A program made the translations under genes and the position numbers. This document shows positions 1-64,000 of a stretch of DNA of 64,000 nt, one piece after another. The DNA is from an uncultured Candidatus Saccharibacteria bacterium (lineage in GTDB: Bacteria; Patescibacteriota; Minisyncoccia; Phycocordibacterales; UBA9973). The notes beneath the pieces were generated by a model, which saw only the letters and a list, made by a program, of their open reading frames with translations, did not search any database and had not been told where the DNA came from. The stretch covers positions 71,058 through 135,057 of the forward strand of contig CAZDGL010000001.1 of NCBI GenBank assembly GCA_964505155.1, in the 5' to 3' direction. The first letter of the stretch is position 1, and each line of letters starts with the position of its first letter.

Positions 1-615
1 ATCCAGTTTTTTTACCTATTTTTTTGAGTCTACCCTTTTCAACAGATTCTTTAGATTTAGGGATACCTTTAAAACGTTTAGAAACTTGTTCTCCGAATCC
101 AATAGGTTTGTTTATACCTTTACCTTTACCGGGAAATTTCTTTCCACGACTAGAAGATCCACTTTTATATTTAAACTCTTCTAATTCTTCTGGAGTAAGT
201 GAATCCATCCATTTTTTCATACCTATCTTAGTTTTTTCAGAAGTAAGTTTCCTGTTTTTATGATCTGAATAATATTCCTTTAACGAAGTAGATGCTTTAA
301 TTCTACTATCATTAGAAACTGATCTACCATAAGACCCTTCACCACCTAAAGTCTGGTTATACCCATTATTAAAAGTATCTAATAGATTAATCCAATACTG
401 TTCTTTAAGAAGTAACTCTTCATATGAAGAAGCTTCATCTATTTCTTTAATAGAAAAATTCTCTATTCCATATTTTCGCATAGCTTTATGAAGATGGAGA
501 TTTGAATTACTATTTGTACTTAATACATGACCTCTAAATCGTTCTTCAATAGACTTAACTGTTTGACCTACATATTTCTTATTACTGATACGATTTTCAA
601 TAATATAAATTTTCA
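1..615 (-). CDS. GIY-YIG homing endonuclease, 3' end cut by window edge
   Basis: Minus-strand ATG at 613-615 with AGGAG RBS; translation MKIYIIENRISNKKYVGQT... carries the GIY-(10 aa)-YVG motif and downstream basic NUMOD-like repeats (GKGKGINKPIGFGE); frame stays open to position 1, so it is absent from the ORF track. Confidence 0.65.
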
Positions 616-644
616 TTTTGGAGGCTCCTAAGTACACTACCTCC

Positions 645-652
645 TATTTATA
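645..652 (-). promoter_or_regulatory. T4-type late promoter TATAAATA upstream of the GIY-YIG gene
   Basis: Minus strand reads TATAAATA about 30 nt upstream of the ATG at 615. Confidence 0.35.
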
Positions 653-662
653 TTATCGGGTA

Positions 663-1403
663 TCAGCCACATATGAATGATGGTGGAGTCTCGAATGTTT
701 GTCGGATCTCCGTCTCCAGAGCTAGACGTTCTTCCTTGGCTTCATTATACAATTCTTGACCAGACATGACAACACCACCTAGAAGCTGGACGTTGGAGTG
801 CTTCTTCATGACACTTCCCCATTGCTCTTTAAGCAATACTGTGGCATACTTCTGAAGCATACGTTCGTTCCAAACGGCAGATTGCTCTTCGGGATCGACG
901 TCCATCGCTACCTCGAAGACAAACCAATCACCTGCACGAACCTGCGTCCAGTCGATATAGATATAAATTTTCTGATTGGATCGATTGAAGTCTATAGGTG
1001 TTTCACCAGTGAAAAAGATTTCCATTTCACGTAGTTTACGATTGACCAGATACCAATAAGTGAAAGTAGTATCCGTCATATCCCAAATATCGGATAGACG
1101 CATTTGGTATTGAATGTCCCACATCGTGGATCTAGTTCCAGTTCCAGAGCTACGAATAGCTTTATAGACTGTTCGAACCGGATCTGGTAGGACGATATAC
1201 TTGTTCGTTATATCCAATGCCTGAATTTGATAGGAGATATACTTGTGTTCTGAACCTTCATCATGAAAGGTGTGCCAGAATTCCAGAGCTTCATCTACAC
1301 GATCATCGACTTGGTCGTCATCAACATTGACTTTGATAACTGGCCAACCGAGACGTCTCATGCAGTGATCTTTGAAACCTTCTCTGGTAGTAATTGTAGG
1401 CAT
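663..1403 (-). CDS. hypothetical protein, distal gene of baseplate/fibre late operon (probably virion-associated)
   Basis: 246-aa ORF abutting endolysin stop; no motif recognised by eye. Confidence 0.3.
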   Translation of the reverse strand: MPTITTREGFKDHCMRRLGWPVIKVNVDDDQVDDRVDEALEFWHTFHDEGSEHKYISYQIQALDITNKYIVLPDPVRTVYKAIRSSGTGTRSTMWDIQYQMRLSDIWDMTDTTFTYWYLVNRKLREMEIFFTGETPIDFNRSNQKIYIYIDWTQVRAGDWFVFEVAMDVDPEEQSAVWNERMLQKYATVLLKEQWGSVMKKHSNVQLLGGVVMSGQELYNEAKEERLALETEIRQTFETPPSFICG

Positions 1404-2129
1404 TTACTTCTTTGCAAATAGCATTGCTTCTGTCTTTGGTCCTAGAACACCATCTGGAACCAAACCATTTTCACCTTGAAAATCCTTCAGAGCATTGATT
1501 GTGGCACGACCGATGACTCCGTCCTCTTCCAATCCATACCCGAAATCATTAAGCGCACGCTGGACATCGAGTACCGAATATTCGGTAAGATTGGATCCGG
1601 GCTTAGAGTCAACTGGTTTGTTAGCAAGATTGAAAATCTTCTTAGCGAGTGCTAGATACTTGATTCTATCTTCCAGACCATTGTAGCCACCATTGATTTT
1701 CTTTGTGATGGCACGGACATCGTCCTGATCTGCAAGCTTATTCAGTTTTCTGGAATTCCAGTACCAGATAGCTCCGAGGAAAGCCCACGGAAAATTAGCT
1801 ACCTCTTCGCGACCTTTGACCGATAGAAAATTAGGAGGATTTAGACCCTCGTCCTTGCACCATTGGTAAAATTCTTTGTAGTTATCTTCCCAAGTGACTT
1901 GAACCAATCCGCGACCATACCATGGAGCGTATCGCTGCTTGGATCCACCGTATTCCTTGGTGGTCTTGAAGCCATCGGACTCATGACAAAGCTGCGCAAG
2001 GAAGTGAGCCTTGCGCAGATCTGTGTTGATGTCAAATTTGTCCATGTAATCGACAGAGTCTAGAATACCGTCGATAATCCAGTCTTGCTCTCGATTAGAT
2101 AGACTTTTGAGTTGAGTTTTGGTTACCAT
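1404..2129 (-). CDS. endolysin: glycoside hydrolase family 19 (chitinase-like lysozyme) catalytic domain + C-terminal peptidoglycan-binding domain
   Basis: RKAHFLAQLCHESDGF...YGGS...WYGRGLVQVTW motif typical of GH19 lysozymes; C-terminus DFGYGLEEDGVIGRATINALKDFQGENGLVPDGVLGPKT matches PG_binding_1 repeat; start overlaps upstream stop (ATGA). Confidence 0.75.
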   Translation of the reverse strand: MVTKTQLKSLSNREQDWIIDGILDSVDYMDKFDINTDLRKAHFLAQLCHESDGFKTTKEYGGSKQRYAPWYGRGLVQVTWEDNYKEFYQWCKDEGLNPPNFLSVKGREEVANFPWAFLGAIWYWNSRKLNKLADQDDVRAITKKINGGYNGLEDRIKYLALAKKIFNLANKPVDSKPGSNLTEYSVLDVQRALNDFGYGLEEDGVIGRATINALKDFQGENGLVPDGVLGPKTEAMLFAKK

Positions 2130-2491
2130 TAACCCTGTGAAGGACCGACAGAACCATACTTCTTGATATCAATTCCTGCTGCCGCAATGTGCTTGTAAGC
2201 CCACTCGATTGCCTGATTTGCCTGAGCAATTCGACCAGCATCGTCTGTTCCCTTAGGAATAGCTCCTGATGCAAGTGCATTTACCAGATACTGATAGTTC
2301 TGTTCATACCAGTCCAAATCCTTTGCTGCGGTATAAGCCGTAGAAACGTTTGGAGTCTTGGCAAGAATAGTCTTTAGCTTGGAAATATAGCTGGACTTGA
2401 TCTTGTTATTTGCGATAACATTATCGATCAAATCGTCGGATGCTTCTACTGCCTTCTGTACTTCTGCCTTAATAGTGGAATCTGCTGACAT
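2129..2491 (-). CDS. hypothetical protein
   Basis: 120-aa ORF, translationally coupled in operon. Confidence 0.3.
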   Translation of the reverse strand: MSADSTIKAEVQKAVEASDDLIDNVIANNKIKSSYISKLKTILAKTPNVSTAYTAAKDLDWYEQNYQYLVNALASGAIPKGTDDAGRIAQANQAIEWAYKHIAAAGIDIKKYGSVGPSQG

Positions 2492-2492
2492 T

Positions 2493-2717
2493 TTATTTTT
2501 CCTTTGTTAGTGGGATATACTCTTCATCGTTGAATGTACCTGAAGATATTTGATAGTACTCTGCGTATGTTCCGTCAAATAGCTCATTTGATTCTTCGGC
2601 AATCCATGACTTGTCTAGTAACTCTTGGATCTGATGTGTGGTTGCAATTTGAATAGAAGATTCACCACCAAACAATCGTTTGAAGAAATTAATAATGGAC
2701 GTGAACATAATTTTCAT
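2493..2717 (-). CDS. hypothetical protein
   Basis: 74-aa ORF in operon. Confidence 0.25.
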   Translation of the reverse strand: MKIMFTSIINFFKRLFGGESSIQIATTHQIQELLDKSWIAEESNELFDGTYAEYYQISSGTFNDEEYIPLTKEK

Positions 2718-3058
2718 TACCTTGTGACTTGTGGAGTTACGATAATAATACCTTCCTGTACTCTCATAGTTAGGTTACCCGGAAAGCTGATCGCTTCAAC
2801 ATCATAAACATATTTTCCTTCTTTCAGATTAGAGGAAATATTTGATGAGAGTGAAATCTGGATTCGTCCATTGGATCCGTCTGCCACGGTACATACTAGG
2901 TTTGCAGAGGCATTCTCAGAATAATAGGATCGACGCAGTTGTCCAGAAACTGAATATCCAGCTACGTTGACGTTTTGGTTAGTCAACGAATCTTTGATGG
3001 TGATATTACTAGTGTAGTATGCACCCTGTTTGATATAAAGCTCTTTGTACAGGCACAT
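2717..3058 (-). CDS. hypothetical protein (beta-rich, possible fibre tip/adhesin accessory)
   Basis: 113-aa ORF, start overlaps upstream stop. Confidence 0.3.
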   Translation of the reverse strand: MCLYKELYIKQGAYYTSNITIKDSLTNQNVNVAGYSVSGQLRRSYYSENASANLVCTVADGSNGRIQISLSSNISSNLKEGKYVYDVEAISFPGNLTMRVQEGIIIVTPQVTR

Positions 3059-3591
3059 TAAGTCCCTCTGACTGGCCAGTAGCTATTATCTGAATAATTA
3101 GCAGGAATTGGATCGAGATCTTTCAATACTCTAGCTGCAAATACGTGTCTGGATTCCCATTGGGCCGCATACTGAGCAAGTGCAAACATTTGATGAGCAT
3201 CTAGCTGTGCTGTTTCATTGTTCTGCAAAATCCACGAGAATGCATCGACTCCACCGTGCCAATATAAGTACCCTTCTGGAGCACCTGCAGCTACGGCAAA
3301 TCCTGCTAGAGTCCCTGCACCTGAAATTCTTATTTTAGATGTGGGATCAAAATCATACGGGTTCCCACCGTACGTAAATCCCAATAGAAGCCGTCTGTCG
3401 CGTTCTGTGTTGATTTGTGCGATAGTTCCTGCGGGATCTGCCGGATCGGTATAAACCCCGTTATCATAGGCTCCACCGATTTTCCAGTGAGGCTCAGCCG
3501 CAATGACGGACGAACCGGGTACGACCCATCCGTCTTCAGCAGAAATGATATTCGTGATAATGTTGTTTGTTATGACAGCTTGTCGCTTCAT
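3058..3591 (-). CDS. putative tail-fibre associated protein
   Basis: 177-aa ORF directly downstream of glycine-rich fibre gene, overlapping stop/start. Confidence 0.3.
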   Translation of the reverse strand: MKRQAVITNNIITNIISAEDGWVVPGSSVIAAEPHWKIGGAYDNGVYTDPADPAGTIAQINTERDRRLLLGFTYGGNPYDFDPTSKIRISGAGTLAGFAVAAGAPEGYLYWHGGVDAFSWILQNNETAQLDAHQMFALAQYAAQWESRHVFAARVLKDLDPIPANYSDNSYWPVRGT

Positions 3592-5241
3592 TTATGATCT
3601 TCCGATTGTAGAAATTACCACGACGTATCCATTGCCACCTAGACCACCATATCCTGTGTGAATTGAGCCTGCAGTGTTGAGAACCGCGTTGGAGAACCAT
3701 CCGGTAGGTGAAGCACCTGCGGCACCACCAGAACCTAGAATACCGTTTCCACCGTTGGCTCCAACGGATCGATACTGAGGATATCCAGACTGGCCACCAA
3801 ATGAAATGAAGATATTGTGGAAGCCATATGCTGTTCCGTCTACACCATTGACTAGATTACCACCATTTTTGGTAGTTTCTGGTGCCGTTATAGAATCCCC
3901 TGATTCCACTGCTCCATAATAAAGAGTCTGATGGCTACCGTCATAGGAGTTATTACCTGCAGTGAAGTCATCACAATAGGATGCACCTCCACCGAATACG
4001 ATAACTGCAGCATCGACGTTTGAAAGTGTAGAAGTCAACGTTGTAACACCAGAAGTAGTCGCTCCACCAGAACCACCAAAGAATGTTCTTTCGGTTCTGG
4101 TTCGATTGATACCAGAACGAGGAATTGTTCCACCACCCGGAGGACCAGAAACTGTTCCACCACCAGAACCACCTAGAGCAGTCAAATAGGCTCCAAATGT
4201 AGTAGAACCACCAGCACTACCTGTTCCACCGGAATATGATGGAGTAGAGTTGATATATCCTACACCACCTTGTGCTTGAGAAACGATGACATATCCATTT
4301 CCACCAGCACCACCTGTACCGATAGTTACTGTGACGTTTGATGCCAATTCTGAGTTGTTAGCATAAAGAATTGCAACTTGGCCACCTCCACCACCAACAC
4401 CAGAAATCGTTTCGGCAGTCGGGGACATTCGACCTCCACCTCCACCTCCACCAGCACCAACAGCATAGATAATAGCTTCTTTGAAGTTAGCAGGCTTATT
4501 CCAAAATCCTGAGGAAAAGAAATATTCTACGACAGTAGTCGTTAGTGCATTTGAAAATTCGAGACGGTTGTTTTGAACAATGAGAGTCTGATTAGCTACT
4601 CCAAGAGGAAGTCTTTCCAGACGATTATTTGCAAATACCAGAATGTCTCCATTAGACATAGGTCCGACATTTGCTAGCTGATGAAGATTGGTATTGACAG
4701 TCTGCTTACCCGGTAGATCCGTGCTGACAATAGTGTTCTGAATAGCATGGACGGTCTTGATATGTAGATCCAGAACGTTTGCTAGTTGTGTAGATGCCAC
4801 GTTTCCTGAAGCATTATCTGCTAGATCGGTAACGGTTCTAACGGAAAGGAATAGAGTCTTGCCTAGTTCGGCAGAACCACCGATTGTGACGGTGCTATTA
4901 TTTGATTGAACTAGGAAATTGTTGGTGGTAAGGTTTGCAGATCTGATGTTGGATAGAAGTCCACCGTCACCTTTAACCAATCCTGATGCCACATTGAGTG
5001 CGACAACCTGACCATCGGATGCCCGAATGGTTGCGGACTTGTAGACTACAAGGTTGGACGTGACGTTGGCTTCAGCAACTCGTAGATTTCCGTTAGCGGT
5101 AACCGATCCATGCACCGCAACATTGCCGTTTGAGGAGAAACCCTTGGTCTGTTCTTCGTTTGTGACTTGAACAAGCTGGTTCACTCTCTGGACGAGAGTG
5201 AAATAGGTATCTAGACCCATATCCAGATTAGCGAGAGGCAT
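3592..5241 (-). CDS. glycine-rich tail fibre-like structural protein
   Basis: 549 aa with long poly-Gly/Gly-X tracts (GGGGGGGR..., GGTGSAGGSTTFG..GGSGGGTVSGPPGGG) typical of phage fibre shafts. Confidence 0.5.
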   Translation of the reverse strand: MPLANLDMGLDTYFTLVQRVNQLVQVTNEEQTKGFSSNGNVAVHGSVTANGNLRVAEANVTSNLVVYKSATIRASDGQVVALNVASGLVKGDGGLLSNIRSANLTTNNFLVQSNNSTVTIGGSAELGKTLFLSVRTVTDLADNASGNVASTQLANVLDLHIKTVHAIQNTIVSTDLPGKQTVNTNLHQLANVGPMSNGDILVFANNRLERLPLGVANQTLIVQNNRLEFSNALTTTVVEYFFSSGFWNKPANFKEAIIYAVGAGGGGGGGRMSPTAETISGVGGGGGQVAILYANNSELASNVTVTIGTGGAGGNGYVIVSQAQGGVGYINSTPSYSGGTGSAGGSTTFGAYLTALGGSGGGTVSGPPGGGTIPRSGINRTRTERTFFGGSGGATTSGVTTLTSTLSNVDAAVIVFGGGASYCDDFTAGNNSYDGSHQTLYYGAVESGDSITAPETTKNGGNLVNGVDGTAYGFHNIFISFGGQSGYPQYRSVGANGGNGILGSGGAAGASPTGWFSNAVLNTAGSIHTGYGGLGGNGYVVVISTIGRS

Positions 5242-5437
5242 TTACAAGGGTTCCTACAATATTGCGTAATTCTTGAAGTTCTGACTTTAGATTATTTATC
5301 TCTTCTTCTTGCGTCCGATTTTTATCAAGCATCCGCTTTTTTACCATATACTCTTCTGCCTTACCCTTGTCTTTAAGGATAAGTGCTCTAGAATGAGTAT
5401 CTCTTTCATATGAAATGTTTTCAGTCTGGACTTTCAT
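5228..5437 (-). CDS. small coiled-coil protein
   Basis: 69 aa, heptad-like KAEEYMVKKRMLDKNRTQEEEINNLKSELQELRNIV. Confidence 0.3.
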   Translation of the reverse strand: MKVQTENISYERDTHSRALILKDKGKAEEYMVKKRMLDKNRTQEEEINNLKSELQELRNIVGTLVNASR

Positions 5438-8400
5438 TAGTCTCCACCGGGTAGTGCAATAGCTCTGAAGTCACGTGCCTTCGGTAGAATTAGCGTGGAT
5501 TCGGAATAGAACACGACCTTGATTGCATATTCACGGAATGAATTGTAAGTAGTTCCACCAGCGGTATAGGATACCGAGTTGGAAGATAGAGAAGGACGAT
5601 ATTCGTATTCGATATAATCGATATCGGATGATGAATATCTATTTGATGGTGTTGCCTGCTCCATTGGGAACCATTCGCGGCTTTCGAATGTAGCAGGATC
5701 GTCTTCGTTCTTTACCTTGTAGTATACAAAGAAGTTGGTGCCTACTGGTTTGTTACCAGTAATATAGACTCGTAGGTCTCCACCATTGAATCCTTCGTTC
5801 AGGATTGCACGTTTGGTGATATATCTGGATCTAGCTGGACCACCTGAAGGATCGGTTTCAGACGCCACAATCAGATTTGCGGATGAGCCTCCACCACCAC
5901 TAAGCGTGACGTTTGCTCGCGTTGAATATCCTGAGCCACCAGTATTGACGACAATGGACGTTAGGTTAGATCCATCGGTTGCTCCGATATAGGCATTAGC
6001 GGATGAGCCTCCACCACCAGAAATAGTCACGGCAATGTTGTTTGCGTTTGAATATCCGGTTCCGTCGTCCACAAAGGTAATCAGCGTATTGGATAGCGGC
6101 AGATTATTGATTTCATTTGCCACGGTAATCAGATTGACTGACTTCGCGATAACCATAGGTGAAATATCAGGGTTCGGAGTAGATAGTGAAACCCGAACAT
6201 TAGCTGCAGCAATAACCTTTCGTTCTGACAATTCGTAGTCCTTATCAGCAACAATGGTTTCAAAGGATCCTAGAGCACCAGTAAGATTGGACGTGCTCTT
6301 CAAAGCGTAATTGATTCTGGTATTACCGATCAGCAAGTCCTGCTTCTGCAGATAGATCATATCAAAGTAGGTATTGGATACCTGTGGTGAGTTTTCAAAG
6401 TATGCTAGACCTTCGTTGGTAGTAAACTGGCAACGATTAAGGACGAACATCAAATCTTCGAACTGGAATGGTGTCCAGACGGAAGCATTCTGGGACTTGA
6501 ATAGTGAACCAGAATATGGTTGCTCGGAAATGATTCTATCAGTACCGATCTGCTTCTTGCTCATTTCACCAATATAGACTTCGTATTCTGGAGCATCGGA
6601 TAGCACAGTCAGAGCATATTCCTTTCCAGCTTCCAGATAAACTGGTGCTTGGAATGGGAAGTTGGTCTTGGTTGCCGTATTACCTGCAGAAGGATTGTCA
6701 GACAGATTGATCTGGTCTGGGAACTTCTTACTGATAGAATATGGAAGGATTTCGGATGAAGATGGGAATCCGTTCACAGTCGTTCTAATTTCTACCCAAA
6801 CAGGAAGGTTATCATCCTTTCTCTTGAAGAATAGGTCGACGGATGATAGGAAGATACCACTTGGGAATACGCTTGCATCCACATAGAATGTCTGGGATAG
6901 TGGATCGAGTCCAGCAAACCGAACCTGTTCTCTAATCGTACGAGTTTGAACTACAGGCTTCTGTACCGCAAGAACGGACTCACGAACGTCCTGCTGAATT
7001 GCCAAAGCATTGTAGGTAGTAACCGCTTTGGTAGTAAAGCTATCGGCATCACTAGAAACGTCATCGATAATGGTGAATTCACGTTCACCTGTTCTAAACA
7101 TATCGCTGCTGTTGGAAGGTAGATGGAAGATACCACCTAGAGATCCTGAGCGATTGATCTTGTTTGGACCAATAGAGTAAATGGTGTTTGCTTGTGGGAT
7201 AGTAGTCAGAAGAGGGAATACCTCTGCACGACGAGTTACTGCATTGAATGAAGTAATATTCGTGGTCTGACCAGCACCCGGACCAATTGGGAAACAGATT
7301 GTATTAGCAAGATAGTAGTTTGCCGTGTTGGCAGCACCAACCGCTAGCACAACGCTATTTGCCATAGCGCTGACTACATTACCTGAATAGTGTTCGTAGC
7401 TGATAATCTTACCAGTTACACCTGATACCTGACCAGTTAGAGTCGTACCCGGAGTAAAGTATCCCTTTGTATTTGCTACATAAACCAAGCAATTACCATC
7501 GGAGTCAAATCCAGATAGAACTACCTGACCAGTATTGGATCCGAATGAAACCTTTTCATTCACACCTACCTGATCATCAAACCGATATAGAGTCTGTTCT
7601 ACCTTGAGGACGTTCGGACGTTCGATATACTTGGTAACGTTTGAGCCATCAAAGAAGAATTCTACCTGACGATATGGACGCATGGAATAAGCATTGAAGA
7701 AAACATCACGCTGACGAATCCATGGAACAATCGAGACATTGACTACGGATGAACCCAGAGATTGAGTTTCGGTCTGTAGAACCGTTCTGGTCTGCGTCTG
7801 GACATCAAATGAGGTTGAAGTCAATCCGTCACGGTTTGTTCCACCGTTTCTAGTAACGCTAGTTTCACGTCGAGTAGAAGTGGTTCTCCAGTTACCGAAA
7901 TCGGATCCGAATGCCTGAGATGCGGAATTGGAAGTCCAACCATCTAGCGCACCATTTTCATTGATGACAAGATCTGGTACTTCATTTGTATTTACCCACT
8001 GGTCAGACATAGGTGAAATGTCCAGATTTCCATTGAAGGTAGCTACGAGGAAATAGTTGACGGATTCTGCTTTGGACGCGGTATTCTGGGTAATGAATGG
8101 AATTTCATTGAAGTCCAAAGTAATGACTTCACCAGACTTGTAGATATTGGAGTCTGATGCTGAATACTCCATAACAAATGAACCCTGAGTGAAGAATGGA
8201 CGCAGGATCTTTTCGGTGCTATCGATGGAGCAACGATAGTCTCCGTTTCCGACATCACCAATTGAGTGACCGTCGAAATTGTCAGCAATGATACCGTACT
8301 TGGTTCTTTCCAGACCATTGACGTCACGAATTGATAGGGATTCTGCTGCCTTTTCCAAAGCATTCAAGGTATTATAATATTCTAGATTCTGAATACGCTT

Positions 8401-10032
8401 TTCGAGTCCACCAATATCACGCATGGTGAATCGCTTATTGTCCACATATTTGACTTGAATATTGGTCTTAGGATCGATAACATATGGATCCAGATAGAAT
8501 CGGTATAGCGGCATACCATCATCTGGGACGTTTGGTAGAGAAGGCAATCCTGAAGCTACACCCTTAATGTATCTGAAGGTTCTATCCTTCGTAGCAATAA
8601 GCATGTCACGACGTGGCATGTAGTATTCAAAGTTGACTGTGAATTCTTCATTAGGAGTAGGAATACGTCCACCATTCAGCGTATATGCTGGTGAAGTATT
8701 GGAAGCATTCTGTCTGGAAGGACGGAAATCCACCACGTCAGCTAGACGGAAGGATTCACCTGTTGAATCGATATAGGTTGGAACGTCTCCGTATCCAGCA
8801 GTCGTATTGATGTCAGGATATGAATCGACAGAGAAGAATCCGTAACCATCGGATGAGCCTGCTCCATGTTCATAGTAATCAAAGCAGACGACCAGCGGAC
8901 CCTTAGGAGCCGTTACACCAGTTTTTAGAACAATTGCACCGTGATCATAGAAGGTGTCACGCTGTCCGGTATCCAGAAGATATCTGGAAGTAACATCGGT
9001 ATATCCAGAGAGTGCTGCACCACCAACGATTGCGGTACCGTTTAAATCATAGATTGCATTAATCTTCTTGACGTCTGCTACGAATAGTGAATCCTTACCG
9101 CTTGGAACTCGATTTGGATTGATAATTCTAACCTGACCATCCTTCAGATAGATTGCAGTATTGGTGGTTCCGGTTAGAATAGTAGCGTTTGCCGTTACCG
9201 TGACTGCATATGCAGTGTTCGGTACGATCTTGGTCTTGGACTTTGGATTGGTCTTGGAACCTGAATTGATTTCTACGGAAGCAATAACGTCTGCCACAAA
9301 GGTATTGGAGGTTCCGGCATCCAGAGTAGCGGTTGAACCTGCTACTGAGATAGAACGTCCGAGTGACGTTGCCATAGGTAGAATTGCACCGTTTTGCCAT
9401 GCAACGTTACCACCATTGTTGGTAATCATTACCATGTAGTTATCGACCTTGATTGAGTCGGATAGAGCACCAGTACCGATCAGCGCATCACCAGCATCCG
9501 CAGTGATAGACCCCACACCTGAAGTGAAGGTACGGTTAGTGAATACCTTTCGGTACTGGTAATTGTTGACACCAGTGTTCGCTTTTACATAATCCTGTGG
9601 GAACGGGAATATTAGTGAAGAATATGCGGCTTCGGCCATAACGGTATCACCATTTGGTGTACCATCGGACTTGGATTCATTGGCAATATTCAGGTTAGCG
9701 GTTGAGGCACCAAAGCCACCACGAACCATGGACTCCAGATCATTGATACCAAAATCAATGGAAATGACAGAAGTTGTATCTGGGATCGTATCCCAATCTG
9801 GTGCCACGGTTGCTACCTTGGTTGATCCGTTCCATGCTGTGAAATTTCGGATCTGTCCTGAACCTGTTCCGGTTACGACTCGACCAGTCGCATTCTGATA
9901 AGCATTTGAGTTAGCAGAGAAACGTGGATAGTTGAGCGTTTGCAGAGTTTGCATTCGCGGAAATTGAAACGAACTGAGTATCAGCAATGTAGACGCGAGC
10001 CAGATAGGACGCAGCATTGGTGATTGAACCAT
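5437..10032 (-). CDS. giant (about 1500 aa) baseplate/tail-fibre structural protein
   Basis: 1531-aa ORF downstream of gp8; contains the same Gly-rich module (TGGSGYSTRANVTLSGGGGSSANL) seen in gp6/gp7/gp8; real start probably internal Met (MQTLQTL, about 9954) because of overlap with upstream ORF. Confidence 0.55.
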   Translation of the reverse strand: MVQSPMLRPIWLASTLLILSSFQFPRMQTLQTLNYPRFSANSNAYQNATGRVVTGTGSGQIRNFTAWNGSTKVATVAPDWDTIPDTTSVISIDFGINDLESMVRGGFGASTANLNIANESKSDGTPNGDTVMAEAAYSSLIFPFPQDYVKANTGVNNYQYRKVFTNRTFTSGVGSITADAGDALIGTGALSDSIKVDNYMVMITNNGGNVAWQNGAILPMATSLGRSISVAGSTATLDAGTSNTFVADVIASVEINSGSKTNPKSKTKIVPNTAYAVTVTANATILTGTTNTAIYLKDGQVRIINPNRVPSGKDSLFVADVKKINAIYDLNGTAIVGGAALSGYTDVTSRYLLDTGQRDTFYDHGAIVLKTGVTAPKGPLVVCFDYYEHGAGSSDGYGFFSVDSYPDINTTAGYGDVPTYIDSTGESFRLADVVDFRPSRQNASNTSPAYTLNGGRIPTPNEEFTVNFEYYMPRRDMLIATKDRTFRYIKGVASGLPSLPNVPDDGMPLYRFYLDPYVIDPKTNIQVKYVDNKRFTMRDIGGLEKRIQNLEYYNTLNALEKAAESLSIRDVNGLERTKYGIIADNFDGHSIGDVGNGDYRCSIDSTEKILRPFFTQGSFVMEYSASDSNIYKSGEVITLDFNEIPFITQNTASKAESVNYFLVATFNGNLDISPMSDQWVNTNEVPDLVINENGALDGWTSNSASQAFGSDFGNWRTTSTRRETSVTRNGGTNRDGLTSTSFDVQTQTRTVLQTETQSLGSSVVNVSIVPWIRQRDVFFNAYSMRPYRQVEFFFDGSNVTKYIERPNVLKVEQTLYRFDDQVGVNEKVSFGSNTGQVVLSGFDSDGNCLVYVANTKGYFTPGTTLTGQVSGVTGKIISYEHYSGNVVSAMANSVVLAVGAANTANYYLANTICFPIGPGAGQTTNITSFNAVTRRAEVFPLLTTIPQANTIYSIGPNKINRSGSLGGIFHLPSNSSDMFRTGEREFTIIDDVSSDADSFTTKAVTTYNALAIQQDVRESVLAVQKPVVQTRTIREQVRFAGLDPLSQTFYVDASVFPSGIFLSSVDLFFKRKDDNLPVWVEIRTTVNGFPSSSEILPYSISKKFPDQINLSDNPSAGNTATKTNFPFQAPVYLEAGKEYALTVLSDAPEYEVYIGEMSKKQIGTDRIISEQPYSGSLFKSQNASVWTPFQFEDLMFVLNRCQFTTNEGLAYFENSPQVSNTYFDMIYLQKQDLLIGNTRINYALKSTSNLTGALGSFETIVADKDYELSERKVIAAANVRVSLSTPNPDISPMVIAKSVNLITVANEINNLPLSNTLITFVDDGTGYSNANNIAVTISGGGGSSANAYIGATDGSNLTSIVVNTGGSGYSTRANVTLSGGGGSSANLIVASETDPSGGPARSRYITKRAILNEGFNGGDLRVYITGNKPVGTNFFVYYKVKNEDDPATFESREWFPMEQATPSNRYSSSDIDYIEYEYRPSLSSNSVSYTAGGTTYNSFREYAIKVVFYSESTLILPKARDFRAIALPGGD

Positions 10033-11287
10033 AGGAATCGTGCATGATTGAACGAAGTCTGGTGGTACCGATCTTCGTGGTATCGTATGCAGCTTGTGAA
10101 GCCTGTGAAACGAACTGATATGGAATGCAGTGTAGATCCATCAGCGGCACAGTTGAAAAATCAAATGAACCCTTCAGGTTTGATGAAAGCAGGTAGTTAC
10201 CGATTGCGGTTGAAATATCATAAAGAGTGATGTTAGCAGTTTCACGTGGCTTTTCTACCAGAAGTCTGGTAGCAACTACGGGTTCGTATTCATAACCGAA
10301 GACATATGCCTTACCTGAATCGACTGTGATTTGGAGATTAGCGGAATTGTCTGGATCGTCTTCAATATTAACCTTGAAAGGTCTGACGGTATAGTTACCG
10401 GATTCATCATAGGTACGACGTGCTAGAGTCTTTTCAAGTTCTGAATAATATGGAATGTTCAGAACCTTCTGCTGGACTCCACCTTCAATTCGAGTGATTT
10501 CCACAAAGGATTCGTCGTCCACGGAGTCATATGATCTCTTTGAGAATACGAGATCAATCTTGTATCGATCCGCACCCGGAGCCGTGAAATTTGAAGATCC
10601 CTGTGCTGGATCCAGAAGTGAGGTATCATCGGAAGCATCCACAATACTTTCATCAATATCAAAACCGATCTTGGCATTTGCCGTGGTCTTATACTTTTCA
10701 AGAATGATGGTCTGACGTGCGTTTCGTACAAAGAATCCCTTCACGAAATAGATACCATCGGTCACTTCAGCTAGGATACCGTTTGCGGAAATATTAGCTG
10801 AAGCCACATTAGCATAATAGGCTTCATTCTCGACTCGCAAGGAATCTGATGCCACGAATTCGTCTGAAGTAAGATACTTCAGCATCAGCGTAGGTGGTTC
10901 GGAATTTATGGAATTTTCACCAGATAGGACAATAGCCTTGACGTTTGTTAGGCCATCAGCACGGACGACACGCTTTCCTACAAAATTTGAAACGTCGATG
11001 TCGGTGCCGATATATTGAGAAGCTAGATTTAGAGCCTTGGAAGTCTGATAGGAAATGAATCCACCTTCAACCTGAGATCCATTCTTGAAAATATGACGAC
11101 CTAGACGTTCTGTCTGGATTTGTGCCGCTGACTGCATACCAACAAGTTCTCTTCCCTGAACCGGGAAAGATGGCTTGAACATGTAACGGTAGTATCCCTT
11201 GGATTCGTCTGTATCATCATAATATGGAGCGAACCGTGAGAAATCCGGTATCACGCTCGTATTAACAATATTGGAGGTATTTGCCAT
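9911..11287 (-). CDS. virion structural protein (baseplate/fibre region)
   Basis: 458-aa ORF between gp8 and the giant protein; 3' end overlaps 1531-aa ORF in another frame. Confidence 0.45.
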   Translation of the reverse strand: MANTSNIVNTSVIPDFSRFAPYYDDTDESKGYYRYMFKPSFPVQGRELVGMQSAAQIQTERLGRHIFKNGSQVEGGFISYQTSKALNLASQYIGTDIDVSNFVGKRVVRADGLTNVKAIVLSGENSINSEPPTLMLKYLTSDEFVASDSLRVENEAYYANVASANISANGILAEVTDGIYFVKGFFVRNARQTIILEKYKTTANAKIGFDIDESIVDASDDTSLLDPAQGSSNFTAPGADRYKIDLVFSKRSYDSVDDESFVEITRIEGGVQQKVLNIPYYSELEKTLARRTYDESGNYTVRPFKVNIEDDPDNSANLQITVDSGKAYVFGYEYEPVVATRLLVEKPRETANITLYDISTAIGNYLLSSNLKGSFDFSTVPLMDLHCIPYQFVSQASQAAYDTTKIGTTRLRSIMHDSYGSITNAASYLARVYIADTQFVSISANANSANAQLSTFLC

Positions 11288-11294
11288 TTCTATC

Positions 11295-12599
11295 CTAGAA
11301 ATTGATTACAATTCGGTAATCTTCTGTTTGATTAACATTTCTGGTAACTGCTTCGATATTATTTAGGTAGAGCAAACGTCCACTTCTTAGATTTACATCA
11401 GGAGATTTGACGTCTGATACAAATCGTCCTGCAGACGAATTGGCACCAAAAATGGTATCGGAGATAATAGATCCGATGGTATTAGTTACCTTCAGGATGG
11501 AATTAGCTGAATTCCAATCCACAAGCATTCCGGTAAACGTTGCCGTATCCAGAGAAGCTCCCTGATATACGTATTCACCTTCCTGATAGCTGGTTCCAGA
11601 TCCAGTTACCGTGATATCCGTAGTCAGGGAAATTGCGGTATTGGTGATAAAATCGTCCGTTCCCTGTTCGGTCGGATCCTGAACAATTCCTAGCTGTCGA
11701 TATGTTCCCTTAACCGGAAGCTTTCCAGACTCGTCTGCATTCAATCGAATATTGAGCATCACGTCTGTGGACAAGAATTCATAGACCGGATCCGATCCAT
11801 GTCCATTCTTTGGACCTAATAGCGGCTTCAGAAGAGCATCAGATCCTCCACCACCAGAAATGGTTGCCACGGCATTCGTATATCCTGTGCCATATGATGT
11901 CATGACAATAGCAGATACCGTATTGGTTGAGGTATTCAGCGAAGCCGTAGCGGTTGCACCTTCACCGTCTCCAGTAATCGTGACTATAACATTAGATGAA
12001 TTTGAATAATTCGATCCCGTATTGGCAATATGGATTGCTAGGATTGCTCCATCAGCAGCGGATTCCTGTACATCCCACTGCTGTGATCCATTGTCGACTG
12101 TCAGGGTTCTAACCGGAATATAGTTTTCAGATAGAAACTTGGTAATGTCTCCGACTCCTACGGTATACATATACTTCCAAATGTAACCATCAGCAGTCTG
12201 GGTAATAGTATTACCTAAAGACGTAGGTTTAGTAGTGGACATTGCTCCACGATTATTTGAGATACACTTATAGATGTTGAATTCATCGGTCATGACATAG
12301 AAATTCTTGATCTCTGAACCATAATCGAAGTATGGATATACGGTGTTTGCTACCCAATCGTATCGAGGGATCACATTGACTAAGTCTCCACCCAGAATTT
12401 TCTTTCCACCGACTACCGATTTCCAGAACAAAAATTCTGTTGCCAGAGACGTATTAGCTGTTTCTGGACTAGCTTCATTGGACCACGCTGTAGGTCGACC
12501 ATAGATTAGATAAAGATTATTCTCATCATCCTCGGACAACGATTCAATAAACTGTGCAGTATTATAGACTCTGAACTGGTCTTTGATTAGACTAGGCAT
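11295..12599 (-). CDS. baseplate wedge subunit gp8-like
   Basis: N-terminal and C-terminal blocks align by eye with T4 gp8 (GYIWKYMYTVG vs GYVWEYLFEIP; C-terminus ...NNIEAVTRNVNQTEDYRIVINF vs ...NRPPIIMAMDQTEEINILFTF); extra Gly-rich insert. Confidence 0.6.
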   Translation of the reverse strand: MPSLIKDQFRVYNTAQFIESLSEDDENNLYLIYGRPTAWSNEASPETANTSLATEFLFWKSVVGGKKILGGDLVNVIPRYDWVANTVYPYFDYGSEIKNFYVMTDEFNIYKCISNNRGAMSTTKPTSLGNTITQTADGYIWKYMYTVGVGDITKFLSENYIPVRTLTVDNGSQQWDVQESAADGAILAIHIANTGSNYSNSSNVIVTITGDGEGATATASLNTSTNTVSAIVMTSYGTGYTNAVATISGGGGSDALLKPLLGPKNGHGSDPVYEFLSTDVMLNIRLNADESGKLPVKGTYRQLGIVQDPTEQGTDDFITNTAISLTTDITVTGSGTSYQEGEYVYQGASLDTATFTGMLVDWNSANSILKVTNTIGSIISDTIFGANSSAGRFVSDVKSPDVNLRSGRLLYLNNIEAVTRNVNQTEDYRIVINF

Positions 12600-14697
12600 C
12601 GATAAATCCTATATTGACATTGCCTGAGTAGGTTCTATTATTTGGTAGTGACGAAACATTACCGTAAATGTTAAAGAATCCATTGGATACGTTTGGAACA
12701 ATTACGTTTGCAGTAAATTCAATAATCACGTTTGTGATATTTGAAGCCAGATTTGATGGTGCTGAACCAGAATATACAAGAAGCGAATTGGCATCGTTTG
12801 CCGCATACTGACCGGGATAGAATAGAATCATTCCCTCGTATGAGGTATTTACCTGATGTGTATTCTGTTCGAACTTTTTCTTATATTCGGCAAATGCAAT
12901 CAAACCTGCAGGATGTGATACTTCCTTGAGGGTTTTTCTATACTTATCAAATGTCTGATCGGACTTGACAACATATGAAAAGTTTTGGTAGTAATCCTGA
13001 TCCTGTAGTCTCATTGTGGACGAAGGCATACCGTCGTCGTTTAGGAATCTACCGGGATAATCAAATACACCAGTTACGATAGTCGCAACTGCTTGTGCCG
13101 TTCCATCACCTGAGGCTCGCAGATTGATCGTAGGAGCAGTCTGATAACCGGATCCACGGTTCAAGATTTCAATAGTCAAAATCGAACCGACCGAGGTGTT
13201 GCTTGATGTAAAGATTTCACCGTCACCTAGAATAGCGGTAACCGTGATATTTGCACCAGATCCACCAGCAGACGTAATCGAAACGGATGGAAGCGCATTC
13301 TGTCGATATCCGTAGCCACCAGCGATATATCCTGACTCAGGTACGAAATTGACTCGCGTAATTCCACCGCTTCCATCAATCTGTGTGACGTTTGCCTTAC
13401 CCTTGAATCCATATTCACCCGGTTGATTGACGAAAAGAATCTGATCCCCTACAGCATATCCTGTACCCGGTGAATTGATTGCCATTCGTCCTAAAATACC
13501 CAGACGCTTGATAGTCGTATTGGCCACCGCGTCCATATCTGGAGTCGATAGGTAGTTGTTGCCTCCCACATGAACTGTTATAACAGAAATAGGTCCGGTG
13601 TTGGCATATTGATAAAGATGTAGCGTATCACCCATAACCGAATTCGCATTAGGTGATGACACTATCAGGGTGCTTAGATTTGAATAAACCGTATTCCCCA
13701 GAATCGTATTGGCTTCGGCCAACAGCGATGTCGTCCAGATATTATAAGAGTTAGGATGATATAGCTCGGTTTTGTCTACCTGCGTGATTTCGGCATTGGC
13801 ACCTGAACCAGATCCGGTAATCAAGATGAAGTTGTTTACCTGAAATCCTGCACCACCATTTAGAACACCGATAGCTTCCAGACCACCTGTGGATACGGTC
13901 GATACGATTGCGATAGCACCGCAACCTGAATTGGATTCAAATACCAGAGAGTCACCAACCTCGTAACCAGCACCCGGATTGACAATGGTAATCGAATTAA
14001 TGATACCTGAATAGACGTTACCAGAAATGGATTTGGTCTCACCGTTTTCCGTGAAATATGAGATAACCATTTCACCGTTATCGAATGCACCCTCAATATT
14101 TGTGAGTGCTAATTCGTTGATTTCAATTCCGGTTTCAAAGTATCTGGTGACACGTTCTACCACTGCGGATGCATTAGAGGTATTGCCGCGCAGCAACGTA
14201 TTCCGAAAGTTCTCAAATCCGTTCAGGTTAGTGTTGGATACACCTTCGACCTTGATATCCGTAATACGAAGTGCCTTCTGGACATACCACTTACCATCAG
14301 ACACTTTTAGAATATTGTTCTTTGGATACGTGATTTCGGTATTGGACGATCCGGTTATAATATTGATCAAGAATCGTACGGCTTTTTCGGTACCGTTTGA
14401 ATGGTAGAAGTCCTGAATATTCTTGAGCAGAAGGTCTTTGTCCACAATTACACTAGACGGAATAGACTTCATGAACTGCTCATAGAGTTTTTGCTTTAGT
14501 TCCGAATGAGTATCGTCCACGTCATAATAGCGAATAAGGTTGGACATACGTTCCAAAACCTTACCATCTTCTAGAGTTTCAGAATATTGTTCCAGATACC
14601 GATAGTAGTATTCCATGAATTTAACGAACTGAGGATGGTCAGTCCGAATAAATCCTGATAGCTGATCGGTTACGAATATAGAGGTTTTGTTATTCAT
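12592..14697 (-). CDS. baseplate wedge initiator gp7-like
   Basis: 701 aa between gp6 and gp8 homologues (T4 order 6-7-8); C-terminal HPAG block reminiscent of T4 gp7 HPVG region; carries Gly-rich modules. Confidence 0.45.
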   Translation of the reverse strand: MNNKTSIFVTDQLSGFIRTDHPQFVKFMEYYYRYLEQYSETLEDGKVLERMSNLIRYYDVDDTHSELKQKLYEQFMKSIPSSVIVDKDLLLKNIQDFYHSNGTEKAVRFLINIITGSSNTEITYPKNNILKVSDGKWYVQKALRITDIKVEGVSNTNLNGFENFRNTLLRGNTSNASAVVERVTRYFETGIEINELALTNIEGAFDNGEMVISYFTENGETKSISGNVYSGIINSITIVNPGAGYEVGDSLVFESNSGCGAIAIVSTVSTGGLEAIGVLNGGAGFQVNNFILITGSGSGANAEITQVDKTELYHPNSYNIWTTSLLAEANTILGNTVYSNLSTLIVSSPNANSVMGDTLHLYQYANTGPISVITVHVGGNNYLSTPDMDAVANTTIKRLGILGRMAINSPGTGYAVGDQILFVNQPGEYGFKGKANVTQIDGSGGITRVNFVPESGYIAGGYGYRQNALPSVSITSAGGSGANITVTAILGDGEIFTSSNTSVGSILTIEILNRGSGYQTAPTINLRASGDGTAQAVATIVTGVFDYPGRFLNDDGMPSSTMRLQDQDYYQNFSYVVKSDQTFDKYRKTLKEVSHPAGLIAFAEYKKKFEQNTHQVNTSYEGMILFYPGQYAANDANSLLVYSGSAPSNLASNITNVIIEFTANVIVPNVSNGFFNIYGNVSSLPNNRTYSGNVNIGFIDA

Positions 14698-16769
14698 TAG
14701 GTAATCGGAACCATTTCAATTACGATTGAACTAGAATCGTTCTCATCAATATCCAGAATATTGTTTCTGGATGGTAGAATGATATCAGTTTCTGGTTGAA
14801 TATTCAGAGTCATGACATCATCATTGTAGTTTGAATTCTCGGATACTGACAGGAAGCTCAGGTTGTTTAGAACAATTTCACCTGTCTGATAATCAATAGT
14901 GCCTGCATTCTCGTTGATATAGACCTTTTCACCGTTCGAACGGATATAATAGATCCGAAGATTTCCAGTTCGGGCTTGCAATACCGGAGTAGCTGCACCA
15001 CCAAATCCTCCACCACCAGATATTGTGATAGAAGCTCGCGTATAATTTGTACCTCGATCCACGATTGTGATGGTTGAGATCTTACCATTCACGATTGAAG
15101 CCTGAGCAGTTGCACCCATACCATCACCTAAAATGGTAACGGTCGGTGCTTCCGTGTAGGAATAACCGGGATTGGTGATGACTACCTCGTCCACACCCGT
15201 AAAGGATTCAGGTACTTCTTCAATATAGCAGGTTCGCGTCACATTGAATGAGTCCTTCATCGTGAATGTAGGATTAGAATAGAGCTTCTCATTGATGCCA
15301 CCACGCAATAGAGGCACATTGAAATCAATCTCGTAATTCTTAGAAATATCGAACGTTGGTTCAAATCGCTTCTGAAGATAGATATCCAGCGAGCAGGATA
15401 CGATAGCACGATTGGTATCCTCAATCTTTCTAACCAATCTGGACTTATAGAATGAAGCATCGAATGTGCGGAGATTATCGTCCTTAAACTCCGCAATGGC
15501 ATTTCTGATCTGAGTCTTGATTGAATTTTCGTCAATCGTAGACTTTCGAGGATCGTAGCTGACGCGAGCATTGACAATGAGATAGGTATAATCAGGATCC
15601 ACGATTTCTGGTGTGATACCCAATACGGACTTCTTCTGAATGATTTCCGTCACGATACGGATCTTCTCTAGATTTGAGATCTCAAAATTACGTACAGGCT
15701 TCATGGAAATAAAGACCTTGCCATAGATTGGAGGGACATTATCCTCTCCTCCCCAAACCGAGACCGCTTCAATATTTGGATAGTCTCTGAGAATGATTGC
15801 CTTGTAGTCCTCATCAATTACCGCACGATTCTGGACGGTGTAATGAATAGGTGCTCGCGCACGAATTTCCTCGATAGTTTCTCTATCGGATCCACCATAT
15901 GCAGCAAATACAGGATTGATGATTACGTTGTCATTGTATCCATTGATGGAGTCCAGAAGAATGAATGAGTTGGCATCGTTGCCATACTTACCTTCGGTAT
16001 CCAGATAGGTGACAATAACGATATTGCCATTGGACGGACGCTTACCGATCACATTATCCCCGAAATAGAGGATATAGTTGCCATTGGATAGTGAGCTTTC
16101 TTCGAGGAAGAATACCTGCGTATTGCCTCGGATTTCGGTAATATCCTCGTTGACTACGTAAACCTGCGTATCGGTATTTGAGGATGATTCTTGTACAGCT
16201 ACGCTAACCGTAGATATATCAACGTTAGCAGAAGGGATAACATACCGAGGTTTTGCACCGGATACCACATAAGCATTTCGGATAACTTCACCTTGCTTGA
16301 CAACAATATTTGAGAAATAGAAAGTTCCATTAGCATCCTTTGTCGCGACGTTTGTGTTGAGAGTCACGAAATTATAATTCAAACCATCTATTGACTCGGA
16401 CTGGAAAGGAGTGTAGCGTTCCAGAGTTAAGGTTTGTGCTGAGTTGTCCTCAGAACCTTCAGGAGTGACTCGGATATTGAGTTGGGAGGTAGCACCGATC
16501 TGGGATTGCGGTACGTAGTTTAGAGACTTTGCATGTGAGATAATGGAAGAACGTTTCTGTGCGGTATCCAGAAACATTTCGTTACCAATCATGTTTGCAT
16601 AAAATGCCTGATAGTAGGTGTTGTAGGCCAGAATATCCAGAAGGCTCGATAGACCGGATGCCTCGAAGTTATAATCTGTAAACTCGGATTGATTCTGGAA
16701 GAAGTTCTTCAGGTTATTTCGGATAGAGTCGAAATCTAGCTCTGTGATTCTTAGGGTATTATTTGCCAT
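14697..16769 (-). CDS. baseplate wedge subunit gp6
   Basis: N-terminus MANNTLRITELDFDSIRNNLKNFFQNQSEFTDYNFEASGLSSLLDILAYNTYYQ parallels T4 gp6 N-terminus (..NGQNEFLDYDFEGSRLNVLCDLLAYNTLY); 690 aa vs 660 in T4. Confidence 0.7.
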   Translation of the reverse strand: MANNTLRITELDFDSIRNNLKNFFQNQSEFTDYNFEASGLSSLLDILAYNTYYQAFYANMIGNEMFLDTAQKRSSIISHAKSLNYVPQSQIGATSQLNIRVTPEGSEDNSAQTLTLERYTPFQSESIDGLNYNFVTLNTNVATKDANGTFYFSNIVVKQGEVIRNAYVVSGAKPRYVIPSANVDISTVSVAVQESSSNTDTQVYVVNEDITEIRGNTQVFFLEESSLSNGNYILYFGDNVIGKRPSNGNIVIVTYLDTEGKYGNDANSFILLDSINGYNDNVIINPVFAAYGGSDRETIEEIRARAPIHYTVQNRAVIDEDYKAIILRDYPNIEAVSVWGGEDNVPPIYGKVFISMKPVRNFEISNLEKIRIVTEIIQKKSVLGITPEIVDPDYTYLIVNARVSYDPRKSTIDENSIKTQIRNAIAEFKDDNLRTFDASFYKSRLVRKIEDTNRAIVSCSLDIYLQKRFEPTFDISKNYEIDFNVPLLRGGINEKLYSNPTFTMKDSFNVTRTCYIEEVPESFTGVDEVVITNPGYSYTEAPTVTILGDGMGATAQASIVNGKISTITIVDRGTNYTRASITISGGGGFGGAATPVLQARTGNLRIYYIRSNGEKVYINENAGTIDYQTGEIVLNNLSFLSVSENSNYNDDVMTLNIQPETDIILPSRNNILDIDENDSSSIVIEMVPIT

Positions 16770-17548
16770 TAAACTTCTAATCTCTTTTTATGAGAAAATC
16801 CTATATTTCTTTTATGTTCTTCGGTAAGACGTTTAAAAGCACGTTTTGATGGTCTACCTAATTTCCAACCTTCTGGAACTTCTTCAGGAGAAAACATTCT
16901 CATATCTTTTCCATTATTATAAAGTTTTCGTCCTAGATTTGTATAAATGTTTCCATTTGAACGTTTCCATGTTTTGCCTTTAGATGTGTGAATATCAGAC
17001 CAACCCGGAAGTCGACCTATATACCATCCTTCTAATAACCATTTTTCTACATCTTCATGAAATACGTTCATCGTTTTATTCAATTCAATGTTAGAAATGT
17101 AAGTTCGTTTTTTCTTGTCTTCAGAAAGCAGTTTCTTCTGTTCGTCAGAAATAGTTTTACCTTTATTTGCTTTTCCGATGTTAGTTTTCCATTCTGGTGA
17201 TAGACTTCGACCAGTCTGAGTCTTTGATATTTTTTGTCCAACTGTTAATTTATAATCTGGATCACTCCACCACAACCCAATAGTTTGAAATTTTAAATTA
17301 TAATATCTAACTTTTTTCAGTTTTGCTTTATCTAACCATTTTTGTTCTTCATATAACATATCTTTTTTATCAGAATAAATGTATTTTAATATTCGACGTT
17401 TAAAATCATCAGGACGACGTCTATATGCTTTTCTCATTCTAGTTGAAGAACATACATATCCATCGTTTTCAGTTCCCCAATGGGATCCGATATAATACAT
17501 TTTACGTTTACGGTCATACCAGATATAAACAAATCCATATTTTTCCAT
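16769..17548 (-). CDS. GIY-YIG homing endonuclease (seg-like) inserted between gp25 and gp6
   Basis: GFVYIWYDRKRKMYYIGS GIY-YIG motif; repeated NUMOD3-like KTQTGRSLSPEWKTNIGKANKGKTISDEQ; AT-rich relative to flanks. Confidence 0.8.
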   Translation of the reverse strand: MEKYGFVYIWYDRKRKMYYIGSHWGTENDGYVCSSTRMRKAYRRRPDDFKRRILKYIYSDKKDMLYEEQKWLDKAKLKKVRYYNLKFQTIGLWWSDPDYKLTVGQKISKTQTGRSLSPEWKTNIGKANKGKTISDEQKKLLSEDKKKRTYISNIELNKTMNVFHEDVEKWLLEGWYIGRLPGWSDIHTSKGKTWKRSNGNIYTNLGRKLYNNGKDMRMFSPEEVPEGWKLGRPSKRAFKRLTEEHKRNIGFSHKKRLEV

Positions 17549-17587
17549 TTATACTCCTTTTAAAGTATATTTAGGAAAACGGCCGTC

Positions 17588-18016
17588 TCACCTTATACGT
17601 TCTAAGAAAATCTCAACCCGGATTGGTTCGTTGATGTTTTCTACTTGGATTGTGATGGTCATGGTGACACCATTTTTAGATGGTTCACCACGTCCACGAA
17701 TTTCTAGGATAGATGCTCGCGGTTCAAAATTCTTGATTGCAAGTGATGCACGATCAATCATAAGTTTAATCGTCTGTTCGTTCATGGTTTCAAACAGGAG
17801 TCCACGGACACCGGATCCATAATATGGTTTGAATGGTCGTTCATAATAATTGGTAAGAACGACATTTCGGATAGCTCGTCTGACCGCTTCGGCACCAACG
17901 AGTTTAGTGACATCACCCGTCACAGGATGTGCCATGAAGTTCAGATCCAAGTCTCTGTATTTTGGTGAATTTCTTGTGATTAATTCCATTCGATTATTTA
18001 GGTGAGCGCTTGACAA
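17588..18016 (-). CDS. baseplate wedge subunit gp25 (GPW/gp25 family)
   Basis: 142 aa; ERPFKPYYGSGVRGLLFE matches the RPF.P.FG core of gp25/GPW proteins; first gene of the minus-strand wedge operon. Confidence 0.75.
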   Translation of the reverse strand: MSSAHLNNRMELITRNSPKYRDLDLNFMAHPVTGDVTKLVGAEAVRRAIRNVVLTNYYERPFKPYYGSGVRGLLFETMNEQTIKLMIDRASLAIKNFEPRASILEIRGRGEPSKNGVTMTITIQVENINEPIRVEIFLERIR

Positions 18017-18061
18017 TTTTTCAAATATGGAGTAGTGTCAATCATCAAATGGAGAACGGAA
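18010..18061 (+). promoter_or_regulatory. sigma70-like early promoter + conserved leader/RBS (copy 1)
   Basis: TTGACA-17nt-TAGTGT followed by ATCATCAAATGGAGAACGGAAATG; near-identical copy at 18256. Confidence 0.35.
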
Positions 18062-18259
18062 ATGTCTAAGAAGCGGGTTTATCGGGTTTGGATTATCGGT
18101 AAGCGCATTTCCACTCAGCAGATTGTGGTTTCGACCACGGCAGCGAATGCTCGCGCAGAATATGCCAACCAAATGGGGTTGAAGACCTATCTGGTTGACG
18201 CAGTCTGGATGCGCGAATGTGACGACAATATGAATAACCTTCTTAAGAAGTTGGGTTGA
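18062..18259 (+). CDS. hypothetical small protein
   Basis: ATG 7 nt after GGAGAACGGA RBS (MSKKRVYRVWIIGKRIST...); ORF-track start at 18035 is a GTG extension. Confidence 0.35.
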   Translation: MSKKRVYRVWIIGKRISTQQIVVSTTAANARAEYANQMGLKTYLVDAVWMRECDDNMNNLLKKLG

Positions 18260-18307
18260 CTACTTCTAAAAAATGAAGTAGGGTAACTCATCAAATGGAG
18301 AACGGAT
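18256..18307 (+). promoter_or_regulatory. sigma70-like early promoter + conserved leader/RBS (copy 2)
   Basis: TTGACT-17nt-TAGGGT then CTCATCAAATGGAGAACGGATATG; drives an 18-codon ORF (18308-18364) and the 77-aa ORF. Confidence 0.35.
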
Positions 18308-18399
18308 ATGCGAATCCAGATTGACATTTCCGACAGTAAGCATCGTCAGCTTCTCAGAATCTGATACAACACCATTATCGAAACGAAGGGACTTCCAAA

Positions 18400-18633
18400 A
18401 TGGACCGCACCGAAGACTGGTATGATTACGACATCCCGCAGAAATACCAGCACGCGACCTTTCCTGCGCTGATGATCAACGACGAGGTTTTCTATGCCGA
18501 GAACTTCGCGGACGCAGCAGACGAAGCTATGAAGGTTTTCAAGCTGACCGAGGAAGAACTCGACGCGGTTGCCGAGATCGGATCCTTCTCGACCAAGACC
18601 CAGAACTTCACTGCATTCAAAGAGGAAATCTAA
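18400..18633 (+). CDS. hypothetical acidic protein
   Basis: 77-aa ORF with GAAGGGA RBS. Confidence 0.35.
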   Translation: MDRTEDWYDYDIPQKYQHATFPALMINDEVFYAENFADAADEAMKVFKLTEEELDAVAEIGSFSTKTQNFTAFKEEI

Positions 18634-18637
18634 GACC

Positions 18638-18826
18638 ATGCACACCTTGCTCGCGATACTTTCCTTCCCCTTCTGGTTCGTTGGGTTATTTCTGATGATC
18701 CTCGGAGTTTGGGGTACGTTTTCTCAGAATGGTGTTCTTTTCGAACCGGGTTTCTTTGGTCGACTTGCAACTTCCACAATCGGTATCGGGTTCTGGTTGA
18801 TTGCCTATATGATGGTTACATTCTAA
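18638..18826 (+). CDS. small two-TM membrane protein
   Basis: MHTLLAILSFPFWFVGLFLMILGVWG...IGIGFWLIAYMMVTF; ORF-track start 18569 is an upstream extension. Confidence 0.35.
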   Translation: MHTLLAILSFPFWFVGLFLMILGVWGTFSQNGVLFEPGFFGRLATSTIGIGFWLIAYMMVTF

Positions 18827-18839
18827 GGAGATTTGAAAA

Positions 18840-19124
18840 ATGAATGACGATTCTACGATTGGAATTACACTCACCAAGGACGAAGCCAAGCTTCTGGTGA
18901 TCCTGACTGAATATGTCGGTGGGACACCAGACAAATCCCTGCGTCGAGCATCGGATTCACTTCGGACAAAGCTTATTGATATCCTTAATACCTCGAATTA
19001 TCGTAGGTTTGATATTTACGATAAGCTCGGTATCAAGATGGAGCCGAACGATTATTATCTGATTGACATGAACTACTATGCTCCTGACATCAACATCTAT
19101 TTCAAGGATGGATCCAACCTATGA
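18840..19124 (+). CDS. hypothetical protein
   Basis: 94-aa ORF, RBS GGAGA. Confidence 0.35.
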   Translation: MNDDSTIGITLTKDEAKLLVILTEYVGGTPDKSLRRASDSLRTKLIDILNTSNYRRFDIYDKLGIKMEPNDYYLIDMNYYAPDINIYFKDGSNL

Positions 19125-19330
19125 TCACGAAGATCAATCTTCGACTGAATGATATTGTGGAGATCTACGGAACGGAATCCTTCCTTGATGGAATGACCGG
19201 AGTCAATCTCGGTACGTCATCGGTGGGAGTCGTGGATCTCTACATCATCCTGCTCGATGTGCCGCTCAAGACGCATCGAGCCGTAACCATTCCTGAGTCA
19301 TGCTTGAAGGTGAAATATCATGCCGTATAA
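19121..19330 (+). CDS. hypothetical protein
   Basis: 69-aa ORF, start overlaps upstream stop. Confidence 0.3.
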   Translation: MITKINLRLNDIVEIYGTESFLDGMTGVNLGTSSVGVVDLYIILLDVPLKTHRAVTIPESCLKVKYHAV

Positions 19331-19643
19331 TAATAACGTGGTGGAATTCCCGGTATTCAAGGATCGGTATGGGAACAGGTTCGTGTTCCCAACGGTACAC
19401 AACAAGAATGAGAATCTATCGGGTACCGGATTGTGGAGTTGGTGTCGCTATGCCGAGGTTGCGCTCGATGTAGTCGAAGAAGACAAACGGTTCGAAGTCG
19501 AACTGGATGCCGAAGGGTATGTGAACTTCACTCATGTGGTAACCATCTGCGCTTCCAGAGGATTTAAAGATGGTGGTGAAACTGTCTGGATGATTGGTGG
19601 TCCAGAATTTGATTCCTTCATTGCGAGAGGAGCTTCCGAATGA
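19320..19643 (+). CDS. hypothetical protein
   Basis: 107-aa ORF coupled to neighbours. Confidence 0.35.
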   Translation: MPYNNNVVEFPVFKDRYGNRFVFPTVHNKNENLSGTGLWSWCRYAEVALDVVEEDKRFEVELDAEGYVNFTHVVTICASRGFKDGGETVWMIGGPEFDSFIARGASE

Positions 19644-19999
19644 CTTTTCTTGATTCTGCTACTAGGTCTATTCGACCCATTTCACCCGATGATGTGGTAG
19701 AGACGAAGAAGACCGTTGTCTTTCCACCTCAGGTAATCGAAGCATGGAACTATCTGATTGCCAAGCACTATCTGGATGGTCGTGCTTCTATTATGCAGGA
19801 CGAAGTCGTCAAGACCCTAATCAAGTATCTGGGATTGGACGAATCAGATCCAGCGTCCAGACGAGTCTGCTACGACAACAAGTATCTGGATATCGAGGAT
19901 ATCTATCGTGCCGAAGGTTGGACGGTCGAATACGATAAGCCAGCTTTCAACGAGACTTATGAACCATCATTCATATTTCGAAAAGGAAAGAGACGTTAG
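19640..19999 (+). CDS. hypothetical protein
   Basis: 119-aa ORF, ATGA overlap. Confidence 0.35.
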   Translation: MTFLDSATRSIRPISPDDVVETKKTVVFPPQVIEAWNYLIAKHYLDGRASIMQDEVVKTLIKYLGLDESDPASRRVCYDNKYLDIEDIYRAEGWTVEYDKPAFNETYEPSFIFRKGKRR

Positions 20000-22900
20000 A
20001 CCGGAATCGGAGTACCGATATAGGACTGCTTTCGGTCCATCGGATTGTTGGTCTGCTTCTGGATTGTCTTTTTGAAAGATGGATCAATCTGCGGATGTGA
20101 ACCCTGATAGTTTGGATTAGATGTGGTGTTCACATCCGTAGGCTTTCGTTCAGGCTTTGTGCTTTCACGTGTTGCTCTATCCTCTTCGGCATCCCCACTA
20201 GGATCCGATACTCCGGTTGATTTGTTCTCAATCTTAGCAGCAGTTGTCTTTTCAACCATCTTCTTCTTATCGAGTGAAGATTCCTTCTTTGGATCTATCA
20301 TTCGCTTGGTAGGAGCAATCTGACCAGTAGGCTTGACCTTAGGTGATGACACATCGGTGGATGTTACATTCTCGGCTTTCTTTAGCTGCTCTTCACGCTT
20401 GGCAATTAGTTCTGGTGTCATATCGGACTCCTCAGCACGACGGATATTGAGCTTATCAGCATCGACCCACTTCTTCGTGACGGTATCACCCTGATTGCCA
20501 CCTAACATTTCAATCTGGAGACGTCCTCCCTTCATTCGGGTTTCACCCGTTGCCATTCCTACGTGGCCACCAACTTCACCAGCAGCTTTGCCTCGCATTT
20601 CTACCAGAATATCACCCTTCTTCATATCACCAGCAGCTACGGACTTTCCCCATTCTCCAAACGAAGTTGCTACAGCAGATCCGGTTCCCTTGAAACCTTC
20701 CTGTTTTAGTGTAGAATTAACGAATGCGGCACACCATGCTAGAACATCAGGATCAAGATCGACACCACCATCCTTCAGATATGACTTGATTGCATCCCGA
20801 TCTCGGTCCTCGTTCATTCCTAGTTGCTTCAATGCACGATCCACGATTGCACCCTGACCATCACCAGAAGCCGCAGAACGAATTGCTCCAACTGGATCCT
20901 TGGAAGGATCTATATGCTTGCGTGCTGCACCTTCTAGTAGAGTCTTGCGCTTCTCCACAACGTCATTAGCTAGTCGCGTCTTTTCTTCACGAATTTGGTC
21001 CTCGGAGAACTTGGTCGTTCCCTCGGCCACTGCAGGCTTATCTGCAAACTTCAGAGTATCGGCCAATTCGGTCTTGTATCTGGAAAGAACGCTAGCGCGT
21101 CGATCACCTGTCAGCTTGGTATCGGTATCGATATACTTGGTTCGTTCTTCATAGAATGCCTTCAATTGGTCTTGCGGTGTCATATCAGCAAATCCAGCAT
21201 GTTGAGAAGCTCGATCCAGAATCTTCTTGATTCCACCGTGCTGAATTGCTCCAGAGAATATGGCTTCACGAATACCCGGATTATCGGTTTTGAAACCAAT
21301 TCCAGCAGCATGGTCCTTTGCAGGATTGAACCAGATATTCTTAGCAGACTTATCCTGAGCTTCCTCGAATGCCGTAGGATTAGCAGCAGCTACCTGTTTC
21401 CACTTATCATTGAATGCCTTGGTTCCCGGTTGCAGACCATCGAATTCCTTTGCAAATTCTGGATTATCCTTAAAGAATGTCTGGAGTCCACCGACCTTGT
21501 AATCGAACTGATACTTACCGTAGGCTCGACCACCATCTCCACCAACCGTATCAACCTTTCCTTCATACTTGGCAGAAATGGATCCCACCTTCTCGGATGA
21601 TGTGGCCAGAGACTTGCGTGCCTGTTCGTCCGTGATTTCTGGTGCAACAGCTTTGAAGGTGACGTGCTTCTTACCGGATTCGTCTTCATCGAATGAACGT
21701 TCAATACCCAAAGCCTTCAATTCTTCTGAAGAAAGCTTATTGAGGAATGATTGATCTGACAGACCGACTTCCTGACCAGAGGTAAGCTTGGCAATCGTTG
21801 CCTGATCGGCTTCGGATAGCGGTGCTGCGCTTCCAGTCGTATCGGAGGATGTTCCCGGTCCATAACCCGGAATAGATGACTCAGCGGTTCGACCCTTGAA
21901 TCTGGATCCATACATCGACGGCATTTGATCTCGTTGATCAGACAAATACGTTCCGTATGAGGAATCGATGCCACCGACTCTATTCTTGAAAGGTTCCAGA
22001 GCCTTGGTGCTAGGAGTATTACTTGTAACGGTCGGACCAGACGGTGTAGCTGTAGCTGTTGCTCCCAACATATCATCCGCTTCACCACCTAGCGACATAT
22101 CGGATCCACCAACGGATGACATCGGTGTTCCACCTGCTGCTGGTGGAGGATTGGATTTACGGAATCGACCGAATGAAGTGGTCGGATTAGGATTAGCCTC
22201 AGGAGCCTTGTACTTCTCGCGTTCAGGCAGAATGATGGTTTCACCAGTCTTGAGCGATGGTTCCCACTTCTTTAGTTTGAAATAATTGAGCAGTCCCTCA
22301 GGAGACACCTCACCCGTGATTACGGAATAGATCAATTCCGCAGCTTGTTCGGCAACCATTGAACCAATGATCGCACCAGATACGGTTCCCACCGCAGCGA
22401 ATGGTCCTGCCCACACGGTTGCAATTGTTCCCAATATTGCACCGATACCTGCACCAGACATGGAAGCAATAGCACCCACAATCTGCTTGCGAACTTCCTG
22501 TTCGGATGCACCCTCATTATATGCCAGATACGGATCGAGCGCAGACGTAACCACCTCTACCAGAATACCAATGACAGATCCCGGTATCTTGAATCTGGTG
22601 GCAAAGGCATCGACGTCCTTTAGGAACTTGTAATATAGACCCTTGCCTCTAGTGGATTCTGCTGGAATATTCTTTGATGAAAGATAGAGAGGCTTTCCAC
22701 CTGATTTAATTTTAGGCATCTCAATATTGTCTAGAACCCCAGACTTCTTGAATGATCCCCATCCCTTCTTCATGGTATCGCTGAAGCTGAACCCTCGGAT
22801 GGATTCGACTGCCTTGGTAGCTAGTTCAGGCATCTTGAACTTAGGCTTAGGAATATCTACCTCTTTGAGCTTCTTCCCCGTATCCATGATTGCATCAAAG

Positions 22901-23838
22901 ATACCTGAGCCGGGCTTACGTGCCTCAGCGACTTTGCGTCCCCATTTGGTGACTTCTGCCGCATCATCCACAGCACCAGATCGCTTCATCAGCTTCTTTA
23001 GAGCCGAACCCATGCCACCAGCTACGGAAGCAACACCACCTCCACCTAACACGCTTCCCAGAAGGATCTTCTTCCAATCAAGGGTAAGCAGATTTAGGGG
23101 ATTAAAAAAACTTGAGGCTGAGCCAGAACCTCCGATATCGTCCAGCTTCTTGTTCAATTCCTTGAATGACTTTTCAAGAGTCTTCTTGATATCCGTGGTA
23201 TCCTTGCGAACCAGCTTGACATCCTTACCAATATCGGTAATCAGCTTTGCCTGTTGCGCAAAGGATGTCTTGATAACACCCTGCGGATTTTCTAGTTCTG
23301 AATTGATGATAGCGGTCGTGTCTGCCTTGATTTGTTCTCTCAAACGATTGAACATACGCTTTGGAGACAGACGGTCTAGGAAACCTTCCTTCAGGGACGA
23401 AGTCGTATTCTTTACCTTATCCCGTGCACCCTTTAGAGTAACCTGATCTATCACGTTCTGGAATGATTGCTTGGTGGCATCGACCTTGTTCTGAATACGC
23501 TGTTTGGTGTTTGTTACAACTGCCTTGGTAGCACGCACAGGAGCCGTCACGGTTCGCACAGCGGCTTGCGTAGCACGAATCGGGATAGATACCGCATTCG
23601 GTACCTTCATCGTAACTTTAATTGGATCTTTTATTGAATTCTGCTTTTTTGGAGTCTTAGGTGCCTTGGTAGGAACGACCTTTGGCTCCACAGGCTTAGG
23701 TGTGGATTCCGGAATTGCCTTCGGCTTCTGTTGAGGCTCGCGCTTAGGACGCGGTGTTCGTGGTGCCTTGACATTAGCACCACGATGAAGCGCGTATTGT
23801 AGAGCCTTCTTTTTATCTGAAGCGGTTCTTTGCCGCAT
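19996..23838 (-). CDS. tape-measure-like large virion protein (gp29 position) with C-terminal lytic-transglycosylase-like and TIGR02594/NlpC-P60-like peptidase domains
   Basis: 1280 aa; basic Pro/Lys-rich N-terminus, Gly-rich TM-like segments, long helical K/E-rich middle; C-terminal third has RAYGKYQFDYKVGG... and DVLAWCAAFVNSTLKQEGF...GDILVEMRGKAAGEVGGHVGMAT blocks. Confidence 0.5.
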   Translation of the reverse strand: MRQRTASDKKKALQYALHRGANVKAPRTPRPKREPQQKPKAIPESTPKPVEPKVVPTKAPKTPKKQNSIKDPIKVTMKVPNAVSIPIRATQAAVRTVTAPVRATKAVVTNTKQRIQNKVDATKQSFQNVIDQVTLKGARDKVKNTTSSLKEGFLDRLSPKRMFNRLREQIKADTTAIINSELENPQGVIKTSFAQQAKLITDIGKDVKLVRKDTTDIKKTLEKSFKELNKKLDDIGGSGSASSFFNPLNLLTLDWKKILLGSVLGGGGVASVAGGMGSALKKLMKRSGAVDDAAEVTKWGRKVAEARKPGSGIFDAIMDTGKKLKEVDIPKPKFKMPELATKAVESIRGFSFSDTMKKGWGSFKKSGVLDNIEMPKIKSGGKPLYLSSKNIPAESTRGKGLYYKFLKDVDAFATRFKIPGSVIGILVEVVTSALDPYLAYNEGASEQEVRKQIVGAIASMSGAGIGAILGTIATVWAGPFAAVGTVSGAIIGSMVAEQAAELIYSVITGEVSPEGLLNYFKLKKWEPSLKTGETIILPEREKYKAPEANPNPTTSFGRFRKSNPPPAAGGTPMSSVGGSDMSLGGEADDMLGATATATPSGPTVTSNTPSTKALEPFKNRVGGIDSSYGTYLSDQRDQMPSMYGSRFKGRTAESSIPGYGPGTSSDTTGSAAPLSEADQATIAKLTSGQEVGLSDQSFLNKLSSEELKALGIERSFDEDESGKKHVTFKAVAPEITDEQARKSLATSSEKVGSISAKYEGKVDTVGGDGGRAYGKYQFDYKVGGLQTFFKDNPEFAKEFDGLQPGTKAFNDKWKQVAAANPTAFEEAQDKSAKNIWFNPAKDHAAGIGFKTDNPGIREAIFSGAIQHGGIKKILDRASQHAGFADMTPQDQLKAFYEERTKYIDTDTKLTGDRRASVLSRYKTELADTLKFADKPAVAEGTTKFSEDQIREEKTRLANDVVEKRKTLLEGAARKHIDPSKDPVGAIRSAASGDGQGAIVDRALKQLGMNEDRDRDAIKSYLKDGGVDLDPDVLAWCAAFVNSTLKQEGFKGTGSAVATSFGEWGKSVAAGDMKKGDILVEMRGKAAGEVGGHVGMATGETRMKGGRLQIEMLGGNQGDTVTKKWVDADKLNIRRAEESDMTPELIAKREEQLKKAENVTSTDVSSPKVKPTGQIAPTKRMIDPKKESSLDKKKMVEKTTAAKIENKSTGVSDPSGDAEEDRATRESTKPERKPTDVNTTSNPNYQGSHPQIDPSFKKTIQKQTNNPMDRKQSYIGTPIPV

Positions 23839-24036
23839 TTGCTAGGTCTCGTTTCCGGTTTAGATCGTCTATGGCTTTTGCTGCTTGTTCCGCAATATGC
23901 ATTTGTAGCAAATCTACATAAACTTGTCGTTCCCACGGCATCAGATCCATTAGGTGATCTATCGGCCAACCATGGATATGCATCAGATTGAAATTCGTTT
24001 TAATGAAATTCTTCAGATTATCGTATCCATGGAATA

Positions 24037-24756
24037 TTAAAAAAAACGAATGGGATCCTCCACCGTGATTTCATGTTCAAATCCACATTTCTTACAGGTA
24101 TGTGTTTTGTGGACTTCGTAATACGGTGTCTTCTCGACGTAATCCTTCATCTTATCAAAAGGCTCCTTACGAAGTCCTTCTATGAATTCCTGCTTTTCGG
24201 CATCCGTGGCTTCTGAGAACTTGTAGACCGTAGCCTCATCAAATACGATATCGATACAACCTTTTAGAGTCTTGATGGTCTTCTCATAATCACTATCGGA
24301 TTCCTTGATACCCATCACAATCTCGAATGACGGATGCACCATCTTCACCGAATAGGTCTCATCAATTGGAATGATATCAGGGATCTTTGGATCTACCAGT
24401 TTGATTTCGTCCATCTTGATATTCATATTGAATGATGTGCCGCAGACGACGTTATCGATCTTGTTCTGACAGATATAGTCATTTGTCAAGACGGTTCCGA
24501 TAGACTTGGAACGAATCTGCATGTAGGCATAATCAATATCGAAAATAGGTAACTTGGTTACATCAAAATCGGCTTCCATCACGCAATTTGTAATAATCTG
24601 ACGTGTGGCACTAGTCATTTCAGCCACATCATTTGATTCTGCTGCCATGAGTAGGATCTTCTCTTCCTTCACCGAATACGGTCTGAAAGAAATCTTGCGT
24701 CCGCTAGACGGTAGATTCATGGTATAAATTGGTACACTAATCTTAGGTAGGCTCAT
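24037..24756 (-). CDS. hypothetical protein (possible baseplate hub assembly factor, gp51 position)
   Basis: 239 aa, C-terminal CKKCGFEHE zinc-ribbon-like motif; position between gp4-like and tape-measure genes. Confidence 0.3.
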   Translation of the reverse strand: MSLPKISVPIYTMNLPSSGRKISFRPYSVKEEKILLMAAESNDVAEMTSATRQIITNCVMEADFDVTKLPIFDIDYAYMQIRSKSIGTVLTNDYICQNKIDNVVCGTSFNMNIKMDEIKLVDPKIPDIIPIDETYSVKMVHPSFEIVMGIKESDSDYEKTIKTLKGCIDIVFDEATVYKFSEATDAEKQEFIEGLRKEPFDKMKDYVEKTPYYEVHKTHTCKKCGFEHEITVEDPIRFF

Positions 24757-24759
24757 TCA

Positions 24760-25305
24760 TTATCCTTGTTGTTGTGATTCAAAATCAGTATAGGCAAACT
24801 GGACGCTCAATCGATGAATGGTATCCTCAAACCAGTTTGCTTGTAGTGGCATTACATTGATCGGGTAGACATCATGAAGTAACATCATGTAGGTGTCCTC
24901 GACTCCTTCCAGTTCGGATGTCTGGAATATCTTGATCTTGGTGGCATATTCATTTCGGAACCTGAAATCATAGTTCCCTTTGCCACCAGACGAAATATAG
25001 CGCTTCCAGCTATCAAAGAAGTTTTTGACGTCCATGGAACCACGCACAATGAATGAAATATTGATATCATTGAATTGCTGTCGGACCGGAACCTTGAACG
25101 ACGGACCATAGTAACGAACATCGGTCGTTACCAGAGACGAACCCGGATGCTCGGCACCCGCAGCTAGGAATGGTAGATCCCTGATTAGATTCGTATAACC
25201 CAACAAGAAATTGTTATCTGGTGAAATCTCTATTCGAAATCTCTGGGATTTGGCTACGGCACCATCTCGTAGGATGATGGATCTAAAATCTGTAATATCA
25301 ACCAT
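24760..25305 (-). CDS. hypothetical protein (possible hub subunit, gp26 position)
   Basis: 181-aa ORF. Confidence 0.3.
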   Translation of the reverse strand: MVDITDFRSIILRDGAVAKSQRFRIEISPDNNFLLGYTNLIRDLPFLAAGAEHPGSSLVTTDVRYYGPSFKVPVRQQFNDINISFIVRGSMDVKNFFDSWKRYISSGGKGNYDFRFRNEYATKIKIFQTSELEGVEDTYMMLLHDVYPINVMPLQANWFEDTIHRLSVQFAYTDFESQQQG

Positions 25306-25900
25306 TTGCTATGATCTTGTTTGACTCTCTCCATACTTCCTGCATGGACTTCTTTTCGAAATGTTCGGATGGTAGAAATAGTGCCCACTCCCACTCGTTA
25401 CCTTTCACCTTGATGAAATCGGAACGCACATGTCCAGACAGGTATCGCTTGATACATGGCTTTACTATTGCACCCATGGACTTGATTGCCTTATACGACA
25501 ATGCAAGTCTGGTTGATTCCGTATATCGCTTGTCCGTGGCCAGAATGCTTAGAGTATCAAATAGCTTTGCTCTCTGGTTTAAGTTCAGGTAATGGACATT
25601 GATACCCAGAAATCCGTCCTCGTAGTATTCGATTGGGAATACCAACGGAAATGTGTCATAGTAAGGTAGTTCCTTCTTCCATTTCGGATCGTATACGAAA
25701 TAATACATTTCACCGACCGTGATATCGGTAGACTTTCGGGATCTACCACGAAGCAGCGAGGCACGATTAGCACCACGGAAAGCAACCATCTCTTTTGCTT
25801 TACCGATCAACCATTTTCGGGCTTCTTGTTGCTTACCCAAAAGTCCCTTCTGTAGAAGTTCCTTTCGGATTTGACGTATCAGATCAGATTCTCGTGCCAT
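25298..25900 (-). CDS. hypothetical protein
   Basis: 200-aa ORF, overlaps downstream start. Confidence 0.3.
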   Translation of the reverse strand: MARESDLIRQIRKELLQKGLLGKQQEARKWLIGKAKEMVAFRGANRASLLRGRSRKSTDITVGEMYYFVYDPKWKKELPYYDTFPLVFPIEYYEDGFLGINVHYLNLNQRAKLFDTLSILATDKRYTESTRLALSYKAIKSMGAIVKPCIKRYLSGHVRSDFIKVKGNEWEWALFLPSEHFEKKSMQEVWRESNKIIANG

Positions 25901-25905
25901 TTGTG

Positions 25906-26358
25906 TTATTTATGTTTGATTCCTAAATCGTATTCATCTAGGATTTTAAACTCCCATCCTTTTCTGGCACAATAGTCACGTGCAGCTTCCCACTTTGCCT
26001 GATTGACAGCATACGTAGCTGACTCGGTCAAAAATCGTTTCTTGTTACGATTCTGCTTTGGTGGCTCGATTTCCTTGCGTGGTTTGATTTCTACCAGATA
26101 TTCCCTGTTGACATTATCCCGCGTCCGAACCCGGATCCAGAAATCTACGAAGTATCGGTGCGAACGACCATCCAGTGGAGACATGTAATTAATCACAAGC
26201 TCTTCGGATGACCATTGGAGGATATTGGGATTCTTATCAAAAAACTGACATGCCTTCAGTTCCCATCCAGATCGCGCAACAATATTGGTTGGATTACCCT
26301 TATACTTCGAAGGATTACGTGGTCTGAAATATTGTGGAACTGGATAACGATTCTTCAT
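25906..26358 (-). CDS. head completion protein gp4-like (PD-(D/E)XK / TnsA-like fold)
   Basis: 150 aa; RSGWELKACQFFDKNPNILQWSSE...RYFVDFWIRV...YLVEIKPRKE...WEAARDYCARKGWEFKILDE pattern as in T4 gp4 family (recalled, not searched). Confidence 0.4.
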   Translation of the reverse strand: MKNRYPVPQYFRPRNPSKYKGNPTNIVARSGWELKACQFFDKNPNILQWSSEELVINYMSPLDGRSHRYFVDFWIRVRTRDNVNREYLVEIKPRKEIEPPKQNRNKKRFLTESATYAVNQAKWEAARDYCARKGWEFKILDEYDLGIKHK

Positions 26359-27178
26359 ATTTTTCTAATAACTCGTCTAAAGTAATATTACATTTGGATT
26401 GTTTTGTAAGGTTTTCGTATGATGTTACTATCTGCAGATTCAAAGGTGAGCAAATAATATCGATAGGAACATCATCAACGAATCCTTGTATTACACTATA
26501 GATGTGATCTAAATGTACTGATTTGGAACGTTTGATATTTAATGGATTAATATATGACTTGAATTTTTTATATGTTTTCTCCGTTTCAAGTCTTACTAAT
26601 CGTCTATAATTTTCCCATGATGTAATATCAGAATAATCATAACGTCGTAGAGAATTACCTCGTTTTTCAATGAGTTTTTGTTTCTCTTCTTCTGAAGCTT
26701 CCTTCCACCATTTAAGAATGGATTTTTCCACCATCTCCTTACTTCTGGCAGATCTTTCTTCTGGAGATAGTTTATTCAGCCAACCATACTTTTCTTTAAG
26801 TTCTTCTTCTGTAAGAAGTGAATTTTTGTATTTTATAGTATTACTGATTTTGGTTCTAATTTGCAGTGCAGCGTCGGTCTTCCAATGATTAGAAACATTA
26901 CATTTAACTTTCTCTATGAAAGTATGAAATCTTGCGGGATCGTTTCTTAGATTATTTCTCATTGACTTAGCAGCACATGATCTGGAGCAATGAACTTTAT
27001 ATCCACGAAGTCCAACACATTCAGTTGGTTCTTTACAGTATTCACAGAAACCATCTGTATCCTTTTTCATATATTTGTCATAATAAGATTTTGTAGATTT
27101 CATACCATGCGATCTAAGATGATATCCTAGATTTTTGATATCTTCATGTTCAGTTTGGCAGATTTGACATATGATCAT
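26315..27178 (-). CDS. HNH homing endonuclease with N-terminal zinc finger
   Basis: CQICQTEH...YHLRSHG zinc finger; C-terminal VHLDHIYSVIQGF...NLQIVTSYENLTKQSKCN HNH core; AT-rich. Confidence 0.55.
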   Translation of the reverse strand: MIICQICQTEHEDIKNLGYHLRSHGMKSTKSYYDKYMKKDTDGFCEYCKEPTECVGLRGYKVHCSRSCAAKSMRNNLRNDPARFHTFIEKVKCNVSNHWKTDAALQIRTKISNTIKYKNSLLTEEELKEKYGWLNKLSPEERSARSKEMVEKSILKWWKEASEEEKQKLIEKRGNSLRRYDYSDITSWENYRRLVRLETEKTYKKFKSYINPLNIKRSKSVHLDHIYSVIQGFVDDVPIDIICSPLNLQIVTSYENLTKQSKCNITLDELLEKYEESLSSSTIFQTT

Positions 27179-27357
27179 AGTTCTTAATTCCCTTTTGATC
27201 TATTTATAGGAATTAAGATTTTGGATTGCCTTTGTACTTCGAGGGATTCATGGCACGATATATCCCCTGAATGTAGTTGTTCTTCCGTTTGGATTTGATG
27301 TGTTGTTTTTGCATATAAATAGATTTGAAATCTCAAAGTAAAGGTTCCATTATTTAG

Positions 27358-28338
27358 ATGCCAACCGACGAAGTATACGAAGTTGTCCAGACTTATCCCG
27401 ATGCTCTACCAAATCCGTTTGAGGTAATTCAGGCAGCAGAGGTATCTGGGGATATTGGGATTCATTCTTTCCCATCTACGCTGACTGGTCGGACACAGGC
27501 ATCGGCACATGTCATGAAGATCCAGATTAATCAGAATACCGCAATGTCTGCTGTGGCACCAATCATCGGTCAGGTAGGATCGCTCGGTGGAGCTATTGGA
27601 CCAGATACTGCTGGAAATTTGGGCACCCAGATATCTCAGGGACGTTTCCCATCAATCGGTTCTATTCTGGATAGCACATCAAATCTGATTACCTCTGCAT
27701 GGAACAACCGGCAACAAATCCTCACACAGGCTCGACAGGATGCCTTTGGTGAATTCAAGCGTGCCAAGGGTGCGATCTATCTCTACATTCCAAATCCAAT
27801 GACGTATACCAATGCAATGGATTACGAGGATGTTTCGCTTACGTCTCTGGCCACGGACAAGCTCAAGACAGCGGTGGGACCAATCCCATTTGCGCGTGCT
27901 GCAATAGAAGGTGCCGAAACACTTCAGAAGCTCCGTGGTCTACCAATCAATCCAAAGGTAGAAATCCTGTTCTCAAATATCCCACAACGTAGATTCCAGT
28001 ATGATTTCCTATTTGCACCGACATCGCAACAGGAAGCCGATTCCCTGAAGACAATCATCAAGGTTCTGAGATCTGAATCCGCACCCGAAGAAATCGGTAT
28101 TGCTGGTATCGTCTGGAAGGCACCGTCCACATTTGATATCTCATTCGAACACAATGGTGTCGAGAATACCAATATTCCAAAGATTCAGGAATGCGTGCTG
28201 GAACAGGTTGATGTGGATTATGAACCATCAGGACAATGGTCCACATTCTGGAATGGATTTCCGGTAGCGGTTCGATTGCAATTGAAGTTCCGTGAGCGTG
28301 AACCAAATCACAAGAAGAAGATCCTCGAAGGATACTAA
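27358..28338 (+). CDS. baseplate tail-tube cap/initiator (gp48/gp54-like)
   Basis: 326 aa, first gene of plus-strand hub operon upstream of gp53 homologue. Confidence 0.4.
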   Translation: MPTDEVYEVVQTYPDALPNPFEVIQAAEVSGDIGIHSFPSTLTGRTQASAHVMKIQINQNTAMSAVAPIIGQVGSLGGAIGPDTAGNLGTQISQGRFPSIGSILDSTSNLITSAWNNRQQILTQARQDAFGEFKRAKGAIYLYIPNPMTYTNAMDYEDVSLTSLATDKLKTAVGPIPFARAAIEGAETLQKLRGLPINPKVEILFSNIPQRRFQYDFLFAPTSQQEADSLKTIIKVLRSESAPEEIGIAGIVWKAPSTFDISFEHNGVENTNIPKIQECVLEQVDVDYEPSGQWSTFWNGFPVAVRLQLKFREREPNHKKKILEGY

Positions 28339-29042
28339 TGCCGTATTTCTCAGCAATTCCGCTCACCAACTATGATATGAATGGTATTGGACTGGATTTT
28401 ACTCTGGTCACGGATATCCTATTCCGTACAAAGCTAATCGAGAATGTCCTCAATTCTACGTCTTCCTACTACGAATATTCGGTAAAGGATGGTGAAACAC
28501 CGGAAGTAGTTGCAGACAAGTATTACGGAGACGTCTATGCCGATTGGATTGTCATGTATGCCAACAATATTTGTGATCCAAAGCATGACTGGGTAAAGCC
28601 ATATAACGTATTTCAGAAGTATCTGATTGACAAGTACGGTTCCCTAGCTGTTGCCATGACTCAGATCCACCACTACGAGAAGGTGATTGAATCTACGGAT
28701 TCGGTAACCGGAATTACTACGACCAGACGCTACGTAATCGATCTGGAAGATCCACGAACGGATATTGGAGACGTACCAGAATACGATACCTACAATGATC
28801 TGGGATCGCTGGTGACTGCATATAATCCTGACTATTCGTTTCGGAATGGTGGGACAGTGACGATATCCGTCTATAGAAATTCTGTTACATGTTATGACTA
28901 CGAAGTAGCAGAGAACGAGAACAAGCGTAGAATCAAATTAATCAAACGTGAATATCGCGATCAGATTGAGGAAGAACTAAAACGATTTGGTGGACCTAAT
29001 CTTCTGGTACGCAGATATCTTAGACAGAGCACACTCATCTAA
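28338..29042 (+). CDS. baseplate wedge subunit gp53-like
   Basis: YEYSVKDGETPEVVADKYYGDVYADWIVMYANNICDPKHDWVKPYNVFQKY resembles T4 gp53 LysM-like block (RTYYIKGSPRPEELANAIYGNPQLYWVLLMCNDNYDPYYGWIT...). Confidence 0.55.
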   Translation: MPYFSAIPLTNYDMNGIGLDFTLVTDILFRTKLIENVLNSTSSYYEYSVKDGETPEVVADKYYGDVYADWIVMYANNICDPKHDWVKPYNVFQKYLIDKYGSLAVAMTQIHHYEKVIESTDSVTGITTTRRYVIDLEDPRTDIGDVPEYDTYNDLGSLVTAYNPDYSFRNGGTVTISVYRNSVTCYDYEVAENENKRRIKLIKREYRDQIEEELKRFGGPNLLVRRYLRQSTLI

Positions 29043-30256
29043 TGGCAGAACTATCCGCTGACCAACATGCACTAACCCAATTCAAGGTTGAAATGGACGT
29101 CTCCGAGGGAATTCTCAATCAGGTATCTCTGGTTGAATTCTCGCTCACCGAGAGTCTGATGTCACCTAGCTTGACTACTCAGTTTCTGGTTCAATCCGCA
29201 CGTCATGTGGGATATGCCAAAAATCTGGACGAGTATGCCAACAAGGATGTCAAGATTACTCTATATCGACCAGATATCGATGATGGTCTGTTGGTCCAGC
29301 AAAAGATCTACAAGATCACCGAACGTGATCCGACCACTTATCAATTCGATGAATTTCAGATCAATGCATGTGATATTACGCTTCTGCGTAATGCGGCAAC
29401 CCGAGTTTCTCAATCCTATAAGTGTACGTCCCCATCCGCAATTGTAGCAGACATGTTGGGTAGAGTCGGTGCTCGTACATTTGTGGAAGGTTCGTCTCCG
29501 ATGCGAACATACTTTGCCGAGAACATTCACCCCTTTCAGGTAATCGCACAACAGGCAGACGTAGCGGTCGCTGTGGGCACGGATCCCTCATTCCTGCACT
29601 ATATGACATATGAAGACGGTGGAACTCATCGATTTGAATCCCTGCGCAATATGGTTCGACGAACACCTATTAGAGAATTTGAATATTCCGAAAAGACGAT
29701 CAACGAGAAGACCTACAATAATCCACGTGAAATCATGGGATATTCGTTTCCATGTGATTTTGATATCCTGTCCGATATCCTGAATTCTATTGACATCGAC
29801 GGGTTCGACCAGAATTCGCTTATTGTCATCAATCCATTCAACGGGATTCAGTCCCTGTTGGGCAATCAAACCAAGTCTGGTGGACTAGGTGGTCTGAATG
29901 CTGGTGCCACATTCACGAACAAGGGATCCGCACAAACCGAAGGTAATTGTGAAATCGATGTGGAAAAGTACAAGCTCCGTCGTCAGGCACGACTAGGTTT
30001 ATTGGAACCAGACAGAATTCCGTTACGGATTACAGTGCCGTTCTGTCCCGGTGTCAATTGTGGAAAGACGATCAATGTCCGGTTTCATAACAAGGTTGTT
30101 ACACCTAACGGATTACGTCGAGATCCAGATTACGGAACCGGAACCTATCTAATCACAGCACTAACCCATAATGTCAAGGTCGGGGGATTTGCAACCACTG
30201 TCATGGATTGTGTATCCAAGTCTGTTGGGTTTGGTGGAGCAACGTTGGGGATGTAA
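29042..30256 (+). CDS. baseplate hub subunit (gp27-like)
   Basis: 404 aa (T4 gp27 391 aa), immediately upstream of gp5-type OB-domain gene. Confidence 0.4.
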   Translation: MAELSADQHALTQFKVEMDVSEGILNQVSLVEFSLTESLMSPSLTTQFLVQSARHVGYAKNLDEYANKDVKITLYRPDIDDGLLVQQKIYKITERDPTTYQFDEFQINACDITLLRNAATRVSQSYKCTSPSAIVADMLGRVGARTFVEGSSPMRTYFAENIHPFQVIAQQADVAVAVGTDPSFLHYMTYEDGGTHRFESLRNMVRRTPIREFEYSEKTINEKTYNNPREIMGYSFPCDFDILSDILNSIDIDGFDQNSLIVINPFNGIQSLLGNQTKSGGLGGLNAGATFTNKGSAQTEGNCEIDVEKYKLRRQARLGLLEPDRIPLRITVPFCPGVNCGKTINVRFHNKVVTPNGLRRDPDYGTGTYLITALTHNVKVGGFATTVMDCVSKSVGFGGATLGM

Positions 30257-30723
30257 TGAATATCATTCAGGATAAGCAATTTATAAAATCAATCGAAAAA
30301 TATGTCTTCAGTAATGATAAAAAATCATTTGATTATATCATTCGGAACCGTTCAAAAATTCCTCAAACCTTTCGTAAAGGTGGAATTTTATATAGAGGAA
30401 TGACACTAGAAAATTTTAATAATCTAAGATTTGATTCACCAACTTCATGGTCAACCAATCCAAAGATGGCAGAAAAACTTATATCTTCAGGAAATATGTT
30501 TGGAATAAAGCAAAGTCAAGGTAATAAAATCATTTTCAAGAAACGTATTCCTGATTCTAAGGTGTTAGTAAACATTTCTAATTTGATAATGTTTCTTGAT
30601 AGTTCAATGTTGCTTGAGGATTTTGATCCAGCGACAAAAGAAATTGCATTTGAAGAAAGTGAAGTATTAGTTGATCGCGGAATTTTTTTAAGTGAAAAAG
30701 ATATATTCAAGGTAATGAAATGA
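30256..30723 (+). CDS. small AT-rich protein inside the hub operon, possible R-S-E type mono-ADP-ribosyltransferase (Alt/Mod-like)
   Basis: ATG overlaps gp27-like stop (TAATG); 155 aa; candidate motifs YRG...SWSTN...EESEV; codon usage far more AT-rich than flanking genes; ORF-track start 30208 is an extension. Confidence 0.25.
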   Translation: MNIIQDKQFIKSIEKYVFSNDKKSFDYIIRNRSKIPQTFRKGGILYRGMTLENFNNLRFDSPTSWSTNPKMAEKLISSGNMFGIKQSQGNKIIFKKRIPDSKVLVNISNLIMFLDSSMLLEDFDPATKEIAFEESEVLVDRGIFLSEKDIFKVMK

Positions 30724-32033
30724 ACCTACGATATTTCAGAGTTGAAGGTGGCCACGACGCGGATCCGGATCCAGAACAGTCTGGTCGTATGCGTTTGCGT
30801 GATATTGCGCGACACGACGACAACGTAAAGACCGAGGATCTACCGTTCTCTCAAGGTCTGGCACCGATTTCAGGTAACGGTGGATTTGAATTCAATCGAC
30901 CACCTCTTCCCGGTACGTTAGTCGTCGCTTGGGTCCCCGAGGGAGCCGAACAGACGGGTTATGCACATCCGTTAGGTATTCCTATCGGTAAGGACAAACC
31001 CGGCTCCAAGGCCATTCCCGGCAATTCTGTGCTGCCTAATCGAATGGAGTCAACGGAAATAGGAATCAACATTCCTGCAATAGCCAAGACCATCACACAG
31101 GCTAATCGTAGCGGCATTGAACAAATCACCAAGGAGATACAGGAAAAGGGTAAGAAGATATCCTTCAAACTCCTGCAGGGAATTCCTACGCATGGTGCCG
31201 ACTTCCTGATGTCCGGTATTCGTAATTCACCGCTGACTCAAATATCCACGGCTCTGGATTCATTTGACTCCGTGCTATCTGGGGATATGCTGTCCGCGCT
31301 TCCCGGTGTAGCATTTGGAGGATTGTCGGATATTGTCTCGTCCGTTCTGAATGAAGGGATTGAAGAGATAAATGATGCAATAGGATCCGAAGCGGTCGAG
31401 ACTCTACAAAACATTATGTTGCTTATGCCATCAGAAAGTGGATCCGGTACACCTCAGTCCGGTTTCATGATTTCTGGACTCCGCGTCAATCCTGAGGTGG
31501 TTGTTCAAAACATCCTCAATGATCTGAAGTCAGGTAATTCGGTTATGAATGTCCTCCAGTCTTTGGAATCCAAACTATCGGATCCAGCATTTACCGGAAT
31601 GGACCAGTTTGCAAACATTACCCAGACGATTGCTGGTGGATTTGGTAATATCACTCAGACCATCGATATGTTCGGAAATATCACTTCTGGTGTGGATGAC
31701 ATCGTCCAGTCCCTGATTGATATGGCTTTTGGAAAATTCACATCAATTCTAGGTGCTGGTGGAACATCAGTCCTAACCGAAGCCGGAACACCGATGAAGT
31801 CCCTGATTGAACGAATTCCAAATGCTACTCTTGTTGGACAGTTACAGAATATGTTGGCAACTTTCACGGACGACAATGCTGCAAAGGATAGAATGAGAAA
31901 TAGCGGTAACTCGTCAGGCAGAGGAGTTACCGCTTCGGATATCGTATCCGGGTTCACCGACCGACTAGGTTCGACGCTGAGCTTTAGTCCTAAATCGTCA
32001 TCAGGATCCAGTGGTGGTGGAGTTTATTCCTGA
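30720..32033 (+). CDS. baseplate central spike gp5 N-terminal OB-fold domain protein (no lysozyme domain)
   Basis: GRMRLRDIARHDDNVKTEDLPFSQGLAPISGNGGFEFNRPPLPGTLVVAWVPEG mirrors T4 gp5 N-terminus (GRVRVRCYGWHT..LPNEDLPWAHVMQP..G.G..P..G..V.G); C-terminal half Gly/Ser-rich repeats. Confidence 0.6.
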   Translation: MNLRYFRVEGGHDADPDPEQSGRMRLRDIARHDDNVKTEDLPFSQGLAPISGNGGFEFNRPPLPGTLVVAWVPEGAEQTGYAHPLGIPIGKDKPGSKAIPGNSVLPNRMESTEIGINIPAIAKTITQANRSGIEQITKEIQEKGKKISFKLLQGIPTHGADFLMSGIRNSPLTQISTALDSFDSVLSGDMLSALPGVAFGGLSDIVSSVLNEGIEEINDAIGSEAVETLQNIMLLMPSESGSGTPQSGFMISGLRVNPEVVVQNILNDLKSGNSVMNVLQSLESKLSDPAFTGMDQFANITQTIAGGFGNITQTIDMFGNITSGVDDIVQSLIDMAFGKFTSILGAGGTSVLTEAGTPMKSLIERIPNATLVGQLQNMLATFTDDNAAKDRMRNSGNSSGRGVTASDIVSGFTDRLGSTLSFSPKSSSGSSGGGVYS

Positions 32034-32251
32034 GATATCGTTAACTTTACTCGATTATACTCAAATTCCAATTCGACGAATTGTATTCCGATTTTTTCTA
32101 TTTTCAACACATGAAGAATAGAAATTCGTAATGGGGTAAAAGTAATTTGTCCCTTGATAGAAAAATATTCATCCATCTTGATTTCGACTGTACGATTACC
32201 AATATCCCAAACAGTGATCTGACTAGGAATATCCATGGTAGTTGATACCAT
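32024..32251 (-). CDS. hypothetical protein
   Basis: 75-aa antisense-island ORF. Confidence 0.2.
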   Translation of the reverse strand: MVSTTMDIPSQITVWDIGNRTVEIKMDEYFSIKGQITFTPLRISILHVLKIEKIGIQFVELEFEYNRVKLTISQE

Positions 32252-32271
32252 ACCGAAGCTTGAGTTTCAGT

Positions 32272-32748
32272 TTAGTTTCCATGATCTTTATCCCCAAGTT
32301 GGGATCTGTAGAATTTTCTCAAATTCTGAAAAATCCATCCCATCAACAAAGGTGTGTTGATGTTTCGACGTATGTATTCTGCATACATTTCACGAATGTT
32401 CTTGTTCAATATCGGATCATCCTCTGCATCCTGAAGATGTCGATGTGCGCACGTCCACTCCCAGTCCAAATTTTCTAAAGACCAGTCTTCATAGCGGTTT
32501 ACCATTTCGACTTTCTCCAGTTCGATATAGTAAACAAGATAGACATATGAATCAGGAAAAGGATTGTCCCACTCTGAATAGGGATCACCCTGATCAGTTA
32601 CCGATTCAATCTTGAAATCCTTGTCGGTAAGATAAGGATATTCCACTTTCAGTTCCTTGATCTCCTCGATCAACCTGTCGTAGGTCCAATTTGAAATCGA
32701 TGTTCTCTTCCTGATCAACACTGGATTTTCCCTTTTGATTGAAGCCAC
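32272..32748 (-). CDS. hypothetical protein
   Basis: 158-aa ORF opposite to spike operon. Confidence 0.35.
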   Translation of the reverse strand: MASIKRENPVLIRKRTSISNWTYDRLIEEIKELKVEYPYLTDKDFKIESVTDQGDPYSEWDNPFPDSYVYLVYYIELEKVEMVNRYEDWSLENLDWEWTCAHRHLQDAEDDPILNKNIREMYAEYIRRNINTPLLMGWIFQNLRKFYRSQLGDKDHGN

Positions 32749-32892
32749 GCGATAGTCAAGTCGATGACAGCTTAGTTACAATTCCGAAGCGAAAGTCCAG
32801 TTTGAAGGTTATTTACCATTCGAGACGTTGCTTCAGTAATCAGTTCCGGATAATCCAGATCTTTCAACTTTTTGTCCATAATCAACCTTCCA

Positions 32893-33117
32893 TCACAACT
32901 TCTTGAAGCGAGCGTTCAGGGTTTCAATCCAGCGAGTGCGGTTCTCTTGAATGTAAGAAAAAATCTGGTCATCAGGAATACCAGAAAACTCGTCGCGAGC
33001 CGCATAATCGGCCCAGAAATAACCCTTCCAGTTTCCGTCATTACCACGCTTGGCAGCAACTCGGAAAACGTAATTGCGGCTCCAGCTATGAACCACATTA
33101 ACAACCAGTTCGTTCAT
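32893..33117 (-). CDS. hypothetical protein
   Basis: 74-aa ORF. Confidence 0.3.
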   Translation of the reverse strand: MNELVVNVVHSWSRNYVFRVAAKRGNDGNWKGYFWADYAARDEFSGIPDDQIFSYIQENRTRWIETLNARFKKL

Positions 33118-33202
33118 ATCCGTATCTCCATTCGATGAACTGACAATATCTCAAAACCTAACTGGTGTCAAGCATAAATAATCAGAATAACTAGGATCTG
33201 AA

Positions 33203-33826
33203 ATGACGAAGTTTAACGAACCGGAAGACCAGCGTAAATCTGGTGGCAAATATCCAAATTACAATGTCCTGAAATCTGCATCAGGACACACCTTTGTTAT
33301 GGATGATACCGAAGGTGCCGAATCCGTTACTCTTCAGCATCGTTCGGGCTCCATGGTCCAAATGCGTGCCGATGGCACCGTCACAATTCGTTCTAATAAG
33401 CAGAAGATCGAAGTCGTGCTTGGGGATAACCAAGTCAAGATATCAGGATCGTATGACATCGTAGTCGATGGTGGAGCATCCATGAAAGTCAAAGGTGATA
33501 TGGATTGGTCGGTTGACGGAGATTTCAATCAGACGATTGCTGGAAATATCAAGCAGGTAGTTGGTGGGAACCGCGAATCAATCGTTAATGGAAACGATAC
33601 GGCTTTGATCAACGGCTCCCAAACCACGGACATTAATGGTGACCATCAAATGACAACGGACGGAACCTCGTTTCAGGCAGCGGATGGTGGCATGGCTCTA
33701 CATGCTACTGGAGGACCAGTATCCATTGCTGCAGCTAACGAGGTGTCCGTCGACGCTGGTTCGGCTCTGAATATGAAGGCTACTGGTGGAGCGAAGGTTT
33801 CCGCTTCACGAATTGACCTAAACTAG
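33203..33826 (+). CDS. central spike beta-helix protein (gp5 C-terminal / VgrG-like repeats)
   Basis: 207 aa of repeating V.G....V.G octads (VVDGGASMKVKGD, IAGNIKQVVGGNRESIVNGNDTALINGSQTTDINGDHQMTTDG). Confidence 0.5.
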   Translation: MTKFNEPEDQRKSGGKYPNYNVLKSASGHTFVMDDTEGAESVTLQHRSGSMVQMRADGTVTIRSNKQKIEVVLGDNQVKISGSYDIVVDGGASMKVKGDMDWSVDGDFNQTIAGNIKQVVGGNRESIVNGNDTALINGSQTTDINGDHQMTTDGTSFQAADGGMALHATGGPVSIAAANEVSVDAGSALNMKATGGAKVSASRIDLN

Positions 33827-33922
33827 TATATAGATCTGTCCAGTTGATTTCGGAACAGAACTTGTAGGTGAGTACGATAAACGTAGCACCCCAGAGGACG
33901 CTAAAAAATACTACATCAAATG

Positions 33923-34384
33923 TCATTCCTCAAATTCCTTCTTTAGTTGTTCATAAAGTGCACGCTTGGCTTCACGCTCTTCCTGTTTCTTTTTGAAGAT
34001 AGCGTCTTCAGTTATTTCTCGGATTCGCTTCTCGGTCTCGATCTCGTCGTTCAGGATCTTGTCGATGTAAGTAGTTTCGACAATAGCATTGAGTGGAATG
34101 TTCGAAATCATCGCTTCTTCATATCCCCGAGCACCATAGAAAGTCCAGTGAGAAACGATAGTTTTCTCACCGTAATAGTCCTCGATATTCCAGTCTTCCT
34201 CGTTTACCCACTGGTGATATTCATCACACTTGAGACCAAGTTCCTTTCGACGTAAATTATAAAACATACAAGCGTGGTCGATATCGGAATTGATTTCATC
34301 CCGCAGTTCAAGGTAACGATCAATATCAGAACGCAACATCATTTTTTGTATTCTCCTCATAAATAATGAACAACCATACAGCAT
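33923..34384 (-). CDS. hypothetical protein
   Basis: 153-aa ORF. Confidence 0.35.
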   Translation of the reverse strand: MLYGCSLFMRRIQKMMLRSDIDRYLELRDEINSDIDHACMFYNLRRKELGLKCDEYHQWVNEEDWNIEDYYGEKTIVSHWTFYGARGYEEAMISNIPLNAIVETTYIDKILNDEIETEKRIREITEDAIFKKKQEEREAKRALYEQLKKEFEE

Positions 34385-34400
34385 GAACTAAGGAAAGTCA

Positions 34401-34781
34401 ATGCCTGAAGCAGTACGTGGAGACGGAATCGACCTAACCACTGGTCCACATGGAATCATTCCAACCGATACCGGATCCTCGACTGTTTTTGTAAACGGAA
34501 TGCCGATGGTTCGCGTAACCGATAAAACCGTGCCTCACGACGACCTTCCTATTCTGTTGTCGGCATCAGGCACGGTTTTTGTAAATGGTCTAGGTGCTGG
34601 TCGTAAAGGTGATATCTATATCGGAGAAGTAGAACACCTTATTATCACAGGCTCAGCGGATGTCTGGATTGAGGAATTAGGTGGAGGACCAACTCCACCT
34701 GACGATTCCAATAACTTCCAGTTCGACTCTGGTGAAGACCTATCCTTCGATACCGGAGACGACTTCGCTTTTGATGGTTAA
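34401..34781 (+). CDS. PAAR-repeat spike-tip protein (gp5.4-like)
   Basis: 126 aa; VFVNGMPMVRVTDKTVPHD...SGTVFVNGLGAGRKGD PAAR-type repeats. Confidence 0.55.
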   Translation: MPEAVRGDGIDLTTGPHGIIPTDTGSSTVFVNGMPMVRVTDKTVPHDDLPILLSASGTVFVNGLGAGRKGDIYIGEVEHLIITGSADVWIEELGGGPTPPDDSNNFQFDSGEDLSFDTGDDFAFDG

Positions 34782-34963
34782 ACGGCAACCCAAGTGGTGT
34801 CACCGTAGGTCTCCAGATCTCGCTTCCAGTCTGGTGAATAGACATAGGTGAGAAGGGAATTGTAAGTCTTCCCTGATTCCTTGACCCGGATAGCGTTGTA
34901 AATTCCCTCGTCAGCAAGATAGTTGACGGAACCAGCGTGATGCTTGTCGGTACATTTAATCAT
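34778..34963 (-). CDS. hypothetical protein
   Basis: 61-aa ORF. Confidence 0.25.
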   Translation of the reverse strand: MIKCTDKHHAGSVNYLADEGIYNAIRVKESGKTYNSLLTYVYSPDWKRDLETYGDTTWVAV

Positions 34964-35154
34964 TCGATTATCTCCAATGTTACACGCACCCTCTTACCAA
35001 TGAACGGTGAGAGAATCAAGTGCTTTTTAGTTTCATCCCACGACTGAATCCGAAAGAATATCTCCTCTTCTTTCGGATCAATATCACCATACTTAGCCAT
35101 ACCACCGTCTTCGGTGGAGGGAGTGTAAATCCCTTCGGCTACGATTTTTGTCAT
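34960..35154 (-). CDS. hypothetical protein
   Basis: 64-aa ORF overlapping downstream start. Confidence 0.3.
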   Translation of the reverse strand: MTKIVAEGIYTPSTEDGGMAKYGDIDPKEEEIFFRIQSWDETKKHLILSPFIGKRVRVTLEIIE

Positions 35155-35316
35155 TTAACCAACCTCGTTGAATACCGGATATCGCTCAATACGAAAAACA
35201 TCTCTTCCGGTTGAGTTATTTTCATATATCGTTACATAACTCTCAGCAACTTTTCGAGATCCACAGACCTTATGATTTGAATATAGATCAGTTTTGAAAA
35301 CTTGTCAACAAAAAAA

Positions 35317-35350
35317 TGGCCCCAAATTTCTCTGGGACCATTCGCTTTAT
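35317..35350 (-). terminator. rho-independent terminator after gp32
   Basis: Minus strand: GGTCCCAGAGAAATTTGGGGCC hairpin followed by TTTTTTTT, 20 nt past gp32 stop. Confidence 0.5.
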
Positions 35351-35369
35351 TGAAAATTTCTAGGTGATG

Positions 35370-36272
35370 TTATTCAGCTAGCTGCTTGAACTCATTCAAG
35401 TATGCTGCATCATCATCCTCGTCCGTAGACGCTGGTGATGCCTCATCAAATGGTGCTTCATCCTCATCGTCCTCAACCTTGGTTGGTGATTTATAGGCTT
35501 CTGCTGCAGGCTTATCAGGGTTCTTTACCACCTGACCCAAAGCAATAGCAAGTCTCTTGGATAGATCCTCGTATGACTTGAAGTTCTTTGGATCCAGAAT
35601 TTCCAGAAGTCCGAATTCCTGTTCATAAAGCTTTTCAGCTTCATCGTCTGGAATAGGCTTTGGATCTAGGAAGTAGGATGCATCGTAATTCCGGAAACCA
35701 TCCTTCTTCTTGGAAATGAGCTTGAAGTCTGCTCCTTCTTCGAAATCAAATGGATTGAACGGAGTCTTGTCGTCATCCGCAGGGTGCATGGCTTCGTTGA
35801 TCTTCTCGAAGATCTTCTTACCATACTTGAACTTGAAGACCTTACCTTCATCTTCAGGCTTTGCCTTGTGCTCGATTACAAGGATGTTGGAAACGTAAAT
35901 GGTCTTACGCTTTCTATCGCGAGCAATCTTCTTCTTATCCTCGTCACCTGAATTCCAAAGTTCGGAACAGTGTTCGGTAACAGGATCGTCAGCACCAATC
36001 GACGTACGGCAATTCTCGATATACCACTTTCCAGTTGGTCCCTTGAAAGAGTGATTGTAGTAACGAACGAATGGAAGTCCGTCGTCGCTATCAATATCCT
36101 GTGGAGGAGTTGGTAGGAATCGAATCGTAGCCTTACCGTTGCTAGTCTTATCGACTTCTAGCTGCCAGTAATCGGCATCGTCTGATTGGTAGGGATTTGC
36201 CATCTTCTCGATGGCCTTGTTGATCTTGTCGGTAGAGTTGAGTTGTTTCTTTAATTTTGCAAAAGCAGACAT
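35370..36272 (-). CDS. single-stranded DNA-binding protein gp32
   Basis: GKATIRFLPTPPQD / KWYIENCRTS / EGKVFKFKYGKKIFEKINEAM align with T4 gp32 (GQAVIRFLPSKNDE / KWYIETCSST / [20 protein letters not shown]); acidic C-terminal tail. Confidence 0.85.
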   Translation of the reverse strand: MSAFAKLKKQLNSTDKINKAIEKMANPYQSDDADYWQLEVDKTSNGKATIRFLPTPPQDIDSDDGLPFVRYYNHSFKGPTGKWYIENCRTSIGADDPVTEHCSELWNSGDEDKKKIARDRKRKTIYVSNILVIEHKAKPEDEGKVFKFKYGKKIFEKINEAMHPADDDKTPFNPFDFEEGADFKLISKKKDGFRNYDASYFLDPKPIPDDEAEKLYEQEFGLLEILDPKNFKSYEDLSKRLAIALGQVVKNPDKPAAEAYKSPTKVEDDEDEAPFDEASPASTDEDDDAAYLNEFKQLAE

Positions 36273-36353
36273 TAATATCCTTTGATTTTCTGCTTCACTT
36301 CATTCATAATTTAGCTTCTTGTTTTCTTGTTGCACATGAGACATTATCTGAAG

Positions 36354-36938
36354 TTATTTATGTGACTTCATCGCGTCGATGAGAGTTTTTTTGATCTTTT
36401 TTTCGTCATAGTGGAAAAAAGGTCTATACTTATCAATGAGTAATCTGGTTCTAACCCAGATAGGATCCTCGGACATATGGGCATCGAACATCGGAAAAAC
36501 GTTCGTCAGATTATCAAATGCCGTCACCGTTTGAATGGAAATCTCACCAGCATAATAGGCTTCAATCAGTGGAGGAGTCTCGAATGGCTTACACTTGCAG
36601 CTATCCAGATATCCATATCGATTGAAGAGCTTGTTGATTTCCTGTGAAAAAATATAGGAAAACGATCCTACAATCTTCTGGTAGTCGAGATACGTATCCC
36701 GATTGAATTCTCCTATCCACATCTTTGGATCTACCAGTAGATTTGAGATATAGAAGAACCGCAATTCCTCTCTAGGATAGAGGGACGTTAGTCGATAGAA
36801 ATGCAGCTTGTCTCTGCGAGTATCAAATGCTGTGGAGGTAATCTTCCGTGGTCCATATTTGAAGAAATCATATTTACCTGTGAAGTGGAGTTTCAATCCA
36901 AGGTATAGAGCACAGGCTTCATGTGGAGTTGCTTTCAT
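36354..36938 (-). CDS. helicase loader gp59
   Basis: 194 aa adjacent to gp32 as in T4; HFTGKYDFFKYGPRK...RRDKLHFYRL parallels T4 gp59 HMNGKYDVIKYNW...RRDKYFFQKL. Confidence 0.6.
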   Translation of the reverse strand: MKATPHEACALYLGLKLHFTGKYDFFKYGPRKITSTAFDTRRDKLHFYRLTSLYPREELRFFYISNLLVDPKMWIGEFNRDTYLDYQKIVGSFSYIFSQEINKLFNRYGYLDSCKCKPFETPPLIEAYYAGEISIQTVTAFDNLTNVFPMFDAHMSEDPIWVRTRLLIDKYRPFFHYDEKKIKKTLIDAMKSHK

Positions 36939-36941
36939 TTA

Positions 36942-37181
36942 TCACCAAAGCGGATCGTATTCCCTTTCGTCTTTAACCAGACGCAAACCAATTGCCTCCA
37001 CTTCGATCTTCTTTTTCAGAGGCTTCGATATCATTTTTGCTGCTAATTCATATTCCATTCCATTTCGGTCACAGTAAAGCATCACCGCATCCATCAGGGA
37101 TATGCGTTTGACAATTGCTAGATTTTCGATTGTGAGGGAGAAATTATGAATTTCTTGAAGTTGTGTATTGCTAGTATTCAC
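36942..37181 (-). CDS. hypothetical protein (dsbA position)
   Basis: 79-aa ORF between gp59 and spanins. Confidence 0.3.
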   Translation of the reverse strand: MNTSNTQLQEIHNFSLTIENLAIVKRISLMDAVMLYCDRNGMEYELAAKMISKPLKKKIEVEAIGLRLVKDEREYDPLW

Positions 37182-37477
37182 TTGCGGTTTTCAATTTCCA
37201 ATTTTGCCTTAGCGATAAAGCTTTTCACTGCTCTATTATTCGTAACGCAGGTTCCAAGGTGACGCTCATATGCAGTCACTAATTTGTTTAGATCCTTGAC
37301 TTCCATGGTCTTAGGATCAGGATATTCTGCCTTACTCAAACCATTACATTCCAACAAAGAAGGAGGAATGTCAAGAACTTTGTACTCGGTTCGGGTAAGA
37401 TATTTTGGTTCGGATGTGGTAGCACACGCTGCAATCGTTAGGGACAACATGAGAACGAGTAGAAGCTTCTTGATCAT
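37178..37477 (-). CDS. outer-membrane spanin (o-spanin lipoprotein)
   Basis: Signal peptide with lipobox LTIAAC; 99 aa; start overlaps i-spanin stop. Confidence 0.6.
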   Translation of the reverse strand: MIKKLLLVLMLSLTIAACATTSEPKYLTRTEYKVLDIPPSLLECNGLSKAEYPDPKTMEVKDLNKLVTAYERHLGTCVTNNRAVKSFIAKAKLEIENRK

Positions 37478-37836
37478 TGTCCGCTCAATCTTTTGATTAA
37501 TTCTCTGGTAGATTCAGGGACTGTGTCCGTTGGATTATCCGGTAGATTGTCCGTGATTGTATCTAGGTGACGTTCTAGCTGACCGATTTCGGTGTCGCGT
37601 TCCAGAATGATCTGGTCACGGAGCTTGAGCAAATCTTCATTCAGTTTGATGAGCTTATTCTTGTCATCAATCGTTTGCTCTAGTTGCTGCTGCTGAACCT
37701 TCAGCACGGCATTTTCCTGCACGGTCGTGTACCAGCTATTAACTGCAAGAGAGCCAAGCGTTATAACAGCTAGAACCGTTATAGCGATGGCTCCCCATTT
37801 GATAGCATTGGCATACGGTGCTAGGAAGTCTGGCAT
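37474..37836 (-). CDS. inner-membrane spanin (i-spanin)
   Basis: N-terminal TM (AIKWGAIAITVLAVITLGSLAV) followed by coiled coil and Pro-rich C-terminus; paired with o-spanin. Confidence 0.55.
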   Translation of the reverse strand: MPDFLAPYANAIKWGAIAITVLAVITLGSLAVNSWYTTVQENAVLKVQQQQLEQTIDDKNKLIKLNEDLLKLRDQIILERDTEIGQLERHLDTITDNLPDNPTDTVPESTRELIKRLSGQ

Positions 37837-38202
37837 TTACCTCTTGGGCTTAGGCTTAGAATCTACGATCTTGTAAGGGACGACTACGGTCTTGGCAGAA
37901 CCCGACATCGATTTAGGAGCCGATTCCTTGATTTCATCATCAGATAGAAGTTCCGACAATCTTCTCATATATGAGGCTAATCTAAGTCTCTGTTCCGACA
38001 AATCTGATGAGACTAAACGAAGACTATTTAAAACGGTGTCTTTGCCATATCCAGCAAGAGCAGAAGGTTCGTCAAGGCTTTCTTCAAAACCACCATCAAA
38101 CTTCAATAGAAGATTTTTGAAAACATCTAGTTCAAACATAATTGAACCAACTTCACGTTCCAATTCATTAACTACTAACGGAACACTATAATTATAAGCC
38201 AT
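37837..38202 (-). CDS. hypothetical protein (gp33 position)
   Basis: 121-aa ORF upstream of spanins. Confidence 0.3.
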   Translation of the reverse strand: MAYNYSVPLVVNELEREVGSIMFELDVFKNLLLKFDGGFEESLDEPSALAGYGKDTVLNSLRLVSSDLSEQRLRLASYMRRLSELLSDDEIKESAPKSMSGSAKTVVVPYKIVDSKPKPKR

Positions 38203-38220
38203 TCACTCTCCAATGAAAAA

Positions 38221-38295
38221 ATGGTACCTCTAGAATGAATCGAACATTCATCTTTCGATTATCAGTCGAATGCACTAGCCGTTGTGCTATAGAGG
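38221..38295 (-). tRNA. tRNA-Ile (GAT)
   Basis: CCA encoded; acceptor GCCTCTA/TAGAGGT; anticodon arm TTCGA-CTGATAA-TCGAA; T-loop TTCGATT. Confidence 0.7.
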
Positions 38296-38306
38296 CATAT
38301 TAAACT

Positions 38307-38384
38307 GTGGTGCTTCTAGTCAGATTCGAACTGACAACATGTCGTTTTTGAGACGACCGACTCTACCAATTGGCCTATAGAAGC
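38307..38384 (-). tRNA. tRNA with anticodon CAA (Leu-type) on a class-I (short variable arm) body
   Basis: CCA encoded; acceptor GCTTCTA/TAGAAGC, A73; anticodon arm GGTCGT-CTCAAAA-ACGACC; 5-6 nt variable region; T-arm GTCAG-TTCGAAT-CTGAC. Confidence 0.5.
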
Positions 38385-38420
38385 ATATTCCTATTTATAT
38401 ATCACTCATCAATCATCATG

Positions 38421-38789
38421 TCAATAGATATTTAGATAAAATTCCGTGGCATGTGGCTTATTGACATTCTCAACAATTATCTTCAGGGTATCATCACTAT
38501 AGTGATCTAAAATAACGGATTCAGAACAAGAATTTCCGGTACTCCGGACGACTTCTCGGTTCATGCTATCATATACCCAAAGGTCGATATCTTGAGTATA
38601 TCCACATGCACCTTCTAATTCAATGACCGTTGTTGTGCCACCTACAAAATCGATCCAGACATACCAACTAGAATCTCGGTTGACAACATCAACATATTCA
38701 GTCTGTTCATATGGATATGGATCCGCATATGTGGGCATCGCAAACAGTGTAGCCAAAACAAATGTTGCTGCAATCATTAAGTTCTTCAT
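38421..38789 (-). CDS. secreted/periplasmic protein
   Basis: Signal peptide MKNLMIAATFVLATLFAMPTYA; 122 aa. Confidence 0.4.
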   Translation of the reverse strand: MKNLMIAATFVLATLFAMPTYADPYPYEQTEYVDVVNRDSSWYVWIDFVGGTTTVIELEGACGYTQDIDLWVYDSMNREVVRSTGNSCSESVILDHYSDDTLKIIVENVNKPHATEFYLNIY

Positions 38790-38821
38790 TCAGTTTCCTT
38801 TAGTCGGGGTTAAAAACATTT

Positions 38822-38898
38822 TGGTATCCGAGGATGGATTCGAACCATCGTAGAACAAGTTATGAGCTTGCGTCACTAGACCGCTGTGATACTCGGAT
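38822..38898 (-). tRNA. tRNA-Met/Ile2 (CAT)
   Basis: CCA encoded; acceptor ATCCGAG/CTCGGAT; anticodon loop CTCATAA; T-loop GGTTCGAATCC. Confidence 0.6.
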
Positions 38899-39585
38899 TA
38901 ATTGATGAATATCATATTCCCCCTTTTTAATTAAGTCAATATCTTTTTGCTTAATCAAAATAACTGGTTTTTTTGAATGTGATATTTTTGCCTTATCTTT
39001 TTCTGTTTCGTACCCTTTTACTTCAATATACATATTATAATCGAGTAATAAGAAATCAGGAAAATACAAGTGCCAAGAATTTTCAAACAAATAGGTTTCT
39101 GGTTCTAATTTACTTCTTTGCCATCTTAAATTCTGAGAATCAAGATATTTAGAAACCTCATATTCCCATGAAGAATTATAACGAACCCCGTCAACAGTAA
39201 AATGTTTAGATCTACCAACTACATTCTTATCTGAATAAGATTCGGGATTATCTAATACAACCTGTTTCATTCTTTGTGAGAATTTTTCTCGGTATTTCGG
39301 ATCTTTATATCTTTCTTTTGAAGCTTTACTTTGTCTATCACGATATTCAGGAGAACTAGAAATAGCTATCATTTTATCTGTATGTTTTTTTCTATATTCT
39401 GGATCTCTGAAGCGTTCTATTGATGATTGTCTAATTCTTTCGGCAGATTCGGGACTTAATATTCTTCTGTTTGGATTATTCACACATAAATGTTCATGGC
39501 TTTTTAATGCTGTTGAAGCTGAACACTTTTTATTAGGATAATTTTCTTCTTTATATTCTTTTGCACAAAATTGGCAATTCATCAA
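38860..39585 (-). CDS. homing-endonuclease-like protein: N-terminal zinc finger, triple PEYR repeats, C-terminal PD-(D/E)XK-like nuclease
   Basis: CQFCAKEY...SHEHLC finger; DPEYRKKH / SPEYRDRQ / DPKYREKF repeats; C-terminus WEYEVSKYLD...YFPDFLLLDYNMYIEVKGY; overlaps tRNA-Met 3' end; AT-rich. Confidence 0.45.
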   Translation of the reverse strand: MMNCQFCAKEYKEENYPNKKCSASTALKSHEHLCVNNPNRRILSPESAERIRQSSIERFRDPEYRKKHTDKMIAISSSPEYRDRQSKASKERYKDPKYREKFSQRMKQVVLDNPESYSDKNVVGRSKHFTVDGVRYNSSWEYEVSKYLDSQNLRWQRSKLEPETYLFENSWHLYFPDFLLLDYNMYIEVKGYETEKDKAKISHSKKPVILIKQKDIDLIKKGEYDIHQLIRVSQRSSDASS

Positions 39586-39670
39586 AATACTCCGATTGGT
39601 TACGGAGTATTTATATTTTTACACTTTTCTAGAGCAGGAGGCTCACCCGGAGAGCGGACCTAGCTAAATT

Positions 39671-39763
39671 TGGTAGGGACGGTCGGGGTCGAACCGACAG
39701 CGTGATCATTAATCCGTAGTGGATTTTAAGTCCACCGAGTTTCTACCATTTCTCCACGTCCCC
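39671..39763 (-). tRNA. tRNA-Leu (TAA), class II
   Basis: CCA encoded; anticodon arm GTGGA-CTTAAAA-TCCAC; long variable arm ACGGATTAATGATCACGCTGT; T-loop GGTTCGACCCC. Confidence 0.7.
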
Positions 39764-39938
39764 ATATTCCTTTATTTAGTCACGTAAATTGCGGCTTCAC
39801 CGATAAAAATAAACGGCCATAGAACTCCTCTCAGTGGAGACATAGGACGTGTGCAATTCCAATAAACGTCCCATTGTTCCGAGAATGTATGCGACGAGAA
39901 AAACCTTACCTGTAAATAATTCCATCACTTTAATCCTT

Positions 39939-40205
39939 TCATCCCGGTCCACTTTCACCGCAATAATAACAAATCCAACCACCAGTCATGGCTTCAGATT
40001 CCATCATCGGACAATTCATATCCCTTTTGCAATCAGGATGATATGTCCGAACCTCAATGAAACCTAATCCCTTGCATTCATGACAATATGGTGATGGTCT
40101 ACAAGCAACCTTGGTTGCCGTAGCATTGTCGTAGCGAACGGTGCAGGCTTCACATTGAATTCGCTTGTAACTCATGATAACTCCTGCGTGCTCGCTTGAC
40201 AGCAC
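39939..40205 (-). CDS. Cys-rich small protein
   Basis: 88 aa with 10 Cys (CEAC..CRPSPYCHEC..CKRDMNC..CYYC). Confidence 0.3.
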   Translation of the reverse strand: MLSSEHAGVIMSYKRIQCEACTVRYDNATATKVACRPSPYCHECKGLGFIEVRTYHPDCKRDMNCPMMESEAMTGGWICYYCGESGPG

Positions 40206-40485
40206 GATTGATCATTTTCGACCTTGAGGTTTTGATTTCCTGCTTTGGTCTTCCCCATCGAGTTTCTACGAAACCACATTTCCAAGCTAGAGAATTCAAA
40301 TGTCGTGAGGTAGGAACTTCACCGTGGTGTTCGATCATGTAAGAAATGATATTGCCTATCAGATCCTTCTGAATCTGGTTGACAGATTTCTTAGCTTTAC
40401 CATATTCATCCCACGGATATACATCTGCCGCACCAGCTTCTACGAGCCGCTTCATGGCAATGAATGGGGAAACACGTTTAGGCAT
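40150..40485 (-). CDS. hypothetical basic protein
   Basis: 111-aa ORF. Confidence 0.3.
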   Translation of the reverse strand: MPKRVSPFIAMKRLVEAGAADVYPWDEYGKAKKSVNQIQKDLIGNIISYMIEHHGEVPTSRHLNSLAWKCGFVETRWGRPKQEIKTSRSKMINRAVKRARRSYHELQANSM

Positions 40486-40496
40486 TAAAAAACCTC

Positions 40497-40538
40497 CAGA
40501 TAGGATACAATAGACTATCTGGAGGTTCTTGTCAACGC
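40497..40538 (-). terminator. rho-independent terminator
   Basis: Minus strand CCTCCAGATAG-loop-CTATCTGGAGG (10-bp stem) followed by TTTTTT, just past the 40550-41113 ORF. Confidence 0.45.
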
Positions 40539-40549
40539 ATAACCCGCAT

Positions 40550-41113
40550 TTATGCGCTGATTCGGTTTTCGGACTTCTTCTTGTAGAGGAGTCGATAGTC
40601 CTTCATTCGGTCGGCATCGGGCTCGAAACCCTTGTCGGTCAGATATCCACGAATATCAATGGCTCGACCATCGACGGACGTCTCGACCACACCGCGATTG
40701 ACATCGGTCAGACTGGTGAAGCGGAACCGAAGCGTAGATCCATCAGGGAATTCGATGTAGGTGGGATTTGCGTTCAATTCCTGAACCTGTTCGTAGTAGG
40801 TTACAGGCTTCGGCTTAGGAGCCTTGACGCGGATTTCGTTGGGATTGGAATAGGTAGTGATAGGCTTGGAAGAGGTAGACTTAGGCTTGGTAGACACTGC
40901 AGGCATTGTGATTTCCTTTGTTCGTAGATCATTGAATGGAACCCAATCTCTCAACATACGTGCATCATCAGGAGAATCTGGAACAAAATATCCATCAATA
41001 CTCATTTCTGAGATTGCTTTCTTCTGAATCATATAATTACCACGACCAGTATTATAGACTGATACATTTTTGACAAGACCGTTGGGAAGAATTTGGGGAA
41101 TATACTGAGGCAT
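40550..41113 (-). CDS. hypothetical protein
   Basis: 187-aa ORF. Confidence 0.35.
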   Translation of the reverse strand: MPQYIPQILPNGLVKNVSVYNTGRGNYMIQKKAISEMSIDGYFVPDSPDDARMLRDWVPFNDLRTKEITMPAVSTKPKSTSSKPITTYSNPNEIRVKAPKPKPVTYYEQVQELNANPTYIEFPDGSTLRFRFTSLTDVNRGVVETSVDGRAIDIRGYLTDKGFEPDADRMKDYRLLYKKKSENRISA

Positions 41114-41138
41114 AGTTTCACTCCTTCATGTTGAATAT

Positions 41139-41216
41139 TGGTGCTTCCTGTCAGACTCGAACCGACACTATATAACGCTCTCGACGTTACTCCTCTACCG
41201 TTTGGGATAAGGAAGC
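41139..41216 (-). tRNA. tRNA-like gene with abnormal anticodon loop TCGAGAG (C at position 33; nominal anticodon GAG)
   Basis: CCA encoded; acceptor GCTTCCT/AGGAAGC; anticodon arm TAACG-TCGAGAG-CGTTA; short variable region; T-loop TTCGAGT. Confidence 0.4.
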
Positions 41217-41221
41217 AATGA

Positions 41222-41298
41222 TGGTACCCCTAGTCGGATTCGAACCGACAACCTCCTGATTCTAAGTCAGGCACCTCTACCGATTGGGCTACAGGGGC
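41222..41298 (-). tRNA. tRNA with anticodon TAG (Leu-type) on a class-I body
   Basis: CCA encoded; anticodon arm CCTGA-CTTAGAA-TCAGG; 5-nt variable region AGGTT; T-arm GTCGG-TTCGAAT-CCGAC; A73. Confidence 0.5.
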
Positions 41299-41377
41299 AT
41301 ATAGATTGAAGTGTTTCTTCACAACATCGAAAGCTGAGAAGGTTTCTTCAAACTTTCGTACTGGTTCACCTAAAGGC

Positions 41378-41608
41378 TTATCGTTGGGAAGTGCTCTCAT
41401 TAATAAGTGCCGTTGGCTTACCTGATTTCACATACTCTACATTATCATAATCTGCAAGCAATTTCTTGCATTCGTTCAGAACCTTATTAGAGAAGCCATA
41501 TACGTAGAACGTGTTATTGGCAACTCCTAAAGTCACTTCGGTACAATACGATCCGAAGCGAGACTCAATGGCATCAATAAGACTAGACAAATCAATTATC
41601 TTGCTCAT
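41378..41608 (-). CDS. hypothetical protein
   Basis: 76-aa ORF. Confidence 0.3.
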   Translation of the reverse strand: MSKIIDLSSLIDAIESRFGSYCTEVTLGVANNTFYVYGFSNKVLNECKKLLADYDNVEYVKSGKPTALINESTSQR

Positions 41609-42246
41609 TGATGCTCCTATTTAGTAAGAATCGACCTTTATACCATCCTTCTGGTATTTGATCAAGTTTTTTTATCTTCTTATTTTCAGTTCCGTTTGTG
41701 ATCCACATAGATCCGAACTGAGAATTCAACGAACCTTGATTTTTGGGTTTAGACATCTTCAGTTTGGTTTCTTCAGAATGTCGTTTACCTGTCCATTGAT
41801 GTTCAAAACTAATATATCTAGTTTTTAATCCTTTTTGTACAGATTTATTAAAATTTAGTACCCAAGTTTCATCATTTTGTCGAAGATTTTTTTGTGCTTT
41901 ATGTCCTTTAACTTGATTTTCTTTTGAAAATCCTATGTAATTAGTTAATCCATTAGAATTGATGTACCCAAATCCACCTTTACCACCGGGACAAATATTG
42001 TAGGTATCATCACGATTACAAAAATCTTCGGTTACTATCTCAGCTTCTTTAGCTGACATATCTTCTAGATTATCAAACTGGTAGAGAATCTCTCGTTGAA
42101 AATTCTCAATACCGTATTTCTTAATGGCACGTCGAAGATGCTTACCTGATCCCAAGTATCCATCATTCAGATCAGAAGTCTGATGTTGTCCAATATAGAT
42201 CTTTCCATTAATAAGGTTAGTGGTTTGGTATACAATGTAGTGCAAA
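41592..42246 (-). CDS. GIY-YIG homing endonuclease
   Basis: (TTG-start) HYIVYQTTNLINGKIYIGQH GIY-YIG motif; C-terminal FGSMWITNGTENKKIKKLDQIPEGWYKGR module; decayed paralogue at 45085-45405. Confidence 0.75.
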
Positions 42247-42253
42247 TTAGGAA

Positions 42254-42297
42254 ACTCCTGAATACCCTTTACTATTATTTAGGTATTCAGGAGTTTC
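42254..42297 (-). promoter_or_regulatory. conserved 13-bp-stem hairpin in 5' leader of GIY-YIG gene (copy 1)
   Basis: AACTCCTGAATAC...GTATTCAGGAGTT with loop ..TTTACTATTATTTAG..; second copy with identical loop core at 45404-45448. Confidence 0.4.
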
Positions 42298-42302
42298 AAT
42301 GA

Positions 42303-42390
42303 GCACCAGACAGGATTCGAACCTGTGACGAGGGTTTCCCCTATCCGATTAAGAGTCGGAGCCGTTCGGCCAACTACGGTAACTGGTGCA
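42303..42390 (-). tRNA. class-II (long variable arm) tRNA with anticodon CTT (Lys-type); no encoded CCA
   Basis: Acceptor GCACCAG/CTGGTGC, U73; anticodon arm TCCGA-CTCTTAA-TCGGA; variable arm AGGG-GAAA-CCCT; T-arm ACAGG-TTCGAAT-CCTGT. Confidence 0.45.
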
Positions 42391-42392
42391 TA

Positions 42393-42755
42393 TTAGTCAT
42401 CGATATATAGCTCAGAAGTTTTGAGTGAGTCAACCACTTTCATTTCTTCAATAATATTGAATGCAGCTATCGCATCCGAAAGCTTCGTGATTGCATCAAA
42501 CAATGCGTCTGGACCCGGATTAACGAGAATGAATGCATGATCCGATTCCGAGGATGTGATGGTGATTGAAAACTGGTTGGTTCTCAATATCTCACATTCA
42601 AACATAAATCCAGCATTGATGATCTCGTCTGCCTTCTTGCAAACATCTTCCCTAATCGGAAGAAGCTCATCAGAAGAATGTCCATACGGCATTTCGTAAA
42701 ACGTAGCAGGAATTACGAAATTATTGTGGTCACCAGAATAGAAAAAATGTGGCAT
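42393..42755 (-). CDS. hypothetical protein
   Basis: 120-aa ORF. Confidence 0.35.
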   Translation of the reverse strand: MPHFFYSGDHNNFVIPATFYEMPYGHSSDELLPIREDVCKKADEIINAGFMFECEILRTNQFSITITSSESDHAFILVNPGPDALFDAITKLSDAIAAFNIIEEMKVVDSLKTSELYIDD

Positions 42756-42779
42756 TTCTCACTCACTTTCATTTCAAAA

Positions 42780-42832
42780 TGGAGTACCCGGTGGGATTCG
42801 AACCGACGTGGAGGTTACCCTCTGTGGATTAA
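42780..42832 (-). pseudogene. tRNA remnant (T-arm + 3' acceptor + CCA only)
   Basis: TGG-A-GTACCCG-GTGGG-ATTCGAA-CCGAC on plus, but no complementary 5' acceptor; adjacent 8-bp hairpin GTGAAGTG/CACTTCAC instead of D/anticodon arms. Confidence 0.25.
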
Positions 42833-42883
42833 TGCGTGAAGTGCCTCAACACTTCACTGATAAGTCCACCGCTATCGACCTAC

Positions 42884-43192
42884 TCAGCCAACCGCACGTA
42901 TTTTTGCATACGTTCCATCTATACGACATTTTTCAATATGGCATGATGTACATAACAACTGACATTTTTGAACTTCTACCCAAAATATCTTTTCAGAAGC
43001 CGAACATGCTTCGGCTATTGACATTATTTTAGTGTGACGCTCTATATGATCAAATTCAAGATTTTCTTTAGTAGAACATTTTACACATTTTCCACCCAGA
43101 AAATCAACTGCTTTCTCTCGTCTTTTCTTCCACCTCTTCTTCATATATTCATTCATATATGAATTATATACATTTTTATCTTTATGTGGCAT
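42884..43192 (-). CDS. HNH homing endonuclease
   Basis: CVKCS...EFDHIERH...CTSCHIEKC HNH/zinc motifs; 102 aa. Confidence 0.65.
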   Translation of the reverse strand: MPHKDKNVYNSYMNEYMKKRWKKRREKAVDFLGGKCVKCSTKENLEFDHIERHTKIMSIAEACSASEKIFWVEVQKCQLLCTSCHIEKCRIDGTYAKIRAVG

Positions 43193-43249
43193 TCATACCT
43201 GTGGTAGAGTGATCTTCATTTACCGACCACTCTACCACAATAAGCTTAT

Positions 43250-43795
43250 CTACGCAACCTTTTTCTTTCTGTTCTTGCGCTTAGCTGTGTTTTTACCAAA
43301 CTCTCTGAATCTGTCAGCAGCAAAGGATGCTGCCCACGCATCAGGCTTAGCTAGAGGAACCACGTTGCAGACACCCTTGATATAACCAATGGCTTCCTGC
43401 AGAACCACGCTTGAACCATACTTCCGGTTCGTGTTGACGTCGATGTGAACCTCGATTTCACGATCCTCAATTACGTCCGCAAGCTGAAGATACATCTCAG
43501 CAGTCTTGTAGACTTCGTTCATGAGTCTCATCTTTGGTTCGGACTTCTTCTTATCGTAATCGATCTCCTCTACGATCTTACCCCAGACGGAGCAACCGTG
43601 ATTACCATCGATGTGGACGACAACAGCAGTAGTATAACGTGCTACCCACTTTTCATCCTTACGAAATCGATATGAGTCAGTACCGATGTAGATCTTGGTC
43701 TCCTTGGACTGACGGTCGATGAAATCCTTTAGATCTTGTATATCGTCAATTCTCCTCATTATATCTCTCCTTTCATGGAGATTATTTAGCTCCAA
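43250..43795 (-). CDS. putative RNase H-like fold nuclease
   Basis: 181 aa; KIYIGTDSYRF...VVVHIDGNHGC...EVHIDVNTN acidic clusters; assignment tentative. Confidence 0.25.
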   Translation of the reverse strand: MELNNLHERRDIMRRIDDIQDLKDFIDRQSKETKIYIGTDSYRFRKDEKWVARYTTAVVVHIDGNHGCSVWGKIVEEIDYDKKKSEPKMRLMNEVYKTAEMYLQLADVIEDREIEVHIDVNTNRKYGSSVVLQEAIGYIKGVCNVVPLAKPDAWAASFAADRFREFGKNTAKRKNRKKKVA

Positions 43796-43927
43796 TTCAC
43801 ACGATTGAGATCAGCGAACCAATCATCTCCCATACCATGGAAGAACACCTGATTACCACGAAGCTTGTGCATATGTCAACCTCCTTATTGATTTGAATCA
43901 ATATCTTAGATTCCAACAAACGTCAAG

Positions 43928-44005
43928 TGGTGCTCCCAACCGGACTCGAACCGATATCACTCTCTTACGAGGAGAGGGTTTTGCCACAATTATCACTATA
44001 GGAGC
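43928..44005 (-). tRNA. tRNA-Thr (CGT)
   Basis: CCA encoded; acceptor GCTCCTA/TGGGAGC; anticodon arm CTCTC-CTCGTAA-GAGAG; T-loop TTCGAGT. Confidence 0.6.
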
Positions 44006-44157
44006 ATATATGATCCATATAAGGGGCAATAATCGGGTTATTAGCTCAGATATGAACCATTATAATGGTGCGTTAGATCTGAGTTGAACAGATACCTCTG
44101 GTTTTTCAGACCAGCGAACAGTCACCGGATATTCGACTAACGCGTATTCTTAAATAA

Positions 44158-44234
44158 TGGTGCAGCAGAAGGGATTCGAACCCTCATCGTCCTGATTGAA
44201 AGTCAGGTATCCTAAGCCATTAGACGACTGCTGC
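44158..44234 (-). tRNA. tRNA-Glu (TTC)
   Basis: CCA encoded; acceptor GCAGCAG/CTGCTGC; anticodon arm CCTGA-CTTTCAA-TCAGG. Confidence 0.65.
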
Positions 44235-44284
44235 GTTTAACTTATCTTTCCACTTACGAATATACCGCATGAATAGAATTGCTT

Positions 44285-44491
44285 TCATATAATCACCTTA
44301 TGTCTTTTAGTATCTATGTATAATCTCCATTCATGATCTTCAATACTATGTAACTCAACTGGATTTCGTCTTTTCAATTCTTCGTATATTTCATTATATG
44401 TTGGTTCGTGATCCCAAATTAAAGGAGCAAATCCATCATCCCATTGATAGTTTGGTGTATAAGCTTTAGATATCCAAATATTCATATACAA
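44285..44491 (-). CDS. hypothetical protein
   Basis: 68-aa ORF between tRNAs. Confidence 0.25.
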   Translation of the reverse strand: MYMNIWISKAYTPNYQWDDGFAPLIWDHEPTYNEIYEELKRRNPVELHSIEDHEWRLYIDTKRHKVII

Positions 44492-44514
44492 ATCACCTTT
44501 TCTAATAAAAATGG

Positions 44515-44589
44515 TGGTGCTCCTAGACAGGATCGAACTGTCTCCTTCTGATTGAGAATCAGATATCCTATCCGGTAGACGATAGGAGC
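44515..44589 (-). tRNA. tRNA-Glu (CTC)
   Basis: CCA encoded; acceptor GCTCCTA/TAGGAGC; anticodon arm TCTGA-TTCTCAA-TCAGA; T-loop TTCGATC. Confidence 0.55.
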
Positions 44590-44598
44590 ATTTTTTAG

Positions 44599-44675
44599 TG
44601 GAGCCTACGGAGAGATTCGAACTCCCGACTTATCCGTTCGAAGCGGATATTTCTAGTCCACTGAATTACGTAGGC
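44599..44675 (-). tRNA. tRNA-Arg (TCG)
   Basis: CCA encoded; acceptor GCCTACG/CGTAGGC; anticodon arm TCCG-CTTCGAA-CGGA. Confidence 0.65.
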
Positions 44676-44683
44676 AATTAACT

Positions 44684-44759
44684 TGGTGGTTCTACCAGAA
44701 TTCGAATCTGGACCTTCGGTTTCGTAGACCGATGTTCTTTCCGGTTATACTATAGAACC
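44684..44759 (-). tRNA. tRNA-Arg (ACG)
   Basis: CCA encoded; acceptor GGTTCTA/TAGAACC; anticodon arm TCGGT-CTACGAA-ACCGA. Confidence 0.7.
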
Positions 44760-44765
44760 AAAAAA

Positions 44766-44841
44766 TGGCGACCCTAACCGGTAACGATCCGGCCTTCACG
44801 GATTGACAGTCCGCACCCTTCACCATGACGGGAATAGGGCC
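44766..44841 (-). tRNA. tRNA-Asp (GTC)
   Basis: CCA encoded; anticodon arm GCGGA-CTGTCAA-TCCGT; unusual T-loop ATCGTTA. Confidence 0.65.
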
Positions 44842-44851
44842 ATTTTAAATT

Positions 44852-44936
44852 TGGTGCGTTGTCACGGTAACGATCCGTGCGAGCCTGAGGCATCCGTTTT
44901 ACAGACGGAACAGTCTCCTTAACTGTATACCAACGC
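44852..44936 (-). tRNA. tRNA-Tyr (GTA), class II
   Basis: CCA encoded; anticodon arm TCCGT-CTGTAAA-ACGGA; variable arm GCCT-C-AGGC; T-loop ATCGTTA. Confidence 0.65.
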
Positions 44937-44945
44937 ATATTCAAT

Positions 44946-44982
44946 AAAAAACCTTCGTATCTGTTTAAGGATACGAAGGTTG
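44946..44982 (-). terminator. rho-independent terminator upstream of the Tyr/Asp/Arg tRNA run
   Basis: Minus strand CCTTCGTATC-loop-GATACGAAGG then TTTTTT. Confidence 0.4.
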
Positions 44983-45084
44983 CTGATTTCTCAAGACAAA
45001 CGTTCTCGTATCCCGTGGTTAGGGCTTATCTTCCTCGAAGCGATAGAGTTTGCGAATAAACATGTCTTGGTTCTTTCTTTGTTA

Positions 45085-45405
45085 AACTAATCTAAATTGT
45101 TTGATCATAGTACGATTATATCCGCTGTTTGTCAACCCTAAAGATCGTACAATATCAGCATTTGTTTGATTCGTTTGAATCGCTTCGTGAATTTCTTTGT
45201 CGGTAACATCCGACAACTTGCGAAATCCTTTATTACTATATTTAGGATCCTTTTTCAAGCGTCCTAATGAAAAATTAGAAGGAATTTCATCATTTTTTGA
45301 TATTTTTATTTCTGTCGAACCGTCATTGATCCAAACAGTTCCATATTGGGAATTTCGTGCACCTTAGAGATTGGTAGTTTGGTAGACGATGTAGTGCATT
45401 TAAGG
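45085..45405 (-). pseudogene. decayed GIY-YIG homing endonuclease (paralogue of 41592-42246)
   Basis: ATG-HYIVYQTTNL then stop after 11 codons; downstream frame still encodes ...YGTVWINDGSTEIKISKNDEIPSNFSLGRLKK... matching the C-terminus of the intact copy; catalytic core deleted. Confidence 0.55.
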
Positions 45406-45448
45406 GAGTCCTGATTACCGTTTACTATTATTTAGGTAATCAGGACTC
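45404..45448 (-). promoter_or_regulatory. conserved leader hairpin (copy 2) upstream of GIY-YIG pseudogene
   Basis: GGAGTCCTGATTACC...GGTAATCAGGACTCC, loop GTTTACTATTATTTAG shared with copy at 42254. Confidence 0.4.
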
Positions 45449-45456
45449 CAAGGGTT

Positions 45457-45524
45457 GCGGGAACTGGATTCGAACCAGTGTCTCTTGGTAATGAGCCAAG
45501 CAAGGAACCTCTCCTCTACCCCGC
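45457..45524 (-). tRNA. minimal tRNA-like gene, anticodon CAT, truncated D-arm, no CCA (probably degenerate)
   Basis: About 69 nt; acceptor GCGGGG/TCCCGC; anticodon arm CTTGG-CTCATTA-CCAAG; T-arm CTGG-TTCGAAT-CCAG; D-arm reduced to 3-bp stem/5-nt loop. Confidence 0.3.
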
Positions 45525-45575
45525 TATATATTTAGCATACTTATCTCACCAACAACCGAAAGTCAACATCTTTTT

Positions 45576-45950
45576 TCAGTTTGGGAGATCTTTTAAGTTT
45601 GGCACCCACATGTGCCGAGTGAAAACAAATTCGTATGAACCATCTAGTGAATGATTATCCATCCATCCGACATTCAGACCGCTCTCGTATCCAGAAAACT
45701 CCTCAGAGATATCGAATACGTATGTTCCTAGTGTTATACCCACTTTTGTGAGCAATTGCAAGCGAATTGTTCGGGCTTCGAGGAATTTAAAGGACTGCTG
45801 CTCAGTGATAGTCCGAACAATATAAATCTTCTTGTTGACAAAATCCACACTAACAGCATGTGAATAATGGTCTTCTACATCATCATAATAGATGACATAT
45901 CCATTACTTAGAATGCTCTTGTTATCATATTCGTCAAAGCTCTTAGTCAT
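45576..45950 (-). CDS. hypothetical protein
   Basis: 124-aa ORF. Confidence 0.35.
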   Translation of the reverse strand: MTKSFDEYDNKSILSNGYVIYYDDVEDHYSHAVSVDFVNKKIYIVRTITEQQSFKFLEARTIRLQLLTKVGITLGTYVFDISEEFSGYESGLNVGWMDNHSLDGSYEFVFTRHMWVPNLKDLPN

Positions 45951-46293
45951 CGATTATCTCCCATTTGGTAAATTCAAACAAATACTCTCCGTGAAGAAGT
46001 TCATCCTTGGTATACCACGAAGCGCAGATCTCAGTAGGAGTAGCGCTCTTGATATAAAAACGATAATGCAACCCTTCGGTCTCATCTTCACCATTCAGGT
46101 AAATCAAATCAATGATCTTGGCATCCAGAAAATCCATATTAGGACGAGTCTTTACCAGACGAGTCAGGGTTATCTGTTTGACCAAAAAATTGATATGAAT
46201 GTAGTTCGTAGTCGGATCCGATTCTCCATCGTATTCTACGATGAATTGATCGGACATTTGATCTTCGTTACGCAGCGAACCAGATTTCTTCAT
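45943..46293 (-). CDS. hypothetical protein (paralogous fold to 45576-45950?)
   Basis: 116-aa ORF; both neighbours share ...HINFL/VDFVNKKI..LTRL/IVRTITEQ... pattern. Confidence 0.35.
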   Translation of the reverse strand: MKKSGSLRNEDQMSDQFIVEYDGESDPTTNYIHINFLVKQITLTRLVKTRPNMDFLDAKIIDLIYLNGEDETEGLHYRFYIKSATPTEICASWYTKDELLHGEYLFEFTKWEIIDD

Positions 46294-46570
46294 TCAGGCT
46301 CGCATAGGTTTCTGGTAGGTCTCGAAGTCCAGCATGGATCTCAGAATGGCAATTAGAACAGAGAAGAATACACTTCCGTAGCCCTTCGGCAATCCCTGAT
46401 GGACTTAATCCCTTGGAAAAGGCTTTTGATAGATTGAATTCTTTGGTGGTGGGATCTATATGGTGAAAATGAAGTGCATGGACCGTTCTATTGTAGCCAC
46501 AACACTGGCATCCACCTCCCATAGATTCTACTGCACGTATTTTTAGAGGTTGACGCTTGACTTGTCTCAA
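46268..46570 (-). CDS. HNH homing endonuclease
   Basis: CQCCGY...HHIDPTTKEFNLSKA...CSNCHSEIH. Confidence 0.65.
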   Translation of the reverse strand: MRQVKRQPLKIRAVESMGGGCQCCGYNRTVHALHFHHIDPTTKEFNLSKAFSKGLSPSGIAEGLRKCILLCSNCHSEIHAGLRDLPETYASLNEEIWFAA

Positions 46571-46640
46571 TATCTACTCCGAGTTTAGTACTCGGAGTTA
46601 TTTATCTTATCTTGTCAATGGTTTACATCATTTTGAAAAT

Positions 46641-46715
46641 TGGTTCCCTCGAAACGATTCGAACGTTTACCTTCATATTCAGAGTATGAAAATCTGCCAA
46701 TTAATCTACAAGGGA
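46641..46715 (-). tRNA. tRNA-Gln (CTG)
   Basis: CCA encoded; U1-A72 start as in bacterial tRNA-Gln; anticodon arm TCATA-CTCTGAA-TATGA. Confidence 0.6.
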
Positions 46716-46729
46716 TCATAATCTAAATT

Positions 46730-46805
46730 TGGTTCCCCTTGGTGGATTCGAACCACCATCGCATGGATTCAAAGGCCAGCATTCTACCTGTTAAACTAGA
46801 GGGGA
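46730..46805 (-). tRNA. tRNA-Gln (TTG), weak anticodon stem
   Basis: CCA encoded; canonical 76-nt register gives loop CTTTGAA (TTG) but anticodon stem has C27.T43 and C31.T39 mismatches. Confidence 0.45.
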
Positions 46806-46823
46806 ATATTCTCTATCACTTCA

Positions 46824-56194: not shown

Positions 56195-56815
56195 ATGCCT
56201 TATACATATCTCATTGGTTGGACATCACTTAATCTTTGGTATTATGGTGTTCGATATTCAGTTAAAGCACATCCAACTGATCTGTGGGTAACCTATTTTA
56301 CTAGCAGTAAAAGAGTTAAACAGTTACGTGAAAAATATGGTGAACCTGACGTAATTCAGATAAGAAAAACATTTGGAGATCCACATAAAGCGAAAGATTG
56401 GGAAGATAAAATTCTTCGTCGTATGAATACGAAGTTTGATTCTAAATGGATTAATCAAACCATGAATGATAGTTTTCGTGGAATAGTTGTCCCTTGGAAC
56501 AAAGGACTAAACAAAAATAATTCAGAAAAAATGAAAGAGATTGGAAGATCCATATCCAAATCATGTAAAGGTCGACAGTCACCACATAAAGGAAAACTCG
56601 TATCAGAGGAGTCTAAAATAAAAAACTCGTGGACTCAAATAATTGAACATAATCCATCACTACAATTTAAAACGTATTCCGAGTTTGCTGATGATGTTAT
56701 ACGTCGATATCAGCAAACTCGGAAAGGTCCGTATTCATTGGGAACTTTTTATAAAGTTGATGGTGGAACCATCAAAAGGATCATTCATCGTTACGAAGCA
56801 ACCATGAATTGCTGA
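56195..56815 (+). CDS. GIY-YIG-type homing endonuclease
   Basis: MPYTYLIGWTSLNLWYYGV (YLI..9aa..YYG) then NUMOD3-like PWNKGLNKNNSEKMKEIGRSISKSCKGRQSPHKGK; GAGGAG RBS; AT-rich. Confidence 0.5.
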   Translation: MPYTYLIGWTSLNLWYYGVRYSVKAHPTDLWVTYFTSSKRVKQLREKYGEPDVIQIRKTFGDPHKAKDWEDKILRRMNTKFDSKWINQTMNDSFRGIVVPWNKGLNKNNSEKMKEIGRSISKSCKGRQSPHKGKLVSEESKIKNSWTQIIEHNPSLQFKTYSEFADDVIRRYQQTRKGPYSLGTFYKVDGGTIKRIIHRYEATMNC

Positions 56816-57884
56816 TAACTTTGAATGAGATTGACGGATCCAATGTACTCTTAAAAACTACACCTTCGCGGGTTTTTGCAAAAAGTGACGGTCCTTCTGC
56901 AAATTTAAGAAGATCATCAAGAGTTTCAAACTCGGAAAGTTTATGAATTCCAATAATTGGAGCATGTTCAAGCTCCAAACGCTCACACATAATCTGTCTT
57001 TCGTATGCATTATAATATCGTCCAAAATCGATATTGAAAATATCAAATACAGCGAAACGCTGATCGTTGATATTTTCTTTATTTCCTTGGATACCTACAC
57101 CATAAAGTTCACCCTGAATGGCAAAGGAGAATCCACATTCCTGCAGCTTCCGTTCCAGATCGAGCTTGCGAGCAACCTTCCAGAAGGAATTCCCTTCGGA
57201 CTCTTCGAGATCGAGGTTGCGTGAGCAAACACCGAACCGATCAACCGGACCCTTTTTGTTATAGACAGTCATGCTGGAACCGTCCAGCTTGATAGTCGCT
57301 TCAAAAGGATGGTTGGAATAATCACGCTTGATCTTGTTGAAGATGTTCTGGACTCGTTCCTGATCAGTCTTCGGAATGAAGCTAGGGAAGTTACCGCGAG
57401 CAACACCAGCAAGGTGTGCAGCGATAGGCTTCTCGTACTTCTTGACACCGAGAACGTCAGTCAGATCCAGACCTTCATCAATCGGTTCGTCGTCAATCTG
57501 AAGAGTGAAGGTATCTGAATTTATAAATCTATGTCCATCCAGCAGTCCACCTTCCTTCAGGATTTCTCTCAAAGGAAGAATGAGTCCCTGAGAAACCTGA
57601 CCACGAAGCTTGATCGTCTTGAGACGGAACCCTTCACCGTTCACCGAACGTGCAGCAGAGACGTAGCATTTGTCTCGCAGAAATTCGAATTCAGGACGAA
57701 CTGGAAGTAGGGAGTCAATACAAAAATAGACAACGAGATCTCCAATTTGAAAATTGTTGGATCGTTGCGTAACTAATTCCCATCCTTTTACTGTCGCACA
57801 AACAATATTATCCGCACCCGGAATCTCCCTGATATCCAAGATGCGTTCAACTGTTGCAAGCTGACGATTAATTTCACTACCCAT
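56781..57884 (-). CDS. RNA ligase with N-terminal tRNA-binding (Myf/Trbp111-type) OB domain
   Basis: N-terminus VERILDIREIPGADNIVCATVKGWELVTQRSNNFQIGDLVVYFCIDSLLP matches tRNA_bind OB pattern; nucleotidyltransferase motif I IKLDGSSM; 367 aa. Confidence 0.55.
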   Translation of the reverse strand: MGSEINRQLATVERILDIREIPGADNIVCATVKGWELVTQRSNNFQIGDLVVYFCIDSLLPVRPEFEFLRDKCYVSAARSVNGEGFRLKTIKLRGQVSQGLILPLREILKEGGLLDGHRFINSDTFTLQIDDEPIDEGLDLTDVLGVKKYEKPIAAHLAGVARGNFPSFIPKTDQERVQNIFNKIKRDYSNHPFEATIKLDGSSMTVYNKKGPVDRFGVCSRNLDLEESEGNSFWKVARKLDLERKLQECGFSFAIQGELYGVGIQGNKENINDQRFAVFDIFNIDFGRYYNAYERQIMCERLELEHAPIIGIHKLSEFETLDDLLKFAEGPSLFAKTREGVVFKSTLDPSISFKVISNSWLLRNDE

Positions 57885-57918
57885 TAGAGTTAGACTCCTT
57901 GTTACCTAAATAGACATA

Positions 57919-58701
57919 ATGACACAAACGAAAATTAACCAACCCATATTTTACATATATGCCTATTACGATCCAGATACGGATATTCCGTTCTATGTCG
58001 GAAAAGGTCATGGTCGAAGACATCTATCACATCTCCGAGAAGTACGCAACGGTACAAATAAGAAAAACCATAAAATTCATAAAATCAAAAAAATGATAAA
58101 TGAAGGAAAGGATCCTATTATTCGGTTTCTTGAAGAAAATCTTTCGCATGAAGAATCAATAATTCGTGAAAAGTATTGGATTGCTCATTTTGGACGAATA
58201 GATTTAGAAACGGGTTCTTTATGTAATATGACGGAAGGTGGTGACGGTCGTGTTCAATGGTCTAAATCAGAACGTGACAAAATATCAAAACTCAATACTG
58301 GAAAAATTTCCGTCAAAGATAAAGACGGAAATAGGTTTCAAGTAGAAAAAGATGATCCTCGATGGGTTTCTGGTGAATTGGTCGGTGTAGCTACTGGACA
58401 TTCTTCAAATTCAACTGGAAAACTTACTGGATACATTATGGCTAAGGATAAAGACGGGAATCGATATCGTGTTAAGAAAGATGATCCTCGATGGATTTCT
58501 GGTGAATTAGTTGGATTAATGAAGGGAACGAAACCTCATCCTAATATAATTAAAGCCGCACAGGAACGCAAAGGGTTTAAACGTTCGCGTGAATCAGTTG
58601 AACAAGGTGCGGCAAAACTCCGAGGTATTCCTAAGAGTGAAGAACACAAGAAAAAGTTATCAGAAGCTACTAGAAATTTTTTCAAAAATAAACGTTCATA
58701 A
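57919..58701 (+). CDS. GIY-YIG homing endonuclease with duplicated DNA-binding module
   Basis: FYIYAYYDPDTDIPFYVGKGHGRR; internal about 120-bp tandem duplication (DKDGNRFQVEKDDPRWVSGELVG / DKDGNRYRVKKDDPRWISGELVG). Confidence 0.75.
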   Translation: MTQTKINQPIFYIYAYYDPDTDIPFYVGKGHGRRHLSHLREVRNGTNKKNHKIHKIKKMINEGKDPIIRFLEENLSHEESIIREKYWIAHFGRIDLETGSLCNMTEGGDGRVQWSKSERDKISKLNTGKISVKDKDGNRFQVEKDDPRWVSGELVGVATGHSSNSTGKLTGYIMAKDKDGNRYRVKKDDPRWISGELVGLMKGTKPHPNIIKAAQERKGFKRSRESVEQGAAKLRGIPKSEEHKKKLSEATRNFFKNKRS

Positions 58702-59207
58702 TGTAATGATCTTGCGTTCAATATCACTCATAGACGAATACTCCCAATATTAAAATTCGGATCGAGTCCGATGTTCACCAGTGAATAAATCTGAAGAGCC
58801 AATTCCAGATCGATATCCATATCCAGAAAGGTTTCGGATGCCGTATAAAGAACTTCACATATGCGCGACTTTTCTAGTTCTGTAAAGCTATCTTCAACTT
58901 CATGCAGTCGCTTTAGAAGTCGGTCCCTTTGAATATCACTCATTTTCCATATCTCCTCACTGGGACAATCCCATCTTCCCAAAATCCATCTGAAAGTCTA
59001 CTAGGACGATACTCTTCAATTGTCAATCGATAAAGTGCATTATCCACATTTAACCACGATAAACGTTTCCATTCGTCATAGGCATCTTGATAAACATCAA
59101 ATGGACCAATAAATACAGATTTGAAATCTTTTGTCCAACGAAATTCAAAATCTCGGTATTCACCACCAACAATATAAAACATCAGAGAGTATCTCCAAAG
59201 AAATCAT

Positions 59208-59642
59208 TTAAGTATCCATCCAGCTATCGTGATTACATTCAGGACACTTGGGGACTAACGTGATCTTATTGTGAATTTCGGCATCGAACGGATCCGCAGT
59301 CAACTGAGTGGTTGAGAAATCATGTTCCTTACAATAATAGGTCTTGATAGGATTTTCACCCTTGATGAACCGAGCAACATTTCCCGGTCCCACAATGTAC
59401 TGATCAGCATATGGTTGACCGAGTTTTGAATTCTCGACGTGAGAAAACGCTACAAACTTACCTTTTCCATCCATCTTCTGAATGTAGGTAGTCTCATTAC
59501 CGACAACATATCGGTAATCTTCACGGTTTACTGAGAGTCTACGATAGTGCGACATAAGTATCCTCCGGAATCCAATCAATGACGGAATCAAACCCTTCGT
59601 CCGTAGTCGGACGCTCATAGGTCGATTGCATGTTGTAGACAA
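59208..59642 (-). CDS. hypothetical protein with CPECNHD zinc motif
   Basis: 144-aa ORF overlapping kinase gene end. Confidence 0.3.
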   Translation of the reverse strand: MSTTCNRPMSVRLRTKGLIPSLIGFRRILMSHYRRLSVNREDYRYVVGNETTYIQKMDGKGKFVAFSHVENSKLGQPYADQYIVGPGNVARFIKGENPIKTYYCKEHDFSTTQLTADPFDAEIHNKITLVPKCPECNHDSWMDT

Positions 59643-60021
59643 CGTCCATCGGAACCTTCTTATCCCGAAGCTTCATCCGACGTTCAATCTCCCAGATAGG
59701 AGTCTCAAACACGATAGCAACCTTGGTCCAGTCCTTCGGAATTGCAGCGAGCTTGCGCTTCCGAGACTTCACAGTCAAGTTGGTCTGATCCCAATAGAAG
59801 GAGGTTCCGTTTCGGACGCATTCCTGCACCTTCTCGTTCATCACCTTGGTTGCCCAATCAATGCAATCCTTGAAGCAATCATTGTAATTGGAATCATGCG
59901 AACGAGCGTATTCCTCGATGGTGGAGTCCGTGTCGACTACCACCTTGTTGGGAATCTTGGAAAGAAAGGTGGATTTCCCTGAGCAAGGGAGACCCACCAA
60001 CATGAAAAGCGTCTTGTTCAT
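59539..60021 (-). CDS. polynucleotide 5'-kinase (P-loop, Pnkp kinase-domain-like)
   Basis: LVGLPCSGKSTF Walker A at N-terminus as in T4 Pnkp kinase domain; 160 aa, no phosphatase domain. Confidence 0.55.
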   Translation of the reverse strand: MNKTLFMLVGLPCSGKSTFLSKIPNKVVVDTDSTIEEYARSHDSNYNDCFKDCIDWATKVMNEKVQECVRNGTSFYWDQTNLTVKSRKRKLAAIPKDWTKVAIVFETPIWEIERRMKLRDKKVPMDVVYNMQSTYERPTTDEGFDSVIDWIPEDTYVALS

Positions 60022-60250
60022 ACTTTTTAATCTACCTCACATAATTATTAAAGTCAAGATGGACTCTTATAATTAACAGGAAAACACAAAATATTATCTT
60101 CAGTTGGTGATCTCCACCATTCAGAAGAATGCAATAGTATAGCTTCTTTAGTTGCTACACATTCTTCCATAGTATCAAACCTCATAAGAGAATCTCCTTT
60201 GGTATATCCACCACCATATACCATCCACAATATGAAAAAAGTTTTCAGCA

Positions 60251-60925
60251 TTATTCTGCATCCTCTATGTTATGATATTCCCACCGCAAGTTACCCCAGA
60301 GGACTCGGTTCTCCTCAATCTTGCGATTGGAATTTACCGACTTCTTGAGTCGCTCGATTACCAGTTCCCGAATGACATTCTCGTCCACGTCTTTGTCCCA
60401 CAATGCGAACATGAAGGATCGAACCATATCAGAAGTCCCATCGGTTGCGGTATAAATCGCAAAATCCTTCTTAGTAGCAAACCGGCATTTGAAGTTCCAG
60501 AATTTGGAAGAAATCTGGTTCTTGAAATCCGTGACGTGCATCCAGAATTTAGTCGTGAACCTACGAAGCTTATCCGCGTCCTCCTTGTAGAGGATAGGGA
60601 GAAGGTCGTCAATACCCTGATTGATGATGCATTCGAGCACCGCTTTCTCCGAGGTAATCATGCTCTTGGCTTTGTGGATTGCACAGTATGCATCCGTCTT
60701 GACCTTGAGCATGTGACCGTCATCAAATCGGATAACCCAACCTTCACCTTCCTGCTGAGTACGAGCAAGCTCCATGATGTTCTCGACCGTACCCTCATAA
60801 GCTCGCACGACTGGAATATTAAATTTTTTTCCAATATCCATCAGATTCATCATAAATAACCTTTGAGTGGTGTTCATTTTTAGGAGAAAATTTTGTATTA
60901 TGTTTATTTTTATATAGACCCCCAA
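60251..60925 (-). CDS. rnlA: RNA ligase 1 (RnlA), C-terminal half
   Basis: EGEGWVIRFDDGHMLKVKTDAYCAIH aligns with T4 Rnl1 [25 protein letters not shown]; continues T4 Rnl1 colinearly from where 61458-62066 stops. Confidence 0.55.
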   Translation of the reverse strand: MGVYIKINIIQNFLLKMNTTQRLFMMNLMDIGKKFNIPVVRAYEGTVENIMELARTQQEGEGWVIRFDDGHMLKVKTDAYCAIHKAKSMITSEKAVLECIINQGIDDLLPILYKEDADKLRRFTTKFWMHVTDFKNQISSKFWNFKCRFATKKDFAIYTATDGTSDMVRSFMFALWDKDVDENVIRELVIERLKKSVNSNRKIEENRVLWGNLRWEYHNIEDAE

Positions 60926-61492
60926 ACAAATTTACCTTTTTACATTGGCAAAGGTTCAGGATATCGATTATATGATCATATCAAAAATCATACATCATCT
61001 TCTAAGAGAGTGCAAGATAAAATTTCAAATCTTCGTTCCAAAAATTTGGATCCATTGATTGAAATTTATAAAGATGAATTAACCGAAGATGAAGCTTACG
61101 ACCTCGAAAAAACATTGATTTCTAAGTATGGAAGAAAGGGATATGATCAGAATGGAATATTAATGAATATATGTGAAGATTATAGACCACCTAAAAGAGG
61201 CAAATGGACTGAGGAATCGAAAAAGAAACAATCACTTTCGATGAAAGGTAAAAATAAAGGTAAAGTGCCATGGAATAAAGGAAAGTCTCATAAGAGAGGT
61301 GCACAAACTCCACAACAAACTATACTAATAATGAAAACTAGACTTAAAAAATTAATGGGTATTATTTTAAGTCATTACGATGAAGTTACAGAATTCACTA
61401 TATCCGAATCAAAACGTCTAAAAATAATACCCAAAACCTCACCAATTTCAATGAAAGTTATCTCTCAGTATACGGGAGATATTCTCCCGTAA
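60893..61492 (+). CDS. GIY-YIG homing endonuclease inserted antisense between the two rnlA halves
   Basis: MYYVYFYIDPQTNLPFYIGKGSGYR; K-rich NUMOD-like tail; strongly AT-rich; overlaps both rnlA pieces by about 35 nt. Confidence 0.75.
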   Translation: MYYVYFYIDPQTNLPFYIGKGSGYRLYDHIKNHTSSSKRVQDKISNLRSKNLDPLIEIYKDELTEDEAYDLEKTLISKYGRKGYDQNGILMNICEDYRPPKRGKWTEESKKKQSLSMKGKNKGKVPWNKGKSHKRGAQTPQQTILIMKTRLKKLMGIILSHYDEVTEFTISESKRLKIIPKTSPISMKVISQYTGDILP

Positions 61493-62066
61493 AAGTATTT
61501 CTTATTGCTGTCAAAATAAGATCGTGCTCTGAATAATTTACAACAATTCTATTAGATGGTCCTATCCATTCAAATATAGGAGTTAAATTATTCTCAAAAC
61601 ACCACTGAGCTAATTCAGTATATTGTGGTCTGGTGGAAACAAAATCCTCAACCATATCGGAAAATCCGTCAGTGACACCCATTTTGGTACCCCAACGAAT
61701 CTTCTGTTCATAGGCATTCCAAAGTGGAGTCACCATGGATCCATCAAGCTTTTCCAGAATGACGTGGTGCTGAGTGAAATCGATGTTCTCGATCTTCGTC
61801 TCTTCACGTTCGTTCAGGTTGAAAAACTTGTGGAGTCGACGTGCGAGAGGCTTACCCTCGTTATCGAATACAATCCCTCGGCATTCCCGAAGGATTGCTT
61901 CCATAGAATCACCGCGAGCATCAAGGAAGGTCTTGTCAGTCGCGAATGAATAGTTCGCTACCTGATACCAATCCCTGTCCGCGATAAAAAATTCGGTTCG
62001 TTCAGACTTATCAATAGCTGAACGAACCGTCTCAATGTTCATGATATAAGGGAACTTGTAGTTCAC
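61458..62066 (-). CDS. rnlA: RNA ligase 1 (RnlA), N-terminal half with motif I
   Basis: LRECRGIVFDNEGKPLARRLHKFFNLNE...VILEKLDGSMV...FEWIGPSNRIVVNYSEHDLILTAIRNTFTGEY parallels T4 Rnl1 [31 protein letters not shown]...ILTKEDGSLV...[32 protein letters not shown]. Confidence 0.7.
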   Translation of the reverse strand: MNYKFPYIMNIETVRSAIDKSERTEFFIADRDWYQVANYSFATDKTFLDARGDSMEAILRECRGIVFDNEGKPLARRLHKFFNLNEREETKIENIDFTQHHVILEKLDGSMVTPLWNAYEQKIRWGTKMGVTDGFSDMVEDFVSTRPQYTELAQWCFENNLTPIFEWIGPSNRIVVNYSEHDLILTAIRNTFTGEYLPYTER

Positions 62067-62070
62067 TGTC

Positions 62071-62652
62071 TTATTCTCCGAACTTTTCCTTGAGCTTCAG
62101 ATAAGTCTGATATTCGGGATCCGATTTCTTCTGGTATTCATTCAAATAAGGGATCCAGTGCTTAGGAATCGTACCAGTAATTCCTGCAGTCCACGCTGCA
62201 ATTTCGGCTTCCAGTGCACCTGCACCATAGTCAGTCTGAGAACCAGAATGACCAGCGTCAGAACGGAGCGTCTTAGCTTTCTCACTAAGAAACTCAACCA
62301 GTCCCAAATGGTCATTAGACCAAGCTTCGATCTTGTTATTCACTGTGGTCTCCTGTGGTTTAGTTTCAACCACAGTCTTACTCGACTCTTTGGTTTTTGT
62401 CAACCCCTGCTCATTCCGATATTTGTAGGGATCAATGAAATAACATTCTCCGGTATGTTCATCAAACCCTTCCACACTCAGAGCTTGGAAGTAATAATCA
62501 GGAGCAAATCCATTCACTCGATCCGGAAGACTGTCATTGGTTCGGAAATAAGCATCAACGGCTTCCTGAGCGGTTTTATAGTGATAAGTCTCGTGCTTCT
62601 GACCCCATCCGCGTACGGATTCTACAAAATTAATTCTGAAGTTGTTTGGCAT
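62071..62652 (-). CDS. hypothetical protein
   Basis: 193-aa ORF. Confidence 0.3.
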   Translation of the reverse strand: MPNNFRINFVESVRGWGQKHETYHYKTAQEAVDAYFRTNDSLPDRVNGFAPDYYFQALSVEGFDEHTGECYFIDPYKYRNEQGLTKTKESSKTVVETKPQETTVNNKIEAWSNDHLGLVEFLSEKAKTLRSDAGHSGSQTDYGAGALEAEIAAWTAGITGTIPKHWIPYLNEYQKKSDPEYQTYLKLKEKFGE

Positions 62653-63082
62653 TTTCGATCTCCTCTTTGATTAGGTCTACGATATAACCATGAAACAAAT
62701 CAAAAGTAAAGTCCCCTAGCTTCTCTCGGAGGAAAAAAGCTCTGGTTTGCATCCGATCATATCGAAGAGCCAAATCAAAACCATTCTGGAGGTGTTCTTC
62801 CTGAGCCGAATTCTCGGACTTCAGACGAAGAACCTCATCTCTGAGATCGTCGTTCTCTTTTTCAAGCTCATCAGATATCGATTGATATTCTTTGATATCG
62901 TATTCGAGAGTTTTATACTTCTGTCGAATCTCGGCATTTTCCTTCACAAGGTCTTTATTGGAAACAACCTTCTGTAATTCCCATGCAGCGTCCGAAGCTA
63001 GCTGTTGGACAGGGAGCATTGATGCCCACACATCCTCATCCCGAATATTTCGGAGCTTCTCAATTAGTAGATTTATGTCCAT
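62630..63082 (-). CDS. coiled-coil protein
   Basis: 150 aa, E/K-rich heptads. Confidence 0.3.
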   Translation of the reverse strand: MDINLLIEKLRNIRDEDVWASMLPVQQLASDAAWELQKVVSNKDLVKENAEIRQKYKTLEYDIKEYQSISDELEKENDDLRDEVLRLKSENSAQEEHLQNGFDLALRYDRMQTRAFFLREKLGDFTFDLFHGYIVDLIKEEIENAKQLQN

Positions 63083-63398
63083 TTTTCTGCAACTCCAATT
63101 CGATGTCTATCTCTTCTTTCAAAATTCGACGAAATTCTTCATCTACGTCAATTCCCATAGATTTCATTTTTGATCGAAGTTGATTAATGGTATAGTGTTT
63201 CTTCAAATCATCGAAGTCCATTGTCTCTAATCCATTCCAAAGCTTCAGTACATGATACAACTAGTTTGAAAAACTCATCAGGAAGAAGCTGATATCGTAG
63301 ATCTTTCTCAATACCACCTTTTTCGTTATACCATTCCATGACGAGAGTCCCTCGGAAACCACTTTCGTCCTTCCAAGGGATAATTCTCATTGTTCGCA

Positions 63399-63926
63399 TC
63401 AAAAATTCCCTTCACGAACCTGTAGACATCGAACACCATTCTTTCGGTACATTTCTACCACCTGAGTCCGGTCTTCAAATGCCATGAAGATATCAAATTC
63501 CTCCTGAAGCTTCTTCAGGATTTCTTCCTTAACAATAAAGTCCTGTCGATGATCCTTTTCAGGACGCATCAGCAACCGATGTGGAACCACCTCATTTTCA
63601 ATGAGCCAGTCCATCGTCTTATCCCGATATGCAGGAGTACCTTCTCGTCCGGTCACAATGATATTAATGAACCCAGACGAATCAAACAGCATGAATAGTC
63701 CGCACATATCGTCGTAGGCTTCGTCCTTATCGGACTCGGCATAGAAGGCTTTCCAGTTTTTTGGCTTATTTCGTACGTGGTGGACTCGGTGCTCGATGTT
63801 CGCAAGAGTTCCGTCTAAATCAAAAATGCACGCAAGTGGCTTCACATAATCCAGAACATTGAACGAAGACATTACGGATCTGGTATCAACAGCAAAATCA
63901 GTATCAAGCATCATTATTCCTCTCAC
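63399..63926 (-). CDS. HAD-family phosphatase (polynucleotide 3'-phosphatase candidate, Pnkp phosphatase-domain-like)
   Basis: IFDLDGTLA DxDxT motif I near N-terminus; 175 aa. Confidence 0.5.
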   Translation of the reverse strand: MRGIMMLDTDFAVDTRSVMSSFNVLDYVKPLACIFDLDGTLANIEHRVHHVRNKPKNWKAFYAESDKDEAYDDMCGLFMLFDSSGFINIIVTGREGTPAYRDKTMDWLIENEVVPHRLLMRPEKDHRQDFIVKEEILKKLQEEFDIFMAFEDRTQVVEMYRKNGVRCLQVREGNF

Positions 63927-64000
63927 ATTTACATCATATCAAATTAGCACAGTTAATCCAAGTTGTCAATCAAATTTGACCGATAACGGTAGAACCATAC

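Follow-up and report, generated by a model that had tools for sequence, protein, structure and literature searches.

Why does one short glycine-rich element recur in four neighbouring baseplate genes of a T4-like phage, and are its copies one homologous domain with a common fold, a common history and a recognizable role? Marine T4-like phages of cyanobacteria, of SAR11 and of uncultured relatives rank among the most abundant of viruses; we found no solved baseplate structure for them in the literature. We followed the element through a window of 64,000 nucleotides (the whole stretch of DNA that was analyzed), in which it occurs as eleven clear units of about 40 amino acids plus one degenerate unit. 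All are found in gp6, the protein at the gp7 position, gp8 and the giant VrlC/DUF4815 protein, and none elsewhere in the window. The four genes neighbour one another on the minus strand, and the units are arranged in tandem within them, as follows (residues of the individual units in brackets).

14697..16769, minus strand: gp6-like baseplate wedge protein, 690 aa, one pair of units (PF21379 69.6 bits; phrog_219 E 1.6e-157; 5hx2_D E 1.3e-41)
14976..15197, minus strand: gp6 module pair, two units of about 37 aa with six predicted strands, aa 525-598 (526-561, 562-598); unit HMM E 1e-14 to 1e-15
12592..14697, minus strand: 701-aa wedge protein at the gp7 position, five or six units (PF23786 Baseplate_wedge 39.8 bits, N-terminus only; phrog_17744)
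13774..14007, minus strand: module pair a+b of the 701-aa protein, aa 231-308 (231-271, 271-308); unit HMM, leave-one-out HMM
13501..13596, minus strand: tentative degenerate sixth unit of the 701-aa protein, aa 368-399 (half-unit 368-387), which would pair with unit c
13072..13500, minus strand: units c, d and e of the 701-aa protein, aa 400-542 (400-443, 444-491, 504-542); unit HMM, leave-one-out HMM
11295..12599, minus strand: gp8-like baseplate wedge protein, 434 aa, one pair (PF09215 52.9 bits; phrog_438 E 7e-102; 1n7z_A E 4.4e-7)
11817..12050, minus strand: gp8 module pair, aa 184-261 (184-225, 226-261); unit HMM, leave-one-out HMM
5437..11287, minus strand: VrlC/DUF4815 giant baseplate protein, split into two ORFs of 458 aa (9911-11287) and 1531 aa (5437-10032)
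5860..6090, minus strand: module pair of the C-terminal VrlC/DUF4815 ORF (1531 aa), aa 1315-1391 (1315-1354, 1355-1391); unit HMM, leave-one-out HMM

Two of the host proteins are readily placed in T4 families. The gp6-like protein carries the Gp6 N-terminal helical domain and the Baseplate_J core (PF21379 and PF21871, the latter at 27.1 bits), and T4 gp6 (5hx2_D) aligns to its residues 13-470 only. The gp8-like protein exceeds the PF09215 cutoff of 25 bits, and T4 gp8 (1n7z_A) aligns in both its N-terminal and its C-terminal regions (residues 4-90, 119-149 and 399-434), leaving the module pair outside the aligned segments. T4 gp6 and gp8 have nothing alignable at the place of the insertions, and the module profile, searched as far as E ≤ 10, matched no chain of T4 gp6, gp7 or gp8; for gp6 and gp8 the earlier statement that the copies lie at positions absent from the T4 orthologues therefore holds. 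The preliminary description had called the 701-aa protein gp7-like, which is right as to gene position and is in keeping with the N-terminal PF23786 match (residues 5-69), but not as to similarity to T4 gp7, for which a search of the PDB returned no gp7 chain at E ≤ 1; gp7 is stated to be absent from cyanomyophages and pelagimyophages (PMC7029224). The supposed giant fibre protein had to be renamed, since the 1531-aa ORF corresponds to the C-terminal portion of a VrlC/DUF4815 baseplate protein that appears to be split here, and is not a demonstrated fibre. PF16075 is divided between the two overlapping ORFs (positions 60-242 in the first and 354-569 in the second, at 128.7 and 72.3 bits), as is phrog_358 (positions 10-465 in the 458-aa ORF and 581-1589 in the 1531-aa ORF), and the VrlC of relatives is a single gene of 1986-2127 aa. 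VrlC and gp8 are among the core genes of cyanomyophages and pelagimyophages (PMC7029224).

The repeat unit is about 37-41 aa long; in it a hydrophobic strand is followed by a tight turn (n-x-G-x-G-Y), a strand of the form P-x-V-x-I, a loop rich in Gly and a strand of the form G-A-x-A-x-A. Searched against the 430 six-frame ORFs of the window, an HMM of the unit matched the four host proteins only, and HMMs built with one protein left out recovered the omitted protein each time (gp6 at E 3e-15, gp8 at 7e-10, the 1531-aa protein at 1e-8 and the 701-aa protein at 2e-5). An HMM made from unrelated database proteins alone scored ten of the eleven clear units at 13-43 bits, as compared with a top score of 8.3 bits among 1000 shuffled versions of the four host proteins (60-aa blocks). 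The copies are thus homologous and not similar by chance, confirming the recurrence of the module in four baseplate proteins as it was originally reported. All of the protein strings quoted in support of that report are present, although the 24-letter string said to occur twice in the 1531-aa protein occurs exactly once, the second copy being a differing string of 25 letters. Below the shuffle maximum with the database-protein HMM were unit 400-443 of the 701-aa protein, which is backed independently by matches to T4 gp18 and PF22639 (see below), and the degenerate unit (368-387), whose weak match of 6.4 bits was attained by seven of the 1000 shuffles; a unit was detected at the equivalent place in the orthologues of two related genomes, L004 and L005. 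At the DNA level the copies have only the core of the Gly loop in common (CCTCCACCACCA, plus strand; 68-86% over 28 nt). Shared cores of just 28-40 nt at 60-86% identity led us to reject recent DNA duplication or gene conversion, and so short a common part indicates that the copies are old.

We modelled the insert with AlphaFold, one of the checks suggested along with the original observation. The isolated gp6 pair gave six strands (two times three) at a pLDDT of 90.3, and the model of full-length gp6 gave the same six (residues 526-533, 543-548, 551-560, 563-574, 579-584 and 592-597, at pLDDT 82-93), with no helix predicted within the pair. Thirty-six diverse pairs keep the same pattern of strands and the G-x-G-Y turn, and Gly, Pro and Tyr are their most conserved residues; these positions could be purely structural, in turns and core. 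The fold is predicted to be a beta-barrel of six strands, resembling residues 98-188 of the T4 sheath protein gp18 (domain I), the structure of which was reportedly solved in 2009. Foldseek returned nothing significant from the PDB, the top TM-score being 0.51, to 3foa. Among solved structures the best sequence match was to the tailspike depolymerase Dpo31, residues 445-505 (profile A1, E 1.6e-5), with a larger profile, A3, matching residues 446-509 (E 8.5e-5), so that the similarity to its D3* domain is significant over tandem units. T4-like sheaths were matched as well: profile A1 reached residues 97-154 of 9x3p at E 0.04; phmmer aligned residues 405-505 of the 701-aa protein to 3fo8_D 19-115 (E 0.009), which are residues 101-197 of full-length T4 gp18; PF22639 (Gp18_dom_I) matches residues 405-489 of the same protein at 26.1 bits and E 8.6e-6, under the Pfam gathering threshold of 27 bits, and only one of the five module pairs (E 1.2e-5); and hhalign of the module against gp18 domain I gave E 2.9e-4 at a probability of only 40%. 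The gp6 pair is 52.6% identical to a tail-sheath gene of Salmonella phage PT1. We conclude that the module is a small accessory domain, predicted to form a beta-barrel, and a relative of the outward-facing T4 sheath domain.

A database search with an HMM, likewise proposed at the outset, recovered a large family. Exhaustive searching of representative proteins gave 25,683 clusters with a cutoff of E ≤ 1e-3, or 11,172 when this was tightened to 1e-10 (a word-indexed protein search with the pair profile was too insensitive, returning 11 short fragments only). The family occurs in phage tail proteins and as long arrays in cellular genomes, giant proteins carrying 10-30 copies, and nothing was detected when such arrays were compared with Pfam and NCBIfam. 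Matching phage records numbered 240, all but three of them (237) cyanophages, and structure matches in BFVD (TM about 0.7) comprised wedge proteins, hub-lysozymes, fibres, an endosialidase and beta-helix spikes. A degenerate DNA pattern (about 37 bits by estimate, with about eight chance matches expected in the collection) found at least 120 matching stretches, several loci having two to five; among the matches listed were genomes of many bacterial phyla, and both of the two loci inspected are surrounded by phage structural genes. In a Pseudomonas prophage the gene that carries the module stands between those for the major head protein and the tape measure. We found no description of the module in the literature on PF22639, gp18 domain I, cyanophage baseplate cryo-EM or VrlC.

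Comparison with relatives indicates how the copies may have reached their present places. The gp8 pair occupies the same alignment position in gp8 of S-PM2, HTVC008M and Melnitz (Kyanoviridae). Relative to gp6 of these same three phages, the gp6 pair is an insertion of about 90 aa; it was found in all 120 of the closest gp6 homologues, is restricted to one uncultured clade, and is conserved there to the same degree as the remainder of the protein (mean column conservation 0.68 for the pair versus 0.66 for the gp6 core). In VrlC the position of the pair differs by lineage: HTVC008M and Melnitz carry a different, longer segment there, S-PM2 (p087) has the pair at another position, and of the two related genomes L004 has the equivalent place occupied, with none detected in L005. 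Pair a+b of the 701-aa protein is also present in the orthologues of both, and unit number varies among proteins at the gp7 position. These comparisons show that the module has been copied between structural proteins. Pairwise scores within the genome, which are not a tree, place the gp6 and VrlC pairs closest to the gp8 pair, so that gp8 probably donated its pair to gp6 and may have done so to VrlC as well. The idea that a domain had been shuffled into these genes therefore stands as regards movement between proteins, but the event is not peculiar to this phage, given the gp8 copy in S-PM2, HTVC008M and Melnitz and the clade-wide gp6 copy. The case is one of ordinary phage mosaicism plus an under-annotated domain. 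When the whole region was compared at the nucleotide level with 50,697 phage records, nothing matched, and the phage is therefore without a close cultured relative.

Our overall explanation, which we consider probable, is that the module is a real homologous accessory domain that has been exchanged among structural proteins, is exposed on the virion and serves in adhesion or docking. By analogy with sheath and tailspike, the domains would project outward from the wedge periphery and offer additional contact points outside the core assembly. A repeated array of them over the surface of the baseplate, as the preliminary description suggested, is plausible. Weak, multivalent adhesion to host-surface polysaccharide, as has been proposed for phage Ig-like domains, is the likeliest candidate for what these contacts do, if a somewhat doubtful one. 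The docking of fibres or neighbouring proteins is possible but rather unlikely, and would follow the example of gp18 domain I, an insertion that protrudes outward, takes no part in contacts between sheath subunits and binds both the baseplate and, once they are retracted, the long tail fibres of T4, whose retraction is blocked by the gp18 mutations G106S, S175F and A178V (PMC3004832). With gp18 numbering taken from our alignments (offset of -1), all three mutated residues agree with the sequence, G106 being the first Gly of a PGSNY turn, so that G106S lands on the conserved G-x-x-Y turn. A bolder extension, which we regard as a long shot, is that barrels of this kind are a common fibre-parking or docking device, that the gp6, gp7-position, gp8 and VrlC copies might organize fibres around the baseplate through the G-x-G-Y turn and the Gly-rich loop, and that the family of more than 25,000 clusters could be a general docking or adhesion repeat of phages and cells.

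Three other readings of the recurrence were weighed against an exposed, exchangeable domain. GGGG runs in the motif, and the adjoining 549-aa protein (3592-5241), which is likewise glycine-rich, might suggest a compositional artefact of low-complexity stretches in unrelated proteins. The 549-aa protein, however, gives no match to the unit HMM, for which reason we also rejected it as a fifth carrier of the module; shuffles that preserve composition in blocks do not reach the scores of the real units, the leave-one-out HMMs recover each protein, AF2 folds the pair at a pLDDT of 90, and strands and turn are kept across the 36 diverse pairs. We rejected this reading, its probability being next to nil. 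The preliminary description had favoured an Ig-like domain (that is, a canonical decoration domain of the Big_2, I-set or FN3 type), and the context is indeed alike, both being all-beta accessories inserted in proteins of the tail; D3*, moreover, is described as an Ig-like fold by those who solved Dpo31. Yet a Pfam comparison extended to E ≤ 10 matched none of the copies to an Ig-type family, and the predicted architecture has two homologous units of three strands each in place of a seven-strand sandwich of Greek-key type, which makes a canonical Ig-like domain very improbable.

A more substantial competitor is that the copies serve as structural reinforcement or spacers, stiffening or enlarging the wedge periphery through lateral contacts in the manner of a cement, with no recognition of anything outside. 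The pair in the full gp6 model is flanked by confident strands and not by floppy linkers, conservation of the gp6 insert matches that of the gp6 core, Gly, Pro and Tyr are the conserved residues that would be expected at fold-determining positions, and virion stabilization is among the possible roles given for extra sheath domains (PMC9230969). Against this, the homologous domain of T4 is not involved in contacts between sheath subunits; copies also sit along the sides of tailspikes, in fibres and in arrays of 10-30 within giant proteins, where cementing of a lattice is impossible; and its presence in VrlC fluctuates between close lineages, which is odd for a load-bearing element. We consider reinforcement distinctly unlikely.

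On these results gp18 domain I is one member of a very large repeat family undetected by Pfam and NCBIfam, and with a family model tens of thousands of proteins of phage tails and cell surfaces, now called hypothetical, would gain an annotation. The T4 fibre-retraction mutants provide a testable hypothesis on the functional face of the domain. One exchangeable domain on four wedge or periphery proteins is also, therefore, a handle for future baseplate maps and for host-range engineering.

Among known systems, gp18 domain I of T4 (residues 98-188; 3FO8, 3FOA; PF22639) resembles the module in being a six-stranded beta domain inserted in the host domain of a contractile-tail protein and in having two similar halves, and the sequence matches extend over unit 1 and into the beginning of unit 2, taking in the P-G-x-x-Y turn. 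It differs in that the single T4 copy is in the sheath, gp6, gp7 and gp8 having none, whereas the unit HMM found no sheath copy among the six-frame ORFs of our window, and in that the second half of the T4 domain lacks the G-x-G-Y turn and has an alpha-helix (AKIIAKAKEVG, at the place where unit 2 would have the turn), the module having no helix. D3* of Dpo31 (residues 434-536; 8CK1 and later), from the tailspike depolymerase of the marine podovirus Carin-1, contains two units in tandem that show the same G-x-G-Y turns and protrudes as an insertion from a beta-helix (PMC13317679); its host is a trimeric podovirus tailspike and not a set of myovirus wedge proteins, and its authors speculated on a putative sugar-binding role for the Ig-like domain they described (PMC13317679). 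Phage Ig-like domains (Big_2, I-set and FN3; for example, in Hoc, major tail and sheath proteins) are also small all-beta modules added to virion proteins, and work quoted in PMC9230969 presents them as horizontally exchanged, not needed for the assembly of the core and proposed to have a weak affinity for carbohydrate on the host surface; they differ in family and, judging from the predicted two three-strand units, in fold. A further system is the baseplate module of cyanomyophages and pelagimyophages (gp25, gp6, the gp7-position protein, gp8 and VrlC), which has the same gene order and host proteins and the gp8 pair in common, the closest cultured relatives differing in a gp6 that is just 28-38% identical and lacks the insertion, and in a VrlC that lacks the pair or carries it elsewhere.

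The window derives from a T4-like myovirus, and every gene considered here lies on its minus strand. A nucleotide search of 50,697 phage records gave no match to the window. Judged by gp6, its closest cultured relatives are Kyanoviridae at 28-38% identity (Synechococcus phage S-PM2, Pelagibacter phages HTVC008M and Mosig, and Methylophilales phage Melnitz), in which the gene order is the same:

17588-18016, minus strand: gp25-like protein
16769-17548, minus strand: homing endonuclease-like ORF, 259 aa (phrog_314, E 1e-20; weak GIY-YIG match)
14697-16769, minus strand: gp6-like protein, 690 aa
12592-14697, minus strand: 701-aa wedge protein in the gp7 position
11295-12599, minus strand: gp8-like protein, 434 aa
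9911-11287, minus strand: first VrlC/DUF4815 ORF, 458 aa
5437-10032, minus strand: second VrlC/DUF4815 ORF, 1531 aa
3592-5241, minus strand: Gly-rich 549-aa protein (phrog_863 'tail fiber assembly' match)
next after the 549-aa protein, minus strand: DUF4376 protein, then a small fibre-assembly-like protein

Because gp25 adjoins gp6 directly in S-PM2, HTVC008M, Melnitz and two further relatives of the window phage (L004 and L005), the endonuclease ORF between them in the window looks like a recent mobile insertion. The two VrlC ORFs are in different frames and overlap (junction at approximately 9911-10032, with no homopolymer and no obvious slippery site); VrlC is one gene of 1986-2127 aa in HTVC008M, Melnitz and L005, and is split at another site in L004 (1164 + 890 aa). 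The split in the window may stem from a frameshift in the assembly, from a genuine split or from recoding. A 241-aa ORF (1404-2129, minus strand) is, judging by its sequence alone, probably an endolysin, because its C-terminus reads as peptidoglycan-binding repeats (…GVIGRATINALKDFQGENGLVPDGVLGPKT…).

The preliminary description reported a glycine-rich module in gp6, the 701-aa protein, gp8 and the 1531-aa ORF, and this recurrence is confirmed. Eleven units were found by eye and regular expression (two, five, two and two, respectively), and a unit hidden Markov model (HMM) matches these four carriers only, among the 430 six-frame ORFs of the window. HMMs built with one protein left out recover each carrier (E-values of 3e-15 for gp6, 7e-10 for gp8, 1e-8 for the 1531-aa ORF and 2e-5 for the 701-aa protein), and an HMM built solely from unrelated database proteins finds 10 of the 11 units at 13-43 bits; when the four proteins were shuffled 1000 times inside 60-aa blocks, so that local Gly-richness was preserved, the best score was 8.3 bits. 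A twelfth, degenerate unit is tentatively placed at aa 368-387 of the 701-aa protein. DNA similarity among the copies is confined to the core encoding the Gly loop, and the copies are therefore ancient paralogues. In five units this loop is encoded by a near-identical string, CCTCCACCACCA (plus strand; 68-86% identity over 28 nt), at the following positions:

5880-5907: Gly-loop DNA core
6000-6027: Gly-loop DNA core
11837-11864: Gly-loop DNA core
13254-13281: Gly-loop DNA core
14999-15026: Gly-loop DNA core

The 549-aa protein carries poly-Gly runs (GAGGGGGGGR and GVGGGGGQ) and is not matched by the module HMM; in an Acidisoma prophage, phrog_863 also matches a gene that adjoins one for a protein with the module.

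The units (family consensus of 35 protein letters, not shown; period 37-41 aa) stand in tandem: gp6, gp8 and VrlC have two each, and the 701-aa protein has 2+3 (or 2+4). The AlphaFold2 model of gp6 aa 515-612, based on a pair alignment, is all-beta with six strands (pLDDT 90.3), and the full-length gp6 model (66 homologues) has the same six strands (aa 526-533, 543-548, 551-560, 563-574, 579-584 and 592-597) at pLDDT 82-93 with confident flanks, from which one pair appears to make up one domain of 2 x 3 strands. The module is a conserved, independently folding all-beta domain that is inserted into wedge and periphery proteins and has been exchanged among tail proteins.

In gp8, a diverged pair occupies the identical alignment position in S-PM2, HTVC008M and Melnitz, so this copy is older than the split of these Kyanoviridae lineages. 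The gp6 pair, together with the flank upstream of it, is an insertion of approximately 90 aa that the same three phages lack; it is found in all 120 of the closest database homologues (49-55% identical, about 690 aa) and in two clade relatives (164-168 kb contigs), and its conservation matches that of the gp6 core (0.68 versus 0.66). When gp6 aa 471-525 (15198-15359) was compared by MAFFT with S-PM2, HTVC008M and Melnitz gp6, a short segment of the insert-less proteins (for example, DVIVQSSGFKVSEYPLFTVFL in S-PM2) aligned to the module's first two strands (DEVVITNPGYSYTEAPTVTIL); this may be a vestige or landing site, or a chance alignment. The VrlC site used in the window is taken up by another, longer segment in HTVC008M and Melnitz, and S-PM2 VrlC has a pair elsewhere in the protein; within the clade, the VrlC pair is present in one relative and was not detected in another. 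The number of units detected in the gp7-position protein varies between phages, from two to seven. By pairwise scores the gp6 and VrlC pairs are nearest to gp8 pairs, and a database fragment of gp8 type (P0002) forms a bridge between gp6 and gp8, which suggests, from sequence comparison, gp8 as the donor. The preliminary interpretation is supported in part. The proposed shuffling into baseplate genes holds as exchange among tail proteins (the gp6 insertion and VrlC positions), but it is lineage-wide and family-wide, not a peculiarity of this genome, and is ordinary phage mosaicism.

Searching with the gp6 pair (tblastn) yielded 240 phage records, 237 of them cyanophages and the others one Salmonella, one Acinetobacter and one Pseudoalteromonas phage; of the last three, the two listed lie one within a tail-sheath gene and one within a tail-fibre gene. 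A structure search of BFVD gave 24 matches (E<1e-3, TM about 0.7) in wedge proteins, gp5-type hub-lysozymes, short and long fibres, an endosialidase, beta-helix spikes and a giant virus. The window's own 1280-aa gp5-type hub/lysozyme protein (19996-23838, minus strand; phrog_1259) is without the module, which is present in several cyanophage 'baseplate hub + tail lysozyme' proteins (S-CAM9, S-CAM3 and S-N03 in BFVD; phrog_1922 region 790-916). When 1.84 billion representatives were searched exhaustively by HMM, 25,683 proteins matched at E<=1e-3; of these, 11,172 reached E<=1e-10 and 1,630 reached E<=1e-30. The best-scoring are giant proteins with up to about 30 matched stretches. In a scan with a degenerate DNA pattern, the matches listed come from genomes of many bacterial phyla. 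The long module arrays give no match in Pfam or NCBIfam, the N-termini of some array proteins resemble signal peptides or pilins, and our literature search found no paper describing the family. In both loci inspected the module lies among phage structural genes. In one prophage, from a Pseudomonas metagenome-assembled genome (L039), a 433-aa ORF with two module matches (3112-4413) lies between the major head and tape-measure genes, where siphoviruses usually encode decorated tail-tube or head-decoration proteins.

An Ig-like or decoration domain had been suggested, but the domain is not a canonical Ig: no Ig-type Pfam family matches it. Pfam's sole match is PF22639 (Gp18_dom_I) on the 701-aa protein, below threshold (26.1 versus 27 bits); the same protein matches T4 sheath fragment 3FO8 (phmmer, E 0.009). 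A five-pair profile matches residues 445-505 of Dpo31, a marine podovirus tailspike (E 1.6e-5), as well as a T4-like sheath (E 0.04) and T4 gp18 residues 97-167; it gives nothing against the T4 gp6, gp7 and gp8 chains even at E<=10, which bears out the earlier observation that these lack the module. A 36-pair profile agrees. Aligning the module with gp18 domain I by hhalign gave E 2.9e-4 (probability 40%), and Foldseek against the PDB gave no significant match (top TM-score 0.51, to gp18).

We infer that the module would project from the baseplate surface and offer extra contact points, with no part in core assembly, because its sheath and tailspike homologues are outward-facing and its distribution is restricted to host-facing tail parts. 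Dpo31 residues 434-536 (D3*) protrude from the beta-helix and are termed Ig-like by their authors, who speculate on sugar binding (PMC13317679). Domain I of gp18 is a six-stranded barrel plus a helix and is inserted in domain II; it protrudes outward without sheath-sheath contacts and binds both the baseplate and, in their retracted state, the long tail fibres. The gp18 mutations G106S, S175F and A178V prevent these fibres from retracting (PMC3004832). Among possible roles of the module, we tentatively favour weak multivalent adhesion to host-surface polysaccharide. Ranked second, as a somewhat doubtful role, is the docking of fibres or neighbouring proteins, and a purely structural spacer or cement comes third and is improbable.

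With an offset of -1 on the residue numbers of the HMMER alignment, all three mutated residues fit the gp18 sequence. G106 would then be the first Gly of the PGSNY turn, aligned with the module's G-x-G-Y turn, and S175 and A178 would fall in or just after the Gly-rich-loop position of the second unit, where the alignment is weak. The analysis adds the two-unit architecture, a very large family missed by Pfam and NCBIfam, and the link to Dpo31 D3* and gp18 domain I: T4 itself has the domain, in its sheath.

Follow-up and report, generated by a model that had tools for sequence, protein, structure and literature searches.

The locus considered here, within a 64,000-nt stretch of DNA analysed at its full length (the window), raises the question of whether a group of repair genes lying near a tRNA island constitutes a dispersed toolkit for rescuing tRNAs cut by the host. 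The window belongs to an uncultivated T4-like phage (T4-like myovirus). The four candidate repair genes proposed in the initial annotation were all present as ORFs on the minus strand, and their family assignments held. The RNA end-healing and end-sealing gene set in itself is ordinary and already described, with a separate kinase, a separate phosphatase and two different RNA ligases, and its unbundled form is widespread among large relatives of alphaproteobacterial and cyanobacterial phages. The notable point is that a selfish homing-endonuclease cassette, which other environmental phages carry as well, recently divided Rnl1 into two halves that are translated separately. The locus is probably an unbundled T4 Pnkp/Rnl1-type module whose Rnl1 gene has recently been converted to a split allele. 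The features concerned are as follows.

38222-51022, minus strand: tRNA island with 21 tRNAs and a permuted tmRNA (ARAGORN, Rfam tRNA/tmRNA_permuted)
56093-56815, plus strand: low-GC ORF overlapping the 3' end of the Rnl5 gene (NUMOD3, phrog_37840)
56781-57884, minus strand: intact Rnl5-type (DraRnl/NgrRnl) nick-sealing RNA ligase (PDB 5cot, Pfam, TIGR02306)
57919-58701, plus strand: second GIY-YIG homing endonuclease, free-standing, just upstream of the Rnl5 gene (Pfam LEM-3_GIY-YIG)
59539-60021, minus strand: predicted stand-alone P-loop polynucleotide 5'-kinase, 160 aa (AAA_33, kinase part of phrog_505, fold search)
60251-60853, minus strand: C half of Rnl1, 200 aa, starting MMNLMDIGKKFNIPVV... 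(T4 Rnl1, TIGR02308, phrog_562)
60812-61620, unstranded: low-GC island of ~810 bp (GC profile, blastn break against the sister contig L005)
60893-61492, plus strand: GIY-YIG homing endonuclease, 199 aa, TTG start (Pfam LEM-3_GIY-YIG/GIY-YIG)
61458-62066, minus strand: N half of Rnl1, 202 aa, GTG start (Pfam RNA_lig_T4_1, T4 Rnl1, TIGR02308)
63399-63926, minus strand: predicted stand-alone HAD 3'-phosphatase homologous to the T4 Pnkp phosphatase domain (Pfam HAD_PNKP, PDB, PHROGs)

The initial annotation would have lost its basis if the kinase ORF had scored as an adenylate or dNMP kinase and the HAD ORF as a sugar phosphatase, and structural comparison had shown no specificity for polynucleotide ends. 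Pfam, PDB alignment and fold searches agreed with the Pnkp-type assignments, and the adenylate or dNMP kinase identity was ruled out by the fold-search and profile matches. By sequence, the HAD protein is homologous to the phosphatase domain of T4 Pnkp, here encoded on its own. It scored 100.8 bits against Pfam HAD_PNKP (cut-off 27.6, E=9e-29) and aligned end to end, up to its C-terminal residue, with the T4 domain (PDB 5uj0, E=1.5e-16; 1ltq residues 158-301). The DLDGT nucleophile motif was present, whereas motif IV was ED instead of the DD of T4. The protein matched the 'polynucleotide kinase' families phrog_415 and phrog_505, the best match being phrog_415, a separate PHROGs family, and was 38% identical to gp099 of roseophage DSS3P8.

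The kinase ORF matched Pfam AAA_33 (E=1.6e-17), the kinase part of phrog_505 and the NCBIfam models for PSTK, bacterial Pnkp and PNK-3'Pase. Its AF2 model (pLDDT 91) retrieved from the PDB by Foldseek, among the top matches, mammalian PNKP, the Pnkp kinase of C. thermocellum (TM 0.75), kinase-domain structures of two Mucorales fungi, Pnkp1, PSTK and T4 Pnk. By its model, the protein belongs to the PNK clade of polynucleotide 5'-kinases. The invariant positions of this kinase family were the P-loop, D32, WDQTN, R87, R115/R119 and EGF, and the window kinase lacked an arginine three residues past the catalytic Asp, the position of Arg38 in T4. This absence and the ED of the HAD protein count against the reading of the locus as a T4-type repair module.

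The claim that the ligase function was duplicated was wrong in detail, as the two ligases belong to different families, Rnl1 and Rnl5, with different known substrates. The protein encoded at 56781-57884 aligned over its full length with Naegleria NgrRnl (PDB 5cot, E=3e-63) and scored 172.6 against the NCBIfam equivalog TIGR02306, above the cut-off of 151.15, and is therefore an Rnl5 enzyme and not a duplicate of Rnl1. It shares with NgrRnl and Deinococcus DraRnl an N-terminal OB domain followed by a nucleotidyltransferase (Pfam PHA02142 OB and RNA_ligase) and the conserved motifs KLDGSS, EG(V/L)VFK and SFK(V/A)ISN, but differs from NgrRnl by an insertion of ~25 residues in the OB/nucleotidyltransferase linker, which is the site where endonucleases split the gene in sister phages. 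Its identity to the Rnl5 of Sinorhizobium phages phiM7/M12/N3 was 46.6%. Different substrates are described for characterised Rnl5 and Rnl1 enzymes (PMC4408790). The GIY-YIG gene just upstream (LEM-3_GIY-YIG, E=4.6e-11; GC 0.36) was 32% identical to the endonuclease residing in Rnl1, and the ORF at the other end (GC 0.35), with a weak NUMOD3 match below the cut-off (E=0.034) and membership in phrog_37840 (unknown function), is possibly an endonuclease as well.

The Rnl1 gene, first taken as a single gene at 60251-62066, actually consists of two ORFs with the plus-strand GIY-YIG endonuclease between them. The N half, ending in GEYLPYTER, carried the adenylylation lysine K106 (KLDGS, motif I) and E166 of motif III, and covered positions 1-155 of 227 in Pfam RNA_lig_T4_1, residues 33-194 of T4 Rnl1 and positions 51-193 of TIGR02308. 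Motifs IV and V (EGWVIRF...KVKTD) and the Rnl1 C-terminal domain were found in the C half, covering residues 207-289 of T4 Rnl1, positions 210-363 of TIGR02308 and positions 207-369 of phrog_562; AAAGG was located 6 nt upstream of its start, and an identical 200-aa product was found in a public protein collection (P0284). The cassette lies between nucleotidyltransferase motifs III and IV, and the junction was seamless, with no residues lost. The endonuclease gene (GC 0.30; AGGAG 6 nt upstream) is antisense to Rnl1, and at its 3' end it shares 35 nt with the end of the N half. Upstream of the C half, a CACCAyTCAAAG motif followed by ATG was conserved in contigs L008 and L014 and reads as a putative ribosome-binding site. 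The split allele would provide the stop codon of the N half together with the ribosome-binding site and ATG of the C half.

Comparison with the sister phage contig L005, which carries an uninterrupted Rnl1 of 399 aa, indicated how the cassette may have arrived. The two Rnl1 genes were ~80-86% identical in nucleotide sequence outside the junction, and the blastn match broke at 61565 and resumed at 60811. Around the junction the amino-acid identity to L005 fell from ~0.9 to 0.32-0.56, and L008 was there as close or closer. The region corresponded to the island 60812-61620, comprising the cassette and the Rnl1 coding flanks diverged from the sister phage, with a GC content of about 0.30 versus 0.44-0.47 in the rest of Rnl1. 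These features fit a co-conversion tract from recent homing, in which the cassette would have brought along adjoining Rnl1 sequence from a donor of lower GC content.

Judging from metagenomic sequences, the split at this codon recurs in many phages. Orthologs of the endonuclease, 53% and 57% identical to it in L008 and L014, occupied the same codon in the same orientation in L008/L009 and L014, and L012 had a different GIY-YIG gene in the same site. In L010/L011, no endonuclease was present; the halves were separated by a 45-nt gap and the split point was about 10 residues further downstream. This endonuclease-free two-gene form was found on a ~155-kb phage contig that is represented by 28 contigs in the collection. 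Among 108 N halves of split length (median pairwise identity 53%), 96 ended 0-4 residues past the GEYLPY tyrosine, and R63, K80, K106, D108, G109, K128 and E166 were invariant in all; stand-alone C halves accounted for 24 of the 150 nearest 50%-identity cluster representatives. Rnl1 was one uninterrupted piece in all of the best 60 isolate records, and no report of a split Rnl1 was found in the literature searched. Since the break interrupts the nucleotidyltransferase domain, which is the catalytic one, activity requires reassembly, and the two halves may associate non-covalently into an active ligase by analogy with Aeh1 NrdA. To our knowledge, reassembly from split halves has been demonstrated for no Rnl1. 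The recurrent split, the invariant catalytic residues and the occasional absence of the endonuclease suggest that a working two-piece Rnl1 ligase is likely.

A dead Rnl1, in which the insertion inactivated the gene, the ORFs form a young pseudogene and Rnl5 alone seals RNA, would agree with the split inside the catalytic domain, the presence of a second ligase, and an insertion that appears recent from the intact sister allele and the sharp co-conversion tract; as the insertion looks recent in the window phage, the halves may owe their conservation here to inheritance and not to maintenance. We nevertheless regard inactivation as improbable, because conserved Rnl1 residues are still encoded in the donor-type flanks, no catalytic residue has been lost from at least 96 distinct split N halves despite their divergence, the C half keeps its conserved putative ribosome-binding site and ATG, two-gene forms persist without the endonuclease on the contigs described above, and the substrates of the characterised Rnl5 and Rnl1 enzymes differ (PMC4408790). 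That the insert is a self-splicing intron, carrying its endonuclease gene in antisense, and is excised from the RNA to give a single full-length Rnl1 is very hard to credit. The seamless protein junction would suit it, and the 607-nt insert RNA had a somewhat more stable fold than its shuffled versions, of which there were only 20 (z = -3.0), but no group I/II match was obtained even at E<=10 in the window or sister contigs. Moreover, the endonuclease ORF occupies the insert from end to end and extends into the N half, so that a ribozyme core would have no space. The N half is closed by an in-frame stop, the conserved putative ribosome-binding site and ATG precede the C half, and the gap in L010 is only 45 nt.

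For the preferred reading of a split but working Rnl1 within the unbundled module, the characterised homologs suggest the following course. A host ribonuclease would leave 2',3'-cyclic-phosphate or 3'-phosphate and 5'-OH ends; the HAD phosphatase would restore the 3'-OH and the P-loop kinase would make the 5'-phosphate; Rnl1 would then seal broken single-stranded loops, for example the anticodon loops of tRNAs, and Rnl5 would seal 3'-OH/5'-PO4 nicks in duplex RNA. In parallel, the tRNA island would supply replacement tRNAs. The in vivo targets may be tRNAs cut by host defences. The 21 tRNAs (38222-50146) and the permuted tmRNA (50656-51022) end 5.8 kb from the nearest repair gene, and the linkage is not conserved in relatives, as no tRNA gene was found within 8-12 kb of Rnl1 in B23, DSS3P8 or phiM7. 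Pnkp-type enzymes act on DNA ends too, and T4 Rnl1 additionally functions in attaching tail fibres, which leaves room for roles other than tRNA repair. An alternative worth weighing is a genuine module that mainly processes nucleic-acid ends in general, in the repair and replication of DNA or RNA-primed DNA, while Rnl1 helps to attach tail fibres as T4 gp63 does. The mammalian DNA-repair enzyme PNKP among the top fold matches, Rnl1 homologs annotated 'RNA ligase and tail fiber protein attachment catalyst', the T4-like myovirus nature of the window and the missing tRNA linkage in relatives point that way. Such a role still seems unlikely, because the characterised T4 pathway is tRNA repair, the kinase-Rnl1 linkage is kept across very different virion types, and RNA-repair genes with large tRNA sets are a reported general pattern (PMC7824862). 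The counter-defence reading proposed in the initial annotation is plausible, and the combination of tRNA sets and RNA-repair genes as phage counter-defence has already been published for large phages (Iyer et al. 2021, PMC7824862). The jumbo phages surveyed there share large tRNA sets, several ATP-dependent RNA ligase families, PNK kinases and HAD phosphatases with the window phage. The PNK-type HAD is 'usually fused' to the kinase in that survey, whereas it stands alone in the window and its relatives, and the genome of ~151 kb is not jumbo.

Compared with T4 Pnkp (PseT) and Rnl1 (RnlA, gp63), the window encodes the same three chemistries in the same protein families, and its Rnl1 halves carry motifs I, III, IV and V and the Rnl1-specific C-terminal domain. 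It differs in having the kinase and phosphatase as separate genes about 3.4 kb apart and not as one bifunctional protein, Rnl1 as two polypeptides, and an extra Rnl5 ligase. The unbundling of Pnkp seen in the initial annotation was thus correct as to separate genes, but it is not peculiar to this genome and the layout is not new. Roseophage DSS3P8 has the same HAD...Rnl1-kinase order with orthologs 37-41% identical, an order also found in L005, and kinase, both Rnl1 halves and Rnl5 are contiguous in L010 (kinase-Rnl1N-Rnl1C-Rnl5). The stand-alone kinase adjoins Rnl1 in DSS3P8-type phages, Caulobacter phage Cr30, Sinorhizobium phiM12-type phages and Synechococcus B3/B23, in contrast to which the window Rnl1 is split by an endonuclease. 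Judged from match coordinates, the two genes were a few hundred bases apart in seven cultured phages (RpAliso, B23, RcXuper, DSS3_MAL1, Cr30, RHph_I1_18 and BUCT-ZZ01); some of these stand-alone kinases beside Rnl1 in isolates are already annotated 'polynucleotide kinase'. Rnl1 and Rnl5 co-occur in phiM7/M12/N3 and BUCT-ZZ01.

Gene fragmentation by free-standing homing endonucleases is known from Aeh1 nrdA (mobE), T4 gene 39/60 (mobA) and phage 25 gene 43, and the split NrdA of Aeromonas phage Aeh1 was shown to function through reassembly of its halves (PMC2988022, PMC3045599), while the Rnl1 split is known here from sequence. As in these systems, the window has an endonuclease ORF inserted into a conserved region of an enzyme gene that is uninterrupted in relatives, and two separately translated polypeptides result. 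The window differs in that an RNA ligase gene has been hit, that the endonuclease is encoded antisense and runs into the upstream half, and that many divergent phages have the same split point, which is retained even where the endonuclease is absent.

Nearly all of the long ORFs between 56.7 and 64 kb of the window were located on the minus strand, and the following features were assigned to the region.

Features of the repair region (coordinates in the window, strand, assignment)
63399-63926 (-): HAD phosphatase, 175 aa; Pfam PF25109 HAD_PNKP, 100.8 bits against a cut-off of 27.6, profile positions 1-143 of 143
61458-62066 (-): Rnl1 N half, GTG start; RNA_lig_T4_1 positions 1-155 of 227, T4 Rnl1 residues 33-194, TIGR02308 positions 51-193
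60893-61492 (+): GIY-YIG homing endonuclease, 199 aa; TTG start with AGGAG 6 nt upstream
60251-60853 (-): Rnl1 C half; T4 Rnl1 residues 207-289, TIGR02308 positions 210-363, phrog_562 positions 207-369 (E=2e-29)
59539-60021 (-): kinase, 160-aa P-loop protein; Pfam AAA_33, E=1.6e-17
57919-58701 (+): GIY-YIG endonuclease, clear assignment
56781-57884 (-): Rnl5; PF21189 (PHA02142 OB module) and PF09414 (RNA_ligase NTase)
56093-56815 (+): ORF overlapping the final 35 nt of Rnl5; sub-threshold NUMOD3 motif only

The HAD protein aligned to the solved phosphatase domain of T4 Pnkp up to the last residue (5uj0, E=1.5e-16; 1ltq residues 158-301), with the FDLDGT nucleophile motif (DxDxT), TGRE, and VKEE in register with the T4 residues, and a final acidic pair of ED in place of DD in T4 Pnkp. 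This alignment was decisive for the predicted identity of the protein as a T4 Pnkp-type phosphatase. While the HAD domain of T4 Pnkp is fused to an N-terminal kinase domain, the ORF in the window matched the HAD domain alone, and the kinase is encoded by a separate gene approximately 3.4 kb apart.

The kinase showed only a marginal sequence match to solved structures, namely to the Pnkp1 kinase domain (E=0.09), and therefore an alignment of 40 homologs was built and the structure was modeled. G10, P12, G15, and K16 in the N-terminal P-loop (GLPCSGKST) were invariant among the 40 homologs. D32, R115, and R119, also invariant or nearly so, presumably correspond to the catalytic Asp after strand 2 and the lid arginines (T4 Asp35 and Arg126), judging from a sequence alignment rather than a residue-level superposition; in the same alignment, the kinase appears to have no Arg at the position of T4 Arg38. 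The Foldseek search of the AF2 model (pLDDT 91, pTM 0.85) against PDB placed mammalian PNKP, the kinase domain of Clostridium thermocellum Pnkp (TM 0.73-0.75, rmsd 2.7-3.1 A, 26-28% identity), and kinase-domain structures from two Mucorales fungi at ranks 1-17, followed by Pnkp1, O-phosphoseryl-tRNA kinase, and T4 Pnk, with adenylate kinase entering at rank 18 with lower TM-scores. The NCBIfam neighbors (PSTK, bacterial Pnkp, and PNK-3'Pase) agreed with the fold search. The modeled fold is thus closest to those of solved polynucleotide kinases, not adenylate/dNMP kinases. The initial annotation had proposed a stand-alone P-loop polynucleotide kinase and a stand-alone HAD DxDxT phosphatase, with an adenylate/dNMP kinase and a sugar phosphatase as the opposing outcomes. 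Neither of the latter was found, because the fold and family neighbors of the kinase are polynucleotide kinases and the HAD protein is of the T4 Pnkp type; the model-based fold ranking with the NCBIfam neighbors bore out the former proposal, and the HAD_PNKP score with the T4 domain alignment the latter.

The ligase encoded by 56781-57884 aligned over its full length to the Naegleria gruberi RNA ligase (PDB 5cot residues 5-336, E=3e-63) and passed the NCBIfam equivalog TIGR02306 (DRB0094) with 172.6 bits against the cut-off of 151.15, by which it is classified as Rnl5 (DraRnl/NgrRnl). Its closest relatives were those of the phages phiM7/M12/M19/N3 (46.6%), which also carry Rnl1. Characterized Rnl5 enzymes are described to seal 3'-OH/5'-PO4 nicks in duplexes with RNA as the 3'-OH strand (PMC4408790). 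Given this family assignment and nick substrate, the ligase function would be diversified, not duplicated; the earlier view of two RNA ligases was correct as to their number, but not as to duplication, as Rnl1 and Rnl5 are different enzymes. We regard the domain identities of the repair enzymes as nearly certain. Rnl5 was bracketed by two plus-strand ORFs of low GC content (0.35-0.36), 57919-58701 and 56093-56815, both without a match in the DNA alignments to the sister contigs, and the family searches gave no confirmation of an endonuclease identity for the latter. An 80-aa DUF4170 protein (58940-59182, -; E=4e-16) was encoded between the kinase and Rnl5.

The Rnl1-type ligase, previously listed as a single gene at 60251-62066, was found to consist of two ORFs with the endonuclease ORF between them. 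The N half ended in ...GEYLPYTER after residue 202 with the stop codon at 61458-61460, and the last 35 nt of the endonuclease ORF overlapped this end on the opposite strand. In the alignment to T4, the Rnl1 motifs were K106/G109 (I), E166 (III), EGWV (IV), and KVK (V), corresponding to T4 K99, E159, E227, and K240/K242, and motifs IV and V were on the C half (EGWVIRF...KVKTD). The active site is thus divided: one polypeptide has motif III and K106, the lysine that is adenylylated, and the other has motifs IV/V and the putative C-terminal domain. Pfam T4_Rnl1_C scored 20.9 bits on the C half, under the 27-bit cut-off, and the phrog_562 and TIGR02308 matches spanned that region. The most likely start codon of the C half is the ATG at 60853, which has AAAGG upstream at 6-nt spacing; the motif CACCAyTCAAAG followed by ATG was kept upstream of the C half in two further split alleles, on the metagenomic phage contigs L008 and L014, and the public collection contains the 200-aa product among its called proteins (P0284). 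The insert between the N-half stop and this new start was 604 nt, Rnl1 of the relatives was contiguous, and the alignment of the junction to intact homologs indicated that no Rnl1 residue was missing. Both halves are intact frames with their own putative translation signals.

Metagenomic contigs of a sister phage were reached via a kinase homolog with 83% identity. One of them, L005, had the same gene order as the window, HAD, 150-aa ORF, 187-aa ORF, Rnl1, and kinase, with an uninterrupted Rnl1 of 399 aa (L005:3290-4489). The nucleotide identity between the window and L005 was 80% over 62121-61566 and 86% over 60811-60542, and no match was detected across 61565-60812. This gap coincided with a low-GC island (approximately 0.30 over 61620-60812 versus 0.44-0.47 elsewhere in Rnl1). 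At the protein level, in windows of 25 residues, the identity to the sister Rnl1 was mostly 0.72-1.00 as far as residue ~145 and again from ~226 to ~295, but dropped to 0.32-0.56 at residues ~150 to ~220, where the split allele L008 was equally close to the window Rnl1 or closer than the sister. TGEYLPY and GK(K/R)FNIPVV were common to the window and L008, whereas the sister has DGDYMPY and EEYGVDVV. Such a pattern is what would be expected if homing had co-converted the flanking exon sequence from a donor of lower GC content, and the alignments showed the split to be apparently of recent origin in this phage.

The same arrangement of an N half, an antisense orthologous GIY-YIG endonuclease (53-57% identity), and a C half was also present in L008/L009 and in the IMG/VR contig L014, the latter again with a stand-alone kinase near the split Rnl1. 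In another contig, L012, a different, SegE-like GIY-YIG endonuclease was inserted at the same Rnl1 codon. The window itself has a SegE-like GIY-YIG/NUMOD3 endonuclease (41592-42245, -) inside the tRNA island, whose N-terminal domain is 46% identical to that of the L012 enzyme. The phage contig L010/L011 (~155 kb, represented in 28 contigs of the collection) had the kinase, Rnl1-N, Rnl1-C, and Rnl5 genes consecutively without an endonuclease, with a gap of 45 nt between the Rnl1 halves and a split point ~10 residues further downstream. No close ortholog of the window endonuclease was found among cultured phages, and Rnl1 was matched as one piece in the best 60 cultured-phage records.

In the protein search with the N half, 108 of the 120 matches were ~200 aa long, a ratio that does not represent prevalence because the word-indexed search prefers query-like lengths; predominance of split alleles was accordingly rejected. 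In a control for this preference, a 112-aa Rnl5 query returned short proteins only, missing its own full-length parent. When the C half was searched with index-free HMMER, the best 150 cluster representatives at 50% identity included 100 full-length proteins, whereas 24 (~16%) were C halves standing alone. The N-half end lay 0-4 residues from the GEYLPY tyrosine in 96 of the 108 split-length N halves. The equivalents of T4 R54, K75, K99, G102, K119, and E159 were invariant in all 108 at a median pairwise identity of just 53%, which argues for purifying selection on the Rnl1 halves.

Rnl5 was also found split in other phages, at the variable linker that joins its OB and NTase domains: in the sister phage (L006:2675-4206) and two other long phage contigs (L020:5001-6782 and L021:4001-6086). 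In L006 and L020, the gene is interrupted by a GIY-YIG endonuclease on the same strand, and in L021 by one of the LAGLIDADG type. As Rnl1 is split and Rnl5 intact in the window, and Rnl5 is split and Rnl1 intact in the sister, the endonuclease occupancy is reciprocal between the two.

That so many split alleles are conserved points to a working two-piece RNA ligase. Splicing of the intervening sequence at the RNA level would restore a single chain, but is hardly credible, as the Rfam group I/II intron models gave no match in the window and the sister contigs, either at gathering thresholds or at E<=10, and the related allele L010 has just the 45-nt gap. A self-splicing intron was rejected for the lack of a ribozyme core by covariance model and the occupation of the whole insert by the endonuclease ORF; the RNA fold z-score of the insert (-3.0, 20 shuffles) was uninformative. 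It is also quite unlikely that Rnl1 is dead in this phage, considering the purifying selection on the split halves and the existence of the endonuclease-free split alleles L010/L011. A functional two-piece Rnl1 is rather likely.

According to the T4 paradigm and characterized homologs, the phosphatase and the kinase would heal 2',3'-cyclic-phosphate/3'-phosphate and 5'-OH ends, and Rnl1 would seal breaks in the anticodon loop, while Rnl5, judging from its characterized homologs, would seal duplex nicks. The two Rnl1 halves would reassemble, as expected from their conservation and the analogy with the endonuclease-split NrdA of the phage Aeh1 (PMC2988022; PMC3045599). The anti-defense role of the module is somewhat favored, and a role other than tRNA rescue seems unlikely. 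Our overall account of the repair module and the split Rnl1 is considered probable. The chances are about even for a broader view, in which a two-subunit Rnl1, composed of a lysine-adenylate half and a motif IV/V/specificity half, exists in nature, was spread by GIY-YIG insertion bringing a stop, a ribosome-binding site, and a start, and outlives the endonuclease, with Rnl1 and the OB/NTase linker of Rnl5 as recurrent landing sites in this phage group, yielding working two-piece ligases.

The tRNA island reported next to the repair genes was confirmed, with 21 tRNAs and a permuted tmRNA. This tmRNA (50656-51022, -; tag VADNDNVPAYARDLRVAA) is of the two-piece alphaproteobacterial type and adjoins the island; its type suggests that the host may be an alphaproteobacterium, in line with the closest relatives of Rnl1, Rnl5, and the kinase. 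The tRNA at 50072-50146 (-) received a four-base anticodon (tgtg) without amino-acid assignment from ARAGORN and was a normal tRNA for Rfam (54.8 bits); possible readings are a miscall and a tRNA-His whose loop is unusual. An R2K-clade ATP-grasp protein (53135-53926, -; Pfam R2K_3 E=7e-14, R2K_2 E=9e-12) was encoded between the tmRNA and the repair genes. Three ORFs without recognizable domains, of 193 aa, 150 aa (coiled-coil), and 116 aa (with a CPEC motif), located between HAD and Rnl1 (within 62071-63082, -) and just after the kinase (59208-59558, -), are kept in position in L005 and might be part of the repair module. Small ORFs in the window absent from L005 were one of 65 aa between Rnl1 and the kinase (60054-60251, -), where the gap in L005 is 37 nt, and two of ~65 aa after HAD (63084-63396). 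A DUF2828/DUF7788 protein adjoining the kinase (L010:2041-3477) and a HAD_SAK_2 phosphatase after the split Rnl5 (L021:6280-6858) are candidates for further RNA-repair partners, absent from the window. The promoter and terminator scans gave numbers at chance (21 versus 21.1 expected and 6 versus 5.7 expected, respectively), and no late-promoter motif TATAAATA was present in the region.

The structural genes in the window, part of a 151-kb source contig, encode T4-like baseplate proteins. When the 8-kb region was compared at the DNA level with 50,697 phage records, just short matches of 71-75% within Rnl5 were detected, so that a close isolate is absent among these records. The arrangement of the toolkit is already known from other phages. 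In the roseophage DSS3P8, five genes separate HAD (gp099) from Rnl1 (gp105), which is followed by the kinase (gp106); HAD, Rnl1, and the kinase are 38%, 40%, and 37% identical to their window counterparts, respectively. The hit coordinates indicated a stand-alone kinase at most a few hundred bases from Rnl1 also in RpAliso, B3/B23, RcXuper, DSS3_MAL1, Cr30, RHph_I1_18, and BUCT-ZZ01, and several of these kinases are annotated as polynucleotide kinases. In B23, DSS3P8, and phiM7, the repair genes and tRNAs have not kept their linkage. Phage tRNA sets together with several RNA ligase families, PNK kinases, and HAD phosphatases have been described as an answer to host tRNA attack (Iyer et al. 2021, PMC7824862). 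With this toolkit, one more uncultivated T4-like phage joins the documented pattern, so that little is changed; the dispersed four-gene toolkit of the initial annotation stands as an annotation but not as something special. The detail that had been missed is an apparently recently homed antisense endonuclease cassette, which splits Rnl1 at a recurrent site and has its counterpart in the Rnl5 genes split by endonucleases in sister phages.

The value lies in the split Rnl1, as a natural and recently formed example of an endonuclease fragmenting an enzyme gene within the catalytic domain, and the intact sister allele places both donor and recipient states at hand. If the two-piece ligase works, it would offer a natural split site for a widely used laboratory enzyme family and extend the short list of endonuclease-fragmented phage enzymes past DNA-metabolism genes. 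No split Rnl1 was described in the limited collection of literature searched. The norm of the Rnl1 family is one polypeptide of ~375-400 aa, from which the window Rnl1 departs in being made of two pieces. With a contiguous relative and an endonuclease ORF at the break, it has the architecture of a "gene in pieces" of the Aeh1 nrdA type.

Follow-up and report, generated by a model that had tools for sequence, protein, structure and literature searches.

Free-standing homing endonucleases are known to split only a handful of enzyme genes, namely nrdA, the topoisomerase gene 39/60 and the DNA polymerase gene 43, and only in one of these cases is it clear how the pieces reassemble. The nrdA/mobE locus of Aeromonas phage Aeh1 is reportedly the subject of studies by Friedrich et al. 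in 2007 and Crona et al. in 2011. The Aeh1 nrdA gene is split by the HNH endonuclease gene mobE, an arrangement described as 'genes-in-pieces' (PMC2988022, PMC3045599), and the insertion-derived tails of the NrdA polypeptides are essential for activity (PMC3045599). The T4 topoisomerase gene 39/60 is split by the mobA element (PMC2988022; bioRxiv 10.1101/2022.08.31.505936, Manning & Atkins). Gene 43 of Aeromonas phage 25 is split with a seg-like GIY-YIG gene, and its halves co-purify and are active (PMC2988022). Since phage 44RR has a split gene 43 without the seg gene, it is unclear if seg caused that split (PMC2988022). The T4 Seg endonucleases (SegB-G) carry out intronless homing and are responsible for marker exclusion (PMC2988022). 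Finally, Dassa et al. 2009 (PMC2677866) described 'fractured genes', in which split inteins occur together with an endonuclease gene that separates the pieces.

Here we describe a phage rnlA gene in two pieces, found in a stretch of 64,000 nucleotides (the window). The gene codes for RNA ligase 1, a much-used laboratory enzyme and a phage counter-measure to tRNA-cutting host defences, which thus joins the 'genes in pieces'. An earlier note on this DNA considered both the target gene and the antisense orientation of the inserted endonuclease gene unusual. A literature search found no paper describing a split rnlA. An antisense free-standing endonuclease gene has a precedent in T4 segD (PMC2988022). 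Our preferred account, to which we assign a probability of about 70%, is that a homing cassette split rnlA and that the two resulting polypeptides are predicted to reassemble into an active ligase.

Results

The three ORFs listed in the earlier note, 61458-62066 (-), 60251-60925 (-) and 60893-61492 (+), were all found. The N-terminal half of rnlA (61458-62066, minus strand) starts with GTG, encodes 202 amino acids with the C-terminal end ...TGEYLPYTER*, and includes motif I (KLDGS) and the motif III/IIIa region (TPIFEW). Its match to Pfam RNA_lig_T4_1 reaches 85 bits (cut-off, 28.3). The ORF at 60251-60925 (-) is the longest mechanical one, 224 amino acids from TTG 60925; going by homologous loci and by the public gene call (200 amino acids, MMNLMD...), the C-terminal half starts at ATG 60853. 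This half (60251-60853, minus strand; 200 amino acids) begins with MMNLMDIGKKFNIPVV... and includes motif IV (EGWVIRF), motif V (KVK) and the C-terminal domain, with a weak match to Pfam T4_Rnl1_C (20.9 bits, under the cut-off of 27). From this ATG the stop-to-start gap between the halves is 604 nt, instead of the roughly 530 bp estimated before, and only 39 nt of it are non-coding. The endonuclease gene had been thought to overlap both halves by about 35 nt. This is correct for the N-terminal half, whose 3' end overlaps the last 35 nt of the endonuclease gene (61458-61492), but the overlap with the C-terminal half was an artefact of taking the longest ORF, and a true 39-nt spacer lies there.

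The concatenate of the two halves gave a single colinear alignment, over 98% of its length, to the intact Rnl1 of Synechococcus phages B3 and B23. It matched T4 Rnl1 residues 33-289 and the chains 2C5U and 5TT6 at about E 1e-24, and it is 69% identical over 100% to P0001, an intact homologue of 399 amino acids. Because the concatenate aligns as one colinear piece to intact Rnl1, the halves are consecutive and do not overlap. The original claim that one T4 Rnl1-type RNA ligase is encoded here in two consecutive halves was thus confirmed, with 61458-62066 (-) as the first and 60251-60853 (-) as the second. The phage is distant from cultured ones: a megablast search of 59900-62700 against 50,697 phage records produced no match, and the best protein matches in cultured phages were 40% identical.

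The gap between the halves has many stops in the frame of the N-terminal half, and the C-terminal half is in a different frame, i.e., rnlA consists here of two cistrons that do not encode a single polypeptide. In-frame read-through was rejected on account of these stops and the frame change. Other ways of rejoining the halves would be trans-splicing, a split intein, ribosomal bypass or a self-splicing intron in which the endonuclease ORF lies antisense. Endonuclease genes frequently reside in group I introns and inteins, and the fractured genes of phage metagenomes combine split inteins with an intervening endonuclease gene (PMC2677866). Nevertheless, an Rfam scan of 59800-62600 at E<=10 returned chance snoRNA and miRNA matches only, with no intron or ribozyme, and a group I intron was discarded as a candidate; 39 nt of non-coding DNA leave no room for a self-splicing intron scaffold, as had been noted before. 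Relative to intact proteins, about 2-4 extra residues in total are present at the join; across the split lineages, the N-terminal half continues for 1-4 residues beyond LPY, and in the C-terminal half the native helix comes after M and 1-2 further residues. Such short additions leave no room for intein fragments. A split intein was also rejected: the halves end and begin on ligase sequence without unaligned extensions, and there is no Hint/intein Pfam match. Bypass is known over 50 nt, far less than the 604-nt gap, and in one related locus (L068) a further complete gene lies inside the gap. Rejoining by any of these routes is thus highly improbable.

The gene between the halves is in all likelihood a free-standing GIY-YIG homing-endonuclease gene (60893-61492, plus strand, antisense to rnlA; 199 amino acids). 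Its TTG start is preceded by AGGAG at 60882-60886. Matches to the Pfam GIY-YIG and LEM-3 models were just under the cut-off (24.3 vs 27; 17.2 vs 22.6), while PHROG 314 'homing endonuclease' was matched at 3.6e-11 and residues Y3, Y5, Y17, G19, R25, H29, E72 and N92 are invariant with relatives. The assignment made earlier, GIY-YIG on the opposite strand, agrees with the PHROG match and the conserved columns. The G+C content of the gene is 0.31, compared to 0.42 for the window. The family consists of 17 clusters, the 16 related ones at 49-59% identity, and the closest donor candidate by endonuclease identity stands at 59%, with none closer found. Cultured phages searched by tblastn had at most 40% identity, in the N-terminal part, and the match in Synechococcus phage B23, the only one compared, is far from the rnlA of that phage. 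The nearest outgroup endonuclease, P0138, is likewise located outside rnlA. In one scan of metagenome contigs with endonuclease patterns, only distant GIY-YIG genes were detected (29-56% over parts), none adjoining rnlA.

A relative with the intact allele was available for comparison. The locus L046, which encodes P0001, is syntenic (HAD_PNKP, 150 amino acids, 187 amino acids, rnlA, AAA_33) and its rnlA (3290-4489 of L046), which includes ...GGTGATTATATGCCATATGAAAAT..., is uninterrupted and has no endonuclease gene. The comparison with related phages proposed in the earlier note thus yielded an uninterrupted rnlA, and the insertion site was mapped to T4 residue ~193. Nucleotide identity between the window and L046 is 84% over 62066-61638 and 85% over 60815-60546. 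Within the approximately 825 bp between them (60812-61636) identity falls to ~53% at the nucleotide level (51% and 15% at the amino acid level), whereas outside this block amino acid identity is 85-93%. The block, a cassette with a G+C content of 0.30 against 0.46-0.48 in the remaining rnlA, comprises the endonuclease gene and co-converted rnlA flanks, ~180 nt of the 3' end of the N-terminal half and ~40 nt of the 5' end of the C-terminal half. A replaced low-GC block of this kind is the signature of homing with co-conversion. The earlier proposal that rnlA was fractured by homing-endonuclease insertion is well supported by the intact allele and the replaced tract.

A second pair of loci points in the same direction. 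L059 and L060 share 911 identical bp, consisting of the endonuclease gene with flanks of 127 and 145 nt, while the adjoining rnlA differs at ~3.7%; by this pattern the identical block is an independent homing signature. The same pattern is seen when L021, which bears an HNH endonuclease, is compared with the intact L013. The antisense ORF of L021 had no match in Pfam and is a homing/HNH endonuclease by PHROGs. This unrelated type of endonuclease occupies the same rnlA site, also in antisense orientation, in two other contigs.

In all 8 contexts examined for the GIY-YIG family (the window, L040, L057, L059-61, L062-64, L065/66, L067 and L068), the endonuclease gene is antisense between rnlA halves. 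It shows presence/absence polymorphism at a fixed site, absent in L046 and present at the same codon in these 8 contexts, and the break is at the same alignment column (T4 residue ~193) in every lineage aligned. In L068 an additional GGQ-domain gene comes before the C-terminal half, the stop codon of the one and the start codon of the other overlapping in TAATG; this makes the halves separate cistrons, with the C-terminal one apparently translationally coupled to the GGQ-domain gene. Among the closest 50%-identity clusters of rnlA, about 5% seem to have the size of an N-terminal half. Judging from these sequences, the split rnlA is a recurrent mobile cassette in many metagenomic phages and not a one-off. 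As the window derives from an uncultured 151-kb contig and the G+C content of the cassette is deviant, an assembly artefact or chimera had to be considered. The same architecture is present in independent JGI, ENA, Logan and IMG/VR assemblies, with one variant on at least 24 contigs, and an artefact is barely credible.

The divergent spacer (60854-60892) consists of the 39 nt between the starts of the C-terminal half and the endonuclease gene. Its sequence along the rnlA strand is ACACCACTCAAAGG-TTATTT-ATG, in which AAAGG (60860-60864) forms the Shine-Dalgarno sequence of the C-terminal half. On the endonuclease strand, CATAAATA (60851-60858) overlaps the start codon of the C-terminal half and is followed by AGGAG. 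Across six split loci this block has been conserved, even though their endonucleases are only ~50-59% identical, and the region is unstructured as RNA (z +1.2). CATAAATA resembles a T4-type late promoter. Copies of TATAAATA or CATAAATA are located 22-36 nt upstream of several other ORF starts in the window, but TATAAATA, of which the spacer copy is the variant CATAAATA, was not significantly enriched in the window (6 found vs 3.2 expected), so the idea of a late promoter draws only on position and conservation across loci. Scans for sigma-70 promoters (8 found vs 6.9 expected) and intrinsic terminators (1 found vs 2.1 expected) gave no more than chance. At the other end of the endonuclease gene, a hairpin at 61471-61491 (TACGGGAGA-ATA-TCTCCCGTA; 9-bp stem, 3-nt loop) spans the TGEYLPY codons and the endonuclease stop codon. 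Its energy is -18.1 kcal/mol (z -6.1 on the rnlA strand and -4.1 on the other), and other split loci have only a weaker palindrome at this position.

The conservation of the halves bears on whether the ligase is still functional. The break lies between motifs III/IIIa and IV, inside the nucleotidyltransferase domain. It had been suggested that the split could fall in an inter-domain loop; it falls instead within that domain, in a loop where a helix begins. In AlphaFold2 models, both that of the window concatenate (pLDDT 89.2) and that of the intact P0001 (pLDDT 88.8), the break is in coil just before the helix. An all-helical C-terminal domain is specific to Rnl1; after residue ~256 the model is all-helical, where the Pfam T4_Rnl1_C match is sub-threshold, and the last ~95 residues of the ligase are poorly conserved even with respect to the closest relative. 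Motifs I, III/IIIa, IV and V are conserved in the split lineages, and KLDGS, TPIFEW, EGWVIRF and KVK of the window align with T4 K99, E159, E227/G228 and K240/K242. The window halves keep 54 of the 54 residues that are invariant among 62 intact homologues. Neither is frameshifted, and the disabling frameshift of a plain pseudogene, raised earlier as a concern, is absent.

It is still conceivable that the insertion simply inactivated rnlA and that the ORFs are young pseudogene remnants, RNA ligase 1 being conditionally dispensable or backed up. The same phage encodes a second, Rnl2-like RNA ligase (56781-57884) that might make rnlA dispensable, the break parts motif I from motifs IV and V within the catalytic domain, and no sizeable insertion-derived tails that could act as interaction domains were found in either half. 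Between L059 and L060 the codon differences in rnlA, all outside the converted block, are 29-31 synonymous to 4 non-synonymous, a ratio that is no proof of selection on the split state because the differences could predate the insertion; this is the only close pair, and synonymous sites are saturated between the deeply diverged split lineages (~45-55% amino acid identity). However, both halves are open in the HNH lineage and in all GIY-YIG lineages where both are readable, despite endonucleases diverged to 49-59% identity, and no invariant residue has been lost. Conservation of the rnlA segments carried by the cassette (51-58%) is on a par with that of the remaining gene (45-55%). Every split lineage has a stop codon and, for the second half, a conserved start codon with a ribosome-binding site. 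The conserved ATG and Shine-Dalgarno sequence, together with the coupling in L068, only make sense if the C-terminal half is translated. We consequently regard inactivation as unlikely.

A further alternative is that only one half has a role, e.g., the C-terminal half a non-catalytic one, and that the other persists as homology for homing. A tail-fibre attachment activity is ascribed to T4 gp63, many records list T4 RnlA as a bifunctional protein, and the flanking homology needed for homing could itself preserve the flanks at the DNA level. The catalytic residues are invariant in both halves (K of KLDG and E of FEW in one, EG and KxK in the other), which would not be expected had one half lost catalysis, and this alternative is quite improbable. 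The recurrence of the same split in many uncultured phages implies that the two-piece enzyme probably still works, and reassembly of the ligase from two polypeptides is most likely.

Discussion

We propose that the intact rnlA of a T4-like phage was entered by a mobile cassette made of the free-standing endonuclease gene and short flanks of a foreign rnlA allele. Entry would have occurred by double-strand-break repair (homing with co-conversion) on the occasion of a co-infection with a lower-GC relative that already carried the cassette; the endonuclease is presumably active and its target would be rnlA itself. The cassette lies in antisense orientation at the codon equivalent to T4 Rnl1 residue ~193, in the loop before a helix. 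It may limit the damage with a stop codon placed 3-4 codons downstream of the conserved TGEYLPY and with a conserved spacer whose Shine-Dalgarno sequence and ATG would restart translation at the next helix, so that rnlA would be expressed as two polypeptides. On the other strand, the endonuclease gene would have a ribosome-binding site of its own and probably a late promoter. The first polypeptide (202 amino acids) would contribute motifs I to IIIa and the second (200 amino acids) motifs IV and V and the C-terminal domain. Non-covalent reassembly would then produce an active ligase for RNA repair with the neighbouring kinase and phosphatase genes.

A broader reading is tentative, its chances being slightly under even: the split rnlA would be a natural and widespread covalent nucleotidyltransferase RNA ligase in two pieces, whose active site is formed from two polypeptides of ~200 amino acids without intein, intron or tails, and a split near T4 residue ~193 would be tolerated in general. 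The convergence of the GIY-YIG and HNH families, both antisense, on one site fits this reading. The antisense layout might also be functional. The C-terminus of the endonuclease is encoded opposite the conserved TGEYLPY codons of the ligase, and a late endonuclease transcript would be complementary to a gap-spanning rnlA mRNA. This could couple the expression of rnlA and the endonuclease or lock both genes together.

If the halves are active together, they define a natural split point in a covalent nucleotidyltransferase, which could be used for split or conditionally assembled ligases, and homing can spread the split allele through a phage population. The comparative material is unusually rich: an empty allele, clear co-conversion tracts and many diverged carriers, as well as a second endonuclease family at the same site and a locus with a further gene between the halves. 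In annotation, such halves are easily called truncated or hypothetical genes.

The locus combines features of several known systems. As in Aeh1 nrdA/mobE, a free-standing endonuclease gene lies within a conserved enzyme gene of a T4-like phage and splits a critical region into two cistrons, with active-site residues on two polypeptides and neither intron nor intein. The target here is RNA ligase 1 rather than ribonucleotide reductase, and the endonuclease, unlike mobE, is GIY-YIG, antisense and encoded by an ORF that overlaps the upstream half. While the Aeh1 case was described as a one-off, transposition-like event, the rnlA split recurs across many lineages, and its predicted halves, unlike those of Aeh1 NrdA, have no sizeable insertion-derived tails. 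With gene 39/60 it shares an endonuclease cassette found repeatedly at one place in a conserved gene, together with damage-mitigating sequence; mobA recurs in many myoviruses. The target gene, endonuclease family and orientation differ, and in place of the 50-nt translational bypass element of mobA the rnlA cassette offers no more than a stop codon and an ATG with its Shine-Dalgarno sequence. Like gene 43 of phage 25, rnlA has a seg-type GIY-YIG gene between the halves of a split enzyme gene, but here a close relative with an intact gene and the replaced tract tie the split to the cassette. The fractured genes are also two-piece genes of metagenomic phages in which an endonuclease ORF separates the pieces; they contain intein fragments, whereas the rnlA halves end on native ligase sequence. 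The Seg endonucleases are likewise free-standing GIY-YIG genes with presence/absence polymorphism, asymmetric co-conversion of flanks and a modular layout (GIY-YIG, NUMOD3-like segment, C-terminal domain). Seg genes are located between genes; the family described here lies inside one, and has turned an intact gene into two.

Results

The rnlA gene of the T4-like myovirus from which the window derives (gp6/7/8-type baseplate wedge proteins, gp48 and gp32 are encoded) is in two pieces. The N-half (61458-62066, (-)) encodes 202 amino acids that match Pfam RNA_lig_T4_1 with 85 bits against a cut-off of 28.3. The longest mechanical ORF of the C-half (60251-60925, (-)) encodes 224 amino acids with a weak T4_Rnl1_C match (20.9 bits against 27). 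Between them, on the opposite strand, a free-standing gene (60893-61492, (+)) encodes 199 amino acids with GIY-YIG Pfam matches just under the cut-off, a match to the PHROG "homing endonuclease" (3.6e-11), and the Tyr, Tyr, Gly, Arg, His, Glu and Asn columns common to its relatives. An artificial concatenate of both halves was colinear with the intact Rnl1 of Synechococcus phages B3 and B23 (98% of the length, 40% identity), with T4 Rnl1 residues 33-289 (2C5U, E 7e-25), and with P0001, an intact homologue of 399 amino acids (69% identity over 100%). These one-piece alignments show that the halves are consecutive, as the earlier note had claimed, and that nothing is missing between them; they do not overlap. 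That note also had the endonuclease gene overlapping both halves; the 35-nt overlap with the 3' end of the N-half stood, but the other one arises only from the TTG start at 60925. In homologous loci and in the public gene call (200 amino acids, MMNLMD...) the C-half starts at ATG 60853, which leaves a 39-nt spacer to the endonuclease gene. A strong hairpin at 61471-61491 (9-bp stem, 3-nt loop, -18.1 kcal/mol, z -6.1) covers exactly the TGEYLPY codons and the endonuclease stop codon, and is followed by a U-tract on neither strand. At the other split loci this position has just a GGGAA-TATC-TTCCC palindrome, which is weaker.

The gene sits in an RNA-repair neighbourhood with genes for a HAD_PNKP phosphatase (63399-63926, (-)), an AAA_33 kinase (59539-60021, (-)) and an Rnl2-like ligase (56781-57884). 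The two activities of T4 Pnkp are here separate genes, the kinase and the phosphatase, flanking rnlA. A second free-standing GIY-YIG ORF (57919-58701, (+); 260 amino acids, 26% identical to the first, GC 0.36) is oriented opposite to its neighbours and immediately precedes the Rnl2-like ligase gene on the upstream side; it has no counterpart in the syntenic contig L046, where the surrounding small genes differ too. Between the C-half and the kinase gene, a low-GC (0.34) ORF of 65 amino acids without a family match (60054-60251, (-)) is an insertion relative to L046, in which rnlA and the kinase gene adjoin.

Splicing devices were considered. Comparison of 59800-62600 with Rfam (E<=10) returned only chance snoRNA and miRNA matches, which rules out a group I intron and agrees with the earlier view that there is no intron scaffold. 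Read in the N-half frame, the gap contains many stop codons; the frame of the C-half is a different one. Alignment with 13 intact homologues showed just about 2-4 extra residues at the join, so there is no room for intein fragments and a split-intein "fractured gene" (PMC2677866) was also ruled out.

The uninterrupted rnlA in a related phage that the earlier note proposed to look for is the P0001 gene, carried by the Logan contig L046, which shares the gene order phosphatase, 150 amino acids, 187 amino acids, rnlA, kinase. The 5' part of the N-half (62066-61638, GC 0.46) is 84% identical to L046 in nucleotides and 85% in protein, and its last 180 nt (61637-61458, GC 0.33) are 53% and 51% identical. 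The endonuclease gene (GC 0.31) has no counterpart in L046. The first 13-15 C-half residues are 15% identical, and the C-half core (60815-60546, GC 0.50) returns to 85% in nucleotides and 93% in protein. The deviant block (about 60812-61636) has a GC of 0.30 against 0.42 for the window. Gene conversion driven by an endonuclease, with co-conversion of the flanks, leaves such a classical footprint (PMC2988022), and the block is one. The donor of the cassette (endonuclease gene and co-converted rnlA flanks) would have been a lower-GC relative with rnlA already split. The last ~95 codons of rnlA (60254-60545, (-)) are only 57% identical to L046 in nucleotides and 47% in amino acids, against 85% and 93% in the adjacent core. 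This second patch, either mosaic or fast-evolving, belongs to the C-terminal domain.

Among 5.8 billion proteins searched, the window's own endonuclease (NCBI, encoded on a 151-kb contig) was recovered together with 16 clusters related to it over its full length (49-59% identity), beyond which identity steps down to <=46% over the N-terminal two-thirds only. In every readable member context (L040, L057/58, L059-61, L062-64, L065/66, L067 and L068; at least 24 contigs for the L059-61 variant) the gene is antisense between an rnlA N-half of 189-206 amino acids and a C-half of 192-201, while genome neighbourhoods differ. The nearest outgroup endonuclease, P0138, is located outside rnlA. All aligned lineages have their break at one and the same column, equivalent to T4 residue 193 and P0001 residue 200. 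The endonuclease ORF always reaches 29-74 nt into the 3' end of the N-half, and its tail, (K/R)EDIPQ, is what the conserved GEYLPY codons of the ligase (GGGGAATATCTTCCC) encode when read antisense. Contigs L059 and L060 share an identical block of 911 bp, which contains the endonuclease gene with rnlA flanks of 127 nt and 145 nt, and differ at about 3.7% of the adjoining rnlA (34 differences in 907 nt); the identical block is evidence of recent mobility. Beside the split rnlA of L062, an IMPDH gene (4318-6624) appears to be split around a NUMOD3-containing ORF, and its upstream piece has a weak Hint_2 match, an arrangement that looks like a split-intein "fractured gene".

An unrelated antisense ORF occupies the same rnlA position in two other contigs, L021 (4537-5280, (-)) and L022, and matches a PHROG 655 homing endonuclease (2.6e-37), with an HNH-type match as well. 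On the N-half side, identity of L021 to its intact close relative L013 falls from about 83% to 43-58% over about 250 nt; within the C-half it is restored after about 65 nt. About 6-8 of the best 150 representatives for the N-half at 50% identity have 203-231 amino acids and end 3-20 residues past the GEY motif, with tails unlike the LPYx of the GIY-YIG family; P0226, P0248, P0301, P0314, P0326 and P0213 are proteins of this kind. They suggest further split lineages, and some could instead be truncated gene calls.

The spacer (26-39 nt) is conserved at the DNA level across split loci. It reads CACCACTCAAAGGTTATTTAT-ATG on the rnlA strand, and thus equips the C-half with a start codon and a Shine-Dalgarno sequence. 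On the endonuclease strand it reads CAT-ATAAATA..., and its resemblance to the T4 late-promoter consensus suggests, but no more than suggests, that the endonuclease gene has a late promoter here. Within the window this motif shows no enrichment, although TATAAATA/CATAAATA copies are found 22-36 nt upstream of several window ORF starts.

Discussion

The split rnlA is real and well-supported. In the overall model, for which we estimate a probability of about 0.7, a mobile cassette divided the gene, two polypeptides are made, and these would reassemble into an enzyme with predicted ligase activity. The homing part is near certain: the fracture by homing-endonuclease insertion put forward in the earlier note is borne out by the empty L046 allele, the replaced tract and the recurrence, while two-polypeptide function is predicted from conserved ORFs, motifs and signals. 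It is unlikely that the insertion plainly inactivated rnlA. Both halves are open in every lineage with both readable, and those of the window are free of disabling frameshifts; motifs I (KLDGS), III/IIIa (TPIFEW), IV (EGWVIRF) and V (KVK) are retained, and the window protein has 54 of the 54 columns invariant in 62 intact homologues. The rnlA pieces inside the cassette are as conserved as the remaining gene. The stop, Shine-Dalgarno and ATG signals are conserved too, with an unstructured initiation region (z +1.2). In L068 a sense-strand GGQ/RF-1-domain gene (376-753, (-); peptidyl-tRNA-hydrolase-like) lies between the endonuclease gene and the C-half, whose start overlaps its stop (TAATG); in this locus the halves are clearly separate cistrons. 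AlphaFold2 gave a pLDDT of 88.8 for intact P0001 and 89.2 for the artificial concatenate; in both models the chain is coil at the break, which follows strand 182-190 and immediately precedes a helix. Inactivation would nonetheless fit several observations. Alignment and the models placed the break inside the catalytic domain and not, as had been considered, in an inter-domain loop; interaction tails of the Aeh1 NrdA kind are absent; a second ligase is present; and the differences that separate L059 from L060 (29-31 synonymous, 4 non-synonymous) lie outside the converted block and may predate the insertion.

The split gene is of value mainly for what would be a natural split point in a ligase in wide use, and for the many loci that it offers for comparing how a split allele is spread by homing. 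No description of a split rnlA was found in the searchable literature. Genes in pieces split by endonucleases are established for Aeh1 nrdA/mobE, T4 gene 39/60/mobA, and phage 25 gene 43 with a seg-like gene (PMC2988022). As the earlier note had recognized, the target, rnlA, and the antisense orientation, here with an overlapping ORF end, set this case apart. It also differs in that two endonuclease families occupy one site, and in having neither a bypass element nor tails, which in Aeh1 NrdA are essential (PMC3045599). The likeness is to mobA, whose insertions into topoisomerase genes recur at a single position (bioRxiv 10.1101/2022.08.31.505936), as those of the cassette do in rnlA.
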